From: a virus
Lineage: Duplodnaviria; Heunggongvirae; Uroviricota; Caudoviricetes
Length of the DNA stretch: 14,433 bases
IMG/VR virus record: IMGVR_UViG_2609459801_000010
Reading direction: 5' to 3' (one strand)
Of this stretch, positions 1 through 14,433 are shown one piece after another. The stretch's first letter is position 1. Every line of letters begins with the position of its first letter. Below the pieces are notes generated by a model. That model did not search any database. It was not told the origin of the DNA and saw only the letters and a list, made by a program, of their open reading frames with translations. The translations under genes were made by a program, and so were the position numbers.

Positions 1-411
1 CTGATAATGTTCCGCGAACAGAATGCGCTCTGTGGCGGGGAAATACGCCCGCAGGCTTTCCTTGTTGCACCCGTTCCAGCGTCCGGACGGCTTCGCCCAG
101 ATAATATGGTTCAGCACACTGAAGCGTTCACGCATCATGATTTCGATATCAGATGCCAGGCGATGACCACAGAACAGGTAAAGACTTCCGGCAGGTTTCA
201 GCACCCGCCAGAACTGCGCCAGACACTGGTCCAGCCATTTCAGGTAATCATCGTCGCCCTTCCACTGGTTATCCCAGCCCTCAGGCTTCACTTTAAAGTA
301 CGGCGGGTCCGTGACTATCAGGTCAACAGAATTTTCGGGTAACGACCGGATAAATTCCAGGCAGTCGGCGTTGATTAACTCACAACTGGATATTTTTACA
401 GTATTAAGCAT
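1..411 (-). CDS. DNA methyltransferase (amino-MTase, N6-adenine/N4-cytosine class), N-terminal 137 codons; gene continues beyond window start
   Basis: Reverse-strand translation from ATG at 411-409 gives MLNTVKISSCELINADCLEFIRSLPENSVDLIVTDPPYFKVKPEGWDNQWKGDDDYLKWLDQCLAQFWRVLKPAGSLYLFCGH...; the DPPY tetrapeptide is the catalytic motif of amino-methyltransferases. Frame is open to position 1, so it is absent from the ORF track (no stop in window). Confidence 0.8.
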   Translation of the reverse strand, partial: MLNTVKISSCELINADCLEFIRSLPENSVDLIVTDPPYFKVKPEGWDNQWKGDDDYLKWLDQCLAQFWRVLKPAGSLYLFCGHRLASDIEIMMRERFSVLNHIIWAKPSGRWNGCNKESLRAYFPATERILFAEHYQ

Positions 412-545
412 GGATCATTAAGCCTGTCTCTGATAGGCTCATTCTGCTTTTGCGCAAAGCAGTGGGCCTGAGGTTTGCTTGTGAACCCAACGCATGAGCA
501 GATGGCTGGTGGGTGCCCCTAACACCCACCAGCCGCCCATTTACC

Positions 546-574
546 ACAAATAAAAAAGCCTTCACTGCGGAAGG
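546..574 (-). terminator. Putative intrinsic terminator after the small ORF
   Basis: Minus-strand hairpin GCCTTC-cgcagt-GAAGGC (plus 557-574) followed by TTTTTTATTTG; overlaps the last codons and stop of the 562-759 ORF. Confidence 0.5.
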
Positions 575-759
575 CGTCTGTAACAACCGAACTGATAGTC
601 TGCCAGACCCGCCATAACCAGCTGAGTCAGTATTAACTGGCAGCGTTCGCGTGAAAGGTAAGTATTCTGCGCAATCTCCCCGACTGTCGCCGGTTCGGTG
701 ACGCTTAATTCATTAAACACCACTCTGGCGGTTTCTGTCATATCCTGCTGTTTTAGCAT
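562..759 (-). CDS. Small hypothetical protein (65 aa), possible winged-helix regulator
   Basis: ATG at 759-757 preceded by AAGGGA-like SD; product MLKQQDMTETARVVFNELSVTEPATVGEIAQNTYLSRERCQLILTQLVMAGLADYQFGCYRRLPQ. The longer track ORF (to 846) lacks an RBS. Sits between the Q-like terminator and the methylase. Confidence 0.5.
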   Translation of the reverse strand: MLKQQDMTETARVVFNELSVTEPATVGEIAQNTYLSRERCQLILTQLVMAGLADYQFGCYRRLPQ

Positions 760-878
760 GTCTTTTTCCCTTTTCCGGTTAACGTGACACACCAATAACT
801 CTTGTCGAAAAAGCCAGCAAGCTGAAAGACAGGTATTCACCGCCACCAGCGCGTTTACTGTACTGACGCGATTTCAGT

Positions 879-904
879 CATAAAAAACCCGCCAGGCGGC
901 GGGG
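879..904 (-). terminator. tR'-like intrinsic terminator downstream of the Q-like gene
   Basis: Minus strand: CCCGCC-gcct-GGCGGG stem-loop (plus 888-903) immediately followed by TTTTTTAT; about 80 nt downstream of the Q-like stop. Confidence 0.6.
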
Positions 905-952
905 TGTAAAAAATCTTCTAACGTCAGGCATAAAACGCCTATCGTTAGAGCA

Positions 953-980
953 AATTTACCACAGATTCGGGAAAAATCAA
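953..980 (-). promoter_or_regulatory. PR'-like late promoter (-35 TTGATT, 16-nt spacer, extended -10 TGgTAAATT)
   Basis: Minus strand, starting 6 nt after the Q-like stop codon: TTGATT (980-975), TG at -15/-14, TAAATT (958-953). Gives a predicted ~60-70 nt transcript ending at the 879-904 terminator, like the lambda PR'/tR' unit. Confidence 0.45.
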
Positions 981-985
981 CAACA

Positions 986-1807
986 CTATCGCGTTACCCT
1001 CTTTAACTGCCGCTCCGCCCATGCCTCTTCAATGTCAAACCGAACCACCAACGTATCGTAAAAGCGTTTCACTGATTTTTTCCACGTATCAAGCGTGATA
1101 GCACTCGTCACTTTGCGTATGGCATTAAATGCCTCCGTTGATGGTAGTCTTTCACAGCCACGACCACCACAACGCTGGCAGTCTCTGATAACAGGCATAC
1201 CACGTTTTACCGACTCTTCACGATGAATGGCAACACCACGCCCACGGCAGTCTTTACAGGCAGTGGAAATCTCCCCCTTCCCTTTACATTCAGGACAAGA
1301 AACTTTCACCACCTCCCGAATTTTTTTCCATTCTTCCCAGTAAGACGGATACACACCTTTCGTACACTTTGCCCATACTGGCGGCTTGCCATCCGGATAC
1401 TGAACCTTGTTTGTAAAAACTTCGCCTTCAATAAATTTTTCCCCTCGGCAACAGGGGCACTGCTTTTTACTCGCTGCGCTGCGGGCATAATCCTCAAAAG
1501 CGTACGAAGCCATAATGCGCATCACTACCGGTTTTATTTCTGCCGGAAGTTTTCTCAACGCCGCCACACGATCGCACCGACTGAGTGCATAATCTGCCAG
1601 TAATTCTGTTGCCCGCGCCCTGTCATTCATACTGATGCCCATTTTCCCCAGGAACGCAGAAAACCCCATCTCAGCCCGATTCTGTGTCATGCCCTGCGCG
1701 GCCATCACATCAGTGATACTCAGCGCATCTTTCGACGTTGAGGCCGATGCATCAGTCAGGCCGGGGGATTTTGGGGAGTAGTATTTCGGTAAATCTTCCA
1801 GTTTCAT
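986..1807 (-). CDS. Antitermination protein Q-like (273 aa) with three DnaJ-type CxxCxGxG zinc-finger motifs
   Basis: ATG overlaps the rusA stop (ATGA at 1807-1804). Motifs CPECKGKG, CKDCRGRG, CQRCGGRG plus CPCCRGEK. Position directly after rusA and directly before a promoter-terminator unit matches lambdoid Q synteny. Family assignment relies on synteny and memory, not a search. Confidence 0.6.
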   Translation of the reverse strand: MKLEDLPKYYSPKSPGLTDASASTSKDALSITDVMAAQGMTQNRAEMGFSAFLGKMGISMNDRARATELLADYALSRCDRVAALRKLPAEIKPVVMRIMASYAFEDYARSAASKKQCPCCRGEKFIEGEVFTNKVQYPDGKPPVWAKCTKGVYPSYWEEWKKIREVVKVSCPECKGKGEISTACKDCRGRGVAIHREESVKRGMPVIRDCQRCGGRGCERLPSTEAFNAIRKVTSAITLDTWKKSVKRFYDTLVVRFDIEEAWAERQLKRVTR

Positions 1808-2184
1808 TTTTTGACCTGCTCTTCATGCATTATGGGGTAAATCTTCACCCCCAGACGTCCACCAGATACTGGCTGACCACGAACGATATTGATTTCATCA
1901 AACTGCTCATCGTCCATTAGCAACCCCGCATGCGTCAGCGCATCCAGCGGCGCTTTCAGAATATTGTCCAGATCACGGCGGCGCTTATCCGGTGGTTCTG
2001 CAATAATTTTTATTGCCAACCTTCCGGACAGGCTTAATTTCAGCCGCTGCTGGCGAACAATAAGCGCCACTGCCCGGCGATAACGCTCCCCGGCTTTTGA
2101 TACAAAATATGTGCTGCCACGACGACGCCAGTAAGTGTTCACCGTTGGCGGGTAAGGCAAAACAAATTCTATGCGTTCAGTCAT
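1804..2184 (-). CDS. rusA: Crossover junction endodeoxyribonuclease RusA (Holliday junction resolvase), 126 aa
   Basis: Product MTERIEFVLPYPPTVNTYWRRRG...PPDKRRRDLDNILKAPLDALTHAGLLMDDEQF resembles E. coli RusA (LPWPPSNNRYY..., [23 protein letters not shown]...). Start abuts the upstream stop (TAAATG). Confidence 0.9.
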   Translation of the reverse strand: MTERIEFVLPYPPTVNTYWRRRGSTYFVSKAGERYRRAVALIVRQQRLKLSLSGRLAIKIIAEPPDKRRRDLDNILKAPLDALTHAGLLMDDEQFDEINIVRGQPVSGGRLGVKIYPIMHEEQVKK

Positions 2185-3243
2185 TTATGCTTTCCACTTC
2201 AGAACACCCGAATTTCTCGCGTGCATTAAAAAACGAATCAGCAACAACAGCTGGCTGCCGTGTTTTTCTTCAAAATCTTTTACCCCGGCGTGTAGTTCGC
2301 TATGGCATTTACGGCACAGCGGAATAACAAACAAATCATCAGCCTTTGTTCCCATCCCTCCCAGTCCATGACCAATGATGTGATGCGGATCATCTGCCTG
2401 ATTGCCACACGTCATGCATTTCTGCGTTTTTACCCAGCGCGTGTATACAGGCATCTCTTCCCGTTGTGATTTCTGGCGCTGGAGATACTGAGCCGGTGAC
2501 TCGGGATCAACGGCAATGCTGACCACCGTCTTTTCCTGTGGTGGGTTCTGTTGCTGGTGGGCGTGAGGCAGCGGCGCAAGATTTTTTGTGCGCTGTTTCA
2601 GTATGCTGGTGGCGGTCTGCTCTCCCGGTATGATGTCGCTTTCACTGTACACAGAGCGAATTTTTTCCGCACGCAACCCCAGCGAACGACGTAATACCGC
2701 TTCCGGTAGCGCGTCCGCCACCTGATTGCGGACCGCCCACCAGGATAATTCAGCCAGAGATAATTCACGCTCCTGCGTACCGCTTATTGCGTGACCGATG
2801 ACGTCAATCATCCATGCTGACAGGTTTTGATGAGCAAGTTGCCCGAGTGATTCGGATGTCTGGTCACGCAGCTGGTTGTCGCAGTGCCAGCACAACACCA
2901 TTGCGCCGGTACCATAACGGTGAATGACGGTTTCGCTGTGATGATAATCGCCGTGTGGCCACTGGCAGGATTTAATATGGCGCAACAGCCAGTCAGACAA
3001 TGCACCAGCACCACCAGCAGCACGAATCACCCGTGCGTTACTGAAAAACGGCAGCAATGTTTTGTCTTCCACCAGCGGCTGGCGAGCGGCAGGAACGACC
3101 CCGGACGGCAGATTACGCATGCTTTTTGGTTCCGGCTCCACCAGTATTCTGCCGTTATGGAATGCTGACATTGATTCACGGCCTGGCTTAACGATAACCA
3201 GACCGAGTTCCGGTACCAGAACAGATCGAAGTAATACCCGCAC
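2185..3243 (-). CDS. DUF968/YdfU-like nin-region protein (352 aa) with C-terminal HNH-like Cys/His motif
   Basis: GTG start at 3243-3241 preceded by GGAGGTAAT; size and position (just upstream of rusA and Q) match YdfU-type proteins. C-terminus CMTCGNQADDPHHIIGHGLGG...LCRKCH resembles a CxxC...HH...CxxCH HNH signature. Confidence 0.65.
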   Translation of the reverse strand: MRVLLRSVLVPELGLVIVKPGRESMSAFHNGRILVEPEPKSMRNLPSGVVPAARQPLVEDKTLLPFFSNARVIRAAGGAGALSDWLLRHIKSCQWPHGDYHHSETVIHRYGTGAMVLCWHCDNQLRDQTSESLGQLAHQNLSAWMIDVIGHAISGTQERELSLAELSWWAVRNQVADALPEAVLRRSLGLRAEKIRSVYSESDIIPGEQTATSILKQRTKNLAPLPHAHQQQNPPQEKTVVSIAVDPESPAQYLQRQKSQREEMPVYTRWVKTQKCMTCGNQADDPHHIIGHGLGGMGTKADDLFVIPLCRKCHSELHAGVKDFEEKHGSQLLLLIRFLMHARNSGVLKWKA

Positions 3244-3244
3244 A

Positions 3245-3523
3245 TTACCTCCAGATCCGTTGCTGGAATGTGCGGGACGGACGCGCTGGCCGTTCTGAGT
3301 AAGGGAGCCTGACGGAGATTATCCAGTGACGGTAGTCGAGGCTAAGGGCTTTTTTAACCTCGCATCCGCGCCCGCGGTAACACTGAATGAGCCATTCAGC
3401 CTGTTCTTCGGTGCAGGGGTCGTGCTGATACCAGTCAGATTTGAATGCATGAGAACGCCGCCCGTGCCTGCTGGCAGGGGCGGCAGAGTTATCCGAATTG
3501 TAAAATTTGGTATCGTGCGCCAT
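3245..3523 (-). CDS. Hypothetical phage protein (92 aa)
   Basis: ATG at 3523-3521; stop TAA overlaps the GTG start of the downstream gene, suggesting coupling. No recognisable motif; weak SD. Confidence 0.45.
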   Translation of the reverse strand: MAHDTKFYNSDNSAAPASRHGRRSHAFKSDWYQHDPCTEEQAEWLIQCYRGRGCEVKKALSLDYRHWIISVRLPYSERPARPSRTFQQRIWR

Positions 3524-3790
3524 CTGTTTTCTCTGCTGGCGCAGCAGGTGCCAGTTGTTCAGGCTGACGTATGAAGTATAAATAAACTGGCTCCAGTGTA
3601 AAGCCCCACCTTAATGGAATAAAAACCAAACAACAGATTGCTGGGATAAAAATACAACGCTTATTATTAAAAGCGGTTAGATAAATTAAATTTTAATGTT
3701 ATGCAAATCTGCCAGATTAGCATAATATTTCATTTGAAAACCGCTGAAATAACAATCTTATCGGGATTAATCATATTAAGGTGAGTAAAT

Positions 3791-3877
3791 ATGGAAAACA
3801 ACAAATCTGCACATTACGCTCCTTTTTTATCTGTAATACTTTTTGTATTTTGTTGTGTATGGGCGGTATTTTTATAA
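3791..3877 (+). CDS. Candidate small hydrophobic peptide (28 aa), possible membrane peptide or type I toxin-like ORF
   Basis: ATG at 3791 preceded by AAGGTGAG at good spacing; product MENNKSAHYAPFLSVILFVFCCVWAVFL has a polar N-terminus then one hydrophobic helix; a terminator hairpin follows 20 nt downstream. Below the 60-aa track threshold. Confidence 0.25.
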   Translation: MENNKSAHYAPFLSVILFVFCCVWAVFL

Positions 3878-3892
3878 AACACACCCACAAAT

Positions 3893-3927
3893 AAATCAAA
3901 CCCGCTACAGCGGGTTTGATTTATATA
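3893..3927. terminator. Bidirectional intrinsic terminator
   Basis: Perfect inverted repeat AAATCAAACCCGC-taca-GCGGGTTTGATTT; the GC stem CCCGC/GCGGG is followed by a U-rich run in both orientations. Lies just after the peptidase stop (3932) and after the small plus-strand ORF. Confidence 0.6.
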
Positions 3928-3931
3928 GTTG

Positions 3932-6196
3932 TTATACGGAAACTGGCACACGAGCAGGCAATGGATAGTGAGCCCAGTTATTAGCATTTAAAGCTCTTAC
4001 GCCATCAGCATAAACTTGTGTGTTTCCATCTAATGATTTTAAAGTTACTACAATAGTTACAGGTAAAGGCTCCATTAAGGCCGGTTCATTCGCTCTCAAC
4101 GTTGTTTTAGCTTGAAGAGCCCAGTTACCCGAAGTAATTCCTTTATTAAATGCCTTGCGATGAATTTTTACTGGTGACCACTTTCCACCATGCTCAATTT
4201 GAGCTCTCTCATATCCAGATTGACCGTTTTCTCCTTCCATAGGTACTTTTCCTTTTATAGTATTATTCTCAATTAAGCCAAAACTTAGCTCTACGTTCGC
4301 GCGAACATATTCACTGCCGGCATTAGGGTTCAGTGGTGGTGCATATGCAGCAGTAATTACAATCTCACCTTTAAATTTTCCATTTTGAATAAGTGCCGAT
4401 GGTATGGGATAGTTTTCCTTTCTCCACCTCACCCCAGGAACCAAGAATGTTTGGAAAATCAGAGTAAACCTATCATCACTATCATATAAGGTCTCAATAA
4501 CCTCATTAGGAATTCCCGCTCCCAAATAGCGTCTTTCACTTGGCGAGTAATCAGGAGAAGATAATTGAGCGGAATGAATTAATAATGCTTTAATCAATGA
4601 TGGTGAAACATTAAAGTCTGAATTAGTGGCTATTCTCTGCCATGTATGCGCAGCTAAACTTGCCACAATTGGAGCAGCAAAACTAGTACCAAAATTAGAG
4701 CAAAGCCTATTATCTGGCCCTACGACCTTTAAACTGCTTGCTCCTACATTCCAAGGTCTATGAACCCCACCGCCAGCATGGATTATATCTGGCTTTGGAG
4801 TAAATACAGGCCCAGGGCCACGACGAGTATATGGTGTCGGTGTTCCAATTTCACTTAAAGCATCATTAGCTTCCATATGAGAAACTGAACCAACTGTTAG
4901 TGCTCGGACTGACTCTCCAGGAGAGGAAATTAAATCAGCACCTCCAAGCGGATCAGGATTTGGCCATGTACGTATAGGTTCATCTACATAATTACCTGCA
5001 GCAACTACAAACAAAATACCAAATTTATCGCTGAGCCGATCTAACTCCATCGCAAAATCACTAAACATCTGCTCATTACATGGTCCGCCTCCCAAAGATA
5101 AATTCCAGACTTTTATATCTGGTCTTTTATTTACAGCATCTGCTAGCCTCAGAATTAAATCTGATATATAAGATCCATTTTCATCTAAAGCACAAACATC
5201 ATGGATTTTAGATTTTGTATCAGGAATCCATGGATGATTGTCATTTAAAAAATGAGCGCCTGATATCAATGAAGACACCATAGTCCCATGTTCATAACTC
5301 GTATCAGGAGGAATTACGTATGTTTCCCTACTCACTACCCAAGGAGTAATTGTTGCCGCGATGGGGCTTACCCCAGTGTCAAATACAGCAACAATGGGTA
5401 ATTCTTCTGATGGTACGGGAAAGCTATTTGTTTCAATGCCAACAGAATCACTTACACTAACCGGGAATGCTGAATATTTTGGTTCTGGAATTAACGTTCT
5501 TATACCCGGGTAATCAATGAGAATGTCTAATATATATCTATCATTTGGGGATAAATCCATTATCCTTAATAAGGGAAGACCACATTTTGGTCTAATCTCA
5601 TCATATTTAACTCCGTGTTGTTCTAATATAGAAATAACGTTTTCATAGTTGTTGTAAGTTGCATCTTCACCTGTGTACTCAAATAGTCGTACAAGGATGT
5701 TTGATGATTCAAACAAACCATCAGTGCCTCCTGGAACCTTCCTATTCTCATCCCAAGGTTCAATGCGCTCAATCGCGCTTAGGTTAGCCAAAATCGCTTT
5801 AATATTCCGATGTAAAATGACTGACTCTAATACGTCAAAACAGCCGGCATGAGCAGCAACCAACATTTCATCTATTTTGGCATGACCGGCATTTTGCAAT
5901 CCAGCCTCTTGAGCAATTTTGTTCGGCCTATGCGTTTTGGCTATTCCCTGGTCTCTTAATTTGAAAACCAAAGTACCCAAGCTTCCAGGGTACTCTGAAA
6001 GTTTGGATTCTAAATAATGTTTACTGGTTGTTAAATTTCTTACTAGCCCTTGTCTATATTCGGCTGTTACATCAACCAATACCTTTGCCCCACCGCCAGC
6101 GTTTACTATTGCACCCAAGTCACTACTGGAAAAAGGGATTCTTAACATTGGGTTTGTAACTTTTGCGTTACTAAACTGTGTACCCCTTCTGCTCAT
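3932..6196 (-). CDS. Subtilisin-like serine peptidase (peptidase S8 family), 754 aa, no signal peptide; IetS-like
   Basis: Catalytic triad in canonical subtilase order: Asp in VAVFDTGVS, His in YEHGTMVSS, oxyanion Asn in VVAAGNY, Ser in NFGTSFAAPIVAS. Polar N-terminus with no hydrophobic signal sequence. Strong SD (AAGGAG/AGGAG) before the ATG at 6196. About 270 aa N-terminal and 200 aa C-terminal to the catalytic core have no motif I recognise. Confidence 0.85.
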   Translation of the reverse strand: MSRRGTQFSNAKVTNPMLRIPFSSSDLGAIVNAGGGAKVLVDVTAEYRQGLVRNLTTSKHYLESKLSEYPGSLGTLVFKLRDQGIAKTHRPNKIAQEAGLQNAGHAKIDEMLVAAHAGCFDVLESVILHRNIKAILANLSAIERIEPWDENRKVPGGTDGLFESSNILVRLFEYTGEDATYNNYENVISILEQHGVKYDEIRPKCGLPLLRIMDLSPNDRYILDILIDYPGIRTLIPEPKYSAFPVSVSDSVGIETNSFPVPSEELPIVAVFDTGVSPIAATITPWVVSRETYVIPPDTSYEHGTMVSSLISGAHFLNDNHPWIPDTKSKIHDVCALDENGSYISDLILRLADAVNKRPDIKVWNLSLGGGPCNEQMFSDFAMELDRLSDKFGILFVVAAGNYVDEPIRTWPNPDPLGGADLISSPGESVRALTVGSVSHMEANDALSEIGTPTPYTRRGPGPVFTPKPDIIHAGGGVHRPWNVGASSLKVVGPDNRLCSNFGTSFAAPIVASLAAHTWQRIATNSDFNVSPSLIKALLIHSAQLSSPDYSPSERRYLGAGIPNEVIETLYDSDDRFTLIFQTFLVPGVRWRKENYPIPSALIQNGKFKGEIVITAAYAPPLNPNAGSEYVRANVELSFGLIENNTIKGKVPMEGENGQSGYERAQIEHGGKWSPVKIHRKAFNKGITSGNWALQAKTTLRANEPALMEPLPVTIVVTLKSLDGNTQVYADGVRALNANNWAHYPLPARVPVSV

Positions 6197-7325
6197 ATGC
6201 TCCTGACTCCTTCAGAATGTTTGAAATTACTCTTGATGTAAGTTTGTACAAATTAGCAAGAACTCTGATAGAAAATAATTTTTTATCTTTAGAACGTAAC
6301 CAACGAATTTCATCTTCGTAAGTGCTTAAATTTACACCTTCCATAAGCGATTGCGCAAGATACAAACGCCTATACAATTTATGGTGATTTATCACACTTG
6401 CACCTTCAATAACTGCATCCCTACGTGCATCCAAGCTCACCTGTTCAATTATTGCTCCGGATAATCCCTCCGATTTTCTTGATAAATCACTTAAATCTAG
6501 ATCGCTACATATCATATTCTTTAAACGATTTTTCCAAATTAACTCTCTCTGATGTATGTCAGGCAGAGGCATTGGAATTCTGAAGCTAAATCGCCTCCAG
6601 ATTGCAGGATCCAGAAGTTGCTCATGGTTAGTTGAGGCAATAATTACCGTATCCTCTGATGCCGCATCCATATTCTGCAATAGTGAAATGACAACTCGCT
6701 GAAGCTCACCTATATCTCTCTCATTACCTCTTGCTCCAGCTAAAGCATCAAATTCGTCTAAAAAAAGCACTGATGGCCTCTGCATTACATAATCGAAAAC
6801 CTGTCTAAGATTTTTGCTGGTTTGTCCCAATAAACTACTAATCAAAGTATCGCAACGCACTGTAAGAAGTGGAAAATCTAAGCGGGTAGCGATGTACTTA
6901 GATAACATAGTCTTACCTGTTCCTGGCTTTCCATACACGAGCATACGACTCGGCAATGCTGCATCAGCTTTAACAAACTCATCATAACGTTGAACATTAG
7001 TGATAAACTCTTCAACACGGGTACTGATTGCTGCAGGCAGAAAAATCTCTGAACTGTCTAATTTAGGATAACTGACATCAACAGTGTTGAGTCGACTATC
7101 AATATCTACCGGTAATGAGCCCAGAGATATCCCACCTCCAGCCCTTTGAGCTCCTGCCAACGCCTGGGGAGCTCTAAGCAACCTTTCTCTTATCATTCTG
7201 GCTTGCTTGACCTCCCCTTTTTGTTCGAGCTTATCTGCCAGCAACCCAGCATAATTACTAGCCATCGAAGCATTTGCCTTTGTTGCACCTTCAATGATTT
7301 TTAACACTTCTGATAAATAATCCAT
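6171..7325 (-). CDS. AAA+ ATPase (classical AAA clade), 384 aa; IetA-like
   Basis: Walker A LVYGKPGTGKTML, Walker B SVLFLDEFDAL, second region of homology IIASTNHEQLLDPAIWRRFSF. GGGAG SD before the ATG at 7325. 3' end overlaps the peptidase start by 26 nt, implying co-translation. Confidence 0.85.
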   Translation of the reverse strand: MDYLSEVLKIIEGATKANASMASNYAGLLADKLEQKGEVKQARMIRERLLRAPQALAGAQRAGGGISLGSLPVDIDSRLNTVDVSYPKLDSSEIFLPAAISTRVEEFITNVQRYDEFVKADAALPSRMLVYGKPGTGKTMLSKYIATRLDFPLLTVRCDTLISSLLGQTSKNLRQVFDYVMQRPSVLFLDEFDALAGARGNERDIGELQRVVISLLQNMDAASEDTVIIASTNHEQLLDPAIWRRFSFRIPMPLPDIHQRELIWKNRLKNMICSDLDLSDLSRKSEGLSGAIIEQVSLDARRDAVIEGASVINHHKLYRRLYLAQSLMEGVNLSTYEDEIRWLRSKDKKLFSIRVLANLYKLTSRVISNILKESGAYEQKGYTV

Positions 7326-7518
7326 TCAACACTCCCACAACAAAAAGCCACAGCAATCAAAAAATGAGCACACAGAATCAAAATACTCTCTAATCGTAAC
7401 GCATTTTGAGATTTTTGATACGTTTTTTTGGGATTATGTAACGCCAAATGGTCATTTTGTGTCAGAAAAATAAATCTTAGTACCGAGAATATGTAGCTTC
7501 CATCCTTCATCGTTCTAT

Positions 7519-7950
7519 TCATCCCTGATCTCCAAGCCTCTCTCGAAAACCATTCTGATAAAACGCCAGCACACGCTGCATAACTTCGCTCTTCCGGCAC
7601 TCGCGACAGATTATGTTCAGACGCCTGTCGTAGCGGCGTATTTCTCCGTCTGGTAATGACCAGATAAGGTCCGGATCAACCACAGATGGTTTCTTCACCT
7701 TTGCCCTGGATAGTTTTTTGCGGGCATTTTGCCAGTCCTTACGAGCCTGTTCAGACGGGAATAACCCGTAACCAGAGTTGTATACATCGCCACTGGCAAC
7801 CAGCTCTCTGGCGAGAACGCTCATCAGATATCTTGTCGCACCTGTCTTGGCTTCCAGTTGCCGTAACGTCTCGCGCCCACTCCGGCGTACTAGCTCAACA
7901 ACCTGCCCTTTAATTTTTTCCCGCTCTTCTTGTGTAAATACTTTTGCCAT
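7519..7950 (-). CDS. Hypothetical phage protein (143 aa)
   Basis: ATG at 7950-7948 with GGAGG SD 6 nt upstream (preferred over the TTG at 7965 that starts the track ORF). Product MAKVFTQEEREKIKGQVVELVRRSGRETLRQL...; no recognised motif. Confidence 0.5.
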   Translation of the reverse strand: MAKVFTQEEREKIKGQVVELVRRSGRETLRQLEAKTGATRYLMSVLARELVASGDVYNSGYGLFPSEQARKDWQNARKKLSRAKVKKPSVVDPDLIWSLPDGEIRRYDRRLNIICRECRKSEVMQRVLAFYQNGFRERLGDQG

Positions 7951-7965
7951 AAGCGCCTCCGGCAA

Positions 7966-8727
7966 TCACTTTTCCGATACAACACGGCGGGAAGAATCAG
8001 TAATCTGTCGAACAATATCCCGGTGCTTGTTCAGCTCCCGCAGCGCGGCGCAGACTCGCTCCCACTTCTGGACATGATTTTTCGCCCGACGCAGTTCGCG
8101 GTTTGCCATATGCAGTGATGGTAAAACCAGGTCATCCGCTCGCGTTTCAGTAAACGATGGCAGCGACTGCACAATGTCCGCCACAGTTTCTGTTTTAATA
8201 TCTTCCTGTGTTGCAGCCTCCTGTACTGGTAACGCAACACCTGCGGTATGAGGAAAGGCCTTACCATCAGTTTCCGCTACCGATGCTGCTTTCGGCTCTG
8301 CTGGTAAATTATCGCCCGGTATGCAGTAACGAAATTTACCGCCCTGATTTACGCGAATCAGACGACCTTTGCTGATTGCCATTGCCAGCGTTGAAGCCAC
8401 TTTGCGTGATGTGGTACCAAACAATGTAGCCAGCTCATCAGCCATTTGTGGTCCTCGTTGTTCAATCGTCGCGGTTAAATCGCACTCTGAGATTTTCGCT
8501 ACTGTTGCTGTGGTGATTTCTTCCGGCAGTTCTGCCTGCGCTGGCTGTTCCTGCTGAACGTTGTTATCAGCCACACGCCAGGTGTACGCGCTTTTATCAA
8601 CAAAACCAGCCTTTTTCAGTTCCCATAGTTCGTTCAGCACTTCTTCACGACTGATATCAAGTCGCGCAGCAAGTTCTATGGATGTGGCTTTTCCCATTGC
8701 TTTCAGTGCGTCAAAAACAGTCTCCAT
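7966..8727 (-). CDS. Hypothetical phage protein (253 aa) with two winged-helix-like segments
   Basis: ATG at 8727-8725 with GGGAGA upstream (preferred over the longer ORF to 8778, which would overlap the DnaC-like gene). [44 protein letters not shown] and [32 protein letters not shown] look like wHTH units. Confidence 0.5.
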
Positions 8728-8749
8728 TAAATTTTTCTCCCGGTAAAAA

Positions 8750-9496
8750 TTACTTCGCAATTCCTGGCTGGACGACATTCGGACGCCAGCTCTCCCAGTT
8801 AAAATTCCCCCATAGCCCGCCGTTCATGGTCATGCGATCCATAATCCGCTCGCCGAGCAATGTTTTCATGGCCTCATAGTTCAGGTTTGTCAGCATCCCC
8901 ACGCTGCGCATCGACGCTGTCCGGCGATCAACAATCTGGTGCAGTACCACCTGCTCGTTTTTCGTCTCGCGCTGAATGCCAATTTCATCAAGAACCAGCA
9001 GATCCACTTCGCACAGTTCCCGCAAAAATTTTTCGCCTGACTGCCCATCGTCATAGCTGGCGTGGAGGGCACTCATAACATCAGCCACGGTAACCACAAT
9101 CACTGTCTGACCGTCTTTCAGCAGGCGATTCCCGATAGCTGCTGCTAAGTGGTTCTTCCCGGTACCAGGTTTTCCGCTAAACGCGAAATTTGTGCATCCG
9201 GTCATCAGTTCATCAGCGATAGATTTCGCCTGGCTCAACGCGTATCGCTGACCGTCGTTCTGCACCTGGTAATTCGCAAACGAGCATTTACGGTGCAACG
9301 GCTGGATGCCTGAGCGATTCAGAATTTTTTCCACCCGCAACTGGCGATTCAGGCGGTTGATCTCCTCGCTACGTTTCTGGCCTTCAGCAAGTTGCCACTC
9401 GTGCCACTCCGCTACCGTTCTGAATGGGGCGGTTACATGTGGCGGAGCCAGTCTTCGGATACGTTCAAGAACGCCGCCTGCCGCAATGTTTTTCAT
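8750..9496 (-). CDS. DnaC-like replicative helicase loader (248 aa)
   Basis: [39 protein letters not shown] is nearly identical in pattern to the E. coli DnaC Walker A region; Walker B LLVLDEIG. Directly downstream of the initiator gene. Confidence 0.9.
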
Positions 9497-9502
9497 GACA
9501 CG

Positions 9503-10465
9503 TCACCCCCTGAATCCCGGCGGTATTTCAGTGTCCGGTTCAGAAATGTGATTCACGCAACGCTGCGCAGGCAAACGCCCCAGGCGGATAACCAGTTCAT
9601 CCCATTTTTCCCGGAGTTTTGCCGGACTCATGATGTTTTTTACCCAGAACGAATCCCGCTGGAGACGCCCAAACATTTCACAAATTTGTCTGTGAGTTCT
9701 GCCATCCAGCATCCGCATTGTGCGAACGTCATTGGCCCATGCTGTCCAGTTGGGTTCTTTCGGTCTAGTGATCTCGCCATCATAGCTGGCCGCCTGCTCG
9801 TAAAGACTCACGATTCGTCCCCAGATCCACTGTGCGCACACCAAATCTTCCTGACTTCCCCACTGGCGTTTTTTCGCACTGAACACAACCGCGTCAGGGT
9901 GTCGGGTTAAAAAATCCTGTTCAGCCGTCTGCGGGTCCGGTTGCGAAGCGTCCGGACAAGAAGATCTTTTATCTGACGGATCAGGTTTTAATACTGACGG
10001 ATCGGGGTCAATCATCGGCCCCCTAATCGGCAGTTTTTTATCAACAGTTGATCCATCAAAATTTGACGGGTCAACCGTTGAGGGGTCAATATTTGACGGG
10101 TCAACTGTTAACGGGTCATTTTTTGCCGGGCTAATTTTTCTTTTCGGTTTATATGACTCACGCGCCGCCGCCGCAGCTGCTTCGAGTTTTTCCACATTAA
10201 GCCGATAGATATTGCTTACATTACGCCCACCGACCTTACGCTCTTCCTTCGTCAGCCAGCCCTCTTTCGCCAGTTCTGCAATAGCCGATTTCACTGTGGA
10301 TTCACTTCTTGCACCGATCTGACGCCGGATAGTTTCAATGGCAGGCCATGACACGCCCTCGTCATTGCTGTAGTCTGCAAGACGGGCCATAACCGCCACC
10401 CTGGATAAGATCATGCCGGTGAAGGCGCACCCTTCCCAGACAAGACCATGAAGCTTGCTGCTCAT
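9503..10465 (-). CDS. Phage replication initiator (O-like) with N-terminal HTH and DnaT-like C-terminal domain (320 aa from ATG at 10465)
   Basis: C-terminus ...NHISEPDTEIPPGFRG matches the DnaT C-terminus (...VSEPDSQIPPGFRG). N-terminal HTH-like segment; central low-complexity DPSxVD repeats encoded by the iterons. ATG at 10465 (after a GGGGG run) preferred over the GTG at 10480. Confidence 0.8.
   Translation of the reverse strand: MSSKLHGLVWEGCAFTGMILSRVAVMARLADYSNDEGVSWPAIETIRRQIGARSESTVKSAIAELAKEGWLTKEERKVGGRNVSNIYRLNVEKLEAAAAAARESYKPKRKISPAKNDPLTVDPSNIDPSTVDPSNFDGSTVDKKLPIRGPMIDPDPSVLKPDPSDKRSSCPDASQPDPQTAEQDFLTRHPDAVVFSAKKRQWGSQEDLVCAQWIWGRIVSLYEQAASYDGEITRPKEPNWTAWANDVRTMRMLDGRTHRQICEMFGRLQRDSFWVKNIMSPAKLREKWDELVIRLGRLPAQRCVNHISEPDTEIPPGFRG
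10048..10118. repeat. Origin-like iterons: five copies of TTGAcGGGTCAA-like 12-mers at strict 15-bp phasing inside the initiator gene
   Basis: Copies at 10048 (ttgatccatcaa), 10063 (ttgacgggtcaa), 10078 (ttgaggggtcaa), 10093 (ttgacgggtcaa), 10108 (ttaacgggtca); each is an inverted repeat TTGAC-nn-GTCAA; AT-rich stretch at 10119-10150. Same logic as the lambda ori inside gene O. Confidence 0.6.
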
Positions 10466-10487
10466 AAACCCCCCGAACACCGTGCTT

Positions 10488-10913
10488 TTAGTGCATCACC
10501 ACAGCATTCCCTGCCGGGCCGCCGCGATTCATCTGGTCATACAAAACAACCGCTGACGCAACAAAATCATCGACATCCTTCCCCAGCCGATCCCTCCGTT
10601 CGACGATCTCACGGTAATATTCAGAACTGTGGCTGCGCATACGGGCCACCAGCAAAGGCGGCATCGCCTTTTCGATCGCCGGTAACAGAGCCTGCATTTT
10701 TTCAACAGCATCAGGGGTGTCTTTATCCAGCCAACGGAAAATTTTCTGGGTATTACGGGCCAGGGCTTCCGGATGGCTGTCGTCATACAGTTCCGGGAAC
10801 GTCATTCCCAGCTCGAAATACGCTTTGGTAATTTTCGCAGCCGGCACTTTTTCGCCGTCCGGATGCGCCCAGACATTCATCGCCATGCGGATGTGTTCAT
10901 GCTTGATTTTCAT
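10488..10913 (-). CDS. YdaT-like protein (141 aa), likely CII-type regulator
   Basis: ATG at 10913 with AGGAG SD; begins MKIKHEHI; lies between the cro-like and replication genes as in the Rac ydaS-ydaT-ydaU-ydaV arrangement. Assigned from synteny and memory. Confidence 0.55.
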   Translation of the reverse strand: MKIKHEHIRMAMNVWAHPDGEKVPAAKITKAYFELGMTFPELYDDSHPEALARNTQKIFRWLDKDTPDAVEKMQALLPAIEKAMPPLLVARMRSHSSEYYREIVERRDRLGKDVDDFVASAVVLYDQMNRGGPAGNAVVMH

Positions 10914-11178
10914 GAATCAAGCTCCTAGAAAGTGGTTGTGTTAACGTTTTGGTATCTTCCAGCTCGGGCCAAATATTCATCCAATCAAAAGGCCTTAGTT
11001 GCTGACGTGTAACTTCACCATTACTGGCTCGCTCAATAAGGACACATAACGATGCCCCTAACACTTGACCTTTACTCAATGCCTTTCTTAGATAACCGAT
11101 GCTGGTACCACACTCGCATGCAAACATACGCTGTTCATCTGACGAAAGAGAATTGAGAAATATTCTTAATTCTTCCAT
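10897..11178 (-). CDS. Cro-like HTH regulator (YdaS family-like), 93 aa
   Basis: ATG at 11178 with strong SD TAAGGAG 5 nt upstream; HTH-like CGTSIGYLRKALSKGQ and ...NGEVTRQQLRPFDW; divergent from the repressor gene across an operator region. Confidence 0.65.
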   Translation of the reverse strand: MEELRIFLNSLSSDEQRMFACECGTSIGYLRKALSKGQVLGASLCVLIERASNGEVTRQQLRPFDWMNIWPELEDTKTLTQPLSRSLIHENQA

Positions 11179-11203
11179 AGCTACTCCTTAGTAAACACAG
11201 CAA

Positions 11204-11272
11204 AGAATACCCACAGGTAAACAAAAGTCAATACCCACAGGTTGTTTACCTTGCGGTAATCGCATCTATTAT
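11204..11272. promoter_or_regulatory. Divergent promoter/operator region (OR-like) between cro-like and repressor genes
   Basis: Two copies of ATACCCACAGGT (11207-11219, 11231-11243), 24 bp apart. On the minus strand they overlap a -35 TTGACT (11231-11226) and a -10 TATTCT (11209-11204) for the cro-like gene. On the plus strand a -10-like TATTAT (11267-11272) ends 6 nt before the repressor ATG. Confidence 0.5.
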
Positions 11273-11278
11273 TTACCT

Positions 11279-11698
11279 ATGGACAAATATGAATTTAGAC
11301 GACAGCAACTCATCAAAATTCGTGATGAGAAATGCGATGGTAAAGCGGTTAACGTGGCCAGAAAGATCGGGCGCGAGCCTTCTTATGTATCAAGAATGTT
11401 GTACCCAGAGGGGAAAAAGGGAAAAAAACGGATCGCTGATGATATGGTGGAGATTATCGAAGAGTCCTTTGGGTTACCCCGGGGATGGATGGATGGTATC
11501 GTTTCATCATCAACGAACACAGCCTCCAGTTATGAAACAAGGGTTCTAACGCCACGACAACGTATTTTTTTAGATCTCTTAGACGAACTGCCAGAAAGTG
11601 AAGCGGATAAATTATTAAAAACTCTTGAAGAGAAAAAACAGTATTACAATATGATCTACGAAGAAATCCGTAAAAAGAAAGCACAAAACGCATCATAG
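11279..11698 (+). CDS. Prophage repressor-like HTH protein (139 aa), RacR/DicA-position
   Basis: Divergent from the cro-like gene; HTH-like AVNVARKIGREPSYVSRML; no SD upstream and a -10 hexamer just before the ATG suggests a leaderless mRNA, as for lambda cI from PRM. Confidence 0.65.
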   Translation: MDKYEFRRQQLIKIRDEKCDGKAVNVARKIGREPSYVSRMLYPEGKKGKKRIADDMVEIIEESFGLPRGWMDGIVSSSTNTASSYETRVLTPRQRIFLDLLDELPESEADKLLKTLEEKKQYYNMIYEEIRKKKAQNAS

Positions 11699-11739
11699 CT
11701 CACCAAACAACTAGTCACCAGTTAAGACACCGCAAAAAT

Positions 11740-11778
11740 TTACCCATGGGTATTTACTTTTTAAATACCTATGGGTAT
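11740..11778. promoter_or_regulatory. OL-like operator pair downstream of the repressor gene
   Basis: Perfect palindrome TACCCATGGGTA (11741-11752) and near-palindrome ATACCTATGGGTAT (11765-11778), 25 bp apart; same TACCCAnnGGTA core as the OR-like copies; positioned to control plus-strand transcription of the ydfA-DicF-dicB operon. Confidence 0.45.
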
Positions 11779-11963
11779 CCTTCTTTTCATACCAACCCAC
11801 CCCGCCCCACAGAATGCAGGGCAATACTTCGAGTTACCAGGCAGTGGTCAGGGGTTAAGTAGCCAGCCCGAGGCGTAAGAACATGACGGCAGGGTTCAAC
11901 TTTAATAACTATGCAGCAGGTTTTTGTTCCGCTACCCCGGCGTTAAGGGGAAATGAGGTCAAC

Positions 11964-12116
11964 ATGGATATGCTCAATCTTGGCAACAACGAATCTCTGG
12001 TATGTGGCGTGTTCCCCAACCAGGACGGCACGTTTACCGCGATGACGTATACCAGAAGCAAAACGTTTAAAACTGAAGCTGGCGCGCGTCGCTGGTTAAC
12101 CAGAAACACTGACTGA
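11964..12116 (+). CDS. ydfA: YdfA-like small protein (50 aa)
   Basis: ATG at 11964 with GAGG SD 6 nt upstream; product MDMLNLGNNESLVCGVFPNQDGTFTAMTYTRSKTFKTEAGARRWLTRNTD; first gene after the operators, as ydfA is in the Qin dicB operon. Identity recalled, not searched. Confidence 0.5.
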   Translation: MDMLNLGNNESLVCGVFPNQDGTFTAMTYTRSKTFKTEAGARRWLTRNTD

Positions 12117-12127
12117 TGAGGTTGACG

Positions 12128-12529
12128 ATGGAATTTAAAGATTTACCAGTACCATTCCAGGAAATGGCATCGAATGTGGTTCGCTCTCAACTGGCGACTC
12201 TTGACCTGAGTACCGTAGAAAAAGAAACCATCGATACTATATCCGGTAACGTGCGTCGTGCCTTTATAGGTCTGTATGAAGAGAAGCGCCTATTCGGCGG
12301 ACAGAATTCGCCTGAAAACAAGAATCAAGCAAATGATGAGAAGCTGAAACACATTATCGCCTTACTTTTGGAAGACGCAAAACGTCTACAGCAACTGGAA
12401 CCAAATGCAGGCACAGAGGCCCGCATTTGGATTGCCATGAAATCACTCAAATGTGAAAGCAGTGATTATTTCAAAACAACAATTAAAACTACTCAACTTT
12501 CGGGAGAGCTACTGAAGAAATTGCCATAA
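12128..12529 (+). CDS. Hypothetical protein (133 aa)
   Basis: ATG at 12128 with GAGG SD 6 nt upstream (an alternative ATG at 12116 overlaps the upstream stop but lacks an SD). Lys/Glu-rich product MEFKDLPVPFQEMASNVVRSQLATLDLSTVEKETIDTISGNVRRAF...; no recognised motif. Confidence 0.5.
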   Translation: MEFKDLPVPFQEMASNVVRSQLATLDLSTVEKETIDTISGNVRRAFIGLYEEKRLFGGQNSPENKNQANDEKLKHIIALLLEDAKRLQQLEPNAGTEARIWIAMKSLKCESSDYFKTTIKTTQLSGELLKKLP

Positions 12530-12767
12530 GAGCATGGTCTTTCTCTTGTTCTGCAAGATGAGCATTAATACCTGGTATGGTTTTTTCAAATTTATCTATC
12601 TGTTGAATAACAACTTCGCGGTATACGTTTGTTTTTGTACCACCAAGCGCAGCCGTTAATGCAGAAAGCATATTTAGTATCATATCAGTGCGATATGAAA
12701 GAATCCTGATAGCTTCATCTTGTTTTTCAATAATAGATTGCAGGGCCTCAATTTGCTTTTTATCCAT
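12489..12767 (-). CDS. Hypothetical protein (92 aa), convergent with and overlapping the 3' end of the 12128-12529 gene
   Basis: ATG at 12767 with very strong SD AGGAGG 5 nt upstream; product MDKKQIEALQSIIEKQDEAIRILSYRTDMILNMLSALTAALGG... (coiled-coil-like then a hydrophobic stretch). No plus-strand ORF of 60 aa or more covers 12530-12806. Confidence 0.45.
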   Translation of the reverse strand: MDKKQIEALQSIIEKQDEAIRILSYRTDMILNMLSALTAALGGTKTNVYREVVIQQIDKFEKTIPGINAHLAEQEKDHALMAISSVALPKVE

Positions 12768-13098
12768 TTCACCCTCCTGAGGGTTGGTAATTAAGGAGTT
12801 CTCCACGGGTCAGGTGGAGTGCGTGCGCCGGACACGGGTGAACATCCGGCACTGACAGTTTACTGAAAGGATATGTCCCTGAAAAGTCAGGGCATAACGC
12901 GAAAGCGCACGGCGAAATTGGTCTCTCTGTACGGTGTCGTTAAATTTAGTTCGACCGTGCGCTTCCGGTTGTGGCAATCCGCGAAATGGTGCGGCGGTAA
13001 GTATGGCGGGGTTATTCCTTCCCCCGTTGAGGACACCGGGTTGTCAGGTTGACCATACGCTTAAGTGACAACCCCGCTGCAACGCCCTCTGTTATCAA

Positions 13099-13151
13099 TT
13101 TTCTGGTGACGTTTGGCGGTATCAGTTTTACTCCGTGACTGCTCTGCCGCC
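13099..13151 (+). ncRNA. dicF: DicF small regulatory RNA (ftsZ-targeting antisense sRNA)
   Basis: TTTCTGGTGACGTTTGGCGGTATCAGTTTTACTCCGTGACTGCTCTGCCGCCC matches the DicF sequence as I recall it; a T-run follows after the GGCGG...CCGCC stem; lies just upstream of dicB as in the Qin dic operon. Ends are approximate because DicF is processed. Confidence 0.75.
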
Positions 13152-13326
13152 CTTTTTAAAGTGAATTTTGTGATGTGGTGAATGCGGCTGAGCGCACGCG
13201 GAACAGTTAAAACCAAAAACAGTGTTATGGGTGGATTCTCTGTATCCGGCGTTAATTGTTAACTGGTTAACGTCACCTGGAGGCACCAGGCACCGCATCA
13301 CAAAATTCATTGTTGAGGACGCGATA

Positions 13327-13515
13327 ATGGAAACGTTATTACCAAACGTTAATACGTCTGAAGGTTGTTTTGAAATTGGTGTCACTATCAGTAACCCAGT
13401 ATTTACTGAAGATGCCATTAACAAGAGAAAACACGAACGGGAGCTATTAAATAAAATATGCATTCTTTCAATGCTGGCCCGTTTACGTCCGATACAAAAA
13501 GGATGCTGGCAATGA
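13327..13515 (+). CDS. dicB: Cell division inhibitor DicB (62 aa)
   Basis: Product METLLPNVNTSEGCFEIGVTISNPVFTEDAINKRKHERELLNKICILSMLARLRPIQKGCWQ closely resembles E. coli DicB; GAGGA SD 8 nt upstream; stop overlaps the next start (ATGA). Confidence 0.85.
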   Translation: METLLPNVNTSEGCFEIGVTISNPVFTEDAINKRKHERELLNKICILSMLARLRPIQKGCWQ

Positions 13516-13703
13516 ATACAGCATTTGCACTTGTTCTGACAGTTTTTCTTGTTTCCGGAGAGCCAGTTGATATTGCAGTCAGTGTTCACAGGACAATGCA
13601 GGAGTGTGTGACTGCAGCAACCGAACAGAAAATTCCCGGTAACTGTTACCCGGTCGATAAAGTTATTCACCAGGATAATAACGAAATCCCGGCAGGTCTT
13701 TAA
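13512..13703 (+). CDS. ydfD: YdfD-like small protein (63 aa) with N-terminal hydrophobic segment
   Basis: Product MNTAFALVLTVFLVSGEPVDIAVSVHRTMQECVTAATEQKIPGNCYPVDKVIHQDNNEIPAGL; translationally coupled to dicB; matches Qin YdfD as recalled. Confidence 0.75.
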   Translation: MNTAFALVLTVFLVSGEPVDIAVSVHRTMQECVTAATEQKIPGNCYPVDKVIHQDNNEIPAGL

Positions 13704-13795
13704 AACAGTTCCGTAATAAATATCCGGTTTCATTCTTATATGCCAGCAATGGCAGGGATTTGTTCACCCTTAAATCTGTAATGAGGTAAAACAAA

Positions 13796-13977
13796 ATGAG
13801 TAAAGTCTTTATTTGCGCCGCCATTCCGGACGAACAGGCAATAAAGGAAGAAGGTGCCGTCGCTGTAGCCACTGCCATTGAAGCCGGTGATGAACGTCGC
13901 GCCCGCGCAAAATTTCACTGGCAATTCCTGGAACATTATCCGGCTGCTCAGGACTGCGCTTATAAATTTCTTGTCTG
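13796..13977 (+). pseudogene. ydfE-like gene, 5' fragment only (first 60 codons), truncated by IS1 insertion
   Basis: ATG at 13796 with GAGG SD; MSKVFICAAIPDEQAIKEEGAVAVATAIEAGDERRARAKFHWQFLEHYPAAQDCAYKFLV then the frame runs into the IS1 inverted repeat (last codons VMTPTY and stop come from IS1). Confidence 0.55.
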
Positions 13978-14433
13978 GGTAATGACTCCAACTTATTGAT
14001 AGTGTTTTATGTTCAGATAATGCCCGATGACTTTGTCATGCAGCTCCACCGATTTTGAGAACGACAGCGACTTCCGTCCCAGCCGTGCCAGGTGCTGCCT
14101 CAGATTCAGGTTATGCCGCTCAATTCGCTGCGTATATCGCTTGCTGATTACGTGCAGCTTTCCCTTCAGGCGGGATTCATACAGCGGCCAGCCATCCGTC
14201 ATCCATATCACCACGTCAAAGGGTGACAGCAGGCTCATAAGACGCCCCAGCGTCGCCATAGTGCGTTCACCGAATACGTGCGCAACAACCGTCTTCCGGA
14301 GCCTGTCATACGCGTAAAACAGCCAGCGCTGGCGCGATTTAGCCCCGACATAGCCCCACTGTTCGTCCATTTCCGCGCAGACGATGACGTCACTGCCCGG
14401 CTGTATGCGCGAGGTTACCGACTGCGGCCTGAG
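13978..14433 (-). mobile_element. IS1 insertion sequence, partial (one end plus part of the transposase region; continues beyond window end)
   Basis: Terminal inverted repeat GGTAATGACTCCAACTTATTGATAGTG starts at 13978; the encoded minus-strand protein is identical in pattern to IS1 InsB. Confidence 0.9.
13993..14433 (-). CDS. insB: IS1 transposase InsB (C-terminal part; 5' end beyond window)
   Basis: ...[128 protein letters not shown]; frame is open upstream to the window edge (track shows only the part from the internal Met at 14370). Confidence 0.9.

Follow-up and report, generated by a model that had tools for sequence, protein, structure and literature searches.

A predicted lambda-type late switch ahead of an M.EcoGII-family methylase gene in a lambdoid Escherichia coli prophage

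In an Escherichia coli prophage, the gene of an M.EcoGII-type adenine methyltransferase lies downstream of a lambda-type Q antiterminator gene, a late promoter and an intrinsic terminator, and its place behind Q is conserved in many genera. Q-dependent late expression is the best explanation for this position and, as read from the sequence, a probable one. For the locus as a whole, the best explanation is that it opens the late operon of a lambdoid E. coli prophage related to the Stx phages but devoid of stx. The methylase belongs to a known enzyme family, and the gene arrangement is ordinary and already annotated, the order having been present in public phage records since phiP27. What we add is a link, made explicit and backed by comparison, between M.EcoGII-family methylases and the Q switch, along with two conserved non-coding elements.

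The Q gene, its late promoter and the first terminator

The window, i.e. the whole stretch of DNA that was analysed, spans 14,433 nt. All genes within positions 1-3600 lie on the minus strand, including Q, the small ORF and the methylase. A 92-aa ORF (minus strand) is transcribed first in this part of the gene order; the features discussed here are, in the direction of transcription:

3243-2185, minus strand: DUF968/HNH protein
2184-1804, minus strand: RusA (Pfam PF05866)
1807-986, minus strand: Q antiterminator of the lambda-Q family, 273 aa (PF03589; PDB 7UBM; phrog_127 'Q-like')
980-953, minus strand: pR′ promoter, with -35 TTGATT (980-975), 16-nt spacer and extended -10 TGgTAAATT (961-953), read from the sequence and by collinearity with lambda
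946-941, minus strand: -10-like pause-inducing element AACGAT, identical at +1 to +6 of lambda pR′; predicted transcription start at 946
903-882, minus strand: intrinsic terminator tR′, CCCGCC-GCCT-GGCGGG (903-888) followed by T6 (887-882)
821-785, minus strand: block CTTGCTG-N12-GAGTTAYNTGTRTGTCA, non-coding and conserved, ahead of the small ORF, from alignments
759-562, minus strand: 65-aa stand-alone winged-helix protein (WP_000917767; phrog_331), from RefSeq annotation, AlphaFold and Foldseek
575-552, minus strand: second hairpin (575-558) and T-run; the hairpin loop contains the small ORF's stop codon
551-412, minus strand: conserved structured 5′ leader of the methylase, from identity, fold and compensatory changes
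411-1, minus strand: amino-methyltransferase (PF01555), first 137 of 349 codons, with DPPY motif; cut by the window edge

The Q gene and the 65-aa ORF are separated by 226 nt, and the latter and the start of the methyltransferase by 150 nt.

The initial annotation had read the gene at 986-1807 as Q-like, and the protein comparisons bear this out. Its product matches Pfam PF03589 with E=9e-51 (170 bits against a cut-off of 26.7); residues 1-113 and 183-273 form two blocks that could be aligned to lambda Q (PDB 7UBM; E=2e-38). The product differs from lambda Q by the intervening insertion of ∼69 aa (residues 114-182), which carries two extra CxxCxG-type zinc-finger motifs, CPCCRGEK and CPECKGKG.

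Directly after the Q stop codon, the sequence runs TTGATT, 16 nt, TGgTAAATT, TGCTCT, AACGAT; lambda pR′ runs TTGACT, 17 nt, TAAATT, TGACTC, AACGAT, the last element at the start of 6S RNA. The two promoters thus share the -10 TAAATT and an identical AACGAT at the same spacing. The promoter here differs in its extended -10, in its spacer of 16 nt and in the sequence of the spacer, where lambda has the QBE. The exact string TAAATT-N6-AACGAT has a single occurrence, at pR′; with one mismatch allowed, the window contains 2 matches against 0.13 expected. A generic sigma-70 scan of positions 1-2300 on both strands called no promoter, and pR′ scored 8/12 in it against a threshold of 9. Since the generic scan missed the site, its identification rests on homology; we accept it because it is collinear with lambda pR′ and conserved across related loci. 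The promoter with extended -10 that had been proposed directly after Q therefore stands.

Specifically, the same layout (-35, spacer of 16-17 nt, TAnnnT -10, 5-7 nt, pause element, and a terminator tens of nucleotides further on) was found behind Q-lambda-type genes of E. albertii, Pseudocitrobacter, Xenorhabdus, Mangrovibacter, Phytobacter, Buttiauxella, Kosakonia and Providencia; the spacer was recorded as 19 nt wherever the search pattern picked another -35, e.g. in the window and in loci nearly identical to it. The pause element was kept as AACGAT, AATGAT or AATAAT in 11 pattern-matched related loci as well as in lambda and two related phages, and GGG or a close variant came next (AGG in the window, GGA in locus L081). 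Between -35 and -10, the QBE region in lambda, GAAT/GAAAA-TGG was the only motif that the spacer here had in common with lambda and its relatives, and a QBE was not recognisable from the sequence at pR′.

As in lambda, an intrinsic terminator comes next, with late genes downstream on the same strand. Six base pairs, all GC, form the stem of this tR′, which has a loop of 4 nt and is followed by U6; hairpin and T-run end ∼64 nt from the predicted +1, in keeping with the strong terminator previously placed 65-70 nt downstream of the promoter. The predicted short RNA, from +1 at 946 to the end of tR′, would accordingly measure ∼64 nt, compared with 194 nt for the 6S RNA of lambda, and folds into two hairpins (-23.1 kcal/mol, z=-3.75). 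Gifsy-1 IsrK and the StxS RNA of Stx phages are similar in kind, being constitutive short transcripts cut off by the first terminator in a late unit under Q control. Both have acquired regulatory functions; the 64-nt RNA here is without sequence homology to them. In 933W/Sakai, the pR′-tR′ unit yields the 258-nt StxS RNA and is paired, according to the literature, with a different Q allele (Q933), so that it is not homologous to the lambda-type unit described here. Searching Rfam at permissive thresholds gave nothing credible for the leader, the short RNA or the conserved 821-785 block: the best match, P26, lay on the opposite strand (24 bits against a gathering threshold of 36), and a match to isrK covered the terminator only and was non-significant (E=6).

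Homology to related phages breaks at ∼880 and ∼903, i.e. at the tR′ hairpin, and this hairpin is common to phages with different Q genes. Because the break-points fall there, the hairpin is the mosaic joint at which Q module and methylase cassette meet. In phage vB_EcoS-640R1, the same Q, pR′ and tR′ are followed directly by a tRNA and lysis genes. Collectively, these comparisons support a lambda-type Q/pR′/tR′ antitermination unit, with the action of Q on it predicted.

Gene order beyond the window edge

Two E. coli chromosomes match the window at 100% identity over 3.6 kb, and one of them, NZ_CP135649, shows the gene order past the window edge. On the same strand, the 349-aa methylase is followed by tRNA-Ile, two tRNA-Arg genes and a small pseudogene fragment, then by a SASA-family esterase (nanS-p type), a class II holin, YdfR, a lysozyme and an Rz-type lysis protein, and after the lysis genes by terminase, capsid and portal genes. 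The initial annotation had held that the late unit leads to a methyltransferase rather than to lysis genes. This part of it did not survive: once the sequence was followed beyond position 1 on the identical chromosome, lysis genes did come, after the tRNAs and the esterase. From the methylase ATG to the start of the holin gene it is 4.3 kb, which places the lysis genes ∼4 kb past the window edge. Their apparent lack is an artefact of that edge, because the window ends inside the methylase gene; a lysis cassette 'missing' at the border of a window is no evidence of an unusual late operon, a point that applies to annotation in general.

The distance from switch to lysis genes does differ from that in lambda, where S and R lie ∼400 nt past tR′; here ∼4.7 kb of cargo intervenes. 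Such cargo is familiar from Stx phages. Stx2_EH1910, phiP27 and 1720a-02 carry a cassette of small ORF, methylase and ileZ/arg tRNAs between Q and the lysis genes, with a nucleotide identity of 91-97%. The Stx2a phage Stx2_EH1910 shares Q, small ORF and methylase at 93% identity and has stx2AB inserted after the tRNAs; the prophage here, by comparison, is without stx and has the pseudogene fragment at that position. In phiP27, Stx2_EH2201 and 1720a-02, the small ORF and methylase stand behind a different Q of 126 aa, the order in 1720a-02 being Q, a hypothetical gene, methylase and stx2. Genes between Q and S are late genes controlled by pR′ and Q, as has been established for stx (PMC7547250, PMC6266700). 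In Salmonella and Klebsiella relatives, the lysis cassette follows the methylase directly or almost directly.

The portal gene is annotated as frameshifted in the source genome. For this reason the source prophage may be defective, and its late unit might never fire productively in this strain. Together with the pseudogene fragment at the stx position, the frameshift could even mean that the locus is a decaying remnant of a defective prophage, with Q, promoter and methylase unused in the source strain. We regard this as improbable: Q, small ORF and methylase are all intact and full-length in NZ_CP135649; the 3.6-kb segment occurs at ≥ 80% coverage in 1048 of 5426 complete E. coli genomes; and the methylase leader is more conserved across genera than the coding sequence (see below), which argues for ongoing purifying selection on the whole module.

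The methylase and its place behind Q-like genes

The initial annotation had an amino-methyltransferase follow the small ORF, and the reading frame starting with the ATG at 411 proved to be one: the 137 codons within the window match Pfam PF01555 with E=1.8e-17. A full-length gene was read in locus L003. DPPY (motif IV) lies at residues 35-38, inside the window, the target recognition domain (TRD) is central, and FMGSGS (motif I, FxGxG) occupies residues 310-315 of the L003 gene. The N-terminal DPPY, central TRD and C-terminal FxGxG come in the same order in M.EcoGII, which is likewise prophage-borne and 349 aa long; M.EcoGII and M.EcoGI are non-specific beta-class adenine methyltransferases from E. 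coli O104:H4 prophages. Against the M.EcoGII reference sequence (PMC11551740, Table S1), the full-length methylase is identical at 331 of 350 positions (∼95%), and some of the ∼5% differing residues may be text-extraction errors in the published table. The 137 residues within the window show one mismatch, I here and H in the extracted table; this too is likely to be an extraction error, because the table prints H for M.EcoGII and for every ancestral sequence. Related solved structures include those of beta-class methylases such as RsrI and CcrM, and those of the restriction-modification methylases RsrI, MboIIA and PvuII. By sequence, then, the methylase is an ortholog of M.EcoGII and a beta-class N6-adenine DNA methyltransferase, with predicted activity and specificity.

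According to Murray et al. (PMC5778455), M.EcoGII methylates adenine in any sequence context; the enzyme is prophage-borne, is not expressed during normal growth, being silent in lysogens, and is harmful if constitutive. The same study named phage 1720a-02 as the carrier of a very similar enzyme and surmised that the gene is switched on at prophage excision. The published M.EcoGII work left the upstream Q, the terminators, the small ORF and the leader undescribed, and in the open-access literature we found no paper linking the M.EcoGII family to Q, pR′ or late promoters.

To place the locus in a wider context, one genome per species was scanned, yielding 78 usable methylase loci across Enterobacterales. 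A recognisable Q was present ≤ 5 kb upstream in 68 of them (Q21/phiP27 type in 35, Q82 in 15, Q-lambda in 12 and DUF1133 in six), and four further loci carried a phrog_753 'Q-like' protein without a Pfam family, bringing the Q-like families to five. Holin or lysozyme genes lay downstream in most of the 78 loci. The small ORF was directly upstream of the methylase in 62 loci, at a spacing of 147-154 nt in most enteric genera, ∼142 nt in Providencia/Proteus and ∼100 nt in Photorhabdus/Xenorhabdus. Nearly all of these 62 have a canonical intrinsic terminator 75-130 nt upstream of the small ORF, and several of the loci that do not have the small ORF show a terminator directly ahead of the methylase leader. 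The simplest order is that of Kosakonia (L020): Q, a lambda-type pR′ with AACGAT, tR′, leader and methylase. As neither a further gene nor a promoter-like block lies in this interval, read-through of tR′ is the one route to expression that can be seen there. Some loci have the cassette 1-2.8 kb away from Q and further genes in the interval, which in Buttiauxella (L013) include genes on the opposite strand.

This pattern across the 78 loci is what would be expected if only a terminator-resistant, Q-modified polymerase reaches the methylase. We favour Q-dependent late expression because the methylase stands behind Q-like genes of five families and a terminator, and because M.EcoGII is silent in lysogens.

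The methylase might instead be the modification half of a restriction-modification system, with the winged-helix protein as its controller (C) protein. The gene of a small DNA-binding protein just upstream of a methylase is an arrangement known from C-protein operons, and RsrI, MboIIA and PvuII, among the related structures, are methylases of restriction-modification systems. However, neither the source genome nor the annotated or gene-called relatives examined have an adjacent endonuclease gene; the neighbours are Q, tRNAs and toxin or lysis genes, M.EcoGII itself is an orphan, sequence-non-specific enzyme (PMC5778455), and the putative controller is missing from 16 of the 78 loci. With no nuclease gene in the gene content, this reading is effectively refuted, and we consider it highly improbable.

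The small winged-helix gene and two conserved non-coding elements

For the 65-aa ORF, a winged-helix protein had been proposed, and structure prediction agrees. The AlphaFold model (pLDDT 90.3) shows an H-H-H-beta-hairpin fold, with helices at residues 4-16, 26-33 and 37-49 and strands at 53-56 and 59-62. In Foldseek, its best fold matches were winged helices of IclR and MarR (TM up to 0.82, with 0.8-0.82 for IclR N-terminal domains); winged-helix dimerisation domains of O-methyltransferases also matched, and E-values were marginal. The modelled fold is that of a generic winged helix, and DNA binding is putative. Membership of the TrmB family, after which RefSeq names the protein, was rejected (Pfam PF01978, 18.1 bits, below the gathering cut-off of 25.6). 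Among the at least 120 matches listed in a protein search, homologues were confined to Enterobacterales and were 80-100% identical. Its absence from 16 loci, and the activity of M.EcoGII when cloned alone, indicate that the small ORF is dispensable for the cassette.

A terminator belonging to the small ORF itself had also been noted, and the hairpin at 575-558 with its T-run corresponds to it. The hairpin is terminator-like in E. coli, and its U-tract is weaker in other genera; the sequence of the arms varies among genera, with the ability to pair being kept.

Between tR′ and the small ORF, the block at 821-785 is conserved from Escherichia to Proteus. It comprises CTTGCTG, a variable spacer with a fixed length of ∼12 nt, and GAGTTAYNTG. 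Compared by eye with the consensus sequences of sigma-54, sigma-E, LexA, DnaA, IHF, RfaH ops and boxA, it fits none, to our knowledge. Two conserved segments with a spacer of fixed length, positioned just past a terminator in nearly all loci, are laid out like a promoter, and the small ORF of E. coli is then closed by a hairpin and T-run, in the classic promoter-gene-terminator layout of a 'moron'. The small ORF, with or without the methylase, could thus form an autonomous unit that is transcribed from its own promoter in the block, insulated by the terminator at 903-882 and independent of Q, and the winged-helix protein might be its autoregulator; the distance of the cassette from Q in some loci would agree with this. 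Yet the promoter scan called nothing at the block, its best -10 candidate, TAYNTG, is without the critical final T, and its -35 has 3/6 matches. The sequence does not make a canonical sigma-70 promoter, though the block could drive transcription on its own. Loci without the small ORF are also without the block, yet keep terminator, leader and methylase, so that the block cannot be the methylase promoter in these loci. Finally, an autonomous promoter is at odds with the reported lack of M.EcoGII expression in lysogens (PMC5778455). We therefore consider a Q-independent unit unlikely, and Q-dependent expression remains our preferred reading.

The second conserved element is the methylase leader. 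In a comparison of 32 loci, the 134 nt before the ATG had a mean nucleotide identity to the window of 78.7%, compared with 74.7% for the first 411 nt of the methylase coding sequence and 68.6% for the small ORF. In IMG/VR, a 19-mer from the leader was found on at least 120 contigs, and the methylase ATG lay 129-132 nt past its start in 72 of the 81 matches examined. The leader region is structured (fold z=-3.3). In Providencia and Proteus, compensatory changes preserve the base pairs of its 12-bp hairpin at 534-504. For helices P3 to P6, and for P1 as an alternative helix of long range, there is almost no informative variation. In several Xenorhabdus loci, a U-run after the leader hairpin makes it terminator-like. 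No canonical Shine-Dalgarno sequence precedes the methylase ATG.

A leader peptide, and a Chi site as the reason for leader conservation, were both rejected. An invariant ATG opens a potential leader peptide, MGGWWVL-stop, in most enterics, but neither frame nor length is conserved in the window or in Providencia. The 534-504 hairpin includes a Chi octamer, but this is lost in most Providencia/Proteus sequences, where compensatory changes keep the hairpin. The Chi octamer marks recombination junctions.

The leader and the block upstream of the small ORF both appear to be undescribed. The leader exceeds the coding sequence in conservation, its hairpin shows compensatory changes, and the start codon that comes after it has no Shine-Dalgarno sequence. 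It may be a cis-regulatory RNA, as yet undescribed, that gates a promiscuous, self-toxic DNA/RNA adenine methylase of the M.EcoGII family; we advance this tentatively, as a rather unlikely possibility. Such a leader could act as an extra checkpoint of termination or translation, overcome only by Q-modified polymerase or by a late phage factor, and the 65-aa winged-helix protein could be a trans-acting partner of the leader or a modulator of the methylase.

Predicted control of the methylase in the phage life cycle

We propose that the Q-dependent unit would work as follows. The pR′ promoter would be constitutively active, with RNA polymerase pausing at the -10-like AACGAT. Without Q, transcription would stop at tR′, releasing the ∼64-nt RNA, and the stacked terminators would keep the harmful methylase silent in the lysogen. 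After induction, Q made from 986-1807 would load onto the paused polymerase and render it terminator-resistant; the modified polymerase would then pass tR′, the small winged-helix gene, the second hairpin with its T-run and the structured leader to enter the methylase, and would go on to transcribe the three tRNAs, the cargo region and the genes for lysis and morphogenesis. The methylase would thus be made only late in lytic growth, and the adenines of replicating phage DNA would be methylated before packaging. The outcome would be broad protection from restriction in the next host. The suggestion, made in the initial annotation, that Q-controlled methylation serves anti-restriction or self-marking is plausible in that it fits the published properties of M.EcoGII, namely adenine methylation in any context, silence in lysogens and harm when constitutive.

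M.EcoGII is a widely used tool enzyme. That its family is the first cargo behind the Q/pR′/tR′ switch, with five Q-like families upstream, and that it lies behind a terminator in nearly all loci and behind a conserved structured leader, offers a simple and testable explanation for its silence in lysogens. Taken jointly, the two facts suggest tight, Q-gated late expression of a toxic, all-purpose anti-restriction methylase.

Q and Q-like proteins ahead of the methylase cassette

The Q gene of this prophage, a member of the lambda Q family, carries an insertion of ∼69 amino acids relative to lambda Q (residues 114–182; window 1264–1468), which adds two CxxCxG-type motifs and brings the total in the protein to four. 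The four motifs resemble DnaJ in their arrangement, which would comprise two zinc centres. In four related loci we found a different protein of 199–235 amino acids (MTPRQRR...APRKSWLGK), which takes the Q position in L031, L032 and L055.

Loci with proteins of the MTPRQRR...APRKSWLGK type
L031, 3040–3666: follows DUF968
L032, 2716–3315: follows DUF968
L055, 2129–2818: follows DUF968
L046, 3751–4458: adjoining gene not identified

None of the four matched a Pfam family; the L031 and L046 proteins, the two that were scanned against PHROGs, match phrog_753 'Q-like'. These proteins would be a fifth antiterminator-like family ahead of the same cassette, which comprises the 65-aa winged-helix ORF and the methylase gene.

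Non-coding sequences of the cassette

Across genera, the methylase leader (window 412–551, minus strand) shows 78.7% nucleotide identity versus 74.7% for the adjoining methylase coding sequence; one of its hairpins shows compensatory changes. The leader has no match in Rfam, and no Shine-Dalgarno sequence was found ahead of the methylase start codon. The leader may be a new cis-regulatory RNA. Directly 5′ of the start codon lies a GATC (Dam) site (window 413–416, minus strand; within TGATCnATG), which is kept in nearly all aligned loci. In one IMG/VR contig (L114, 2145–2560), an internal deletion joins the leader to the final ∼67 methylase codons, a case in which the enzyme is lost and the leader kept.

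A second non-coding element is found downstream of the terminator and ahead of the 65-aa ORF:

Window 785–821, minus strand: conserved block CTTGCTG-N12-GAGTTAYNTGTRTGTCA

This block is kept in loci ranging from Escherichia to Proteus, and loci that lack the 65-aa ORF lack it as well. Its layout is promoter-like, yet it is not a canonical σ70 promoter.

Other features of the source prophage

In the prophage, an inserted gene pair separates the replication genes from the DUF968/RusA/Q block:

Window 3932–7325, minus strand: 754-aa S8 peptidase and 384-aa ATPase (RefSeq: anti-phage pair IteS/IteA)

Beyond the window, the source chromosome (L003) holds a pseudogene fragment (18633–18758) at the stx position of related Stx phages. 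The prophage may be defective, because its portal gene (L003, 30201–31600) is annotated as frameshifted.

Mosaic junctions around the cassette

The Chi octamer GCTGGTGG occurs eight times in the window (0.46 expected); seven copies, among them those in the two arms of the leader hairpin, fall within 505–3076, and the other lies at 10646. Because cassette homology breaks off directly after GCTGGTGGGTG in four IMG/VR contigs (L099, L133, L152 and L173), the sequence comparison suggests Chi-associated mosaic junctions at the cassette. The tR′ terminator hairpin (window 880–903) is a start or end point of BLAST matches to other phages. The Q/pR′ module and the small-ORF/methylase cassette, two modules that assort independently of each other, share this hairpin as their joint.

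Follow-up and report, generated by a model that had tools for sequence, protein, structure and literature searches.

The stretch of DNA analysed here (the window, 14,433 nucleotides, IMG/VR record IMGVR_UViG_2609459801_000010) matches a prophage of E. coli AR_0069 at 100% identity, and its source is a Qin/Rac-like lambdoid prophage which, besides DicF, carries ydaS/T/U/V-like early genes and a DUF977 gene ahead of the two-gene defence cassette IetAS (named IteAS in RefSeq). The cassette is followed by a gap containing a 28-codon open reading frame, referred to below as ORF28, and then by a gene of 92 amino acids, DUF968, RusA and the Q antiterminator, all of these genes being on the minus strand. 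Every annotated or long open reading frame near ORF28 is on that strand, and the GC content is 0.295-0.30 between positions 3600 and 3899 vs ~0.55 in the genes to the left, on the nin side, which agrees with the remark in an earlier note on this DNA that a small reading frame runs opposite to its neighbours in an AT-rich stretch. The coordinates of the genes and of the predicted signals are collected in Table 1.

Table 1. Genes and predicted signals at the ORF28 locus, in window numbering.
Feature	Position	Strand	Remarks
Q antiterminator	986-1807	-	
AT-rich unit holding ORF28	3541..3880		~340 bp; found in three clades
Promoter-like site TTTACA-16-TATACT	3602..3575	-	best of the unit; points into nin/Q-side genes
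Alternative weak promoter candidate TTGCTG-16/18-TATTAT	3638-3667	+	PWM scan; spacer of 18 in the window; poor in clade 2; predicted start ~3674
Imperfect inverted repeat AATGTTATGC...GCATAATATT	3695..3729		overlaps the weak plus-strand promoter candidate
Weak candidate ORF28 promoter ATGCAA-16-TAATAT	3701..3728	+	PWM scan; TAAYAT across variants; predicted start ~3735
SD-like element AAGGTGAG	3778..3785	+	5 nt from the ORF28 ATG, a canonical spacing
Promoter-like site TTTCCA-16-TATGAT	3797..3770	-	overlaps the ORF28 start codon and SD
ORF28	3791..3877	+	predicted 28-codon gene for MENNKSAHYAPFLSVILFVFCCVWAVFL; ATG 3791-3793, TAA 3875-3877
Perfect hairpin	3891..3924	both	predicted bidirectional intrinsic terminator, common to ORF28 (+) and convergent iteS (-, stop 3932)
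IetS (iteS)	3932-6196	-	754 aa; PADLOC E 3e-300
IetA	6171-7325	-	PADLOC E 9e-143
DicF	13101-13152		

The start codon, the length, the canonical spacing of the SD-like element and the translation of ORF28 can be read directly from the window, exactly as the earlier note gave them. The product would be a small (<60 aa) hydrophobic peptide of 28 residues with a predicted transmembrane helix, and the division that had been proposed for it, into a polar head (residues 1-11) and a single hydrophobic C-terminal helix (the 17 residues 12-28), agrees with the Kyte-Doolittle profile in all clades, in which the mean is -0.65 to -1.44 over the head and +2.6 to +2.9 over the helix. The hairpin downstream is, as had also been claimed, perfect and bidirectional in the window: its arms (3891-3906 and 3909-3924) are 16 nt each and 100% complementary, U-rich tails are present on both strands, it lies 8 nt beyond the iteS stop codon, and it is scored as a plus-strand terminator.

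Taken as an observation on a single sequence, however, ORF28 does not rise above chance, because the 408-bp gap around it holds 14 open reading frames of at least 20 codons, and because T-rich DNA yields hydrophobic residues on translation anyway. What sets ORF28 apart from the other reading frames in the gap is its conservation. This was evaluated in two sets of loci, the first of which (n=93) was retrieved from viral contigs and E. coli loci by means of the peptide and contains ORF28 intact, with 28 codons, in 93/93. Since peptide-based retrieval is biased toward intact reading frames, a second set was retrieved with a DNA pattern from a conserved block ~130 nt upstream, which places no constraint on ORF28, and here too the reading frame is intact, with identical ATG, TAA and length, in all of the 114 usable loci. 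Start, stop and length are unchanged in 203/203 readable copies, which represent 15 nucleotide versions in three clades.

Conservation and the balance of synonymous and non-synonymous change, which the earlier note had named as one way to check the gene, both speak in its favour: the 203 copies contain no frameshifts or stops, and pN/pS relative to the window sequence is 0.08-0.36. Variable sites among the 15 haplotypes are distributed 5/9/13 over codon positions 1/2/3, and they require a minimum of 13 synonymous and 18 non-synonymous events, for which the binomial P is 0.004 when the neutral synonymous share is set at 20% and 0.03 when it is set at 25%, the effective sample for the selection tests being small (15 haplotypes and ~31 substitution events). 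The replacements are conservative (A/V, I/V, V/L, F/L and C/F), and there are no indels.

The comparison with clade 2, the most divergent of the three, separates the behaviour of the reading frame from that of the DNA around it. ORF28 is 80% identical to its clade-2 counterpart and aligns without gaps, whereas identity is down to 53-56% in the two spacers of the unit, where indels occur. Because the spacers have diverged to this extent, the pS of 0.41-0.48 found for ORF28 against clade 2 is at the neutral level, and the pN of 0.12-0.15 is well below it. In a neutral simulation, an equal number of random substitutions was introduced and the outcome was scored for an intact reading frame, for amino acid changes no more numerous than those observed and for retained hydrophobicity; the joint P was 0.002-0.005 for clade 2 and 0.001-0.002 for hok-major, the commonest variant. 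The residues that do not vary are M1-N4, A7, H8, P11, L13, S14, I16-F18, C21, W24, A25, F27 and L28, and F12 is altered in one of the 203 copies. The suggestion that this is a small membrane-peptide gene of the kind missed by length cut-offs is supported by the intact frame in 203/203 copies and by this signature of purifying selection, and we consider it probable from the comparisons that ORF28 is a translated gene.

The functional unit to which ORF28 belongs begins near position 3541, far to the left of the interval 3791-3927, which covers the reading frame and the hairpin. The left border of the unit is a mosaic joint, at which the homology between K-12 Qin and the window stops (position 3540); K-12 Qin has rem, which is unrelated in sequence, where the ORF28 unit would be. 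On the right, the border in clade 2 is the ORF28 stop codon itself, and the homology of hok-type loci reaches 3905-3916 and ends inside the hairpin. The unit shows three of the traits expected of a moron, namely presence/absence polymorphism, sharp borders and a deviant GC content (0.30 vs 0.55).

A 281-bp query (3600-3880) finds the unit at 1255 places in 1184 (~22%) of the 5426 complete E. coli genomes searched. Among the matches listed, 60/60 E. coli records carry no RefSeq feature under the unit, which agrees with the earlier description of the reading frame as unannotated. Outside E. coli, the only two matches among 185,579 species representatives are E. ruysiae and S. flexneri; a search of 50,697 phage records returned four matches, all from E. 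coli, and no distant homologues, and the two matches in a plasmid collection are both chromosome-sized E. coli records. The ORF28 family is thus limited to prophages of Escherichia and Shigella, a narrow taxonomic range. Small-protein and Ribo-seq resources for K-12 are not applicable to it, because the Qin prophage of MG1655 lacks the unit.

The genes that border the unit vary. In 107 distinct contexts, the convergent neighbour of ORF28 is a hok-family toxin in 82, IetS in 9, DUF1971 alone in 6 and nothing recognised in 10, and the nin-side backbone is of two kinds, a 92-aa/DUF968 type and a DUF1367/DUF1364/DUF1133 type. IS elements are also seen beside ORF28 in some contexts. Because the neighbour varies in this way, the position of ORF28 next to the IetAS cassette, which the earlier note had pointed out, is incidental, and ORF28 marks the downstream flank of a hotspot. 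In Qin/Rac-like lambdoid prophages a hotspot for cargo (defence and toxin-antitoxin genes) separates the replication genes from the nin/Q genes, and the unit forms its downstream edge; ORF28 is a part of the phage backbone that borders this hotspot and not of the cassette.

Comparison with described families gave no relative of the peptide. Pfam and NCBIfam profiles produced no match at E values up to 10 apart from irrelevant sub-threshold hits to Sec20 and Lp6.6, and in particular no match to the known toxin families that these collections contain (Hok/Gef, Ldr, TisB, Ibs, ShoB and others). The window peptide had no match in PHROGs, where one variant gave a marginal hit to an Rz-like spanin (E 0.009) over the hydrophobic segment, and it matched no PADLOC model, although its neighbours match IetS and IetA. 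None of seven ORF28 variants was present in an exact look-up against a collection of 15 billion proteins, ORF28 peptide strings were not found in a literature search, and a literature search on the IetAS names returned nothing relevant. A prophage sRNA, svsR (PMC12803456), was considered as a counterpart of the locus and set aside, as its locus is another one, the 3' end of cI.

The reading that we tentatively favour, and to which we give somewhat better than an even chance, is that ORF28 is a genuine unannotated gene in a moron-like unit, encoding a membrane modulator or exclusion-type peptide made in the lysogen and forming no part of IetAS. The peptide would be anchored by a transmembrane segment at its C-terminus, with its short polar head (MENNxxAH..P) in the cytoplasm. 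It would be made in the lysogen, because its gene is oriented against the early rightward operon, and after induction the convergent early transcription would be expected to shut it off. Its composition, together with its orientation, suggests action at the inner membrane on a host function or on a function of an incoming phage. A specific interaction is favoured over generic membrane damage because the head (M1-N4, A7, H8, P11) and the residues L13, S14, C21 and W24 are invariant, and F12 nearly so; such an interaction would in turn indicate a small membrane modulator or an exclusion-type factor rather than a component of the cassette.

The most conserved part of the unit is an AT-rich block at 3655-3705, which is 90% identical to clade 2 and 98% identical to hok-major and so exceeds ORF28 in conservation; the non-coding block 3541-3605 is also more conserved than ORF28. 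The loci in which the block 3655-3705 is conserved between clades include some that were retrieved independently of it. Because upstream non-coding sequence is better conserved than the reading frame, the constraint on the unit is in part other than protein-coding. The block 3655..3705 is possibly an UP-element together with the -35 region of an ORF28 promoter, or else a regulator site. It could be, then, that ORF28 is untranslated and that the unit is conserved at the DNA or RNA level, as a promoter or operator for the nin/Q-side genes past a strong terminator or as a homology arm for cargo exchange, the open frame being a by-product of T-rich sequence. We regard this as unlikely, but the distribution of promoter-like signals lends it some weight. 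No sigma-70 promoter on the plus strand passes a consensus scan in any of the three clades, and both plus-strand candidates in Table 1 fall below the criteria of that scan. The better promoter-like signals of the unit are on the minus strand, and the strongest of them, at 3602..3575, has hexamers that are invariant in all three clades around a spacer of variable sequence and is directed toward the nin/Q genes. The conserved inverted repeat at 3695-3729 resembles an operator or a hairpin: its outer arms are invariant save for one T/C difference, its centre is clade-specific yet self-complementary in the window type and in clade 2, and the hairpin can be formed on either strand in most of 19 variants, being weak or partial in several. 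Discrimination between reading frames is weak as well, with a synonymous fraction of 0.39 in the ORF28 frame vs up to 0.35 in another, and chance alone yields many reading frames of this size in the gap.

Against an untranslated unit stands the behaviour of the frame itself. The ATG, the TAA and all 28 codons are retained in three clades between spacers that have accumulated indels, synonymous sites have diverged about neutrally and non-synonymous sites have not, and the joint neutral probability is 0.001-0.005 per lineage. No alternative or antisense reading frame across ORF28 has a constant start or length in the clades. The mosaic border of clade 2 falls exactly at the stop codon, as a gene border predicts, and an SD-like element precedes the frame at canonical spacing. 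The signals that flank the frame are less uniform than the frame. The strong ribosome-binding site claimed in the earlier note is present in the window type and in clade 2, where AAGGTG is retained, but in hok-major it is weakened to AAAGTGAG or AAAGCGAG, a point against the favoured reading. ORF28 has a predicted terminator of its own only in the window type, whose hairpin is the only one to score on the plus strand; the homologous hok terminator hairpin of hok-type loci scores on the minus strand only, and in clade 2 the scan found no terminator.

The second alternative accepts that the peptide is made and differs as to what it does. ORF28 could be the toxin component of a novel type I system, damaging the inner membrane, a reading that we consider plausible but unlikely; the associated proposal that the antitoxin is a minus-strand RNA of ~110 nt, running from the site at 3797..3770 to ~3650 and pairing with the ORF28 5' leader, is to our minds no more probable. 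The size and architecture of the peptide are typical of type I toxins, and hok, an established type I toxin, is usually present in the slot that it occupies, but the searches described above, with E values up to 10, connect it with no toxin family in Pfam or NCBIfam, and the fact that the polar head (MENN..AH) does not vary points to a specific interaction and not to generic membrane damage. A search for an antisense promoter, which the earlier note had suggested, gave a candidate site in two of the three clades. The promoter-like site at 3797..3770, which would launch a minus-strand RNA antisense to the 5' leader, has a counterpart at the homologous position of the hok-type locus (TTTCCA-16-CATAAT), where the consensus character of the -10 element is kept, but in clade 2 it is below threshold, with AATAAT at a suboptimal spacing. 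Promoter-like sites in the region are in any case no more numerous than in shuffled sequences, and the predicted antisense start (~3763) would leave both the SD and the AUG uncovered.

The folding of the two putative transcripts is similarly divided. The candidate minus-strand RNA (3764-3645) folds somewhat better than shuffles (z -2.2), and it contains a stem, 3672-3678/3739-3745, which is paired in 96% on the minus strand vs 85% on the plus strand and in which the substitutions fixed throughout a clade are compatible with wobble pairing only as minus-strand RNA; when rare variants are included in the event count, however, four changes are compatible with the minus strand only and four with the plus strand only. 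The putative ORF28 mRNA folds well (z -3.85), mostly owing to the terminator. In the window mRNA the SD pairs with codons 10-12, whereas in the hok-type mRNA the AUG pairs with an upstream CCAUAU, and no conserved fold that hides the SD or the AUG was found across the clades, for which the consensus fold is weak. Rfam has no family at E values up to 1 over positions 3500-3950. An antisense regulator of ORF28 is possible on this evidence.

Several further elements that might have belonged to a type I system were evaluated and rejected. The hairpin at 3658-3675, a putative terminator for the antisense RNA, has a stem of only 5 bp, competes with the stem 3672-3678/3739-3745 and shows ambiguous covariation. 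An anti-SD repeat, CACCTTAAT (3607-3615), and a direct repeat, CAAATCTGC (3704/3802), both fail to be conserved in other clades and occur at chance frequency; such short repeats, among them 9-nt ones, might otherwise have masked the SD or paired in trans. The stop codon of an upstream 27-codon reading frame (3701-3784) overlaps the ORF28 SD, an arrangement that had suggested mok-like coupling; this reading frame lacks an SD, and each clade has it in a different frame and with a different length.

A combined proposal is more doubtful still than either of these alternatives. In it, the unit would be a new type I-like "lysogeny lock", made up of a membrane peptide and a structured minus-strand RNA around the palindrome at 3695-3729 and convergent to hok, and, since antisense early rightward transcription would cross the ORF28 mRNA along its whole length, its expression would be tied to the phage switch. 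That ORF28 is an accessory or regulatory part of the IetAS (IteAS) cassette is very improbable: it adjoins iteS and shares a terminator with it in the window, but co-occurrence contradicts the association (IetS is the neighbour in only 9/107 distinct contexts), ORF28 matches no PADLOC model, and the hairpin has its homologue in the hok terminator at hok-type loci.

If ORF28 is translated, it represents a widespread small-protein family, carried by 22% of complete E. coli genomes, of which the seven variants checked lie outside a collection of 15 billion proteins, and it shows how much small-gene content still hides in the intergenic DNA of prophages. Cargo such as IetAS, hok, zeta toxin and nucleases is exchanged at the hotspot beside the unit, and because the unit is the conserved flank of this exchange it can be used as an anchor for mining the hotspot. 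A membrane peptide expressed in the lysogen from this position would be a plausible candidate for superinfection exclusion, for modulation of a membrane protein or for toxin activity.

The known classes of small prophage membrane peptide that ORF28 appears to resemble most are the type I toxins, the exclusion morons and the small membrane modulators. The type I toxins of E. coli with which it was compared are Hok/Gef, Ldr, TisB, Ibs, ShoB, DinQ and ZorO. Like ORF28, such toxins have fewer than 60 residues and a single hydrophobic helix, stand free in AT-rich intergenic DNA and are missed by gene callers, and the promoter-like site on the opposite strand over the 5' end of ORF28 and the frequent presence of hok beside it are further points of likeness; ORF28 differs from them in having no sequence match, no charged C-terminal tail and no conserved mRNA fold that would block translation.

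Among exclusion morons, HK97 gp15 is an example of a prophage moron that encodes a small inner-membrane exclusion protein. Like members of this class, ORF28 is a small prophage gene with a higher AT content than the genes next to it and with a mosaic joint on either side, and its orientation is against the lytic operons, from which expression in the lysogen would be expected. DicB, a small protein of the Qin prophage, is described in one report as blocking phage entry via inner-membrane proteins (PMC6832061). It comes from the same type of prophage as ORF28, and DicF is present in the window. No homology emerged from PHROGs or PADLOC, and ORF28 is much shorter at 28 residues and has no evident promoter. 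The slot of the unit in K-12 Qin, bordered by hokD at one end and by the nin region, on its hyp92/DUF968 (ydfU) side, at the other, is occupied by rem, which differs from ORF28 in its 83 residues, its soluble-looking product and its minus-strand orientation.

The third class consists of inner-membrane modulators of E. coli and Salmonella such as MgtS, AcrZ, KdpF, PmrR and MgtR, which have 26-50 residues and a single transmembrane helix, bind a larger membrane protein through specific conserved residues, and are encoded by chromosomal genes with known partners. ORF28 departs from this class in being phage-borne and in having no conserved neighbouring partner gene, and it resembles the class in its size, in its single predicted helix and in the specific residues that are invariant across its copies.

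The AT-rich unit that carries ORF28, the 28-codon candidate membrane-peptide gene, contains a minus-strand promoter-like site which is directed towards the 92-aa, DUF968, RusA and Q genes and which has a strong terminator shortly upstream of it. Both hexamers of this site are invariant across the three clades of the unit and its spacer is variable, and the first ~30 nt past the predicted transcription start (3541-3568) are highly conserved regardless of which gene follows. The site may serve as an internal promoter to the nin/Q side, in phages of a type that lacks an obvious N gene.

Sequence features and their positions (window coordinates unless a comparison locus is named)
Feature	Position	Strand	Remarks
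Promoter-like site, TTTACA-16-TATACT	3575-3602	-	strongest of region
Imperfect inverted repeat, AATGTTATGC...GCATAATATT	3695-3729		conserved
Upstream ORF, 27 codons	3701-3784	+	ATG is the conserved one of the AT-rich block
Near-perfect palindrome, 16-bp arms, TACCCATAGGTATTTA...TAAATACCCATGGGTA	11741-11777		immunity region
DicF sRNA, full-length	13101-13152	+	76.7 bits, above gathering score
STnc100-like match	13150-13359	+	sub-threshold, 38.7 bits against gathering score of 47
Hydrophobic small ORF, 43-48 aa, MKHIIDMLIRGED...	L003 4632-4763; L094 3326-3472	-	clade-2 loci
Slot of the ORF28 unit, occupied by rem	L012 6603-7119		E. coli K-12 MG1655 Qin

The centre of the inverted repeat differs between clades, with self-complementarity kept in the window type (AATCT/AGATT) and in clade 2 (AAAAG/CTTTT). 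Possible roles of the repeat are that of an operator and, for either strand, that of an RNA hairpin. The 27-codon ORF upstream of ORF28, whose stop codon overlaps the ORF28 SD, is probably not a gene, because it lacks an SD and because neither its frame nor its length is the same from clade to clade. In the clade-2 loci a second small ORF, annotated solely as hypothetical, lies 240-310 bp downstream of ORF28 and is convergent to it.

Elsewhere in the window, DicF is followed directly by the STnc100-like match. A spurious microRNA-family match in the immunity region drew attention to the near-perfect palindrome, which lies shortly past the 139-aa gene at 11279-11698 and which is probably a terminator or an operator.

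The slot from the DUF977 gene to the ORF28 unit (3932-7518 in the window) is a cargo hotspot, in which the window and eight comparison loci (L004-L011) carry, depending on the prophage, the defence cassette IetAS, hokD, an ATP-dependent nuclease, a zeta-toxin family protein, DUF1971, a KilA-N protein, a nucleoid-associated protein, or IS421, IS1 and IS3 elements. The iteA and iteS reading frames of the cassette overlap by 26 nt (6171-6196). In the Qin prophage of K-12, the slot of the ORF28 unit is occupied by rem, and homology breaks off at position 3540 of the window. ORF28 is thus absent from K-12 and lies beyond the reach of small-protein surveys performed in that strain.

What the first reader, a model, noticed from the sequence alone, without database searches (positions are those of the whole stretch)
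3932..7325. AAA ATPase + S8 subtilase two-gene cassette inserted as cargo in the prophage: candidate antiphage system (IetAS-like architecture)
Two co-oriented genes overlap by 26 nt (6171-6196): a classical AAA ATPase (Walker A GKPGTGKT, Walker B LFLDEFD, SRH with RR) followed by a 754-aa subtilase with the full D/H/N/S catalytic set. The cassette is bracketed by AT-rich non-coding DNA (3524-3931 and 7326-7518) and looks AT-richer than the flanking phage genes by eye. It sits between the replication module and the nin/Q module, a position where lambdoid prophages commonly carry accessory genes. An ATPase paired with an S8 peptidase is the gene content of the antiphage system I recall as IetAS (Gao et al. 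2020), so this is most likely a member or distant variant of that family. Its mechanism is, to my knowledge, uncharacterised.
Basis: partly seen in the sequence, partly recalled or inferred. Interest (0 to 1): 0.85.

Follow-up and report, generated by a model that had tools for sequence, protein, structure and literature searches.

The report
Known IetAS anti-phage module in prophage
The two genes are an intact, textbook copy of IetAS, a known ATPase-plus-protease phage-defence and toxin–antitoxin pair, carried as cargo in an E. coli lambdoid prophage and already labelled as such in public annotation, so the finding is correct but ordinary.

Summary
Two overlapping minus-strand genes, ietA (6171-7325, 384 aa) and ietS (3932-6196, 754 aa), lie in a low-GC segment between the replication genes and the DUF968/RusA/Q genes of a lambdoid prophage. 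Both proteins match IetA/IetS models end to end: PADLOC E-values are 8.9e-143 and 3.3e-300, and both NCBIfam equivalog scores exceed their curated cut-offs. RefSeq annotates the same locus as iteA/iteS in 78 of 5,426 complete E. coli genomes, all at least 99.5% identical. All catalytic and ATPase residues are intact and invariant across homologues. Related phages carry other cargo in the same slot, and IetAS occupies other slots in prophages of other genera, so it is a self-contained mobile module. Published work on homologues shows the protease is the toxin, the ATPase is the antitoxin, and defence works by abortive infection. The molecular mechanism is still unknown. IetA is a classic-clade AAA+ translocase with an extra C-terminal helical unit. 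A conserved bipartite motif lies upstream of ietA. Novelty: already known. Interest: low.

The parts
6171..7325 (-). ietA (iteA): 384-aa AAA+ ATPase, the antitoxin/regulator component
3932..6196 (-). ietS (iteS): 754-aa S8 subtilase, the toxin/effector component
   Evidence: ORF. PADLOC IetS 3.3e-300 over residues 12-753. NCBIfam NF042956 equivalog 1041.1 bits against a cut-off of 900. D273/H303/N402/S505 are invariant in 40 homologues. The protein is 100% identical to a cluster of 1,093 sequences named IteS.
6171..6196 (-). 26-nt ietA/ietS overlap (translational coupling), with an AGGAG Shine-Dalgarno sequence at 6200-6204
   Evidence: The overlap is conserved (26-56 nt) in the Klebsiella, Pseudomonas, Ralstonia, Morganella, Leclercia and Providencia loci.
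5486..5698 (-). IetS residues ~167-237: predicted I9-like (subtilisin propeptide/inhibitor) beta-alpha-beta-beta-alpha-beta domain
4517..5398 (-). IetS residues ~267-560: S8 catalytic domain
   Evidence: Pfam PF00082 over residues 268-544.
4037..4471 (-). IetS residues ~576-720: C-terminal beta-sandwich domain
   Evidence: Secondary structure of the AF2 model. The 411-residue alignment to ProN-Tk-SP is longer than a catalytic domain plus propeptide, so I infer it also covers a further, C-terminal domain of Tk-SP (one search gives the alignment length only). No Pfam hit.
6210..6320 (-). IetA residues ~336-372: conserved extra three-helix unit after the AAA lid (motif FS.R.LA.LY.LS.R.I.NILK), possibly helix-turn-helix-like
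   Evidence: pLDDT about 90. F351, S352, R354, L356, Y360 and R365 are invariant. Identity is unresolved: no Pfam hit, and only weak profile hits to mitoribosomal proteins.
7393..7422 (-). Conserved bipartite motif CGTATCAAAAAT-N9-CGTTACGAT, 68-97 nt upstream of the ietA ATG: candidate native promoter/operator
   Evidence: 92% identical over 37 nt between the E. coli and Klebsiella loci, where the surrounding DNA does not align. Also present in the Morganella and Leclercia loci and weaker in two others. Function not tested.
3891..3924 (-). Perfect 16-bp inverted repeat with a G+C-rich core and a T-rich tail, 8 nt after the ietS stop codon: probable intrinsic terminator
3583..7554 (.). Cargo segment as defined by comparison with relatives. 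3539-3582 is a 44-bp junction shared by all backbones.
   Evidence: Phages 813R8 and Evi are homologous over 880-3582 and from 7555 to 7960/7953, and carry other genes in between. IetAS carriers in a Rac-like backbone share 3539/3541-9539.

Best explanation
This is an intact IetAS (NCBI spelling IteAS) module: a two-gene anti-phage toxin–antitoxin system carried as accessory cargo in the early-right region of an E. coli lambdoid prophage. IetS is a cytoplasmic subtilase that kills or arrests the cell when it is active. IetA is a hexamer-type AAA+ ATPase that keeps IetS harmless in uninfected cells. When another phage infects, a phage protein or a step of phage replication disturbs IetA's control. 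IetS then cleaves cellular proteins and the infected cell stops growing before the phage matures (abortive infection), which protects the lysogen population and the resident prophage. Shown here: family membership, intactness and mobility. Shown in the literature for homologues only: the toxin/antitoxin roles, the need for protease activity, the abortive-infection phenotype and a trigger protein. My inference, at roughly one chance in three: IetS is a zymogen held shut by its own I9-like prodomain, and IetA uses ATP to keep or reset that latent state by engaging the IetS N-terminal region. Blocking or out-competing IetA would then let IetS process itself and shed the prodomain.
Against: No experiment exists on this allele, and expression in the lysogen is not shown. 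No consensus sigma-70 promoter was found upstream of ietA, only a conserved motif of untested function. ECOR52 ietAS alone gave limited protection in a 29-phage panel (bioRxiv 10.1101/2022.08.21.504612). The gating mechanism is inference. The prodomain assignment rests on a predicted model. An unfoldase acting on a prodomain would more naturally activate the protease than inhibit it. The IetA pore-loop-1 position has Leu, not an aromatic residue.
Confidence: 0.88

Rival explanations
1. The pair works here mainly as an addiction (post-segregational killing) module that stabilises the prophage, as IetAS stabilises plasmid pTiC58. Phage defence would be secondary or absent for this allele.
For: IetAS was first described as a plasmid-stabilising toxin–antitoxin system (Yamamoto 2009, as cited in PMC13069673 and PMC8562856). 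The window's prophage appears to have lost its integrase side to an IS1-associated deletion, so it is fixed in place. ECOR52 ietAS alone gave limited protection (bioRxiv 10.1101/2022.08.21.504612).
Against: Homologues protect against phage, and that protection needs protease activity (PMC13069673; bioRxiv 10.1101/2022.08.27.505566). The cassette sits at a cargo-swapping site that holds hok/mok or an acetyltransferase plus a regulator in related phages. The two roles do not exclude each other.
Confidence: 0.15
2. Same family but the opposite logic: IetA is the sensor and activator. On recognising a phage cue it unfolds or extracts the I9-like prodomain and so switches IetS on. It is not a continuously acting antitoxin.
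For: IetA is a classic-clade AAA+ translocase. IetS looks like a prodomain-inhibited zymogen. Removing the propeptide is the normal activation step of subtilases (established subtilase biochemistry).
Against: The genetics in three homologous systems point the other way: losing the ATPase is lethal or cannot be cloned, while the protease alone is toxic (PMC13069673; PMC8562856).
Confidence: 0.12
3. The genes are a phage morphogenesis or maturation module (a head protease with an ATPase) and not accessory cargo.
For: They lie inside a prophage. Some phages do encode maturation proteases.
Against: They sit in the early region between the replication genes and Q, not among the head genes. Closely related phages lack them. 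They occur outside prophages in Pseudomonas and Ralstonia. Their composition is foreign to the phage. The family-specific defence models match end to end.
Confidence: 0.01
4. The cassette is silent or decaying cargo, not expressed in the lysogen.
For: No consensus promoter was found. AT-rich foreign DNA in E. coli is often silenced (general knowledge). A few genomes carry an IS3 insertion or a differently annotated iteS (H15, H84 and H85).
Against: Both ORFs are intact with all catalytic residues. The 78 copies are at least 99.5% identical. A conserved upstream motif travels with the cassette across genera.
Confidence: 0.05

Closest known systems
IetAS / IteAS anti-phage system (Gao et al. 2020, as cited in PMC13069673; PADLOC PDLC02196/PDLC02197; NCBIfam NF042959/NF042956)
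   Same: Gene order, overlap, protein sizes, full-length model matches above the curated cut-offs, and intact catalytic residues. RefSeq gives identical loci these names.
   Different: Nothing detectable. This is the common E. coli allele. Whether it is the exact allele that was tested could not be checked, because Gao 2020 is not held in the library.
IetAS toxin–antitoxin of Agrobacterium plasmid pTiC58 (Yamamoto et al. 2009, as cited in PMC13069673 and PMC8562856)
   Same: An AAA-ATPase antitoxin with a subtilase toxin, in a two-gene operon on a mobile element.
   Different: That one is on a plasmid and was described for plasmid stability and incompatibility. This one is prophage cargo.
[quoted passage not shown]
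   Same: Antitoxin gene upstream, with no intergenic gap. Sizes are similar (353 and 757 aa against 384 and 754 aa). The protease is toxic in E. coli.
   Different: It is chromosomal in Mollicutes and was not tested for phage defence. Its relatedness to the window's proteins was not measured.
ietHAS (Liu-DS4), an IetAS variant with an SNF2 helicase (PMC13069673)
   Same: It shares the IetA and IetS components and the dependence on the protease.
   Different: It needs a third gene, ietH. No helicase gene adjoins the pair here: the neighbours are DUF977 and a 92-aa ORF.
Propeptide-regulated subtilases (pro-subtilisin E, Tk-SP, PCSK9, clostridial Csp proteases)
   Same: Predicted I9-like domain directly N-terminal to the S8 domain. 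These are the best structural matches.
   Different: Those enzymes are secreted or spore-associated and are activated by autoprocessing alone. IetS is cytoplasmic, has an additional N-terminal domain of about 150 residues, and is partnered with an AAA+ ATPase.

Membership tests
IetAS (IteAS) defence / toxin–antitoxin system | Two co-oriented adjacent genes, with the AAA ATPase gene upstream of the S8 peptidase gene | tested here: met
   6171-7325 and 3932-6196, both on the minus strand, overlapping by 26 nt
IetAS (IteAS) defence / toxin–antitoxin system | The ATPase matches the family-specific IetA model over its full length and above the curated threshold | tested here: met
   NCBIfam NF042959 equivalog, 526.6 bits against a cut-off of 510, profile positions 1-367 of 367. 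PADLOC PDLC02196, 8.9e-143.
IetAS (IteAS) defence / toxin–antitoxin system | The peptidase matches the family-specific IetS model over its full length and above the curated threshold | tested here: met
   NCBIfam NF042956 equivalog, 1041.1 bits against a cut-off of 900, profile positions 1-747 of 747. PADLOC PDLC02197, 3.3e-300.
IetAS (IteAS) defence / toxin–antitoxin system | Intact catalytic machinery: S8 Asp/His/Ser with the oxyanion Asn, and Walker A/B with arginine fingers | tested here: met
   D273, H303, N402 and S505 in IetS; K138, D190/E191 and R244/R245 in IetA. All are invariant in the homologue alignments.
IetAS (IteAS) defence / toxin–antitoxin system | Confers resistance to phage, dependent on protease activity | not testable with these tools
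   Reported for homologues only (PMC13069673; bioRxiv 10.1101/2022.08.27.505566; bioRxiv 10.1101/2022.08.21.504612)
IetAS (IteAS) defence / toxin–antitoxin system | The protease is toxic and the ATPase neutralises it | not testable with these tools
   Reported for homologues (PMC13069673; PMC8562856)
ietHAS (helicase-containing variant) | An SNF2-family helicase gene, ietH, in the operon | tested here: not met
   The adjacent genes are DUF977 and a 92-aa ORF with no domain. No helicase is present.
CBASS-associated TRIP13/HORMA regulators | A TRIP13-type AAA+ protein encoded beside HORMA and CD-NTase genes | tested here: not met
   The TRIP13 models hit only the AAA core (2.4e-16), far weaker than IetA. 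No HORMA or CD-NTase gene is in the window.
Phage head-maturation protease module | Located within the head-morphogenesis genes and conserved among related phages | tested here: not met
   The pair lies in the early region between the replication genes and Q. It is absent from the related phages 813R8 and Evi.

The most novel reading that the evidence does not exclude
The IetAS mechanism is still undescribed, and this locus suggests a concrete model. An AAA+ translocase would continuously police a cytoplasmic subtilase zymogen through the zymogen's I9-like prodomain. The conserved C-terminal three-helix unit of IetA would bind the conserved bipartite motif upstream of ietA to autoregulate the operon. 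If true, this would be a new way of gating a suicide protease in bacterial immunity. It would be a property of the whole known family, not of this locus.
Probability: 0.25. Interest if true: 0.45.

Novelty: already known. Interest (0 to 1): 0.15.

Why it matters
As a discovery it does not matter much. Standard tools (PADLOC, NCBI PGAP) already name these genes, and 1.4% of complete E. coli genomes carry the same allele. It has two uses. First, it is a clean natural example of a defence module swapping in and out of one cargo slot in lambdoid prophages. Second, the molecular mechanism of IetAS is still open, and the features assembled here (prodomain-type zymogen, translocase-type ATPase, conserved upstream motif) give specific experiments to run on an easily cloned E. 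coli allele.

Tried and rejected
1. Pfam on the accessory regions (IetA 1-114 and 308-384; IetS 1-267 and 547-754) at E<=10 found nothing.
2. A profile of the IetA C-terminal unit against PDB sequences gave only weak hits to mitoribosomal proteins (best 2.6e-4). The helix-turn-helix idea is therefore unresolved.
3. Sequence search of PDB found no solved IetS-like protein beyond generic subtilases (about 1e-5) and only generic AAA hits for IetA.
4. Consensus promoter scans upstream of ietA, both standard and relaxed, found nothing convincing. The best candidate scored 8/12 with a 19-nt spacer.
5. A repeat search found no direct or inverted repeats bracketing the cassette, so there is no sign of a transposon or att-type insertion. 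The boundaries look like homologous-recombination mosaic joints.
6. Rfam found no RNA family in or beside the cassette. The only hit is DicF, far away.
7. The DNA downstream of ietS (3540-3931) is not conserved in the diverged loci.
8. Gao et al. 2020 and Yamamoto et al. 2009 could not be read. What they showed is cited second-hand, and identity to the tested alleles could not be verified.
9. Neighbouring genes were screened against PADLOC. Only weak partial P-loop or HTH hits appeared, so no third component or second system is evident.
10. A morphogenetic-protease reading was considered and rejected (see rivals).
Full report
OBSERVATION. The window contains two minus-strand ORFs at exactly the reported coordinates: 6171-7325 (384 aa) and 3932-6196 (754 aa), overlapping by 26 nt. 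The translations carry the stated motifs. The ATPase has Walker A GKPGTGKT (residue 132), Walker B LFLDEFD (187) and WRRF (243). The peptidase has FDTGV (D273), HGT (H303), AAGN (N402) and GTSFA (S505). An AGGAG Shine-Dalgarno sequence lies just upstream of the ietS ATG at 6196 and a GGGAG upstream of the ietA ATG. The alternative internal Met17 of IetS has none, so the overlapping annotation is the better one. Pfam gives AAA (2.6e-30) and Peptidase_S8 (5.6e-26).

The compositional contrast is real and strong. GC is 0.40 for both genes and 0.34-0.35 for the two spacers, against 0.49-0.56 for eight flanking genes. GC3 is 0.27 and 0.33 against 0.44-0.62. Pfam on the window's own neighbouring ORFs confirms the stated position. 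The order is: O-like HTH_36 protein, IstB/DnaC-like loader, DUF1627, DUF977, then the pair, then a 92-aa ORF, DUF968, RusA and antiterminator Q.

IDENTITY. Both proteins match defence-family models end to end. PADLOC IetA PDLC02196 scores 8.9e-143 (residues 1-374 on profile 1-371 of 374). PADLOC IetS PDLC02197 scores 3.3e-300 (residues 12-753 on profile 3-748 of 749). The NCBIfam equivalog models are exceeded: IteA_antiphage 526.6 bits (cut-off 510) and IteS_antiphage 1041.1 bits (cut-off 900), each covering the whole profile. The next best families (proteasome-activating nucleotidase, CDC48, FtsH, mycosin) fall far below their cut-offs.

In RefSeq the same DNA is annotated 'iteA: anti-phage ATPase IteA' and 'iteS: S8 family anti-phage peptidase IteS'. 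The coding DNA is found in 78 of 5,426 complete E. coli genomes. Each has one copy, always chromosomal, at 99.5% identity or more. The IetS protein is 100% identical to a cluster of 1,093 sequences that sources name IteS. Homologues of 50-85% identity and nearly constant length occur across Enterobacterales, Pseudomonas, Aeromonas, Burkholderia, Comamonas and Ralstonia. In alignments of 40 IetS and 32 IetA sequences, every catalytic or nucleotide-binding residue is invariant. Every defining feature of IetAS that sequence can test is therefore met. The locus is a standard member, not a distant variant.

CONTEXT AND BOUNDARIES. Window 1-13977 is 99.97% identical to a lambdoid prophage next to ompW in E. 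coli strain 102651. Two related phages, vB_EcoS-813R8 and Evi, share the left flank (880-3582, 87-89% identity) and the right flank (from 7555). Between these flanks they carry different genes. 813R8 has hok/mok-type 'host killer' genes and small ORFs. Evi has an acetyltransferase and a regulator.

Conversely, phage vB_EcoS-683R6 and strain Trh52 carry the same cassette at about 97.5% identity over 3539/3541-9539, in a Rac-like backbone next to trkG with different downstream genes (DUF1367, DUF1364, DUF1133). So the slot between the DUF977 gene and the nin-like genes is a cargo-exchange site. The cargo segment is about 3583-7554, with a 44-bp junction (3539-3582) common to all backbones. No repeats bracket it, so exchange by recombination between phages is more likely than transposition.

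In other genera the pair is again prophage cargo, but in varied slots. In Klebsiella and Leclercia it sits between the replication genes and DinI/DUF968 or NinG/Q. In Morganella it sits beside the integrase. In Providencia it sits between the holin and the lysozyme genes. In Pseudomonas it lies among Fic, NERD and AAA_15/21 genes, and in Ralstonia among unrelated chromosomal genes. Only the two genes and their overlap are conserved, so the module is self-contained.

CIS ELEMENTS. A perfect 16-bp inverted repeat with a G+C-rich core and a T-rich tail begins 8 nt after the ietS stop codon (3891-3924). It is a likely terminator. No consensus sigma-70 promoter lies upstream of ietA. However, a bipartite motif, CGTATCAAAAAT-N9-CGTTACGAT (7393-7422, 68-97 nt before the ATG), is 92% conserved over 37 nt between the E. 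coli and Klebsiella loci. It is also present in Morganella and Leclercia, although the surrounding DNA cannot be aligned. Two conserved blocks around a variable spacer is what a promoter or operator that travels with the cassette would look like. Its function is untested.

HOW IT MOST LIKELY WORKS. The literature on homologues reports the following.
- IetAS was first found as a plasmid-stabilising toxin–antitoxin pair, with the serine protease as toxin and the ATPase as antitoxin.
- Protease activity is needed for defence.
- Plasmids with mutated ietA could not be built.
- The anti-phage mechanism 'remains unknown' (all four from PMC13069673, April 2026).
- In Mycoplasma, deleting the ATPase of an AAA/subtilase pair of the same sizes is lethal, and the protease is toxic in E. 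coli (PMC8562856).
- A B. cereus ietAS collapses cultures at high MOI and becomes toxic when the SPbeta protein YosG is expressed. Escape mutations also map to phage replication proteins (bioRxiv 10.1101/2022.08.27.505566).
- An E. coli ietAS from ECOR52 gave limited protection alone and synergy with Zorya II against T3. The authors suggest that its mutual exclusion with Zorya II may reflect one of the two systems lying within a prophage (bioRxiv 10.1101/2022.08.21.504612).

I therefore commit to this explanation. IetA holds IetS latent. Infection by another phage disables or diverts IetA. IetS then cleaves cellular proteins and aborts the infection. My added and unproven step (about one chance in three) is that latency resides in the I9-like prodomain and that IetA maintains it using ATP. 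The main mechanistic rival, that IetA extracts the prodomain to activate IetS, fits the folds but conflicts with the antitoxin genetics.

COMPARISON AND NOVELTY. The locus is the common E. coli allele of a published and routinely annotated defence system. The helicase-containing ietHAS variant is excluded, since no helicase is present. So are TRIP13/CBASS regulators and a head-maturation role. Novelty is 'already known'. The only new material is descriptive: the cargo breakpoints, the prodomain-type prediction for IetS, the extra C-terminal unit of IetA and the conserved upstream motif. These observations apply to the whole family, and each would need experiments.

VERDICT. The finding is ordinary, with interest about 0.15.

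Noticed in passing
window 13101-13152 (+): DicF antisense sRNA (Rfam RF00039, 76.7 bits against a gathering score of 48). In the near-identical annotated record, dicB (about 13328-13516) and ydfD follow it. This is the Qin/Rac-type cell-division-inhibition operon.
   Followed up: partly
window 13978-14433: The window's match to the strain 102651 prophage stops at 13977. The last 456 nt match an IS1 copy that lies 4.5 kb further on in that strain. So here an IS1 abuts and truncates the 3'-5' exonuclease-domain gene. The exo, xis, int and ompW side may be deleted, which would make this prophage defective.
   Followed up: partly
L003 4116-6171 and L004 4128-6375 (the slot equivalent to window 3583-7554): Related phages carry other cargo in the same slot. 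vB_EcoS-813R8 has a hok/mok-type 'host killer' gene plus four small ORFs. Phage Evi has MokW, an acetyltransferase and a transcriptional regulator. The site is a hotspot for accessory genes.
   Followed up: partly
L013 1872-5259; L010 1860-5265: In a Providencia prophage IetAS is inserted between the holin and lysozyme genes. In Morganella it lies at the prophage end beside the integrase and icd. The same module uses several different cargo sites.
   Followed up: no
window 3776-3814 (-): A 12-codon mini-ORF (MCRFVVFHIYSP) with a near-perfect Shine-Dalgarno sequence (AAGGAG, then 5 nt, then ATG) lies in the AT-rich spacer downstream of the ietS terminator. This stretch is not conserved in the diverged loci, so it may be chance.
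   Followed up: no
hits H15, H84 and H85 (E. coli F2_81, NR3736, B19695): A few carriers seem to have damaged copies. In F2_81 the match (query window 3400-7700) is split in two with an IS3 family transposase in between; the ietA/ietS coding DNA itself still matches in one piece (H97), so the insertion seems to lie in the flanking DNA. In two others the peptidase is annotated only as 'S8 family peptidase' plus a hypothetical protein, which suggests a frameshift.
   Followed up: no
window 10488-11178 (-): The genes in the cro/cII positions of the immunity region match the Pfam families YdaS_toxin and YdaT_toxin, as in the Rac prophage. Despite the family names, they occupy the usual regulatory positions.
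   Followed up: no
window 7301-7600 (-): A 99-aa GTG ORF spans the ietA upstream spacer and overlaps the end of DUF977. The phage 683R6 record annotates it as 'kinase (fragment)', but RefSeq does not call it. It is probably spurious, and it covers the conserved upstream motif.
   Followed up: no

What the first reader, a model, noticed from the sequence alone, without database searches (positions are those of the whole stretch)
3932..6196. Subtilase appears cytoplasmic and carries large uncharacterised N- and C-terminal domains
Most subtilases are secreted, made as pre-pro-enzymes. This one starts MSRRGTQFSNAKVTNPMLRIPFSSSDLGAIVNAGGG, with no hydrophobic signal peptide. The catalytic Asp lies about 270 residues in and some 200 residues follow the catalytic Ser. 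An intracellular protease coupled to an ATPase suggests regulated proteolysis, for example cleaving a host or phage target on infection, with the extra domains as candidate sensor or autoinhibitory modules.
Basis: seen in the sequence. Interest (0 to 1): 0.55.

Follow-up and report, generated by a model that had tools for sequence, protein, structure and literature searches.

The report
Known IetAS anti-phage protease–ATPase pair

Summary
The ORF is real. It lies on the minus strand at 3932-6196 and encodes 754 aa, with no signal peptide or TM segment. The catalytic residues D273/H303/N402/S505 are invariant, about 270 residues precede the Asp, and 249 follow the Ser.

It is not an unknown. 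It scores 1041 bits against the NCBIfam equivalog "S8 family anti-phage peptidase IteS" (cutoff 900) and E=3e-300 full-length against PADLOC IetS. The overlapping upstream gene (6171-7325) passes the IteA/IetA equivalog. The same locus, at >=99% identity, is annotated iteS/iteA in 78 of 5426 complete E. coli genomes, and it sits in a Rac-like lambdoid prophage.

IetAS is published as:
- a protease-toxin/ATPase-antitoxin pair (pTiC58, SGI1, mycoplasmas);
- an anti-phage system (Gao 2020);
- an abortive-infection system triggered by a phage protein.

Its molecular mechanism was still called unknown in 2026.

New here, at fold level:
- The N-terminal region is two ferredoxin-like units, one docked where subtilisin propeptides sit.
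- The C-terminal region is a beta-sandwich and is the most conserved part of the protein.
- The N-terminal module occurs only in IetS proteins.

The parts
6171..7325 (-). ietA (iteA): 384-aa classical-clade AAA+ ATPase, the antitoxin/regulator of the pair
   Evidence: NCBIfam NF042959 IteA_antiphage scores 526.6 bits against a cutoff of 510. PADLOC IetA PDLC02196 gives E=8.9e-143. Pfam AAA gives E=2.6e-30. Walker A is at 132-139 and Walker B at 186-191. The closest solved relatives are p97/CDC48 D2 (E~1e-53), with Arg fingers R244/R245 aligned. The pore-loop position reads S-L-L-G where p97 D2 has M-W-F-G, and this is invariant in 4 IetA sequences.
3932..6196 (-). ietS (iteS): 754-aa cytoplasmic S8 (subtilisin-like) peptidase, the toxin/effector
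   Evidence: NCBIfam NF042956 IteS_antiphage scores 1041 bits against a cutoff of 900, covering residues 15-752. PADLOC IetS PDLC02197 gives E=3.3e-300 over residues 12-753. It is 100% identical to a RefSeq cluster named 'S8 family anti-phage peptidase IteS [Escherichia coli]' with 1093 members. The AF2 model has pLDDT 82.3 and pTM 0.87.
5981..6196 (-). IetS residues 1-72: conserved N-terminal tail (N15, P16, F22, D26, L27), a Gly-rich loop (33-36) and a long helix (45-68)
   Evidence: Invariant columns are listed. Residues 16-30 form strands with pLDDT ~83 in the full-length model. They are unstructured (pLDDT 52-55) when the N-terminal region is modelled alone. The tail therefore packs on the catalytic or C-terminal part.
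5747..5980 (-). IetS residues 73-150: first beta-alpha-beta-beta-alpha-beta (ferredoxin-like) unit, highly conserved
5462..5746 (-). IetS residues 151-245: second ferredoxin-like unit (variable), ending in the conserved P-E-P-x-Y motif (E238 nearly invariant, P239 invariant)
5396..5461 (-). IetS residues 246-267: poorly conserved, low-confidence linker between the pro-like region and the catalytic domain
   Evidence: Mean identity is 26% with a minimum of 5%. The pLDDT dips to 59-72.
4517..5395 (-). IetS residues 268-560: S8 catalytic domain with D273, H303, N402, S505
3935..4516 (-). IetS residues 561-754: C-terminal all-beta sandwich (strands 576-720) plus a terminal helix (728-739); the best-conserved region of the protein
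6171..6212 (-). ietA/ietS junction: 26-nt overlap of the ietA 3' end with the ietS start, and GGAG-type ribosome-binding motifs at 6200-6212 inside ietA
   Evidence: Sequence is and ORF coordinates. The same overlapping AAA-then-S8 arrangement occurs in Pseudomonas, Ralstonia and a betaproteobacterium.
3891..3924 (.). Perfect 15-bp hairpin directly downstream of the ietS stop codon; likely the operon terminator
   Evidence: Terminator-like site found.
3524..7555 (.). Low-GC cargo island (~38-41% GC against ~50-55% in the flanks) that carries ietAS within the prophage
   Evidence: Composition profile is. Related Rac-like phages lacking ietAS align only from window ~7555 onward and carry other genes in this slot.

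Best explanation
This is ietS (RefSeq name iteS), the S8-peptidase component of the two-gene IetAS system. Its partner ietA, a AAA+ ATPase, lies immediately upstream. The pair is carried as a low-GC cargo ('moron') in a Rac-like lambdoid prophage of E. coli.

Most likely mechanism:
1. IetS is made in the cytoplasm as a potentially lethal protease.
2. It is held inactive in uninfected cells by two things. One is its own uncleaved, propeptide-like N-terminal region, which is an inference from the model. The other is ATP-dependent action of IetA as antitoxin, which is shown in the literature for homologues.
3. On infection, a phage product disturbs this restraint. I propose it does so either by acting on IetA or by binding the variable second N-terminal unit of IetS.
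4. IetS then cleaves essential cellular and/or phage proteins, and the infected cell dies before phage release (abortive infection).

Shown here: identity, architecture, intact active sites, lack of export signals, conserved synteny, and the fold classes of the flanking domains.
Taken from papers: toxin/antitoxin roles, the need for protease activity, the abortive-infection phenotype, and a phage-protein trigger in a Bacillus homologue.
Inferred only: autoinhibition by the pro-like unit, the sensor role of the variable unit, and the targets.
For: Identity:
- The IteS equivalog scores 1041 bits against a cutoff of 900, and the IteA equivalog 526.6 against 510.
- PADLOC IetS gives 3.3e-300 and IetA 8.9e-143, both full length.
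- The locus is >=99% identical in 78 complete E. coli genomes, where PGAP annotates it iteS/iteA.
- The protein is 100% identical to a named RefSeq cluster.

Cytoplasmic and active:
- No signal peptide, TM segment, lipobox or Tat motif.
- The catalytic tetrad is invariant.
- Walker A/B and Arg fingers are present in IetA.

Operon:
- A 26-nt overlap joins the two genes.
- The AAA-then-S8 overlap is conserved in three other genera with unrelated neighbours.

Pro-like unit:
- The model has pLDDT 82, pTM 0.87.
- PCSK9 with prodomain aligns 298 residues against 223 without.
- Pro-subtilisin E aligns 312 against 224-231 for mature subtilases.
- ProN-Tk-SP aligns 369 against 281.

Family-specific module: an N-terminal profile finds only 290 representatives among 1.84 billion proteins. 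In the 150 listed, the match starts at or near the protein's N-terminus. Many of these are ~720-790 aa and the rest are shorter, presumably fragments.

Literature:
- Toxin/antitoxin roles, the requirement for protease activity, and the failure to construct a mutated ietA (PMC13069673).
- Abortive infection, and SPbeta yosG as a trigger of a B. cereus ietAS (10.1101/2022.08.27.505566).
- An E. coli ietAS that is often prophage-borne and synergises with Zorya II (10.1101/2022.08.21.504612).
- Homologous toxin-antitoxin pairs in mycoplasmas and SGI1 (PMC8562856, PMC5006074).
Against: - No experiment exists on this allele. The cloned E. coli system (ECOR52) gave only limited protection on its own (10.1101/2022.08.21.504612). 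I did not check whether it is this allele.
- The anti-phage mechanism and targets were explicitly 'unknown' in 2026 (PMC13069673).
- The ferredoxin-like fold is generic: ACT domains score slightly higher than I9 propeptides.
- Pfam I9 and P-domain models do not match.
- The IetA pore loop lacks the canonical aromatic residue (LLG), so how it acts on IetS is unclear.
Confidence: 0.85

Rival explanations
1. IetA and IetS form a two-component ATP-dependent degradation machine of the Lon/FtsH/ClpXP/PAN-proteasome type. In this reading the ATPase unfolds substrates and feeds them to the protease, so IetA activates IetS rather than restraining it.
For: IetA belongs to the classical AAA clade. Its nearest relatives are unfoldases that work with or as proteases: PAN, CDC48 and FtsH (NCBIfam hits at 1e-35 to 5e-29; p97 at E~1e-53). 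The two genes are translationally coupled.
Against: Homologous IetA proteins neutralise IetS toxicity, and IetS alone is toxic (PMC8562856, PMC5006074, PMC13069673). Pore loop 1 reads L-L-G instead of aromatic-hydrophobic-Gly, invariantly in 4 IetA sequences. Subtilases are open monomeric endopeptidases, not self-compartmentalised chambers; that is established knowledge of family S8.
Confidence: 0.08
2. In this prophage the pair acts mainly as an addiction (post-segregational killing) module that stabilises the prophage, and has little or no role in defence against other phages.
For: IetAS was first described as a plasmid stability and incompatibility toxin-antitoxin system on pTiC58, and as a maintenance system of SGI1 (cited in PMC13069673; PMC5006074). 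The E. coli ECOR52 system alone gave limited anti-phage activity (10.1101/2022.08.21.504612). The locus sits inside a mobile element.
Against: The family protects against phages in heterologous hosts, with a requirement for protease activity (Gao 2020, as cited in PMC13069673). It shows phage-triggered toxicity (10.1101/2022.08.27.505566). It sits in a variable prophage cargo slot, which, from general knowledge of prophage morons, is typical of defence cargo. The two roles are not mutually exclusive.
Confidence: 0.12
3. It is an ordinary secreted pre-pro-subtilase. The N-terminal region would be a cleaved propeptide and the C-terminal domain a P-domain or binding domain for extracellular substrates.
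For: One N-terminal unit superposes with I9-type propeptides. The best full-length structural matches are secreted enzymes with C-terminal beta-barrel domains, KP-43 and Tk-SP.
Against: There is no signal peptide, TM segment, lipobox or Tat motif. Pfam I9 and P_proprotein models do not match. Furin aligns no more residues than a catalytic domain alone would (293 of 466). The gene is obligately paired with a cytoplasmic AAA+ ATPase. Homologues kill cells from inside (PMC8562856).
Confidence: 0.01

Closest known systems
IetAS / IteAS anti-phage system (Gao et al. 2020; DefenseFinder/PADLOC 'ietAS'; NCBIfam NF042956/NF042959)
   Same: Everything testable in silico matches. These are the AAA+ gene upstream of and overlapping the S8 peptidase gene, full-length HMM matches above the curated equivalog cutoffs, intact catalytic and ATPase motifs, and location on a mobile element.
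   Different: Nothing of substance differs. This is the common E. coli prophage allele, present at >=99% identity in 78 of 5426 complete genomes. Its own phage spectrum has not been measured here.
IetA/IetS toxin-antitoxin pair of Agrobacterium Ti plasmid pTiC58 (Yamamoto et al. 2009), and SgiAT (S026/S025) of Salmonella Genomic Island 1
   Same: The gene pair and order are the same, with protease as toxin and AAA ATPase as antitoxin, carried on a mobile element (PMC13069673, PMC5006074).
   Different: Those pairs were studied for plasmid or island maintenance, not phage defence. They are more distant in sequence: SGI1 S025 is only 36% identical to pTiC58 IetS (PMC5006074). I did not align them to this protein.
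Mycoplasma AAA-ATPase/subtilisin-like TA132/133 module
   Same: A 757-aa S8 toxin and a 353-aa AAA antitoxin, of nearly the same sizes as here. The toxin acts intracellularly and causes filamentation in E. coli (PMC8562856).
   Different: It is chromosomal in wall-less bacteria, has no defence role demonstrated, and its sequence relationship to this allele was not measured here.
ietHAS (Liu-DS4), a three-gene variant with an SNF2-type helicase
   Same: It shares the IetA and IetS components and requires protease activity (PMC13069673).
   Different: It needs an extra helicase, IetH. No helicase gene adjoins this locus; the neighbours are a DUF977/LygF gene and a small hypothetical gene.
Pro-subtilisins and proprotein convertases with an I9-type propeptide (pro-subtilisin E, PCSK9, ProN-Tk-SP), and subtilases with C-terminal beta-barrel domains (KP-43, Tk-SP)
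   Different: - Those enzymes are exported, whereas IetS has no signal peptide.
- IetS has two ferredoxin-like units plus a conserved N-terminal tail and helix.
- IetS has no detectable sequence similarity to I9 or P-domains.
- Whether the IetS pro-like region is ever cleaved is unknown.

Membership tests
IetAS (IteAS) defence / toxin-antitoxin system | S8 peptidase matching the IetS family model over its full length, above the curated cutoff | tested here: met
   NF042956 scores 1041.1 bits against a cutoff of 900, covering residues 15-752 of 754. PADLOC PDLC02197 gives E=3.3e-300 over residues 12-753.
IetAS (IteAS) defence / toxin-antitoxin system | AAA+ ATPase matching the IetA family model above the curated cutoff | tested here: met
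   NF042959 scores 526.6 bits against a cutoff of 510, so it passes with a small margin. PADLOC PDLC02196 gives E=8.9e-143 over residues 1-374.
IetAS (IteAS) defence / toxin-antitoxin system | Two-gene operon with ietA immediately upstream of ietS on the same strand | tested here: met
   The genes are at 6171-7325 (-) and 3932-6196 (-), with a 26-nt overlap. The same arrangement occurs in Pseudomonas, Ralstonia and a betaproteobacterium.
IetAS (IteAS) defence / toxin-antitoxin system | Intact Asp/His/Ser triad (protease activity is required for defence) and intact Walker motifs | tested here: met
   D273, H303, N402 and S505 are invariant. Walker A is GKPGTGKT and Walker B is VLFLDE.
IetAS (IteAS) defence / toxin-antitoxin system | IetS is toxic, IetA neutralises it, and the pair reduces phage propagation | not testable with these tools
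   Known only from papers on homologues (PMC13069673, PMC8562856, 10.1101/2022.08.27.505566, 10.1101/2022.08.21.504612).
Secreted pre-pro-subtilases (S8A with signal peptide and I9 propeptide) | N-terminal signal peptide | tested here: not met
   No hydrophobic h-region (maximum 8-10-residue KD window 1.15-1.48 in the first 70 residues), no lipobox and no Tat motif. This is a heuristic only, because no SignalP was available.
Secreted pre-pro-subtilases (S8A with signal peptide and I9 propeptide) | I9 propeptide domain | tested here: inconclusive
Kexin/furin-type proprotein convertases | P-domain (PF01483) packed against the catalytic domain | tested here: not met
   There is no Pfam P_proprotein match. 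Furin 4omc_A aligns only 293 of 466 residues, no more than other catalytic-domain matches.
AAA+ protease machines (Lon, FtsH, ClpXP, PAN-proteasome) | Aromatic-hydrophobic-Gly pore loop 1 in the ATPase for substrate threading | tested here: not met
   IetA has S-L-L-G aligned to p97 D2 M-W-F-G, invariant in 4 IetA sequences.
AAA+ protease machines (Lon, FtsH, ClpXP, PAN-proteasome) | Self-compartmentalised protease chamber that docks on the ATPase ring | not tested
   No complex prediction was possible with the tools. Subtilases are not known to form such chambers (general knowledge).

The most novel reading that the evidence does not exclude
IetS is a never-secreted, zymogen-like subtilase. 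Its uncleaved I9-like second N-terminal unit and the conserved PEPxY tail plug the active site. The fast-evolving surface of that unit is the phage sensor. IetA, an AAA+ ring with a non-aromatic pore loop, repeatedly re-seats or holds this plug through the conserved N-terminal tail of IetS. If so, secretory-protease propeptide chemistry would have been repurposed as an immune switch. None of this is published for IetAS as far as the searched library shows, and my evidence neither proves nor excludes it.
Probability: 0.25. Interest if true: 0.5.

Novelty: already known. Interest (0 to 1): 0.18.

Why it matters
As a genome-scan finding it matters little. The locus is a textbook hit to a named defence system, and RefSeq already labels the identical protein.

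What keeps some interest is that the IetAS mechanism is unsolved. No structure of IetS turned up in the PDB searches, and a 2026 paper still calls the anti-phage mechanism unknown.

The fold-level picture obtained here gives concrete, testable hypotheses for how an intracellular subtilase is kept harmless and then unleashed:
- two ferredoxin-like N-terminal units, one in the propeptide position and one of them fast-evolving;
- a very conserved C-terminal beta-sandwich;
- an N-terminal tail that is ordered only in the whole protein;
- an IetA pore loop without an aromatic residue.

Tried and rejected
- **Plus-strand reading of 3932-6196:** it is full of stops; the gene is on the minus strand.
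- **Tat export via the N-terminal 'SRR':** rejected. There is no F-L-K or hydrophobic stretch after it, and the RR is not conserved.
- **Pfam on the isolated N-terminal (1-265) and C-terminal (547-754) regions at E<=10:** no hits.
- **The two N-terminal units as an internal sequence repeat:** hhalign probability <1%. They share a fold, not detectable sequence.
- **Word-index homology search with the C-terminal domain alone:** it returned only IetS fragments, with no new architectures.
- **N-terminal profile against 1.84 billion representatives:** only IetS-type proteins or fragments, and no other domain context.
- **Sequence search of the PDB for IetS:** only weak hits to the catalytic domains of KP-43 and SubHal, so no IetS structure was found.
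- **Plasmid collection:** no near-identical copy.
- **Gao 2020 and Yamamoto 2009:** these could not be opened in the held library. Their content is cited second-hand from papers that cite them.
- **A literature search for a structural or mechanistic IetAS paper:** it found none.
- **Model coordinates:** these are not exposed, so I could not inspect contacts between the pro-like unit and the active site.
Full report
**1. The observation**

The coordinates 3932-6196 contain a single long ORF, but on the minus strand. The plus-strand translation is riddled with stops.

Pfam sees one domain, Peptidase_S8, at residues 268-544 (E=5.6e-26). The subtilase signature motifs are present once each: D273 in DTG, H303 in HGT, the oxyanion Asn402 in AAGN, and S505 in GTSFAAP. 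All four are invariant across 40 homologues down to 50% identity. So 272 residues precede the catalytic Asp, and 249 (not ~200) follow the Ser.

A hydropathy scan finds no signal-peptide-like or transmembrane segment:
- The best 19-residue Kyte-Doolittle window in the whole protein is 1.48, and it is the strand leading to Asp273.
- The best 8-10-residue window in the first 70 residues is 1.15-1.48.
- There is no lipobox.
- The 'SRR' at the N-terminus is neither followed by a Tat-type motif or hydrophobic core nor conserved in homologues.

These are heuristics, because no dedicated predictor was available. The isolated flanks (1-265 and 547-754) hit no Pfam model even at E<=10. The neighbouring ATPase is real. 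It lies at 6171-7325 (-), is 384 aa, matches Pfam AAA at E=2.6e-30, has Walker A and B motifs, and overlaps the peptidase start by 26 nt.

**2. What it is**

The protein is not an orphan.
- It matches the PADLOC IetS model PDLC02197 end to end (E=3.3e-300). The upstream protein matches IetA (E=8.9e-143).
- Against NCBIfam, both pass curated equivalog cutoffs. 'S8 family anti-phage peptidase IteS' scores 1041 bits against 900, and 'anti-phage ATPase IteA' scores 526.6 against 510.
- The protein is 100% identical to a RefSeq cluster of 1093 member sequences carrying that name.
- Megablast of the 4.1-kb island finds it at >=99% identity and full length in 78 of 5426 complete E. coli genomes, where PGAP annotates iteS and iteA.
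- It is also in one deposited phage genome, vB_EcoS-683R6, but in no plasmid of PLSDB.

**3. Context**

The window is 99.97% identical over positions 1-13977 to a prophage of E. coli strain 102651. The annotated neighbours are a Rac-type lambdoid early region:
- on the ietA side: a DicA-like repressor, a YdaT-family protein, replication proteins (HTH protein, ydaV), DUF1627/ydaW and DUF977/lygF;
- then iteA-iteS;
- on the ietS side: a small hypothetical gene, DUF968, RusA and the antiterminator Q.

ietAS lies in a ~4-kb island of 38-41% GC, between flanks of ~50-55%. Related phages that lack ietAS align only from window position ~7555, and they carry unrelated small genes in the same slot. It is therefore exchangeable prophage cargo. 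A perfect 15-bp hairpin follows the ietS stop codon.

In Pseudomonas aeruginosa, Ralstonia pseudosolanacearum and a betaproteobacterium, 51-56% identical IetS genes are likewise preceded by an overlapping AAA gene. The surrounding genes are unrelated in each case. This is a self-contained two-gene mobile module.

**4. What is published**

I could not open Yamamoto 2009 or Gao 2020. What follows comes from papers that cite them.
[quoted passage not shown] Protease activity is needed for defence, and a mutated ietA could not be constructed. [quoted passage not shown]
- Homologous pairs are functional toxin-antitoxin systems in mycoplasmas, with a 757-aa toxin and a 353-aa antitoxin. The toxin causes filamentation in E. 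coli (PMC8562856). The same holds on SGI1 (PMC5006074).
- A B. cereus ietAS behaves as an abortive-infection system whose toxicity is switched on by the SPbeta protein YosG (10.1101/2022.08.27.505566).
- An E. coli ietAS from ECOR52 gave limited protection alone but synergised with Zorya II. The authors attribute its mutual exclusion with Zorya II in E. coli genomes to one of the two systems residing in an integrated element such as a prophage (10.1101/2022.08.21.504612).
- No IetS structure appears among the PDB sequence hits, and no mechanistic paper turned up.

**5. The flanking domains**

An AlphaFold2 model built on a 40-sequence alignment is confident (pLDDT 82.3, pTM 0.87). From the N-terminus it shows:
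- a conserved tail (residues 16-30), a Gly loop and a long helix (45-68);
- two successive beta-alpha-beta-beta-alpha-beta units (74-147 and 167-237);
- a poorly predicted linker (246-267);
- the S8 core;
- an all-beta domain (576-720) and a final helix.

| With propeptide | Residues aligned | Without propeptide | Residues aligned |
|---|---|---|---|
| PCSK9 (5vla_A) | 298 | PCSK9 catalytic (2w2m_A) | 223 |
| Pro-subtilisin E (3whi_B) | 312 | Thermitase / proteinase K | 224-231 |
| ProN-Tk-SP (3afg_B) | 369 | Tk-SP (9ues_B) | 281 |

One ferredoxin-like unit therefore sits where I9 propeptides dock.

Two segments are ordered only in the full-length model: the N-terminal tail (16-30) and residues 240-242, which follow the conserved P-E-P-x-Y motif. 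This fits a tail packing on the body of the enzyme and a propeptide-like C-terminal strand lying on the catalytic domain. I could not inspect coordinates.

Conservation is uneven:

| Region (residues) | Mean identity to homologues |
|---|---|
| C-terminal domain (561-725) | 69% |
| Catalytic domain (268-560) | 64% |
| First N-terminal unit (73-150) | 64% |
| Second N-terminal unit (151-245) | 38% |
| Linker (246-267) | 26% |

A profile of the N-terminal 262 residues, searched against 1.84 billion representative proteins, finds only 290 proteins. In the 150 listed, the match starts at or near the protein's N-terminus. Many of them are ~720-790 aa and the rest are shorter, presumably fragments. 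The module is specific to IetS.

**6. IetA**

IetA is a classical-clade AAA+ protein. Its nearest solved relatives are p97/CDC48 D2 (E~1e-53), and the family-model hits are PAN and FtsH. The Arg-finger positions are kept (R244, R245). The pore-loop-1 position reads S-L-L-G where p97 D2 has M-W-F-G and D1 has K-L-A-G, and this is invariant in four IetA proteins of 58-61% identity. The N-terminal ~100 residues and a C-terminal segment (~330-375) are also strongly conserved; I did not analyse them further.

**7. Mechanism**

I commit to the following.
1. IetS is an intracellular protease toxin. (Identity is shown here; toxicity comes from the literature.)
2. It is restrained by IetA in an ATP-dependent way. 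(Literature: a mutated ietA could not be constructed.)
3. It is also restrained by an uncleaved, propeptide-like N-terminal region that occupies the canonical inhibitory position. (Inferred.)
4. A phage product relieves the restraint. (Shown for one Bacillus homologue.) The variable second N-terminal unit is the best candidate for a specificity or sensor surface. (Inference.)
5. Proteolysis of unknown targets then aborts the infection. (Abortive-infection phenotype from the literature.)

Rivals:
- An ATP-dependent degradation machine in which IetA activates IetS. This is disfavoured by the antitoxin genetics and the non-aromatic pore loop.
- A pure prophage-addiction role. This is possible and not exclusive.
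- A secreted pre-pro-enzyme. This is rejected for lack of any export signal.

**8. Verdict**

The refutation clause ('ordinary pro-domain/P-domain folds') is half met at fold level. That supports the 'autoinhibitory module' reading rather than secretion. The feature is already known: a named, curated family, identical to an annotated RefSeq protein. Interest as a discovery is low. The residual value lies in the structural hypotheses for a system whose mechanism is still open.

Noticed in passing
window 13978-14433: Identity to the reference prophage (E. coli 102651) stops at 13977. An IS1 element begins there: the ORF at 13993-14370 (-) matches the IS1 family transposase model at 4.4e-37. In the reference, the corresponding point lies about 180 nt inside a 3'-5' exoribonuclease-domain (RecE-like) gene, so this strain's prophage appears to have an IS1 insertion in that gene.
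   Followed up: partly
window 3524-7555; L005 2150-4812: The slot between lygF/DUF977 and the DUF968/RusA/Q region is a variable cargo site. Phage vB_EcoS-666R9 carries unrelated small genes there instead of ietAS (a DNA-binding protein, a 'cytoplasmic protein' and hypotheticals). The last ~12 codons of the DUF977 gene differ at the island border.
   Followed up: partly
window 7519-7965 (-): The gene directly upstream of ietA (DUF977/LygF in RefSeq and GenBank) matches PHROG 142, 'Ren-like exclusion protein', at 2.6e-46. Two candidate exclusion or defence functions therefore sit side by side.
   Followed up: no
window 6171-7325 (-), IetA residues 1-100 and ~330-375: Besides the AAA core, IetA has a very strongly conserved N-terminal region (LSEVLKI..G..KANASMASNYAGLLADKLE...RERL.RAP) and a conserved C-terminal segment (LST.E.EI.WLR...FS.R.L..LY...). 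Neither has a Pfam assignment. Pore loop 1 is an invariant S-L-L-G without an aromatic residue.
   Followed up: partly
window 6107-6151 (-), IetS residues 16-30: The conserved N-terminal peptide NP(F/M)x(H/R)IPFSxxDL is predicted as ordered strands (pLDDT ~83) only when the whole protein is modelled. It is disordered in the isolated N-terminal region. This suggests it packs on the catalytic or C-terminal domain and might be a handle for IetA.
   Followed up: no
window 10488-11698: The prophage immunity region contains a YdaT-family 'toxin' gene (10488-10913, -), a small Cro-like regulator (10897-11178, -) and a divergent gene (11279-11698, +). The divergent gene has a weak C-terminal match to the DicA repressor model (1.9e-5, below cutoff).
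   Followed up: no
L002 3605-5041: The gene call for the Pseudomonas IetA homologue is 478 aa, about 90 residues longer at the N-terminus than the other three IetA proteins. The extension aligns to nothing and is probably a mis-called start.
   Followed up: no

Follow-up and report, generated by a model that had tools for sequence, protein, structure and literature searches.

Inside the O-like initiator gene of a Rac-like lambdoid prophage of E. coli, the repeated 15-bp DNA units probably (about 75%) form the iterons of a lambda-style replication origin, the part to which the initiator would bind. The DNA analysed here, called the window, is a stretch of 14,433 nucleotides, and its features are collected in Table 1. 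The original prediction from this DNA placed an origin inside the initiator gene, and every computational test supports that placement. From the sequence we infer that the initiator binds the array, that DNA unwinds beside it, that the helicase is recruited and that the origin fires. The support comes from the O-like gene, its C-terminal domain of the lambda O type, the helicase-loader gene, the codon positions matching those in lambda, the conservation of the DNA in 89 homologues, and the unit sequence tracking the N-terminal domain. No experiment on the HTH_36 O-like initiator family was found in the literature that could be searched, and no description of the array was found in the searchable literature on oriJ, on lambdoid, O or DnaC iterons, on HTH_36, or on SfII/SfIV. 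The origin of this common module appears to be undescribed in that literature.

Initiator gene and its neighbours

The initiator matches the profile PHROG 391 (replication initiation O-like) over its full length (residues 1–320 against profile positions 1–298 of 298, E = 2.7e-114), and an identical copy in E. coli has the same 963-nt CDS in its RefSeq annotation. The N-terminal domain is the conserved part of the protein across the 89 homologues, and it weakly matches MarR/GntR-type winged-helix structures in the PDB. The C-terminal domain shows 36% identity to lambda O over 141 residues (BLASTP, E = 8e-26), and PHROG 277 matches residues 155–299. The C-terminal tail resembles the DnaT chains 2ru8, 6aep and 9zbt (E = 0.006–0.02), and it is also present in K-12 YdaU and in most homologues. 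The array is located between the N-terminal domain (residues 1–95) and the lambda-O-like domain (from about residue 153).

The gene order is racR-like, ydaS-like, ydaT-like, O and loader, and the loader is 95% identical to YdaV of the K-12 Rac prophage. The promoter-like site in Table 1 is a guess based on position, because the number of such matches in the region does not exceed the chance level. The TTGAC motifs were also considered as −35 boxes of an internal promoter; this was rejected, since there is no promoter-like site in 9400–11200. A tblastn search gave a 39% match to the Min27 O gene.

Table 1. Features of the putative origin region, numbered from the first nucleotide of the window
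Feature	Position	Strand	Remarks
DnaC-like helicase-loader gene	8750..9496	-	6 nt downstream of the initiator gene; IstB/DnaC Pfam and NCBIfam matches
O-like replication initiator gene	9503..10465	-	320 aa from ATG at 10465; mechanical ORF starts with GTG at 10480
C-terminal tail (..VNHISEPDTEIPPGFRG) resembling the E. coli DnaT C-terminus	9506..9580	-	phmmer against PDB
Segment homologous to the C-terminal part of lambda O	9587..10009	-	aa 153–293
Family-conserved AT-rich segment	9955..10003	.	GATC at 9963, 9979 and 10000; second candidate DNA-unwinding element
Two copies of CTGACGGATC(A/G)G	9973–9984 and 9994–10005	.	Gene strand GATCCGTCAG; Dam site in each
Isolated iteron-like unit	10004..10018	.	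Gene strand CCGATGATTGACCCC
Putative iteron array	10041..10122	.	Leading TCAA half-site and five 15-bp units, starts 10048, 10063, 10078, 10093 and 10108; codons 116–142
A/T-rich stretch, promoter-proximal side of the array	10120..10160	.	Encodes YKPKRKISPAKN; GC 0.35; first candidate unwinding site
Degenerate sixth unit TTGCCGGGCTAATTT	10123..10137	.	In register with the array; 3 mismatches to TTGACNNGTCAA
N-terminal winged-helix DNA-binding domain	10181..10465	-	aa 1–95; Pfam HTH_36, 27.9 bits (cut-off 25)
Promoter-like site (pR-like position)	11204..11231	-	Upstream of the ydaS-like, ydaT-like, O-like and DnaC-like genes; consensus scan 9/12

Structure of the array

The five units, in the order of their starts in Table 1, are TTGATCCATCAAAAT, TTGACGGGTCAACCG, TTGAGGGGTCAATAT, TTGACGGGTCAACTG and TTAACGGGTCATTTT. 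The strict 15-bp period predicted for these starts is confirmed by a repeat search, which spaces the five copies exactly 15, 15, 15 and 15 bp apart. Tandem Repeats Finder reports the 15-bp period at 10041–10118 and 10062–10139 (5.2 copies, 71% matches), and a 30-bp super-period scores better (82–84% matches). The pattern TTGACNNGTCAA with at most one mismatch occurs three times in the 14.4-kb window against 0.55 expected, and TCAANNNTTGA occurs four times against 0.45 expected; all of these matches are in the array, and four copies of the latter are reached in 0 of 200 shuffles.

The units are made up of alternating TCAA and TTGA half-sites. The inverted repeat TTGAC-nn-GTCAA, which had been proposed for each unit, is exact in units 2 and 4 only; unit 3 has one mismatch, unit 5 has two, and unit 1 has another sequence, TTGAT-CC-ATCAA, that is perfectly palindromic. 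A second register, TCAA-N3-TTGA, fits the array equally well, with four exact copies at 10041, 10056, 10071 and 10086. Thus the register of the recognized dyad is ambiguous between two readings. An equivalent of the isolated unit, TCAATGGTTGACCCC, comes immediately ahead of the first GATC motif in all relatives of the window's subclass.

The minus strand of the array encodes NDPLT-VDPSN-IDPST-VDPSN-FDGST followed by VD, and the five-residue peptide repeat of the DPSxVD type is therefore present as predicted. One observation runs against the proposed function: in near-identical copies from E. coli, half-sites are found broken by tolerated substitutions such as GAC to GCC in unit 3.

Conservation of the array DNA

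The family sample consists of 89 distinct homologues from phages and Enterobacterales (8 phages, 80 species genomes and the window), and the statistics on DNA-level selection cover 417 array units. Nearly all of the homologues carry an in-frame 15-bp array at about codons 97–120, directly behind the N-terminal winged-helix domain. At a lag of 15 the best score is typically 40–54 of 60, as against about 25–30 for other lags, and the number of units ranges from 2 to 10. The conserved core of the unit is the 11-mer TCA-R-A-W-T-Y-TGA, followed by four variable bases. Positions 1–11 contain 0.9–1.6 bits, third codon positions included, and positions 12–15 contain 0.2–0.8 bits.

Codon usage within the units is nearly fixed. 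Serine at array codon 1 is TCA in 338 of 352 cases, compared with 258 of 1642 (16%) elsewhere in the same genes, and serine at array codon 3 is TCT in 237 of 295, compared with 150 of 1642. Lysine in the arrays is always AAA (225/225; 699/1132 elsewhere). As controls, two invariant residues of the N-terminal domain use their synonymous codons freely: Ser84 is encoded by TCG (27), TCC (15), AGC (12), AGT (8), TCA (8) and TCT (2), and Asp31 by GAC (46) and GAT (42). The array amino acids, on the other hand, vary non-conservatively (S/P/L, D/E/N/G and P/A/G/T). In the window's subclass, TTGA-CCCC-TCAA units take turns with units of the reverse complement, TTGA-GGGG-TCAA; the former are read as DPS and the latter as EGS. 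The dyad symmetry of the arrays is conserved across the family, as is seen from their folding into long hairpins (z values below).

Since the serine and lysine codons are fixed while the amino acids vary non-conservatively and the units flip strand, selection acts on the DNA of the array. The original prediction assumed constraint on both the nucleotide and the protein sequence. The first is upheld overwhelmingly and the second is not, as the peptide itself varies. These features bear on the idea that selection acts on the peptide alone, as a DPSxV linker that is flexible or has a function of its own, and that the periodicity and palindromes of the DNA are by-products of repeated codons or of recent duplication. 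Such a linker would agree with the in-frame position between two domains, with a composition rich in Pro, Ser and Asp as is common in linkers, and with a unit number that varies as in slippage-prone repeats. It is largely refuted, and we give it almost no weight, because synonymous positions are fixed (TCA 96%, TCT 80%, AAA 100%) where invariant N-terminal residues are free, because residues change non-conservatively wherever the DNA motif allows, as in the CCCC/GGGG flips, and because a dyad symmetry that is irrelevant to the peptide is conserved. An inter-domain linker that is tolerant, combined with a period of exactly five codons, indicates that the DNA motif dictates the peptide repeat and that units can be gained or lost without a frameshift.

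The DNA could also act through its structure, the whole array forming a cruciform, or a hairpin that serves as a helicase or primosome entry site once single-stranded, rather than duplex binding sites. Either strand of the array is predicted to fold into a 67-nt hairpin (dG −16.9, z = −4.4 and −5.0, 0 of 200 shuffles as good). Folding potential is a family-wide property: the arrays have a median z of −3.3, with 69 of 86 below −2, compared with −0.4 and 6 of 86 for control segments from the N-terminal domain. The initiator tail resembles DnaT, a primosome protein, which fits an entry site. A tandem series of dyad units, however, gives hairpin potential automatically, and the stems are imperfect (79% complementary). 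Conservation is seen per unit, in 11 specific bases, and not as compensatory change between distant arms. A purely structural role is thus very unlikely.

Unit sequence and the N-terminal domain

Comparison of the unit sequence with the DNA-binding domain of the initiator in relatives had been proposed as a check, and the unit consensus does follow the N-terminal domain rather than the swappable C-terminal domain. The similarity of unit consensus correlates with N-terminal identity at a Spearman coefficient of 0.70, and with C-terminal identity at 0.39. SfIV and phiNP, whose N-terminal domains are 87% common, have an identical unit consensus and unrelated C-terminal domains. A five-residue turn in the N-terminal domain goes with TTGA in 12 of 12 cases and a four-residue turn with CTGA in 64 of 65, although this co-variation is essentially one split between two clades and is phylogenetically confounded. 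The unit sequence always travels with the initiator's own N-terminal domain, whatever the C-terminal domain and the neighbouring genes are.

At least three unrelated C-terminal domain types are found after the same N-terminal domain and array, and the DNA immediately ahead of the junction (..CCGTCAGAATCTGGNGGNGATCCGTCAG..) is itself conserved between subclasses. Both observations would suit a junction DNA that is mainly a recombination boundary sequence, used by lambdoid phages to swap initiator C-terminal domains and downstream loaders. A boundary of this kind leaves unexplained the 15-bp periodicity, the dyad symmetry, the strand flips and the unit sequence that follows the N-terminal domain. 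As the main function it is highly improbable; it more likely coexists with the origin as a consequence than as an alternative.

The array may instead consist of protein-binding sites unrelated to an origin, which would be elsewhere. Such sites could be autoregulatory or serve copy control of the handcuffing type, or they could be bound by the DUF1627 winged-helix protein, by the YdaT/CII-like protein, or by SeqA at the GATC pair. Selection on the DNA shows that there is a function and not which one, the window encodes several other DNA-binding proteins, a GATC pair spaced 21–24 nt could be read by a methylation-sensitive factor, and in K-12 Rac the same loader is paired with an unrelated initiator lacking an array of this kind. 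Against these points, the unit sequence tracks the initiator's own N-terminal domain, no further copies are present in the 14.4-kb window, for example near promoters, the position matches that of the lambda iterons, and AT-rich DNA flanks the array. We therefore consider sites outside an origin unlikely. DnaA boxes were considered and rejected: two matches with one mismatch each lie on either side of the array (10038 and 10188), but the window total of 11 is below the 14.7 expected by chance.

Flanking AT-rich DNA

Of the 30-mers in the gene, the three with the lowest stability border the array or overlap it. The least stable of all is 10131–10160 (73% A+T), with a dG of −33.2 against a gene mean of −41.8 (SD 3.2). 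The AT-rich stretch that had been said to adjoin the array is thus present at 10120–10160, but it is specific to the window's subclass: the basic, A-rich patch at this position is found in that subclass only.

The segment 9955–10003 contains the third least stable 30-mer of the gene in the window. On family average its DNA has the lowest stability in the gene (dG over 24 nt of −28.3 against −33.3, SD 3.0), with an A+T content of 0.65 and an A-rich sense strand. The family-conserved pair of GATCCRTCAG motifs is located here, in the AT-rich stretch 9955–10005, on the other side of the array from 10120–10160. Of the 89 homologues, 82 have GATCCRTCA, typically in two copies 24 nt apart. The Asp codon of Asp-Pro is GAC in 78 of 78 cases inside arrays and GAT in 176 of 268 at the GATCCRTCA motifs. 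Four GATC sites within 91 bp form the densest GATC cluster in the window. Taken from the window alone this cluster is marginal evidence, as four sites in 100 bp are reached by 81 of 2000 random placements, so the case for the motifs rests on their conservation in the family. We prefer 9955–10005 to 10120–10160 as the candidate unwinding site. The AT-rich stretches are less extreme than that of lambda (−33.2 versus −30.3 kcal/mol per 30-mer).

A 16-kb circular 'plasmid', NZ_CP148542.1, carries the immunity, replication, Q and lysis region with the same initiator. It was considered as evidence for autonomous replication and rejected, as its O gene is frameshifted. The frameshift begins at gene nt 462, within the GATC-motif segment, and is suspected to be a sequencing error.

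Comparison with known origins

In lambdoid phages the origin is in the central part of gene O and is composed of iterons and an AT-rich region (PMC7466680), and O proteins with in-frame deletions in the origin region still complement (PMC6022878). As in lambda, the array described here is within the gene of the initiator, where the DNA-binding N-terminal domain meets the putatively helicase-recruiting C-terminal domain. The four annotated lambda iterons (39034–39118) correspond to O codons 116–144, and the array to codons 116–142. Both systems have repeated dyad-symmetric sites and AT-rich DNA downstream in the direction of transcription, and in both the site specificity travels with the N-terminal domain. 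The spacing is different. The units here are 11–12 bp with a strict in-frame period of 15 bp, whereas the 18-bp lambda iterons are spaced 20, 24 and 23 bp apart. Because of the strict in-frame period, a five-residue peptide repeat is encoded here, unlike in lambda. With a centre-to-centre spacing of 15 bp, neighbouring dyads are about 1.4 helical turns apart, which is tighter than in lambda. The N-terminal domain is of the HTH_36 type and not the Phage_rep_O (Pfam) domain of lambda O, and alignment of the N-terminal domain profile with lambda O detected no sequence homology (hhalign probability 0.3%). The analogy is therefore one of architecture and of the C-terminal domain only. The partner gene encodes a DnaC/IstB-type AAA+ loader and not lambda P. 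Further features that set this element apart from lambda are the conserved GATC motif pair in the AT-rich part, the DnaT-like protein tail, and the range of 2 to 10 units.

The Rac module of E. coli K-12 (ydaS-ydaT-ydaU-ydaV; oriJ) has the same gene order, the same DnaC-like loader and neighbours of the RacR/YdaS/YdaT type. The last approximately 19 residues of the initiator (IPPGFRG) are common with K-12 YdaU. YdaU, however, is a DUF1376 protein unrelated to the N-terminal domain described here, only its last 19 residues align, and ydaU has no 15-bp array. The element thus cannot be equated with oriJ, and identity with it was rejected.

Iterons of theta plasmids are typically direct repeats of 17–22 bp, about two helical turns apart and outside the rep gene. 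The plasmid origins of pPS10, R6K and RK2 are similar to the present element in having tandem repeats beside an AT-rich unwinding element, a winged-helix initiator and a variable repeat number. The units here differ from plasmid iterons in being shorter, dyad-symmetric, abutting and coding.

Among the 'Eru' replication-region types defined for non-lambdoid Stx phages, an HTH_36 protein with a YdaT-like gene upstream has been described (PMC8951638). The protein family and the neighbourhood are the same as here, and phiP27 and an Stx2a phage have homologues with the same kind of array. The text of that paper classifies proteins only, and the terms iteron, origin of replication and repeats are absent from it.

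Proposed mechanism

After derepression, transcription from the pR-like promoter would produce the O-like protein. Its N-terminal winged-helix domain would then bind the dyad units, of which five are good, one or two are degenerate and one is isolated. With a unit every 15 bp, a multi-protein complex could be assembled on about 90–130 bp. Adjacent, easily melted DNA would be opened, most likely the GATC-bearing segment 9955–10003, or alternatively 10120–10160. Finally, the lambda-O-like C-terminal domain and the DnaT-like tail may recruit the host DnaB helicase via the phage DnaC-like loader.

We can also conceive, tentatively and with considerable doubt, of a distinct origin architecture. Here the abutting 15-bp dyads would be read by the non-lambda winged-helix domain as a continuous filament or a cruciform, and an oriC-like, GATC-headed AT-rich element of two or three segments would be under Dam/SeqA control. 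The helicase would be acquired through the DnaT-like tail and the DnaC-like loader, and the five-codon period would have evolved so that 2–10 copies keep the reading frame.

Implications and distribution

If the lambda-style origin is correct, an in-frame 15-bp array right after an HTH_36 domain would predict origins and initiator specificities in thousands of prophages. It would also explain oddities of annotation, such as the label 'primosomal protein I' and the low-complexity linker, and it would be an unusually clean case of a DNA-binding motif setting a protein sequence. As Stx production is driven by phage replication, the origin may offer a handle on induction. Homologues are distributed across Enterobacterales, Shigella serotype-converting phages and Stx phages. 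The exact segment is present in 1521 of 5426 complete E. coli genomes, including O157, O111, O103 and O145 strains.

Structure of the array

Five units with strict 15-bp spacing (starts at 10048, 10063, 10078, 10093 and 10108) had been noted, and they were confirmed by Tandem Repeats Finder and by a second repeat search. A sixth, degenerate unit begins at 10123. According to the repeat analysis, a 30-bp super-period fits the array better than the 15-bp period. The array consists of TCAA and TTGA half-sites, alternately inverted at 7 and 8 nt spacing, and is thus readable in two registers. The originally noted dyad TTGAC-nn-GTCAA is one valid register, and TCAA-N3-TTGA is the second possible one. 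Across the 14.4-kb window, matches to either pattern are found only in the array, where chance alone would give about 0.5. Read on the coding strand, the units correspond to codons 116-142 of the initiator (NDPLT VDPSN IDPST VDPSN FDGST VD). The four annotated iterons of lambda are located at O codons 116-144, spaced by 20-24 bp, whereas the window array is tighter. An origin within the initiator gene of lambdoid phages is textbook knowledge (PMC7466680).

The entire array (10036-10126) forms one long, imperfect palindrome with its centre at 10076 and 33-nt arms that are 79% complementary. A 67-nt hairpin is predicted for either strand (dG -16.9; z -4.4 and -5.0), and the family's arrays are alike. 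The array is unlikely to act through hairpin or cruciform formation, and such folding is the automatic result of tandem dyads. One-mismatch DnaA-box-like sequences flank the array (Table); their count in the whole window is below the chance expectation.

Near-identical E. coli copies differ by a whole unit: four units instead of five are present in 2 of 80 IMG/VR copies with an identical N-domain. Some half-site changes are tolerated, and point changes breaking a half-site occur among these copies, e.g. GAC to GCC in unit 3.

Coordinates of features in the window
Feature	Coordinates	Strand	Remark
RacR-like repressor gene	11279-11698	+ (divergent)	first of gene order
YdaS/Cro-like gene	10897-11178	-	after RacR-like gene
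YdaT/CII-like gene		-	between YdaS/Cro-like gene and O-like initiator
O-like initiator, 320 aa	9503-10465	-	after YdaT/CII-like gene
DnaC-like loader	8750-9496	-	downstream of O-like initiator
DUF1627 protein gene, Ren-like protein gene		-	last in order, after loader
IetA (AAA+ ATPase)	6171-7325	-	anti-phage defence pair with IetS
IetS (S8 peptidase)	3932-6196	-	anti-phage defence pair with IetA
GATC motif 1	9973-9984		CTGACGGATCAG; family motif
GATC motif 2	9994-10005		CTGACGGATCGG; family motif
DnaA-box-like sequence	10038-10046		TTATCAACA
DnaA-box-like sequence	10188-10196		TTTTCCACA

Selection on the array DNA

Homologues from eight phages (SfIV, phiNP, Flotzy, YeP1, Kp4866-6, phiP27, an Stx2a phage and KpnBHU6) and 80 loci of different Enterobacterales species were compared with the window, giving 89 distinct genes in total. 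In almost all, an in-frame 15-bp periodic array of 2-10 units lies right after the N-domain, at codons ~97-120. In 2 of the 89 (loci L072 and L086), the lag-15 score is no better than that of other lags, and the sites are dispersed, not tandem. In 417 units, positions 1-11 read TCA-R-A-W-T-Y-TGA at 0.9-1.6 bits per position, a range that also covers the third codon positions, and positions 12-15 are nearly free.

Ser at codon 1 of the unit is TCA in 338 of 352 cases, compared with 258 of 1642 in the remainder of these genes. At codon 3, Ser is TCT in 237 of 295 (elsewhere 150 of 1642), and Lys is always AAA (225/225; elsewhere 699/1132). As a control, the synonymous sites of invariant N-domain residues vary freely in the same genes (Ser84: TCG 27, TCC 15, AGC 12, AGT 8, TCA 8, TCT 2; Asp31: GAC 46, GAT 42). 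The amino acids of the array swap non-conservatively at three positions (S/P/A/L, S/F/I/V/T/Y and A/P/T/G). In the subclass of the window (Erwinia, Mixta, Edwardsiella and Morganella relatives), the units alternate between TTGA-CCCC-TCAA and its reverse complement TTGA-GGGG-TCAA, a swap which turns D-P-S into E-G-S. The dyad symmetry is kept across the family (hairpin median z -3.3 in arrays vs -0.4 in control segments). Together, the findings show the array DNA to be the target of selection, with the peptide repeat as a by-product. Of the dual constraint originally proposed, that on the nucleotides predominates overwhelmingly. Selection of the repeat purely as a peptide is essentially excluded, since the array codons are fixed where control residues are free, and the CCCC/GGGG flips change residues. 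This agrees with lambda, in which in-frame deletions within the ori region leave O proteins able to complement (PMC6022878).

Correspondence between the units and the N-domain

The full-length initiator matches PHROG 391 'replication initiation O-like' (E 2.7e-114). Residues 1-95 form an HTH_36 winged-helix domain, and residues 153-293 share homology with the C-terminal part of lambda O (36% identity, E 8e-26). No relatedness was detectable between the N-domains of the initiator and lambda O.

In the homologue set, the array always accompanies the N-domain, combined with C-domains that fall into at least three unrelated types. SfIV and phiNP agree in the N-domain (87%) and have the same unit consensus, but their C-domains are unrelated. 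The window and SfIV have the lambda-O-like C-domain in common, whereas their N-domains (66%) and unit cores differ (TCAA-N3-TTGA in the window, TCAAAATCTGA in SfIV). Unit similarity correlates more strongly with N-domain identity (Spearman coefficient 0.70) than with C-domain identity (0.39), over all pairs, which are non-independent and hence given no p-value. A turn longer by one residue and a different start of the recognition helix (TV[S/K/T]A/S vs TVRT) go together with T vs C at position 8 of the unit (12 of 12 and 64 of 65 genes), essentially a single split between two clades. This tracking of the N-domain by the units matches the known behaviour of lambda-type O proteins, in which ori specificity is set by the N-terminal part. 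The array DNA may also be a recombination 'boundary sequence', coexisting with the origin role, but such a role does not account for its periodicity and dyad symmetry.

GATC motifs and AT-rich DNA

On the transcriptionally downstream side of the array, 30-50 nt away, 82 of 89 genes have the motif GATCCRTCA, usually as a pair 24 nt apart; the spacing in the window is 21 nt. GATC sites are at 9963, 9979, 10000 and 10050. Asp-Pro is encoded by GAC-CCN inside the arrays (78/78) and by GAT-CCN in 176 of 268 cases in the downstream segment, a choice which creates Dam sites. GATC density is 18 per kb in this segment vs 5 per kb gene-wide. On the family average, no part of the gene is less stable than the ~50 bp spanning the motifs (dG(24) -28.3 vs -33.3, SD 3.0), which have 65% A+T and an A-rich sense strand. 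The polarity, iterons and then AT-rich DNA, is as in lambda. The AT-rich stretch originally noted at 10120-10160 is indeed the least stable 30-mer of the window's gene, but it encodes a basic patch (KPKRK) present only in the window's subclass. Thus 9955-10003 is the first candidate unwinding site, and 10120-10160 the second.

The E. coli oriC 13-mer consensus is GATCTnTTnTTTT. It is resembled by GATCTTTTATCTG at 9963 (9960-9975, + strand), followed by two further GATC-headed segments at 9979 and 10000, and chance may account for this. In Klebsiella phage Kp4866-6 (locus L002, 1954-1989; gene nt 453-488), the downstream motif is a 12-bp tandem, three copies of GATCCGTCATTA encoding DPSL DPSL DPS. 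In this linker it adds another in-frame peptide repeat that is driven by the DNA.

Putative origin and initiation

A non-origin role of the units, or binding of another protein, is disfavoured because they are linked to the N-domain, sit at a lambda-like position, are flanked by AT-rich DNA and have no copies elsewhere in the window. As part of a lambda-style origin, its probable role, the array may work as follows. Transcription of the pR-like region, which has a candidate promoter-like site at 11231-11204 (scan count not above chance), would supply the initiator. The winged-helix domain would occupy the array and an isolated unit (10004-10018), and the AT-rich DNA beside the array would open. 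The lambda-O-like C-domain and the DnaC-like protein would then load DnaB, and the DnaT-like C-terminal tail may contribute.

This tail (..SEPDTEIPPGFRG; last 25 residues ..VNHISEPDTEIPPGFRG; 9506-9580, - strand) resembles the C-terminal end of E. coli DnaT (PDB 2ru8, 6aep and 9zbt; E 0.006-0.02). It probably accounts for homologues being annotated as 'primosomal protein I'. As it also ends K-12 YdaU and most family members, irrespective of C-domain type, the sequence comparison suggests that the tail is a portable motif for docking to a host replication protein.

In the literature searched, no description of this family's version of the origin was found. Not described there are the non-lambda N-domain, the 11-12-bp dyads with a strict five-codon period, the variable unit number, the conserved GATC pair and the DnaC-like partner.

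Relation to Rac and other prophages

The window comes from a lambdoid, Rac-like E. coli prophage. Among 5426 complete genomes of E. coli, 1521 have this segment. The loader is 95% identical to YdaV of K-12 Rac. In Rac (locus L170, 3620-5230, ydaU-ydaV), this loader lies beside YdaU, an unrelated DUF1376 initiator, indicating that initiators were swapped before the same loader with only the IPPGFRG tail kept. Identity of the element with oriJ, the Rac origin, was rejected, since YdaU is unrelated to the window initiator and ydaU is without the 15-bp array.

Divergent promoter-like sites lie between the RacR-like and YdaS-like genes (11204-11272; scan count not above chance), the position expected of an immunity switch. 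The IetA/IetS pair lies in a low-GC island, with the replication genes on one side and the DUF968/RusA/antiterminator genes on the other, and most of the window's least stable DNA is found there.

NZ_CP148542.1, a 16-kb circular 'plasmid' record, contains only a lambdoid repressor, cro, genes for this O-like and the DnaC-like protein, and the stretch that runs through Q and lysis. This make-up is like that of lambda-dv or of a product of escape replication. The O gene of the record carries a frameshift within the GATC-motif segment (gene nt 462 onwards), and a sequencing error is suspected.

Follow-up and report, generated by a model that had tools for sequence, protein, structure and literature searches.

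The characterized systems closest to the locus described here are the PaaR2/YdaS/YdaT switch of prophage CP-933P, the DicA/DicC/dicBp switch of Qin, and the CI/Cro switch of lambda. In CP-933P of E. coli O157:H7, a short repressor lacking a peptidase is encoded divergently from a YdaS-type Cro, which is followed by YdaT, and the 97-bp intergenic region carries overlapping PR and PRM promoters and several palindromic operators, with a second operator set on the PL promoter. The paaR2 mRNA is leaderless, as determined by 5′ RACE and N-terminal sequencing (PMC8630535), and the YdaT operator, TTGATTN6AATCAA, has been footprinted at the ydaS/ydaT junction (PMC9986795). In Qin of E. coli K-12 (PMC10448788), the 135-aa DicA is without a cleavage domain, and the promoter for ydfA...DicF-dicB directly follows the repressor gene, with one operator upstream of the −35 and a second between the −35 and −10; a Rem-type antirepressor is known for DicA (PMC10448788). 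In lambda, the repressor gene and cro are divergent, the first two sites of a tripartite OR are 24 bp apart, one site is centered near −42 of the maintenance promoter, the maintenance mRNA is leaderless, and a second operator set sits at PL.

We consider it very likely that the region analyzed here, part of a window of 14,433 bp (the whole stretch of DNA that was examined), serves a lambdoid E. coli prophage of the Rac/Qin kind as its immunity switch (Table 1). A repressor gene and a cro-like gene diverge from a 100-bp gap with back-to-back promoter matches, and three right (OR) and two left (OL) operator sites are present, above chance expectation and at positions conserved in 23 to 39 related loci. 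Apart from the DicA antirepressor, the traits listed above for CP-933P, Qin, and lambda are those that the window shares, or in the case of the leaderless mRNA is predicted to share, with each of them, including an exact match to the YdaT operator at the same location, for which 0.07 occurrences would be expected by chance. The differences are equally specific. The palindromes of CP-933P are 18 bp long with the half-site GTTTAGTAA, whereas those of the window read TTACC-N4-GGTAA; CP-933P has three OL sites rather than two, and the paaA2-parE2 toxin-antitoxin genes that follow its repressor are absent from that position in the window. The DNA-binding domain of DicA is unrelated to that of the window repressor, the Qin operator sequence is TGTTAGnnnnnnCTAACA-like, and DicC is a different Cro. 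Lambda operators are 17 bp long and unrelated in sequence, OR2 and OR3 are 23 bp apart as opposed to 15 bp in the window, OL has three sites as opposed to two, the CI C-terminal domain is RecA-sensitive, and rexAB lies between cI and PL. The switch is of an ordinary kind and leaves the general picture of lambdoid switches unchanged, and each of its steps has an experimental precedent in CP-933P (PMC8630535) or in Qin DicA/dicBp (PMC10448788). Its immunity type, with its operator code, is one that we did not find described in the searched literature: searches on the motif, on the literal operator strings, and on phage mEp043 (NC_019706) returned no description of these operators, and no binding, footprint, or transcript-start data were found for the repressor or for mEp043.

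The repressor is of the short DicA/PaaR2 type. Its 139 aa comprise an N-terminal XRE-type helix-turn-helix (aa 1-76), a disordered linker (77-87), and a C-terminal helical hairpin (92-138), which in the AlphaFold model (pLDDT 84.5, modeled as a monomer) consists of two helices, 92-103 and 106-138. The protein belongs to PHROG 5736 (transcriptional regulator), has no match in Pfam, Peptidase_S24 included, and has insignificant matches only among PDB sequences (E at least 0.08); Foldseek with the model matched phage repressors and XRE regulators, although weakly (best E 1e-3). Residues 1-86 are 65% identical to mEp043 cI, and the C-terminus is 33% identical over 46 aa to that of DicA, the C-terminal helices of which are homologous. 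Judged by its sequence, the repressor is a mEp043-type DNA-binding domain joined to a DicA-like helical C-terminus, without an S24 peptidase domain. In the recognition helix, EPSYVSRML, residues S35, Y36, R39, and M40 are invariant among 36 homologues, with conservation of 90% or more at E33, P34, S38, and L41. Homology to RacR was considered and rejected, BLASTP giving no significant alignment with the repressor. The cro-like protein is 73% identical to mEp043 cro, and 34 of the fetched loci encode a homologue divergently from the repressor. The operator core, the number of sites (three plus two), their spacing (25 and 15 bp at OR and 25 bp at OL in mEp043), and the distance from −10 to ATG are also alike in mEp043, which is predicted to be homoimmune with the window prophage. 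Unlike the window, mEp043 encodes a 228-aa repressor with an S24 (LexA-like) C-terminal domain, and its repressor is thus presumably SOS-cleavable; it also has lambda-type CII and N in place of YdaT and ydfA-dicB.

Table 1. Features of the predicted immunity switch (positions in the 14,433-bp window)
Feature	Position	Strand	Sequence or description	Basis
YdaT (CII-like) gene	10488-10913	−		Pfam YdaT
cro-like gene, YdaS-type	10897-11178	−	93 aa; divergent from repressor	Weak Pfam YdaS match
Predicted YdaT operator	10903-10920		TTGATTTTCATGAATCAA; cro/ydaT junction	Exact match to TTGATTN6AATCAA
PR-like promoter, cro-like gene	11204-11231	−	−35 TTGACT (11231-11226), 16 bp, −10 TATTCT (11209-11204)	Promoter scan
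O1 (OR1-like operator)	11208-11219		TACCCACAGGTA	Exact core match
O2 (OR2-like operator)	11232-11243		TACCCACAGGTT	One-mismatch match
PRM-like promoter, repressor	11245-11272	+	−35 TTTACC (11245-11250), 16 bp, −10 TATTAT (11267-11272)	Promoter scan
O3 (OR3-like operator)	11247-11258		TACCTTGCGGTA	Exact core match
Doubtful weak fourth site over start codon	11274-11285		TACCTATGGACA	Two mismatches to core
Repressor gene	11279-11698	+	139 aa	ORF
OLa (distal left operator)	11741-11752		TACCCATGGGTA, perfect palindrome	Exact match
Candidate intrinsic terminator	11741-11787	+	16-bp hairpin of OLa and OLb with T-rich tail (TCCTTCTTTT)	Terminator scan
PL-like (dicBp-like) promoter	11753-11789	+	−35 TTTACT (11753-11758), 17 bp, −10 TATCCT (11776-11781)	
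OLb (proximal left operator)	11766-11777		TACCTATGGGTA	Exact match
Conserved PL leader	11789-11963	+		Near-identical in E. coli W and K-12 Rac
ydfA-like gene, first of operon	11964-12116	+	DUF1391	Start as annotated in RefSeq

From the sequence we infer that the repressor and the Cro-like protein read palindromic operators with half-sites TTACC/GGTAA and four free bases between them. The core of this motif, TACCNNNNGGTA (TACC-N4-GGTA), has four exact matches in the window, all within 570 bp (11208-11777), and there are no others in a 25-kb locus that takes in the corresponding prophage region of E2348/69 (late-gene regulator through integrase) and adjacent host genes. The initial annotation had named four copies of a shared motif in two pairs 24 to 25 bp apart. 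All four are present, with start-to-start distances of 24 bp in the right pair and 25 bp in the downstream pair; three are exact core matches, and the copy at 11232 has one mismatch. The shared core is real, with the family-level consensus being TTACC(c/t)NNNGGTAA rather than the proposed TACCCAnnGGTA. The right operator, which had been taken for a pair on the cro-like promoter, does contain those two sites but is tripartite, O3 having gone unlisted. A partial fourth site over the ATG was set aside as not conserved, as it is not found at that position in mEp043 or in the other fetched loci.

The promoter scan scored both divergent promoters at 9/12, and the sites overlap both of them, in keeping with an OR-like set on the cro-like promoter. 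O1, centered at about −16.5 from the predicted start of the cro promoter, occupies the spacer plus 2 nt at the start of the −10, and O2 adjoins the −35 of this promoter, with its center at −41.5 from the repressor ATG/+1. The predicted cro start lies near 11197, which would give a leader of about 20 nt with the Shine-Dalgarno (SD) sequence AAGGAG. O3 overlaps the −35 of the repressor promoter and is centered at −26.5, 15 bp from O2. Because O1 and O2 cover the spacer, the −10, and the edge of the −35 of the cro promoter, repressor bound there would shut off transcription of the cro-ydaT-replication genes. Lambda CI bound at OR2 activates PRM, and the center of O2 coincides with this activating position, so repressor at O2 probably stimulates its own promoter. 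O3, lying over the −35 of the repressor promoter, could provide negative autoregulation or be the preferred target of Cro. Since O2 and O3 are 15 bp apart and not about 23 bp as in lambda, the alternate pairwise cooperativity of lambda need not apply here. Each site may be read by the repressor, by Cro, or by both. Sequence and comparison show where the sites lie, how they are arranged, how they register with the promoters, and that they are inherited together with the DNA-binding domain and Cro; we infer binding itself, activation from O2, the transcript starts, and any cooperativity.

The left pair lies 43-79 nt past the repressor stop codon (11698) on the PL-like promoter and would act there by the same design as at PR. 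The right edge of OLa adjoins the −35 (center −42.5), and OLb sits in the spacer and overlaps the −10 by 2 nt (center −17.5). The two hexamers of this promoter are weak (8/12 to consensus, below the promoter-scan threshold), and their register matches both the annotated putative PL of mEp043 and TTGACA-17-TATAGT in K-12 Rac. One layout holds in all 23 loci with a downstream pair (22 fetched loci and the window): the −35 directly follows the right half of the distal site, the spacer is occupied by the proximal site, and the TA of GGTA supplies the first two bases of a −10 whose last T never varies. Moreover, homology to the heteroimmune K-12 Rac and E. coli W prophages resumes exactly at the A at 11789, the predicted PL +1. 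This layout and this boundary support the earlier suggestion of an OL-like pair at a promoter of the leftward-operon type. The conserved PL leader has matches in thousands of E. coli genomes and shows no unusual degree of structure (z +1.5), and the repressor-OL-leader region matched no known RNA family in Rfam at the gathering threshold. Judging from the sequence downstream, where a DUF1391 ydfA-like gene and the DicF RNA are found, the PL-like promoter heads the ydfA-DicF-dicB operon, and the repressor would thus keep these cell-division inhibitors silent.

The left pair was also flagged by the terminator scan. It is possible, albeit doubtful, that the pair also, or instead, acts as RNA, forming an intrinsic terminator for transcripts from the repressor gene, in which case the hairpin and U-rich tail would stop these transcripts from entering the toxic ydfA-DicF-dicB operon. 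At −22.2 kcal/mol (z −5.9), the OLa/OLb hairpin is the most stable of the 23 OL-pair hairpins, the others ranging from −5 to −17 kcal/mol, and its tail is among the most T-rich of the 23, with 7 T in the next 10 nt. The scan finds no other terminator-like element between the repressor stop codon and PL, whereas in mEp043 a distinct GC-rich terminator precedes OL. However, any two similar palindromic operators 25 bp apart give such a hairpin, which may therefore be incidental. No more than 5 pairs of the stem are G-C, its top is A/U-rich, and the U-tract of the tail (UCCUUCUUUU) is interrupted. Inspection of the sequences by eye revealed no obvious terminator at this position in Qin, and the hairpins seen in E. 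coli W and Rac were weak. A function as terminator only is excluded by the family-wide register of pair and promoter hexamers and by the replacement of the motif in heteroimmune relatives. PL transcripts would begin 12 nt beyond the hairpin and thus escape it, and a dual use of the pair, as operator in DNA and as terminator hairpin in repressor-gene transcripts, is a tentative proposal. If true, the hairpin would insulate the toxic DicF/DicB operon from the repressor's own constitutive, leaderless transcript.

That the repressor transcript is leaderless had been proposed from the TATTAT hexamer close to the ATG, and the sequence agrees with this description: the hexamer is followed by six bases, TTACCT, and then by the ATG at 11279, and a purine-rich SD sequence is absent before it. 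This ATG is the first start codon of the ORF after an in-frame stop, with no in-frame start upstream. With 6 nt between the −10 and the ATG and no SD, the maintenance transcript is most likely leaderless, like those of lambda cI and CP-933P paaR2, its +1 being predicted to fall on the A of the ATG or beside it. Comparison strengthens the proposal. Of 45 loci, 32 have a −10-like hexamer whose end is 5-8 nt (mostly 6-7) from the ATG, 28 have a −35 at 16-18 bp from the −10 (TTTACC or TTTACT in 26), and only 6 have an SD-like tetramer ahead of the repressor ATG. The position of the −10 and the lack of an SD are thus family traits, which makes a leaderless mRNA likely. We think it unlikely that the repressor is instead made mainly from a leadered upstream transcript, for example one from a YdaT-activated PRE-like promoter in the cro/ydaT region, with the TATTAT beside the ATG being nonfunctional as a −10. 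The exact YdaT operator match is consistent with such a transcript, as is the finding that in CP-933P YdaT stimulates a PRE-like promoter aimed at the repressor gene (PMC9986795), and it would exist during establishment. It would, however, accompany rather than replace the leaderless maintenance transcript, as in lambda and CP-933P, and it too would be without an SD sequence. The fixed register of the −35/−10 pair with O3 and the ATG across 28 to 32 of the 45 loci also argues against it.

The operators recur well beyond E. coli. We compared 43 loci that encode homologues of the repressor N-terminal domain, from Enterobacterales, Aeromonas, Xanthomonas, Neisseria, Burkholderiales, and other Gamma- and Betaproteobacteria, and about 35-39 of them have three sites at fixed offsets from the repressor ATG. 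The O1 position (−72/−73) and the O3 position (−32/−33) each hold a site in 39 sequences (38 fetched loci and the window), and the O2 position (−47/−48) holds TCAATACCnnnnGGTTATTTACC, with the same degenerate right half, in 35 (34 fetched loci and the window). The offsets are −71/−47/−32 in the window and −72/−47/−32 in mEp043, and OL spacing is 25 bp in both. The 136 nt upstream hold sites at 17 per kb, compared with 0.64 per kb elsewhere. Across loci the half-sites hardly vary, and the central four bases carry 0.1-1.2 bits, with the lowest values in O3. Of the flanks, the TCAA of O2, which is TTGA on the − strand, is conserved, as is an A five bases before O1, which is the last T of the −10 on that strand. 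Among E. coli variants of the same type, six variable columns fall in the central N4 and none in the half-sites (Fisher p = 8e-4), and O1 changes in its central N4 only. Although the sites are short, with 8 specified bases, and one-mismatch matches elsewhere in the window (7103, 8310, 10819, and 13340) occur at the chance rate, the notion that the motifs are chance repeats or remnants of duplicated sequence without a regulatory role has next to no probability, being refuted by shuffles of the window (0.13 ± 0.36 exact core matches expected, with none of 200 reaching four) and by positions that are base-exact in distant bacteria while flanks and central bases diverge, and being at odds with variation in E. 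coli that avoids the half-sites.

A natural experiment is provided by the heteroimmune prophage of E. coli W, which has the repressor C-terminus and PL leader in common with the window, whereas its helix-turn-helix differs and its Cro is unrelated, the cro-like protein of the window showing no similarity to it. In this prophage the corresponding positions hold another motif (ATGTACnnnnAGTACAT-like), and heteroimmune K-12 Rac likewise differs in motif there. By this comparison, the operator motif is co-inherited with the DNA-binding domain and Cro. The sites in E. coli W appear to be 933W-like. For the window itself, 933W-type immunity was considered because the mEp043 annotation mentions 933W, and phage 933W (PMC3317979) is alike in having two OL and three OR sites and a TAC-containing half-site. 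Its 15-bp sites are symmetric about a central base pair, however, whereas those of the window have even symmetry (TAC-N6-GTA) with a 4-bp center, and none of the 12 phage records matching the repressor by tblastn is 933W; 933W-type immunity was rejected on these two grounds.

Of 5,426 complete E. coli genomes, 822 carry the immunity module over 80% or more of the query length; EPEC E2348/69, whose module is 99.7% identical, is one of them. With the module this common and its operator code known, homoimmune prophages and phages such as mEp043, and promoters that respond to the switch, become predictable, as do ways of derepressing or silencing the element. Enterobacterales, Neisseria, Xanthomonas, and Burkholderiales all have examples of this DNA-binding domain and Cro with an operator geometry that agrees to the base. 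The mEp043-type DNA-binding domain is joined in some cases to an SOS-cleavable peptidase and in others to a short helical tail, offering a clean natural series for study in which the mode of induction is swapped while specificity is kept.

Exact matches to TACCNNNNGGTA occur four times in the 14,433 bp (starts 11208, 11247, 11741, and 11766), where 0.13 would be expected by chance and none of 200 shuffles gave four, and a one-mismatch copy lies at 11232. Motif matching in the window bears out the four copies with 24/25-bp spacing that the initial annotation had arranged as two pairs, but its list was incomplete, the exact match at 11247-11258 having been overlooked. Since relatives lack the two-mismatch copy at 11274-11285, which spans the repressor start codon, it is probably not significant, and no further exact copies were found over a 25-kb locus comprising the matching E2348/69 prophage region and adjacent host genes.

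Three predicted right-operator (OR) sites, O1 (11208-11219), O2 (11232-11243), and O3 (11247-11258), separate cro from the repressor gene. A consensus scan predicts a cro promoter (PR; TTGACT-16-TATTCT, - strand, 11231-11204) and a repressor promoter (PRM; TTTACC-16-TATTAT, + strand, 11245-11272). One pair had been placed over the -35 and -10 of the cro promoter, and this holds in detail: O1 occupies the spacer and reaches the -10, and O2 adjoins the -35. O3 overlaps the repressor-promoter -35. The proposal of a leaderless repressor mRNA had been based on an ATG lacking a Shine-Dalgarno sequence 6 nt after TATTAT; both features are present at 11279, the first possible start of the ORF, with no Shine-Dalgarno sequence before it, whereas cro has a leader of ~20 nt with AAGGAG. 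Of 45 sequences, 32 have a -10-like hexamer whose end is 5-8 nt (mostly 6-7) from the repressor ATG, 28 have a -35 at 16-18 bp upstream of that hexamer (TTTACC or TTTACT in 26 of these), and only 6 have an SD-like tetramer before the ATG. Taking the A of the ATG as +1, O2 is centered at -41.5 and O3 at -26.5; in lambda, OR2 is centered near -42 of PRM, and CI activates PRM from there.

The same operators accompany the same DNA-binding domain elsewhere. Over residues 1-86 the repressor shares 65% identity with the 228-aa cI repressor of coliphage mEp043, and identity between the Cro proteins is 73%. In mEp043, TACCTGTAGGTA, TACCCATAGGTT, and TACCGGCAGGTA lie at -72, -47, and -32 from the cI ATG, and the annotated putative PL carries TACCTATAGGTA and TACCTGTAGGTA 25 bp apart. 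A database search showed this N-terminal domain to be widespread, mostly as part of a fusion (221-242 aa) with an S24 peptidase domain, sometimes in the short form found in the window. We fetched 43 loci for comparison, one genome per species; with the window counted in, 35-39 sequences have sites at -72/-73, -47/-48, and -32/-33, including those of Yersinia, Edwardsiella, Pantoea, Aeromonas, Neisseria, Xanthomonas, Paraburkholderia, and others. Sites in the fetched loci reach 17 per kb within the 136-nt upstream stretch, versus 0.64 per kb elsewhere. Most half-site positions hold 1.4-2.0 bits, except in the right half of O2, always a degenerate GGTT that runs into the TTTACC of the next site ('GGTTATTTACC'). 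Information content is 0.1-1.2 bits at the four central bases, with O3 the lowest. Four E. coli versions of the module likewise have 6 variable columns in the central four bases of five sites and 0 in 40 half-site positions (Fisher p = 8e-4, an approximate value in that three adjacent O2 changes may be a single event). A divergent homologue of the window Cro is encoded in 34 of the 43 loci. In five Klebsiella loci (L007, L009, and L011-L013), tblastn found no homologue of this Cro, and the usual middle site ('CAATACC...GGTTATTTACC') is absent, with '(t)ttgctatatttt' instead; here an altered right operator may go together with another Cro.

The AlphaFold model of the repressor (pLDDT 84.5) contains helices at 3-18, 23-30, 34-40, and 54-63, a disordered linker (77-87), and a C-terminal helical hairpin (92-103 and 106-138) homologous to the C-terminal helices of DicA. 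In a Foldseek search the top matches were Rep, the repressor of a temperate Salmonella phage (5d50, 5d4z), and after it XRE-type regulators including C proteins, HigA, SinR, and TP901-1 CI; their E-values are weak, and we take them only as support for a predicted XRE-type helix-turn-helix. In the proposed recognition helix (EPSYVSRML, residues 33-41), 4 residues are invariant and 4 more at least 90% conserved among 36 homologues, consistent with a constant operator code. The repressor has no Pfam match. As it lacks an S24 domain, it would not be expected to undergo RecA-stimulated self-cleavage.

The window and 22 of the fetched loci, 23 in all, also have a pair of sites spaced 24-26 bp downstream of the repressor gene; the first site has the consensus ...TTACCnnnnGGTATTGAC..., and the second reads TTACCnnnnGGTA and then nnnT, with the T invariant. 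The register is that of a promoter: the -35 directly follows the first site, and the TA in GGTA of the second site supplies the first two bases of the -10, the design of the cro promoter on the opposite strand. The PL-like promoter of the window would comprise TTTACT (11753-11758), 17 bp, and TATCCT (11776-11781), with +1 predicted near A 11789. This register, and the agreement of two heteroimmune prophages on placement, uphold the earlier assignment of the downstream (OL) pair to a leftward-operon promoter. The E. coli W prophage repressor has its C-terminal 52 residues and the downstream leader in common with the window, but its helix-turn-helix domain differs and its Cro is unrelated; K-12 RacR is unrelated to the window repressor. 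Each of these prophages has its own distinct motif at the OR and OL positions, Rac with a near-consensus TTGACA-17-TATAGT promoter at the latter, and in a three-way alignment identity is lost over the operator/promoter segment and returns at 'ACCAACCCACCCCGCCCC...' from the predicted +1. This motif swap, with identity resuming at +1, argues that the OL sites follow the DNA-binding domain and not the flanking DNA, despite the shared C-terminal coding segment in between.

The E. coli W locus (L003, 1100-1760) encodes a 139-aa repressor with the window-type C-terminal domain, with sites on either side, among them ATGTACTTAAAGTACTT and ATGAACACAAAGTACAT, whose 15-bp odd symmetry and T-A-C-T core agree with the published description of 933W operators, suggesting that known CI-family heads are shuffled onto a short Rac-type tail. 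The predicted PL transcript opens with ~90 nt (11789-11880; beginning ATACCAACCCACCCCGCCCCACAGAA) that are nearly identical in L003 (1745-1830) and in K-12 Rac (L047, 1806-1890) and match thousands of E. coli genomes, and therefore are conserved independently of immunity type. The 5' end is C-rich and the structure not unusual (z +1.5); a role as a Rho or antitermination site is speculation.

The OL pair could, though we consider it rather unlikely, have a second role as a terminator for repressor-gene transcripts. As RNA, the pair folds into a 16-bp hairpin (-22.2 kcal/mol, z -5.9) with UCCUUCUUUU after it, located upstream of the PL transcript starts; it is the most stable of 23 OL pairs, its tail is among the most T-rich, and a terminator scan found no other terminator-like element between the repressor gene and PL. 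The separate terminator of mEp043 also speaks for this reading. Such hairpins, however, arise automatically from paired palindromic operators, and on inspection by eye Qin has no obvious terminator at the corresponding position and E. coli W and Rac have only weak hairpins.

The window belongs to a lambdoid prophage of E. coli. Several complete genomes match the 1.3 kb surrounding the operator/repressor region at 100% identity, and EPEC E2348/69 matches it at 99.7%; 822 of 5,426 complete E. coli genomes carry this segment over at least 80% of its length. The gene order in E2348/69 (Q - RusA - DUF968 - ... - replication - YdaT - 'transcriptional regulator' - 'hypothetical protein' - DUF1391 - ... 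- dicB - exonuclease - xis - int), in which the 'hypothetical protein' is the repressor, identifies a Rac/Qin-type element.

Features of the prophage segment in window coordinates
Feature	Coordinates	Strand	Remarks
Replication gene	8750-9496	-	
Replication gene	9503-10480	-	
YdaT gene	10488-10913	-	
YdaS-type Cro gene	10897-11178	-	
Repressor gene	11279-11698	+	139 aa; PHROG 'transcriptional regulator'
ydfA-like DUF1391 gene	11964-12116	+	Downstream of repressor
DicF small RNA	13101-13152	+	Rfam RF00039, 76.7 bits; downstream of PL-like promoter

The tabulated DUF1391 start is the RefSeq ATG, preceded by GAGG; the ORF as called mechanically (77 aa) opens at 11883, and the Pfam match spans only its residues 30-75 (ORF 11883-12116).

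From sequence, the switch would have the architecture of those of lambda, CP-933P, Qin, and Rac, and the features of this type that can be tested in sequence were found. In CP-933P, which has the YdaS/YdaT backbone in common with the window prophage, paaR2 is leaderless by 5' RACE, N-terminal sequencing, and mass spectrometry, and PaaR2 and YdaS footprint the intergenic region and both repress the PL promoter with its OL sites (PMC8630535). In Qin, dicBp lies directly downstream of dicA, drives ydfABC-dicF-dicB, and is repressed by DicA (PMC10448788). Particular to the window element are the predicted TTACC-N4-GGTAA operator code, an OR geometry fixed at 24-25 + 15 bp, two OL sites and not three, and a chimeric repressor that combines a head of the mEp043 type with a tail of the DicA type. 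Our literature search, the scope of which omits much subscription literature, found no description of these operators or those of mEp043.

At the cro/ydaT junction, TTGATTTTCATGAATCAA (10903-10920) exactly matches the footprinted YdaT operator TTGATTN6AATCAA, at the same location as in CP-933P, which suggests by analogy a PRE-like establishment promoter here too. The IetAS anti-phage defence system is matched by two products encoded on the - strand, an AAA ATPase (6171-7325, 384 aa; IetA, E 9e-143) and a subtilase (3932-6196, 754 aa; IetS, E 3e-300), whose genes are placed between the replication genes and the DUF968/RusA/Q genes. By transfer of coordinates from E2348/69, dicB is expected at ~13326-13514, and beyond it an IS1 transposase ORF (13993-14370, -) lies about where the exonuclease gene begins in E2348/69.

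Follow-up and report, generated by a model that had tools for sequence, protein, structure and literature searches.

The closest described parallels to the locus reported here come from prophages of E. coli K-12. In Rac, with the order racR-ydaG-ydaF(DUF1391)-sieB(antisense)-kilS-kilR, sieB lies antisense inside the repressor-controlled early-left operon, directly past the DUF1391 gene and convergent with it, and is followed by a DicF-like small RNA (kilS) and a division inhibitor (kilR). In e14, ymfI is convergent with ymfJ and overlaps it by 63 bp. On the basis of K-12 RNA-seq, sieB-ydaF and ymfI-ymfJ both appear in a list of convergent excludons (PMC12288877). YmfJ increases late in SOS, as transcript and as protein, with ymfI nearly unchanged (PMC11002266), and the operon promoter dicBp is known to be repressed by DicA (10.1101/2023.04.14.536235).

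The window analysed here is a 14,433-nucleotide stretch of caudoviricete DNA (IMG/VR record IMGVR_UViG_2609459801_000010), and its gene order parallels that of Rac (Table 1). Between the DUF1391 gene and DicF lie a plus-strand gene, ORF A, and a minus-strand gene, ORF B, which converge and overlap at their 3' ends. Alignment with the K-12 Qin prophage matches only 11926-12095 (ydfA) and 12782-13400, placing ORF A and ORF B where Qin has ydfB and ydfC between ydfA and the conserved region before DicF, as a first-pass annotation of this DNA had noted. The two Qin genes are both on the plus strand and resemble neither ORF A nor ORF B; in O157 they are found alongside relatives of the ORF A N-domain, and so are not simple alleles of the present genes. 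The locus has a mosaic and cargo architecture with a conserved leader, and we suggest, with a probability of roughly 0.6, that ORF B is a lysogen-expressed, moron-type cargo gene carried behind that leader and convergent against a repressor-controlled dicBF-type operon, ORF A and ORF B being the local content of a recurrent variable segment.

Table 1. Features of the window around ORF A and ORF B, with strand and supporting evidence.
Feature	Position	Strand	Evidence or remark
Prophage repressor gene, 139 aa	11279-11698	+	phrog_5736 transcriptional regulator, 6.4e-70; DicA/CI position, co-directional with operon
Terminator-like hairpin in gap between repressor gene and operon	11741-11777		Consensus scan: 16-bp stem, then plus-strand T-run
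ydfA/ydaF-type DUF1391 gene, first of dicB-type operon	11964-12116	+	Pfam DUF1391 4.7e-28; PGAP; translation
ORF A, 133 aa	12128-12529	+	PGAP WP_001339605; phrog_1363 9.5e-45; BLASTP; dN/dS
ORF A N-domain, aa 1 to ~60	12128 to ~12307	+	BLASTP, PHROG
ORF A YmfJ-type module, aa 69-108	12332-12451	+	BLASTP
ORF A/ORF B 3' overlap, 41 bp	12489-12529		Coordinates
ORF B, 92 aa, antisense cargo gene	12489-12767	-	PGAP WP_000358771; phrog_18692 5.9e-63; dN/dS
ORF B ribosome-binding site AGGAGG	12773-12778	-	Sequence
Leader hairpin P2, CUCCAC / GUGGAG	12801-12819	-	RNAfold
Leader hairpin P1, GCCGGAUG / UGUCCGGC	12827-12850	-	Core invariant in all loci
Predicted sigma-70 promoter of ORF B	12857-12885	-	Recurrence of -10-like hexamer; prediction only
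GC-rich conserved non-coding region between slot and DicF, right border of variable segment	12782-13100		K-12 Qin alignment
DicF small RNA	13101-13152	+	Rfam RF00039, 76.7 bits
dicB, 62 aa	13327-13515	+	PGAP; translation

The open-reading-frame listing gave a plus-strand frame at 12116-12529 (137 aa from its first ATG) and a minus-strand frame at 12489-12806 (105 aa from a GTG). In many strains, identical DNA carries shorter forms of 133 and 92 aa in the RefSeq/PGAP annotation, in agreement with the gene sizes and overlap of the first-pass annotation. We favour the shorter starts because homologues of ORF A begin with MEFKDLP and those of ORF B with M[DHY], because the N-terminal extension of the GTG form of ORF B is not conserved, and because well-spaced ribosome-binding sites, already remarked on as good Shine-Dalgarno sequences, precede both ATG codons (GAGG at 12118-12121, 6 nt 5' of the ATG at 12128; AGGAGG at 12778-12773, 5 nt 5' of the ATG at 12767).

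The impression that this region is richer in AT than its neighbours is borne out by a GC content of 0.375-0.395 over 12300-12800 versus 0.49-0.555 in both flanks. That one of the ORFs is spurious had been named as an alternative. Antisense overlapping frames may stay open by chance in AT-rich DNA, and a known domain is absent from both products. The shared stretch is merely 41 bp, however, and each ORF has its own homologues of constant length, its own ribosome-binding site and a full-length match to a PHROG profile, phrog_1363 for ORF A (residues 1-131) and phrog_18692 for ORF B (residues 1-92). Both frames remain open in the homologues compared, and dN/dS is low, at 0.08-0.24 for ORF B and 0.19-0.49 for the C-terminal module of ORF A (in each case against homologues with 62-74% amino-acid identity and dS of 0.6-1.6). 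ORF A and ORF B are real genes under purifying selection, ORF B running against the operon, and the chance-frame reading, to which we give almost no credence, is already contradicted.

Homology and structure comparisons of the kind proposed earlier led to these two PHROG families, both without a functional annotation, and to no known domain, fold or name. Searches of Pfam, NCBIfam and PADLOC returned no domain above cutoff for either ORF (a RelB-like match reached 15.9 bits against a cutoff of 50), sequence profile searches of the PDB gave no match, and a literature search by protein accessions found no mention. The AlphaFold models, of moderate to low confidence (pLDDT 70 and 59 for the two ORFs), had no Foldseek match at E<=0.001 in viral and PDB libraries; the sole near match paired the ORF A N-domain with an uncharacterised phage phi191 protein of 52 aa.

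ORF A, an early prophage gene of mosaic build, belongs to a very common early-operon family, and its two halves are matched by separate PHROGs. The N-domain aligns by BLASTP with 124-aa relatives (over residues 1-63) and is found in about 1,860 complete E. coli genomes, joined there to many different C-terminal modules. The second module is the N-terminus of e14 YmfJ: residues 69-108 match YmfJ residues 2-41 with 75% identity (2e-19, BLASTP), and the similarity is confined to this stretch. The terminal 12 codons and stop codon of ORF A are antisense to ORF B, and it is only the C-terminal part of the gene that varies jointly with the antisense gene. ORF A would be read from the repressor-controlled operon promoter and made only upon derepression, as the repression of dicBp by DicA in K-12 and the late appearance of e14 YmfJ in the SOS response lead us to expect.

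The family of ORF B is small and restricted to enterobacterial prophages, comprising 13-45 clusters, all from E. coli, Salmonella or Klebsiella. ORF B is present in 127 of 5,426 complete genomes, and a tblastn search of 50,697 deposited phage genome records gave no match. Members of the family always adjoin the immunity region, with the early operon, a cI-type S24 repressor or an HTH protein convergent to them. The AlphaFold2 model of ORF B has three helices (pLDDT 70) and the maximum 19-residue hydropathy is 0.93, indicating no membrane span; ORF B is thus predicted to be a soluble three-helix protein. The repressor encoded in the window (WP_000362153) is annotated as the same protein in O157 prophages with other slot content, and the same repressor and Cro proteins occur with differing slot content.

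In E. coli, 125 of the 127 copies of ORF B adjoin the ORF A C-terminal module, so that a functional link between the two may exist. They might form a cognate antagonist pair, of the toxin/antidote or effector/immunity kind, in which a protein made from the antisense strand in the lysogen neutralises a leaky early protein that harms the host. This idea gains from Salmonella, where a 71-aa YmfJ-like gene and ORF B are retained together at 62-74% identity with the same 41-bp overlap (loci L008 and L013), from the way C-terminal modules switch along with cargo type across the family, a Zn-ribbon-like cargo facing an 'ADFTYS...WFNPV' module in two diverged versions, and from the toxicity of DicB and DicF, the adjacent products of the operon. 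Several observations nevertheless speak against it. Relatives of ORF B occur without an overlapping partner (L011, L015, L146 and L147), with a 214-aa HTH protein (L014, where the 41-bp overlap recurs with this unrelated partner) or opposite a different ORF A C-terminal module (the 91-aa relatives); the YmfJ-type module in turn lies opposite at least four unrelated antisense genes, namely ORF B, a GhoS-like 94-aa ORF, a 74-aa ORF and YmfI; about 40 genomes have ORF A and lack ORF B; and physical adjacency alone accounts for the linkage. The genes are, moreover, convergent rather than co-transcribed, and searches of Pfam, NCBIfam and PADLOC showed neither a toxin or antitoxin domain nor one linked to defence. 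We therefore regard a cognate pair as distinctly improbable; on these comparisons, the two genes do not make up a dedicated system.

The same evidence makes the toxin-antitoxin pair contemplated in the first-pass annotation unlikely. Type II systems consist of co-directional, co-transcribed genes that co-occur obligately and contain toxin or antitoxin domains, whereas here the genes converge with a 3' overlap, partners vary or are absent, and the domains were not found. The accompanying proposal of an accessory insertion survives in part: the segment is a variable accessory part of the dicB-type operon, but it is not a single inserted pair, given the mosaic nature of ORF A and the changing partners.

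ORF B represents one cargo family among at least nine, all unrelated, that stand behind one conserved leader. In the minus-strand region 5' of the gene, two conserved hairpins are combined with a strong ribosome-binding site and with a -10 hexamer like that of a promoter. Among 141 copies of the leader, conservation ends exactly at the ATG, and 66 carry cargo, belonging to nine unrelated small-ORF families (eleven sequence groups) of 32-105 aa, mostly 57-105; other copies have no cargo ORF behind them. Each of two leader types precedes several different cargos.

Within the leader, the core GGAG of the ribosome-binding site is invariant in 29 of 29 distinct leaders. P1 contains two G.U pairs on the minus strand and varies to GCCGGG/CCCGGC in L146, a compensatory change, and by wobble changes in L015, and at the P2 site other copies have helices of other sequence (GACCACACG/CGUGUUGGUC; UUCCCAAC/GUUGGGAA), the covariation evidence being limited by the mutual relatedness of the copies and by the use of P1 as a fixed search pattern. 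The mean fold z-score is -2.6 for the minus strand versus -0.96 for the plus strand, and is lower for the minus strand in 27 of 29. The predicted promoter has a -35 element TTTTCA (12885-12880), a 17-nt spacer and a -10 element TAAACT (12862-12857), and would start transcription at about 12851, the foot of P1; its match to consensus is weak (8/12) and it is missing from a stricter promoter scan. Of 26 distinct upstream contexts, 18 have a -10-like hexamer 3-8 nt 5' of P1, compared with a background of 9.9%.

Other functions considered for the leader found little favour. Pairing with DicF was rejected, since shuffled DicF forms more stable duplexes with the leader (mean -31.9 kcal/mol) than DicF itself (-27.2 kcal/mol). 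Sequestration of the ribosome-binding site is unsupported, the computed accessibility of the site being higher (0.53) than in shuffled leaders (0.27); possible pairing of the site involves one compensatory pair (UA 16, AU 13). The leader is not one of the prophage small RNAs Pas, AgvB and STnc100 either, as these sit elsewhere, in the late/Q region.

The larger region of 12782-13100 is 95% identical to the ydfC-dicF spacer of K-12 Qin and was found in 64 phage records; it contains no conserved small ORF and matches no Rfam family. K-12 Qin and O157 retain the leader without a following cargo, so its role may lie partly or wholly with the dicBF transcript of the plus strand. DicF is cut from a long operon transcript, and the hairpins could act in that precursor, perhaps in its processing by RNase or in protecting a 3' end before DicF, in which case the minus-strand ORFs would merely have landed alongside and ORF B might be silent or weakly expressed. 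The region is indeed 91-95% conserved without a minus-strand ORF in K-12 Qin, O157 and the isolated phages Tritos and 640R1, and both strands can form the core 6-bp GC stems. Conservation, however, takes in an anti-SD-like box and the ribosome-binding site and reaches as far as the start codon of unrelated cargos, the G.U pairs of P1 and the transitions in L015 fit the minus strand only, the fold z-scores favour that strand, and promoter-like -10 hexamers recur across unrelated upstream contexts. The purifying selection on ORF B further suggests that it is expressed. We thus consider this plus-strand reading fairly unlikely, and prefer to see the leader as belonging to the minus-strand cargo.

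Under this cargo reading, the variable segment would belong to the early-left (dicB/pL-type) operon of lambdoid prophages of the Qin/Rac type. Its left border would be the N-domain conserved in the 'MEFKDLP' early genes, here that of ORF A, and its right border the structured leader on the opposite strand. The cargo is joined exactly at the ATG to this leader, which comprises the predicted promoter, hairpins P1 and P2 at the 5' end and a strong ribosome-binding site. ORF B is most likely transcribed independently in the lysogen as a moron-type accessory gene. With the operon silent, its transcription would enter ORF A and ydfA, as a consensus scan identified no intrinsic terminator separating the gene from ORF A/ydfA and placed the nearest at the hairpin of 11741-11777. 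AATTTTT follows this hairpin on its minus-strand side, and the T-runs on both sides suggest that it may act bidirectionally. With the operon induced, transcription toward DicF and DicB would cross ORF B in antisense and silence it. Mutual interference, as in an excludon, would be expected from the lack of a terminator between the convergent genes and from the 41 bp that they share.

In a more far-reaching version, ORF A and ORF B would together be an allele of a two-strand module of lambdoid prophages that is polymorphic and so far undescribed. In it, an early protein with a constant N-domain and exchangeable C-terminal modules faces exchangeable small antisense genes, all driven by one conserved structured leader, the two strands encoding matched lytic and lysogenic antagonists (effector/immunity or exclusion/anti-exclusion) made mutually exclusive by convergent transcription; we consider this version unlikely. 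Our best guess for the product of ORF B is a lysogen-expressed exclusion or host-modulating factor, an exclusion role being plausible solely through positional analogy with Rac sieB. Lysogen-expressed prophage genes near the immunity region often prove to be exclusion or defence factors. The slot is compact and recognisable from sequence, and it lies antisense to the operon from which the division inhibitors DicF and DicB are made. Its cargos, small uncharacterised proteins of nine unrelated families from E. coli, Salmonella and relatives, make up a list of candidates for roles in phage exclusion or in control of the host. The slot is also a natural setting in which convergent transcription would separate lysogenic from lytic expression, and if the leader is a regulatory RNA, it would represent a new family.

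Like the morons and hotspots of other phages (the lambda rexAB/sieB region; P2 and P4), ORF B is present or absent among otherwise similar prophages, deviates in base composition (GC 0.38-0.40 versus 0.49-0.55) and neighbours the immunity region; a promoter of its own, as predicted here, would be a further likeness. Unlike them, it has no terminator of its own and lies antisense within an operon with a 3' overlap, its structured leader is shared and ends exactly where many unrelated small ORFs begin, and the C-terminus of the partner gene is swapped along with the cargo. Rac SieB, in turn, is a basic protein of 162 aa with a membrane segment (hydropathy 2.19), whereas ORF B, with 92 aa, is acidic and seemingly soluble (0.93). 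ORF B matched no Pfam family at E<=1 and did not match Rac SieB by BLASTP, and the region upstream of sieB, unlike that of ORF B, is without the P1/P2 leader. ORF B is likewise unrelated to e14 YmfI (hhalign probability 0.15%), and e14 differs further in that the remainder of YmfJ is unlike ORF A and in that the P1/P2 hairpins are absent from its copy. The position and orientation of ymfI are nonetheless like those of ORF B, and the region upstream of ymfI resembles the promoter region of one leader copy, L018.

The prophage is an E. coli lambdoid element of the Qin/Rac type whose integration adjoins ompW. Positions 11800-13100 match several complete genomes at 100% identity and EPEC E2348/69 at 99.6%. 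The first-pass annotation had described a convergent pair of ORFs, 133 aa (plus) and 92 aa (minus), overlapping by 41 bp at their 3' ends, and this pair, here ORF A and ORF B, is borne out by RefSeq. The limits first assigned, 12116 and 12806, are those of the longest possible ORFs; ribosome-binding-site (RBS) placement and the points where homologues begin favour the shorter starts at 12128 and 12767, and the proposed Shine-Dalgarno sequences (GAGG for ORF A, AGGAGG for ORF B) are present and back them. The pair is also AT-richer, as had been noted (GC 0.38-0.40 vs 0.49-0.55 in the flanks), and because the alignment with K-12 Qin is confined to ydfA (11926-12095) and to all that follows from position 12782, ORF A and ORF B indeed replace ydfB/ydfC. 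The suspicion that one ORF is spurious did not hold, as homologues, dN/dS and full-length PHROG matches mark both as genes; both PHROG families are of unknown function. No relative of either was found in Pfam, NCBIfam, PADLOC or PDB, and fold searches with AlphaFold models, which are helical and of modest confidence, gave nothing significant.

Features of the ORF A/ORF B region and its flanks, in window coordinates
Feature	Position	Strand	Remarks
Cro-like gene	before repressor gene	minus	
Repressor gene	11279-11698	plus	
Terminator-like hairpin	11741-11777		between repressor gene and DUF1391 gene
ydfA-type DUF1391 gene	11964-12116	plus	
ORF A	12128-12529	plus	133 aa, RefSeq WP_001339605
ORF B	12489-12767	minus	92 aa, RefSeq WP_000358771
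AACUCC box, then RBS, then ATG	after P2	minus	
Hairpin P2	12819-12801	minus	
Hairpin P1	12850-12827	minus	invariant core TGCCGGAT-N8-GTGTCCGGCGCAC
-10-like hexamer TAAACT	12862-12857	minus	A/T-rich; TTTTCA 17 nt upstream
GC-rich non-coding region	between ORF B and DicF		
DicF	13101-13152		
dicB	13327-13515		
DUF1482 gene, then exonuclease gene	after dicB		

The most important new finding is in the DNA adjoining the start of ORF B, a leader with hairpins P1 and P2. Sequence comparison places ORF A/ORF B among the occupants of an antisense cargo slot that recurs with the same leader, the cargo being a small minus-strand ORF. An exact-pattern scan with the P1 core gave hits at 8 loci in a set of one genome per species and in over 120 viral contigs; the leader copies total 141. 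Two leader types are wholly different in P2 sequence, with a helix formed in both and several different cargos behind each. No conserved reading frame and no Rfam family was found within 12782-13100. Two ideas failed, one that the AACUCC box sequesters the RBS and the other that the leader pairs with DicF. The start of P1 (12827-12851; TGCCGGATG...) may resemble E. coli REP elements (GCCGGATG...ATCCGGC), from which its loop and 3' arm differ.

Several results favour use of the leader on the minus strand. Its conservation extends as far as the cargo ATG, and the two final P1 pairs are G.U only as read on the minus strand; one diverged copy preserves P1 via C-to-U transitions, and in another GCCGGG/CCCGGC replaces GCCGGA/UCCGGC. 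The mean fold z is -2.6 on the minus strand vs -0.96 on the plus, the minus-strand value being the lower one for 27 of the 29 distinct leaders. Among 26 distinct upstream contexts, 18 have a -10-like hexamer 3-8 nt before P1, vs 10% at random. All of this evidence is limited by P1 being fixed by the search pattern and by the kinship of the copies. The predicted ORF B promoter is weak by consensus. The region may also, or instead, act in the plus-strand dicBF precursor, in keeping with its conservation also where cargo is absent; the G.U pairs and the fold scores point to the minus strand.

Other observations concern the surroundings of the leader. Part of the conserved region before DicF (12979-13076) is 76-81% identical to phages P1 and P7, and phage P1 records label it 'dicF-like region'; this spacer is therefore itself modular and shared beyond lambdoid phages. 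A Salmonella locus carries an extra 640-bp insertion within the conserved region (its 3273-3916, window ~12850-12880), just upstream of hairpin P1, with a 119-aa ORF co-directional with ORF B, suggesting a second variable point. A motif, CACCAC-N-TCAGGC-N-GGTGGTAT..T, forms a hairpin that overlaps TGGTAT, an extended -10-like sequence; it lies upstream of ymfI in e14 (L004 5430-5470) and of distant ORF B relatives (loci L146 and L147), and just upstream of P1 in locus L018, and may serve cargo of this kind as an alternative promoter module. Near-identical enterobacterial prophage leaders occur in assemblies labelled Chryseobacterium sp. (L018) and Collinsella sp. (L024, a MAG), both labels denoting unrelated phyla, most likely through contamination or mis-binning. 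A Chitinophaga locus, with no match beyond the pattern's 21 fixed bases, looks like a chance hit.

An ORF follows the leader in 66 of the 141 copies, conservation ending exactly at its ATG. These ORFs (32-105 aa, mostly 57-105) form eleven sequence groups, reduced to nine unrelated families by placing 91-aa relatives with ORF B and by joining Zn-ribbon-like ORFs of 61 and 80 aa (both phrog_10133). Of the eight families searched (all but that of the 32-aa ORF), seven match PHROG families of unknown function and one, the 57-aa ORF, matches none; one cargo only, a 94-aa ORF, touches a known family, GhoS, at 21.2 bits (cutoff 21). No ORF follows the leader in the other 75, where it is bordered either by ydfC on the opposite strand (as in K-12 and the isolated phages Tritos and 640R1) or, with P2 truncated, by an ORF A relative (as in O157). 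Opposite the cargo there is usually a gene of the MEFKDLP family or of YmfJ type, which overlaps the cargo at its 3' end by 0-49 nt, a length characteristic of each cargo. As the C-terminal part of this gene co-varies with the cargo, the exchanged unit is the ORF A C-module plus antisense cargo, flanked by the ORF A N-domain and the leader, both of them constant.

Sequence comparison shows ORF A to be a mosaic. Of 5,426 complete E. coli genomes, about 1,860 have the domain formed by residues 1-~60 (MEFKDLP...GLYEEK), and only 168 the full-length 133-aa protein. O157 has a 124-aa relative with another C-terminus after ydfB and ydfC, so the family is an ordinary operon member and no alternative to those genes. 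Over residues 69-108, ORF A matches the N-terminus of the e14 prophage protein YmfJ at 75% identity, and its C-terminal part has a dN/dS of 0.19-0.49. In the SOS response, YmfJ comes up late, both as transcript and as protein (PMC11002266), which agrees with an early gene under repressor control. Within the most conserved motif, EPNAGTEARIW, lies an 8-bp inverted repeat (12401-12430; CCAAATGC ... GCATTTGG), in which the one change at a Salmonella locus leaves pairing intact only for the minus strand (as G.U); the repeat may be coincidental or may form a 3' structure in the cargo transcript.

ORF B is an acidic protein with no membrane-spanning stretch, and it is no SieB homologue. Homologues of equal length in Salmonella and one metagenome contig are 71-74% identical, with dN/dS of 0.08-0.24 at dS 0.7-0.9. 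Searching 1.8 billion representative proteins with a profile added relatives of 90-93 aa (33-44% identity), and a wider profile found 45 clusters, from E. coli, Salmonella and Klebsiella only, every one labelled 'hypothetical'. In E. coli, 125 of 127 copies adjoin the ORF A C-module at ≥99% identity, which looks like a single, recently spread block. Elsewhere the neighbours change: Salmonella Rac-like prophages have ORF B opposite a free-standing 71-aa YmfJ-type gene, again with a 41-bp overlap; at a second Salmonella locus it directly adjoins the repressor gene and its C-terminus is replaced; the relative with 44% identity overlaps a 214-aa HTH protein by 41 bp; the 91-aa relative (hhalign probability 96%) faces another ORF A C-module; and more distant relatives are convergent to cI-type S24 repressors or lie beside an integrase. 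The 41-bp overlap recurs because between-locus homology begins at the ORF B stop codon, and the facing gene ends 41 bp in because the first antisense stop it meets falls at a conserved Leu codon of ORF B. A toxin-antitoxin-like insertion, as first proposed for the pair, is unlikely, since ORF B has no fixed partner and the YmfJ-type module lies opposite ORF B, the GhoS-like ORF, a 74-aa ORF and, in e14, YmfI, which argues against a specific protein partnership.

Parallels exist in Rac, in the order racR, ydaG, ydaF (DUF1391), sieB (opposite strand), DicF-like kilS and the division inhibitor kilR, and in e14, where ymfJ/ymfI overlap by 63 bp. By K-12 RNA-seq coverage, sieB-ydaF and ymfI-ymfJ are listed as convergent excludons (PMC12288877), and dicBp is held off by DicA in K-12 (10.1101/2023.04.14.536235). 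Drawing on these, we suggest that ORF B, which occupies the 'sieB position', would belong to the lysogenic state as a moron-type gene, and ORF A to the induced state. As no terminator was found between them, their transcription would be mutually interfering. The slot, whose architecture is clear from sequence, is a new variation on the familiar prophage moron/hotspot theme.

The same prophage has a second accessory insertion, at 3932-7325 (minus), with the replication genes on one side and the DUF968/RusA/Q genes on the other, which has two large ORFs (754 and 384 aa) that in another strain's identical DNA are named anti-phage IteS (S8 peptidase) and IteA (ATPase). The exonuclease gene is a 67-aa stub (13796-13999) ahead of an IS1 transposase fragment (13993-14370, minus; Pfam DDE_Tnp_IS1, 2.9e-74), and since the closest complete genomes keep it intact at 2.5 kb, this strain appears to have an IS1 insertion. 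Directly 3' of DicF and reaching into the dicB 5' region, 13154-13300 (plus) gives a sub-threshold partial match to the prophage sRNA family STnc100 (34.4 bits vs a gathering score of 47).

Follow-up and report, generated by a model that had tools for sequence, protein, structure and literature searches.

The dicBF locus of the Qin prophage of Escherichia coli K-12, with the order ydfABC-dicF-dicB-ydfDE, is repressed by DicA. In K-12, the small RNA DicF represses ftsZ by base pairing, and the regions of the RNA that pair with ftsZ (3' part) and with xylR (5' part) have been defined (PMC5069750). A 190-nt DicF species has been described, together with the roles of RNase III and RNase E (PMC10448788). 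The 3' end of DicF is an intrinsic terminator, and the dicB-ydfD message arises by read-through (PMC10448788, PMC5069750). DicB acts via MinC and blocks ManYZ-dependent phages, activities known for the K-12 allele only, and it also acts through ZipA in K-12 (PMC6832061). YdfD of K-12 binds IspG, inhibits it and causes lysis, and this lysis is counteracted by DicB (PMC8835842). Repression of the K-12 locus is leaky: DicF builds up in stationary phase, and the promoter is spontaneously on in a subpopulation of cells (PMC10448788). Broad retention of the dicBF locus, often in multiple copies, has been described previously (PMC5069750).

A close known system is the early-left operon of phage mEp460, and likewise those of the Tritos, HannyBb and PPompW prophages. 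The sequenced phage genomes mEp460 and Tritos carry the cassette in the same order, located between repressor-proximal genes and a 2.47-kb exonuclease gene that is followed by xis. The kil gene in the PL operon of lambda is alike in that it encodes an inhibitor of host division within an early-left operon under CI control. However, its sequence and mechanism are unrelated, as Kil hits FtsZ and ZipA directly and without an sRNA partner. In phage Evi, a Kil gene is found at the same position.

Prophage context and prevalence of the cassette

We analyzed a stretch of DNA of 14,433 nucleotides, referred to here in its full length as the window. The window is a lambdoid prophage with a dicF-dicB-ydfD cassette in its early-left operon. 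Very probably, this is the canonical dicBF cassette at its normal site in the early-left (PL-like) operon of a lambdoid E. coli prophage. By sequence alignment, positions 1-13977 show 5 mismatches (99.96% identity) to a prophage that adjoins ompW in E. coli TUM14664 and contains int and xis. The early region of the prophage looks recent and mostly intact, except for an exonuclease gene truncated by IS1. On the plus strand, the order is the gene for a 139-aa regulator, a ydfA homologue, a 133-aa gene, the dicF leader, dicF, dicB, ydfD and the start of the exonuclease gene. Running right to left in the window are the genes for a Q-like antiterminator and RusA, a DUF968 gene, the IetA/IetS defence pair, replication genes, and YdaT-like and YdaS/Cro-like genes. 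The IetA/IetS (iteA/iteS) anti-phage pair, an AAA ATPase and an S8 peptidase at 3932-7325 on the minus strand, scored 472.6 bits (IetA) and 995.8 bits (IetS) with PADLOC and is cargo between the replication genes and the DUF968/RusA/Q region. The host targets ftsZ, minC and ispG lie outside the window.

The locus shares with K-12 Qin the gene order, the 174-nt spacer, the coupling of dicB and ydfD through ATGA, a ydfA homologue as the first gene and an exonuclease gene as the next gene after the cassette. DicF is 100% identical, the leader and spacer are 96-100% identical, and DicB and YdfD are 89% and 94% identical, respectively. The exonuclease gene is cut by an insertion sequence in both, IS2 in K-12 and IS1 in the window. 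However, the window has a 139-aa CI-like protein and YdaS-like and YdaT-like genes where Qin has DicA and DicC, and the operator sequence differs. In addition, ydfB and ydfC are replaced in the window by the 133-aa gene and an opposite-strand 92-aa gene, and the 5' leader is longer. By alignment, homology to Qin was limited to 12782-13977 (94.6% identity) and ydfA, from which we infer that the cassette and its leader form a mosaic block common to prophages of differing immunity. The mEp460 operon is alike in its DicB allele (one change), in an identical YdfD, in the presence of an exact DicF, in an annotated opposite-strand ORF upstream of the leader, and in running on into the exonuclease gene and xis. 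Unlike the window, mEp460 has a C2/DicA-type repressor and an intact exonuclease gene. The DicF, DicB and YdfD matches cannot be due to chance.

The module is an already known and ordinary one, a common variant in a known place. Of 5426 complete E. coli genomes, 4671 contain a match to the 1.2-kb segment 12800-13990; the copy number has a median of two and reaches nine. The 53-nt DicF was found in 3947 of these 5426 genomes, and its best copy was at least 99% identical in at least 3761 records. The exact DicB and YdfD proteins of the window each occur on at least 1000 public contigs, where the sources call them DicB and DUF1482/lysis protein YdfD. The significance of the locus is small beyond correct annotation, as the module is among the best-studied in E. 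coli prophages and is found in most strains.

A preliminary description, made from the letters alone, had presented the module as retained intact. Intact it is, while "retained" overstates the case because it implies survival in a decaying prophage. Given the 99.96% match to a prophage with int and xis and the presence of the cassette in phage genomes, its intactness is merely what would be expected. With minor corrections of this kind, the earlier reading is supported. The functions that it cited, namely repression of ftsZ translation by DicF, inhibition of division through MinC and phage resistance by DicB, and lysis by YdfD, are documented for K-12 (PMC5069750, PMC6832061, PMC8835842).

DicF, DicB and YdfD

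DicF was the single match above the gathering score in an Rfam scan of the whole window (RF00039, 13101-13152, plus strand; 76.7 bits against a gathering score of 48, E 8e-16, model positions 1-52 of 52). The 53-nt sRNA lies at 13100-13152 on the plus strand, where it is identical to K-12 dicF (b1574) at 53 of 53 nt. The presence of DicF had therefore been recognized correctly, and its earlier placement at 13099-13151 was shifted by one base relative to this exact match. The identity with Qin is base for base over approximately 13042-13294, DicF included. With all 53 nt identical, neither the pairing region for the ftsZ ribosome-binding site (3') nor that for xylR (5') is changed from K-12. 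An alignment to K-12 had been proposed as a check; in it, the ftsZ-pairing region is unaltered, and dicB has neither a frameshift nor a premature stop and passes the curated DicB model. The predicted intrinsic terminator hairpin of DicF spans 13115-13151 on the plus strand (-15.9 kcal/mol), with a T5 tract directly after it at 13153-13157. For annotators, it is relevant that RefSeq records mostly leave DicF unannotated.

A conserved non-coding leader extends 5' of DicF from 12782, where the homology to K-12 Qin begins, to 13099 (plus strand). A leader hairpin is predicted at 12896-12970. K-12 and the window share this predicted stem, with divergent loops; the stem differs by one C-to-T change, and the pair is kept as G-U. 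Counting back 190 nt from the DicF 3' end places the putative RNase III cut, the 5' end of the 190-nt precursor, at approximately 12963-12968, which we infer to be the 3' base of this hairpin.

DicF and dicB are separated by a 174-nt spacer (13153-13326, plus strand), which is the 5' untranslated region of dicB. The spacer differs from K-12 by 1 base and has the same length in K-12 and mEp460. The Rfam family STnc100 aligned over its full length to 13150-13359, comprising the spacer and the first dicB codons, with 38.7 bits (E 2e-6), which is below its gathering score of 47. STnc100 may therefore represent the dicB leader as found in related prophages.

The dicB gene (13327-13515, plus strand), with its ATG at 13327 and its stop ending at 13515, encodes a cell-division inhibitor of 62 aa and is of the mEp460-type allele. 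The protein matched both Pfam PF05358 (127.4 bits, cut-off 27) and NCBIfam NF049927 (132.7 bits, cut-off 100) over residues 1-62 of 62. The 62-codon frame is open, and neither a frameshift nor a premature stop was found in dicB. Compared with K-12 DicB (89% identity), 7 of the 62 residues are substituted, five of them among the last eight, and residues 1-54 are nearly invariant. Two types of DicB allele can be distinguished, differing chiefly in the last eight residues: one ends in LRPIQKGCWQ (the window and mEp460) and the other in LRLMPKGCAQ (K-12 and Tritos). The codon differences between the types are mostly non-synonymous, with only 2 changed codons synonymous relative to K-12.

The ydfD gene (13512-13703, plus strand), with its ATG at 13512 and its stop ending at 13703, encodes a DUF1482 lysis protein of 63 aa. 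It scored 88 bits on DUF1482 (Pfam PF07358; cut-off 25) and is 94% identical to K-12 YdfD. The ATGA at 13512-13515 forms the overlap of the dicB stop and the ydfD start. Both protein lengths and this overlap agree with what had been described before, and both proteins are full length and passed their family models. DicB and the products of the 133-aa and 92-aa genes had no PADLOC match. An antisense ORF of 201 aa that runs across the whole cassette (13128-13733, minus strand) was rejected as spurious, because its frame is broken in K-12 (129 aa) and in Tritos (109 aa).

Repressor and operator candidates

A candidate CI-like repressor of 139 aa is encoded at 11279-11698 on the plus strand (phrog_5736, transcriptional regulator, E 6e-70). 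Its gene matches K-12 dicA in position and strand, and some sources name the protein "phage repressor protein CI". Against the DicA model, the protein scored 24.5 bits, under the cut-off of 101, and its likeness to DicA was found only in the C-terminal 46 aa (33% identity). No DicA gene is located directly upstream of the operon in the window. By these measures, the 139-aa protein is not DicA but the DicA counterpart by position, and it belongs to a different immunity type. The immunity type of the window was found in 822 genomes. When the repressor was compared with solved structures, only a non-significant likeness to a winged-helix (Z-alpha) fold was detected (E 0.08). A Cro-like (YdaS-type) regulator, identified by profile matches, is encoded at 10897-11178 on the minus strand and is followed by a YdaT-family gene (10488-10913, minus strand).

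The 12-bp palindrome TACCYRYRGGTW was found at four sites in the window, giving seven matches on both strands against 0.03 matches expected. All four sites are located in the two intergenic regions that flank the repressor gene. An OR-like pair (11208-11243), with starts at 11208 and 11232 and thus 24 bp apart, lies between the divergent cro-like gene and the repressor gene. Promoter-like sites were found in both directions in this region, at 11245-11272 (plus strand) and 11231-11204 (minus strand). An OL-like candidate control region (11741-11781, plus strand) lies in the gap between the repressor gene and the ydfA homologue, with palindromes at 11741-11752 and 11766-11777 that are 25 bp apart, and it aligns with the K-12 dicA-ydfA intergenic region. 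Weak promoter hexamers read by eye at 11753-11781 (TTTACT-17-TATCCT, 8 of 12 matches) overlap the second OL-like site; a promoter scan of the OL-like site gave nothing that reaches the threshold of the scanner. A fifth, weaker palindrome site, TACCTATGGACA at 11274-11285, overlaps the start codon of the repressor gene. The 16-bp inverted repeat at 11741-11777 had been flagged as terminator-like by a scanner and also gave a microRNA match, which was a chance one. A more fitting reading of this repeat is a pair of neighbouring operator palindromes, and not necessarily a terminator.

In their layout, these putative operators are of the OR/OL type of lambdoid immunity regions. A similar arrangement has been described for dicA, dicC and dicBp (PMC10448788). 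It is well founded to suppose that the 139-aa protein would repress the operon through the palindromes. The preliminary description had held that the operon must be tightly repressed by the upstream repressor and operators. A candidate repressor and operator-like palindromes are indeed present; this repressor is not DicA, and "tightly" is too strong since repression in K-12 is leaky (PMC10448788). For annotators, it is useful that the repressor varies between prophages with an identical cassette. Because the controlling repressor differs, results obtained with K-12 DicA or the antirepressor Rem are not directly transferable to this strain.

Probable transcription through the operon, and its truncated end

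The first gene of the operon is the ydfA homologue (DUF1391; 11964-12116, plus strand), which scored 98.7 bits on Pfam PF07151 and aligned to K-12 ydfA. Between the OL-like operators and this gene lies an early-left leader (11795-11960) that recurs in conserved form in more than 4000 E. coli genomes; about 86 nt of it are missing from K-12 Qin. The leader may be a 5' extension of the ydfA-like ORF, in a 77-aa form (11883-12116) that is annotated as such in Tritos. A put-like or nut-like antitermination RNA was also considered for the leader (11782-11966) and rejected: its folding was not better than that of shuffled sequence (z +1.4), and Rfam gave no match.

In the place of ydfB and ydfC, the 133-aa gene is located at 12128-12529 on the plus strand (phrog_1363, E 9.5e-45), and it is annotated in TUM14664. 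The 92-aa gene (12489-12767, minus strand) matched phrog_18692, a PHROG family of unknown function, at 92 of 92 residues (E 5.9e-63). It is convergent with the 133-aa gene, with an overlap of 41 nt, and lies between the promoter and the dicF leader, inside the path of the operon. The gene has a strong AGGAGG ribosome-binding site, and its exact protein occurs on at least 1000 contigs; a promoter scan found no consensus promoter for it. The junction between the 92-aa gene and the dicF leader was found in 126 of the 5426 genomes. Since mEp460 has an annotated opposite-strand ORF at the same position, the arrangement is compatible with early-left transcription. It is improbable that the 92-aa gene acts as a convergent-transcription gate that sets the flow to dicF, dicB and ydfD; if true, the gate would be a control layer that K-12 Qin lacks.

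The sequences that matter for the mechanism established in K-12 are the same or almost the same here, so that this mechanism would apply. In the lysogen, the CI-like repressor bound to the palindromes would shut the promoter at approximately 11750-11780, as suggested by the K-12 work. A lapse of repression would lead to a polycistronic transcript of approximately 1.4 kb or more, from which RNase III, cutting near 12965 at the hairpin base, and RNase E, cutting at 13100, would release DicF. DicF would end at its own intrinsic terminator, and read-through of the terminator would yield dicB and ydfD, with their translation coupled via the ATGA overlap. DicF would then block the translation of ftsZ, plus that of xylR and pykA. 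DicB would send MinC to midcell and block the entry of ManYZ-dependent phages, and YdfD would inhibit IspG and lyse dividing cells. Counting against this reading of a canonical, repressor-controlled cassette are the positional nature of the link between repressor and operators, the lack of a promoter above the scanner threshold at the OL-like site, the 7 of 62 residues at which DicB departs from the K-12 protein that was studied, the location of the host targets outside the window, and the 92-aa opposite-strand gene, which could hamper read-through.

The last point leads to a rival explanation, in which the cassette is intact in sequence and uncoupled from the repressor-controlled promoter. 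The convergent 92-aa gene would halt or weaken transcription from the early-left promoter, leaving the cassette silent or dependent on a local promoter. It would fit this explanation that the 92-aa gene, with its strong ribosome-binding site, is on the opposite strand between the promoter and dicF, and that its junction with the dicF leader is rare (126 of 5426 genomes). A promoter upstream of dicB was also proposed in an older study, as that study is cited in PMC10448788. However, mEp460 has an opposite-strand ORF there and yet must transcribe through to the exonuclease gene and xis. A promoter scan of 12768-13326 on both strands found no consensus promoter, only a weak match on the minus strand, and primer extension in K-12 revealed no internal promoter (PMC10448788). 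We regard uncoupling of this kind as very improbable.

A defect could also lie in DicB itself, if the tail LRPIQKGCWQ, compared with LRLMPKGCAQ, had led to a loss or change of function, so that only DicF and YdfD were active. The clustering of five of the 7 substitutions in the last eight residues, with only 2 of the changed codons synonymous, points in this direction. The same allele, with one further change, is nevertheless carried by phage mEp460, and the exact DicB sequence is present on at least 1000 contigs. The protein also scores 132.7 bits against a curated-model cut-off of 100, with residues 1-54 nearly invariant. Impairment of DicB by its tail therefore appears extremely unlikely, and the canonical cassette in an early-left operon is the preferred reading.

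Downstream of ydfD, the operon continues into the 5' fragment of a 3'-5' exonuclease gene of the ydfE type (13796-13977, plus strand; approximately 61 codons), which matched phrog_2082 at residues 1-61 of the 823-aa family. The gene is intact, with 2472 bp, in TUM14664, Tritos and mEp460. In the window, the homology to TUM14664 stops at 13977, and IS1 abuts the exonuclease gene at codon ~61. The element (13978-14433, minus strand) has its end GGTAATGACTCC at 13978, carries insB on the minus strand and extends past the end of the window. It is also of use to annotators that IS1 truncates the operon right 3' of ydfD. The exact IS1 junction was absent from the 5,426 complete E. coli genomes and from species-representative genomes. 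In the TUM14664 prophage, an IS1 in the same orientation is located just past ompW, 4.49 kb further. It is possible that an IS1-adjacent deletion removed the exonuclease gene, xis, int and ompW, which would lock the prophage in. The IS1 of the window and that of TUM14664 differ at 6 of 456 nt, which counts against a deletion.
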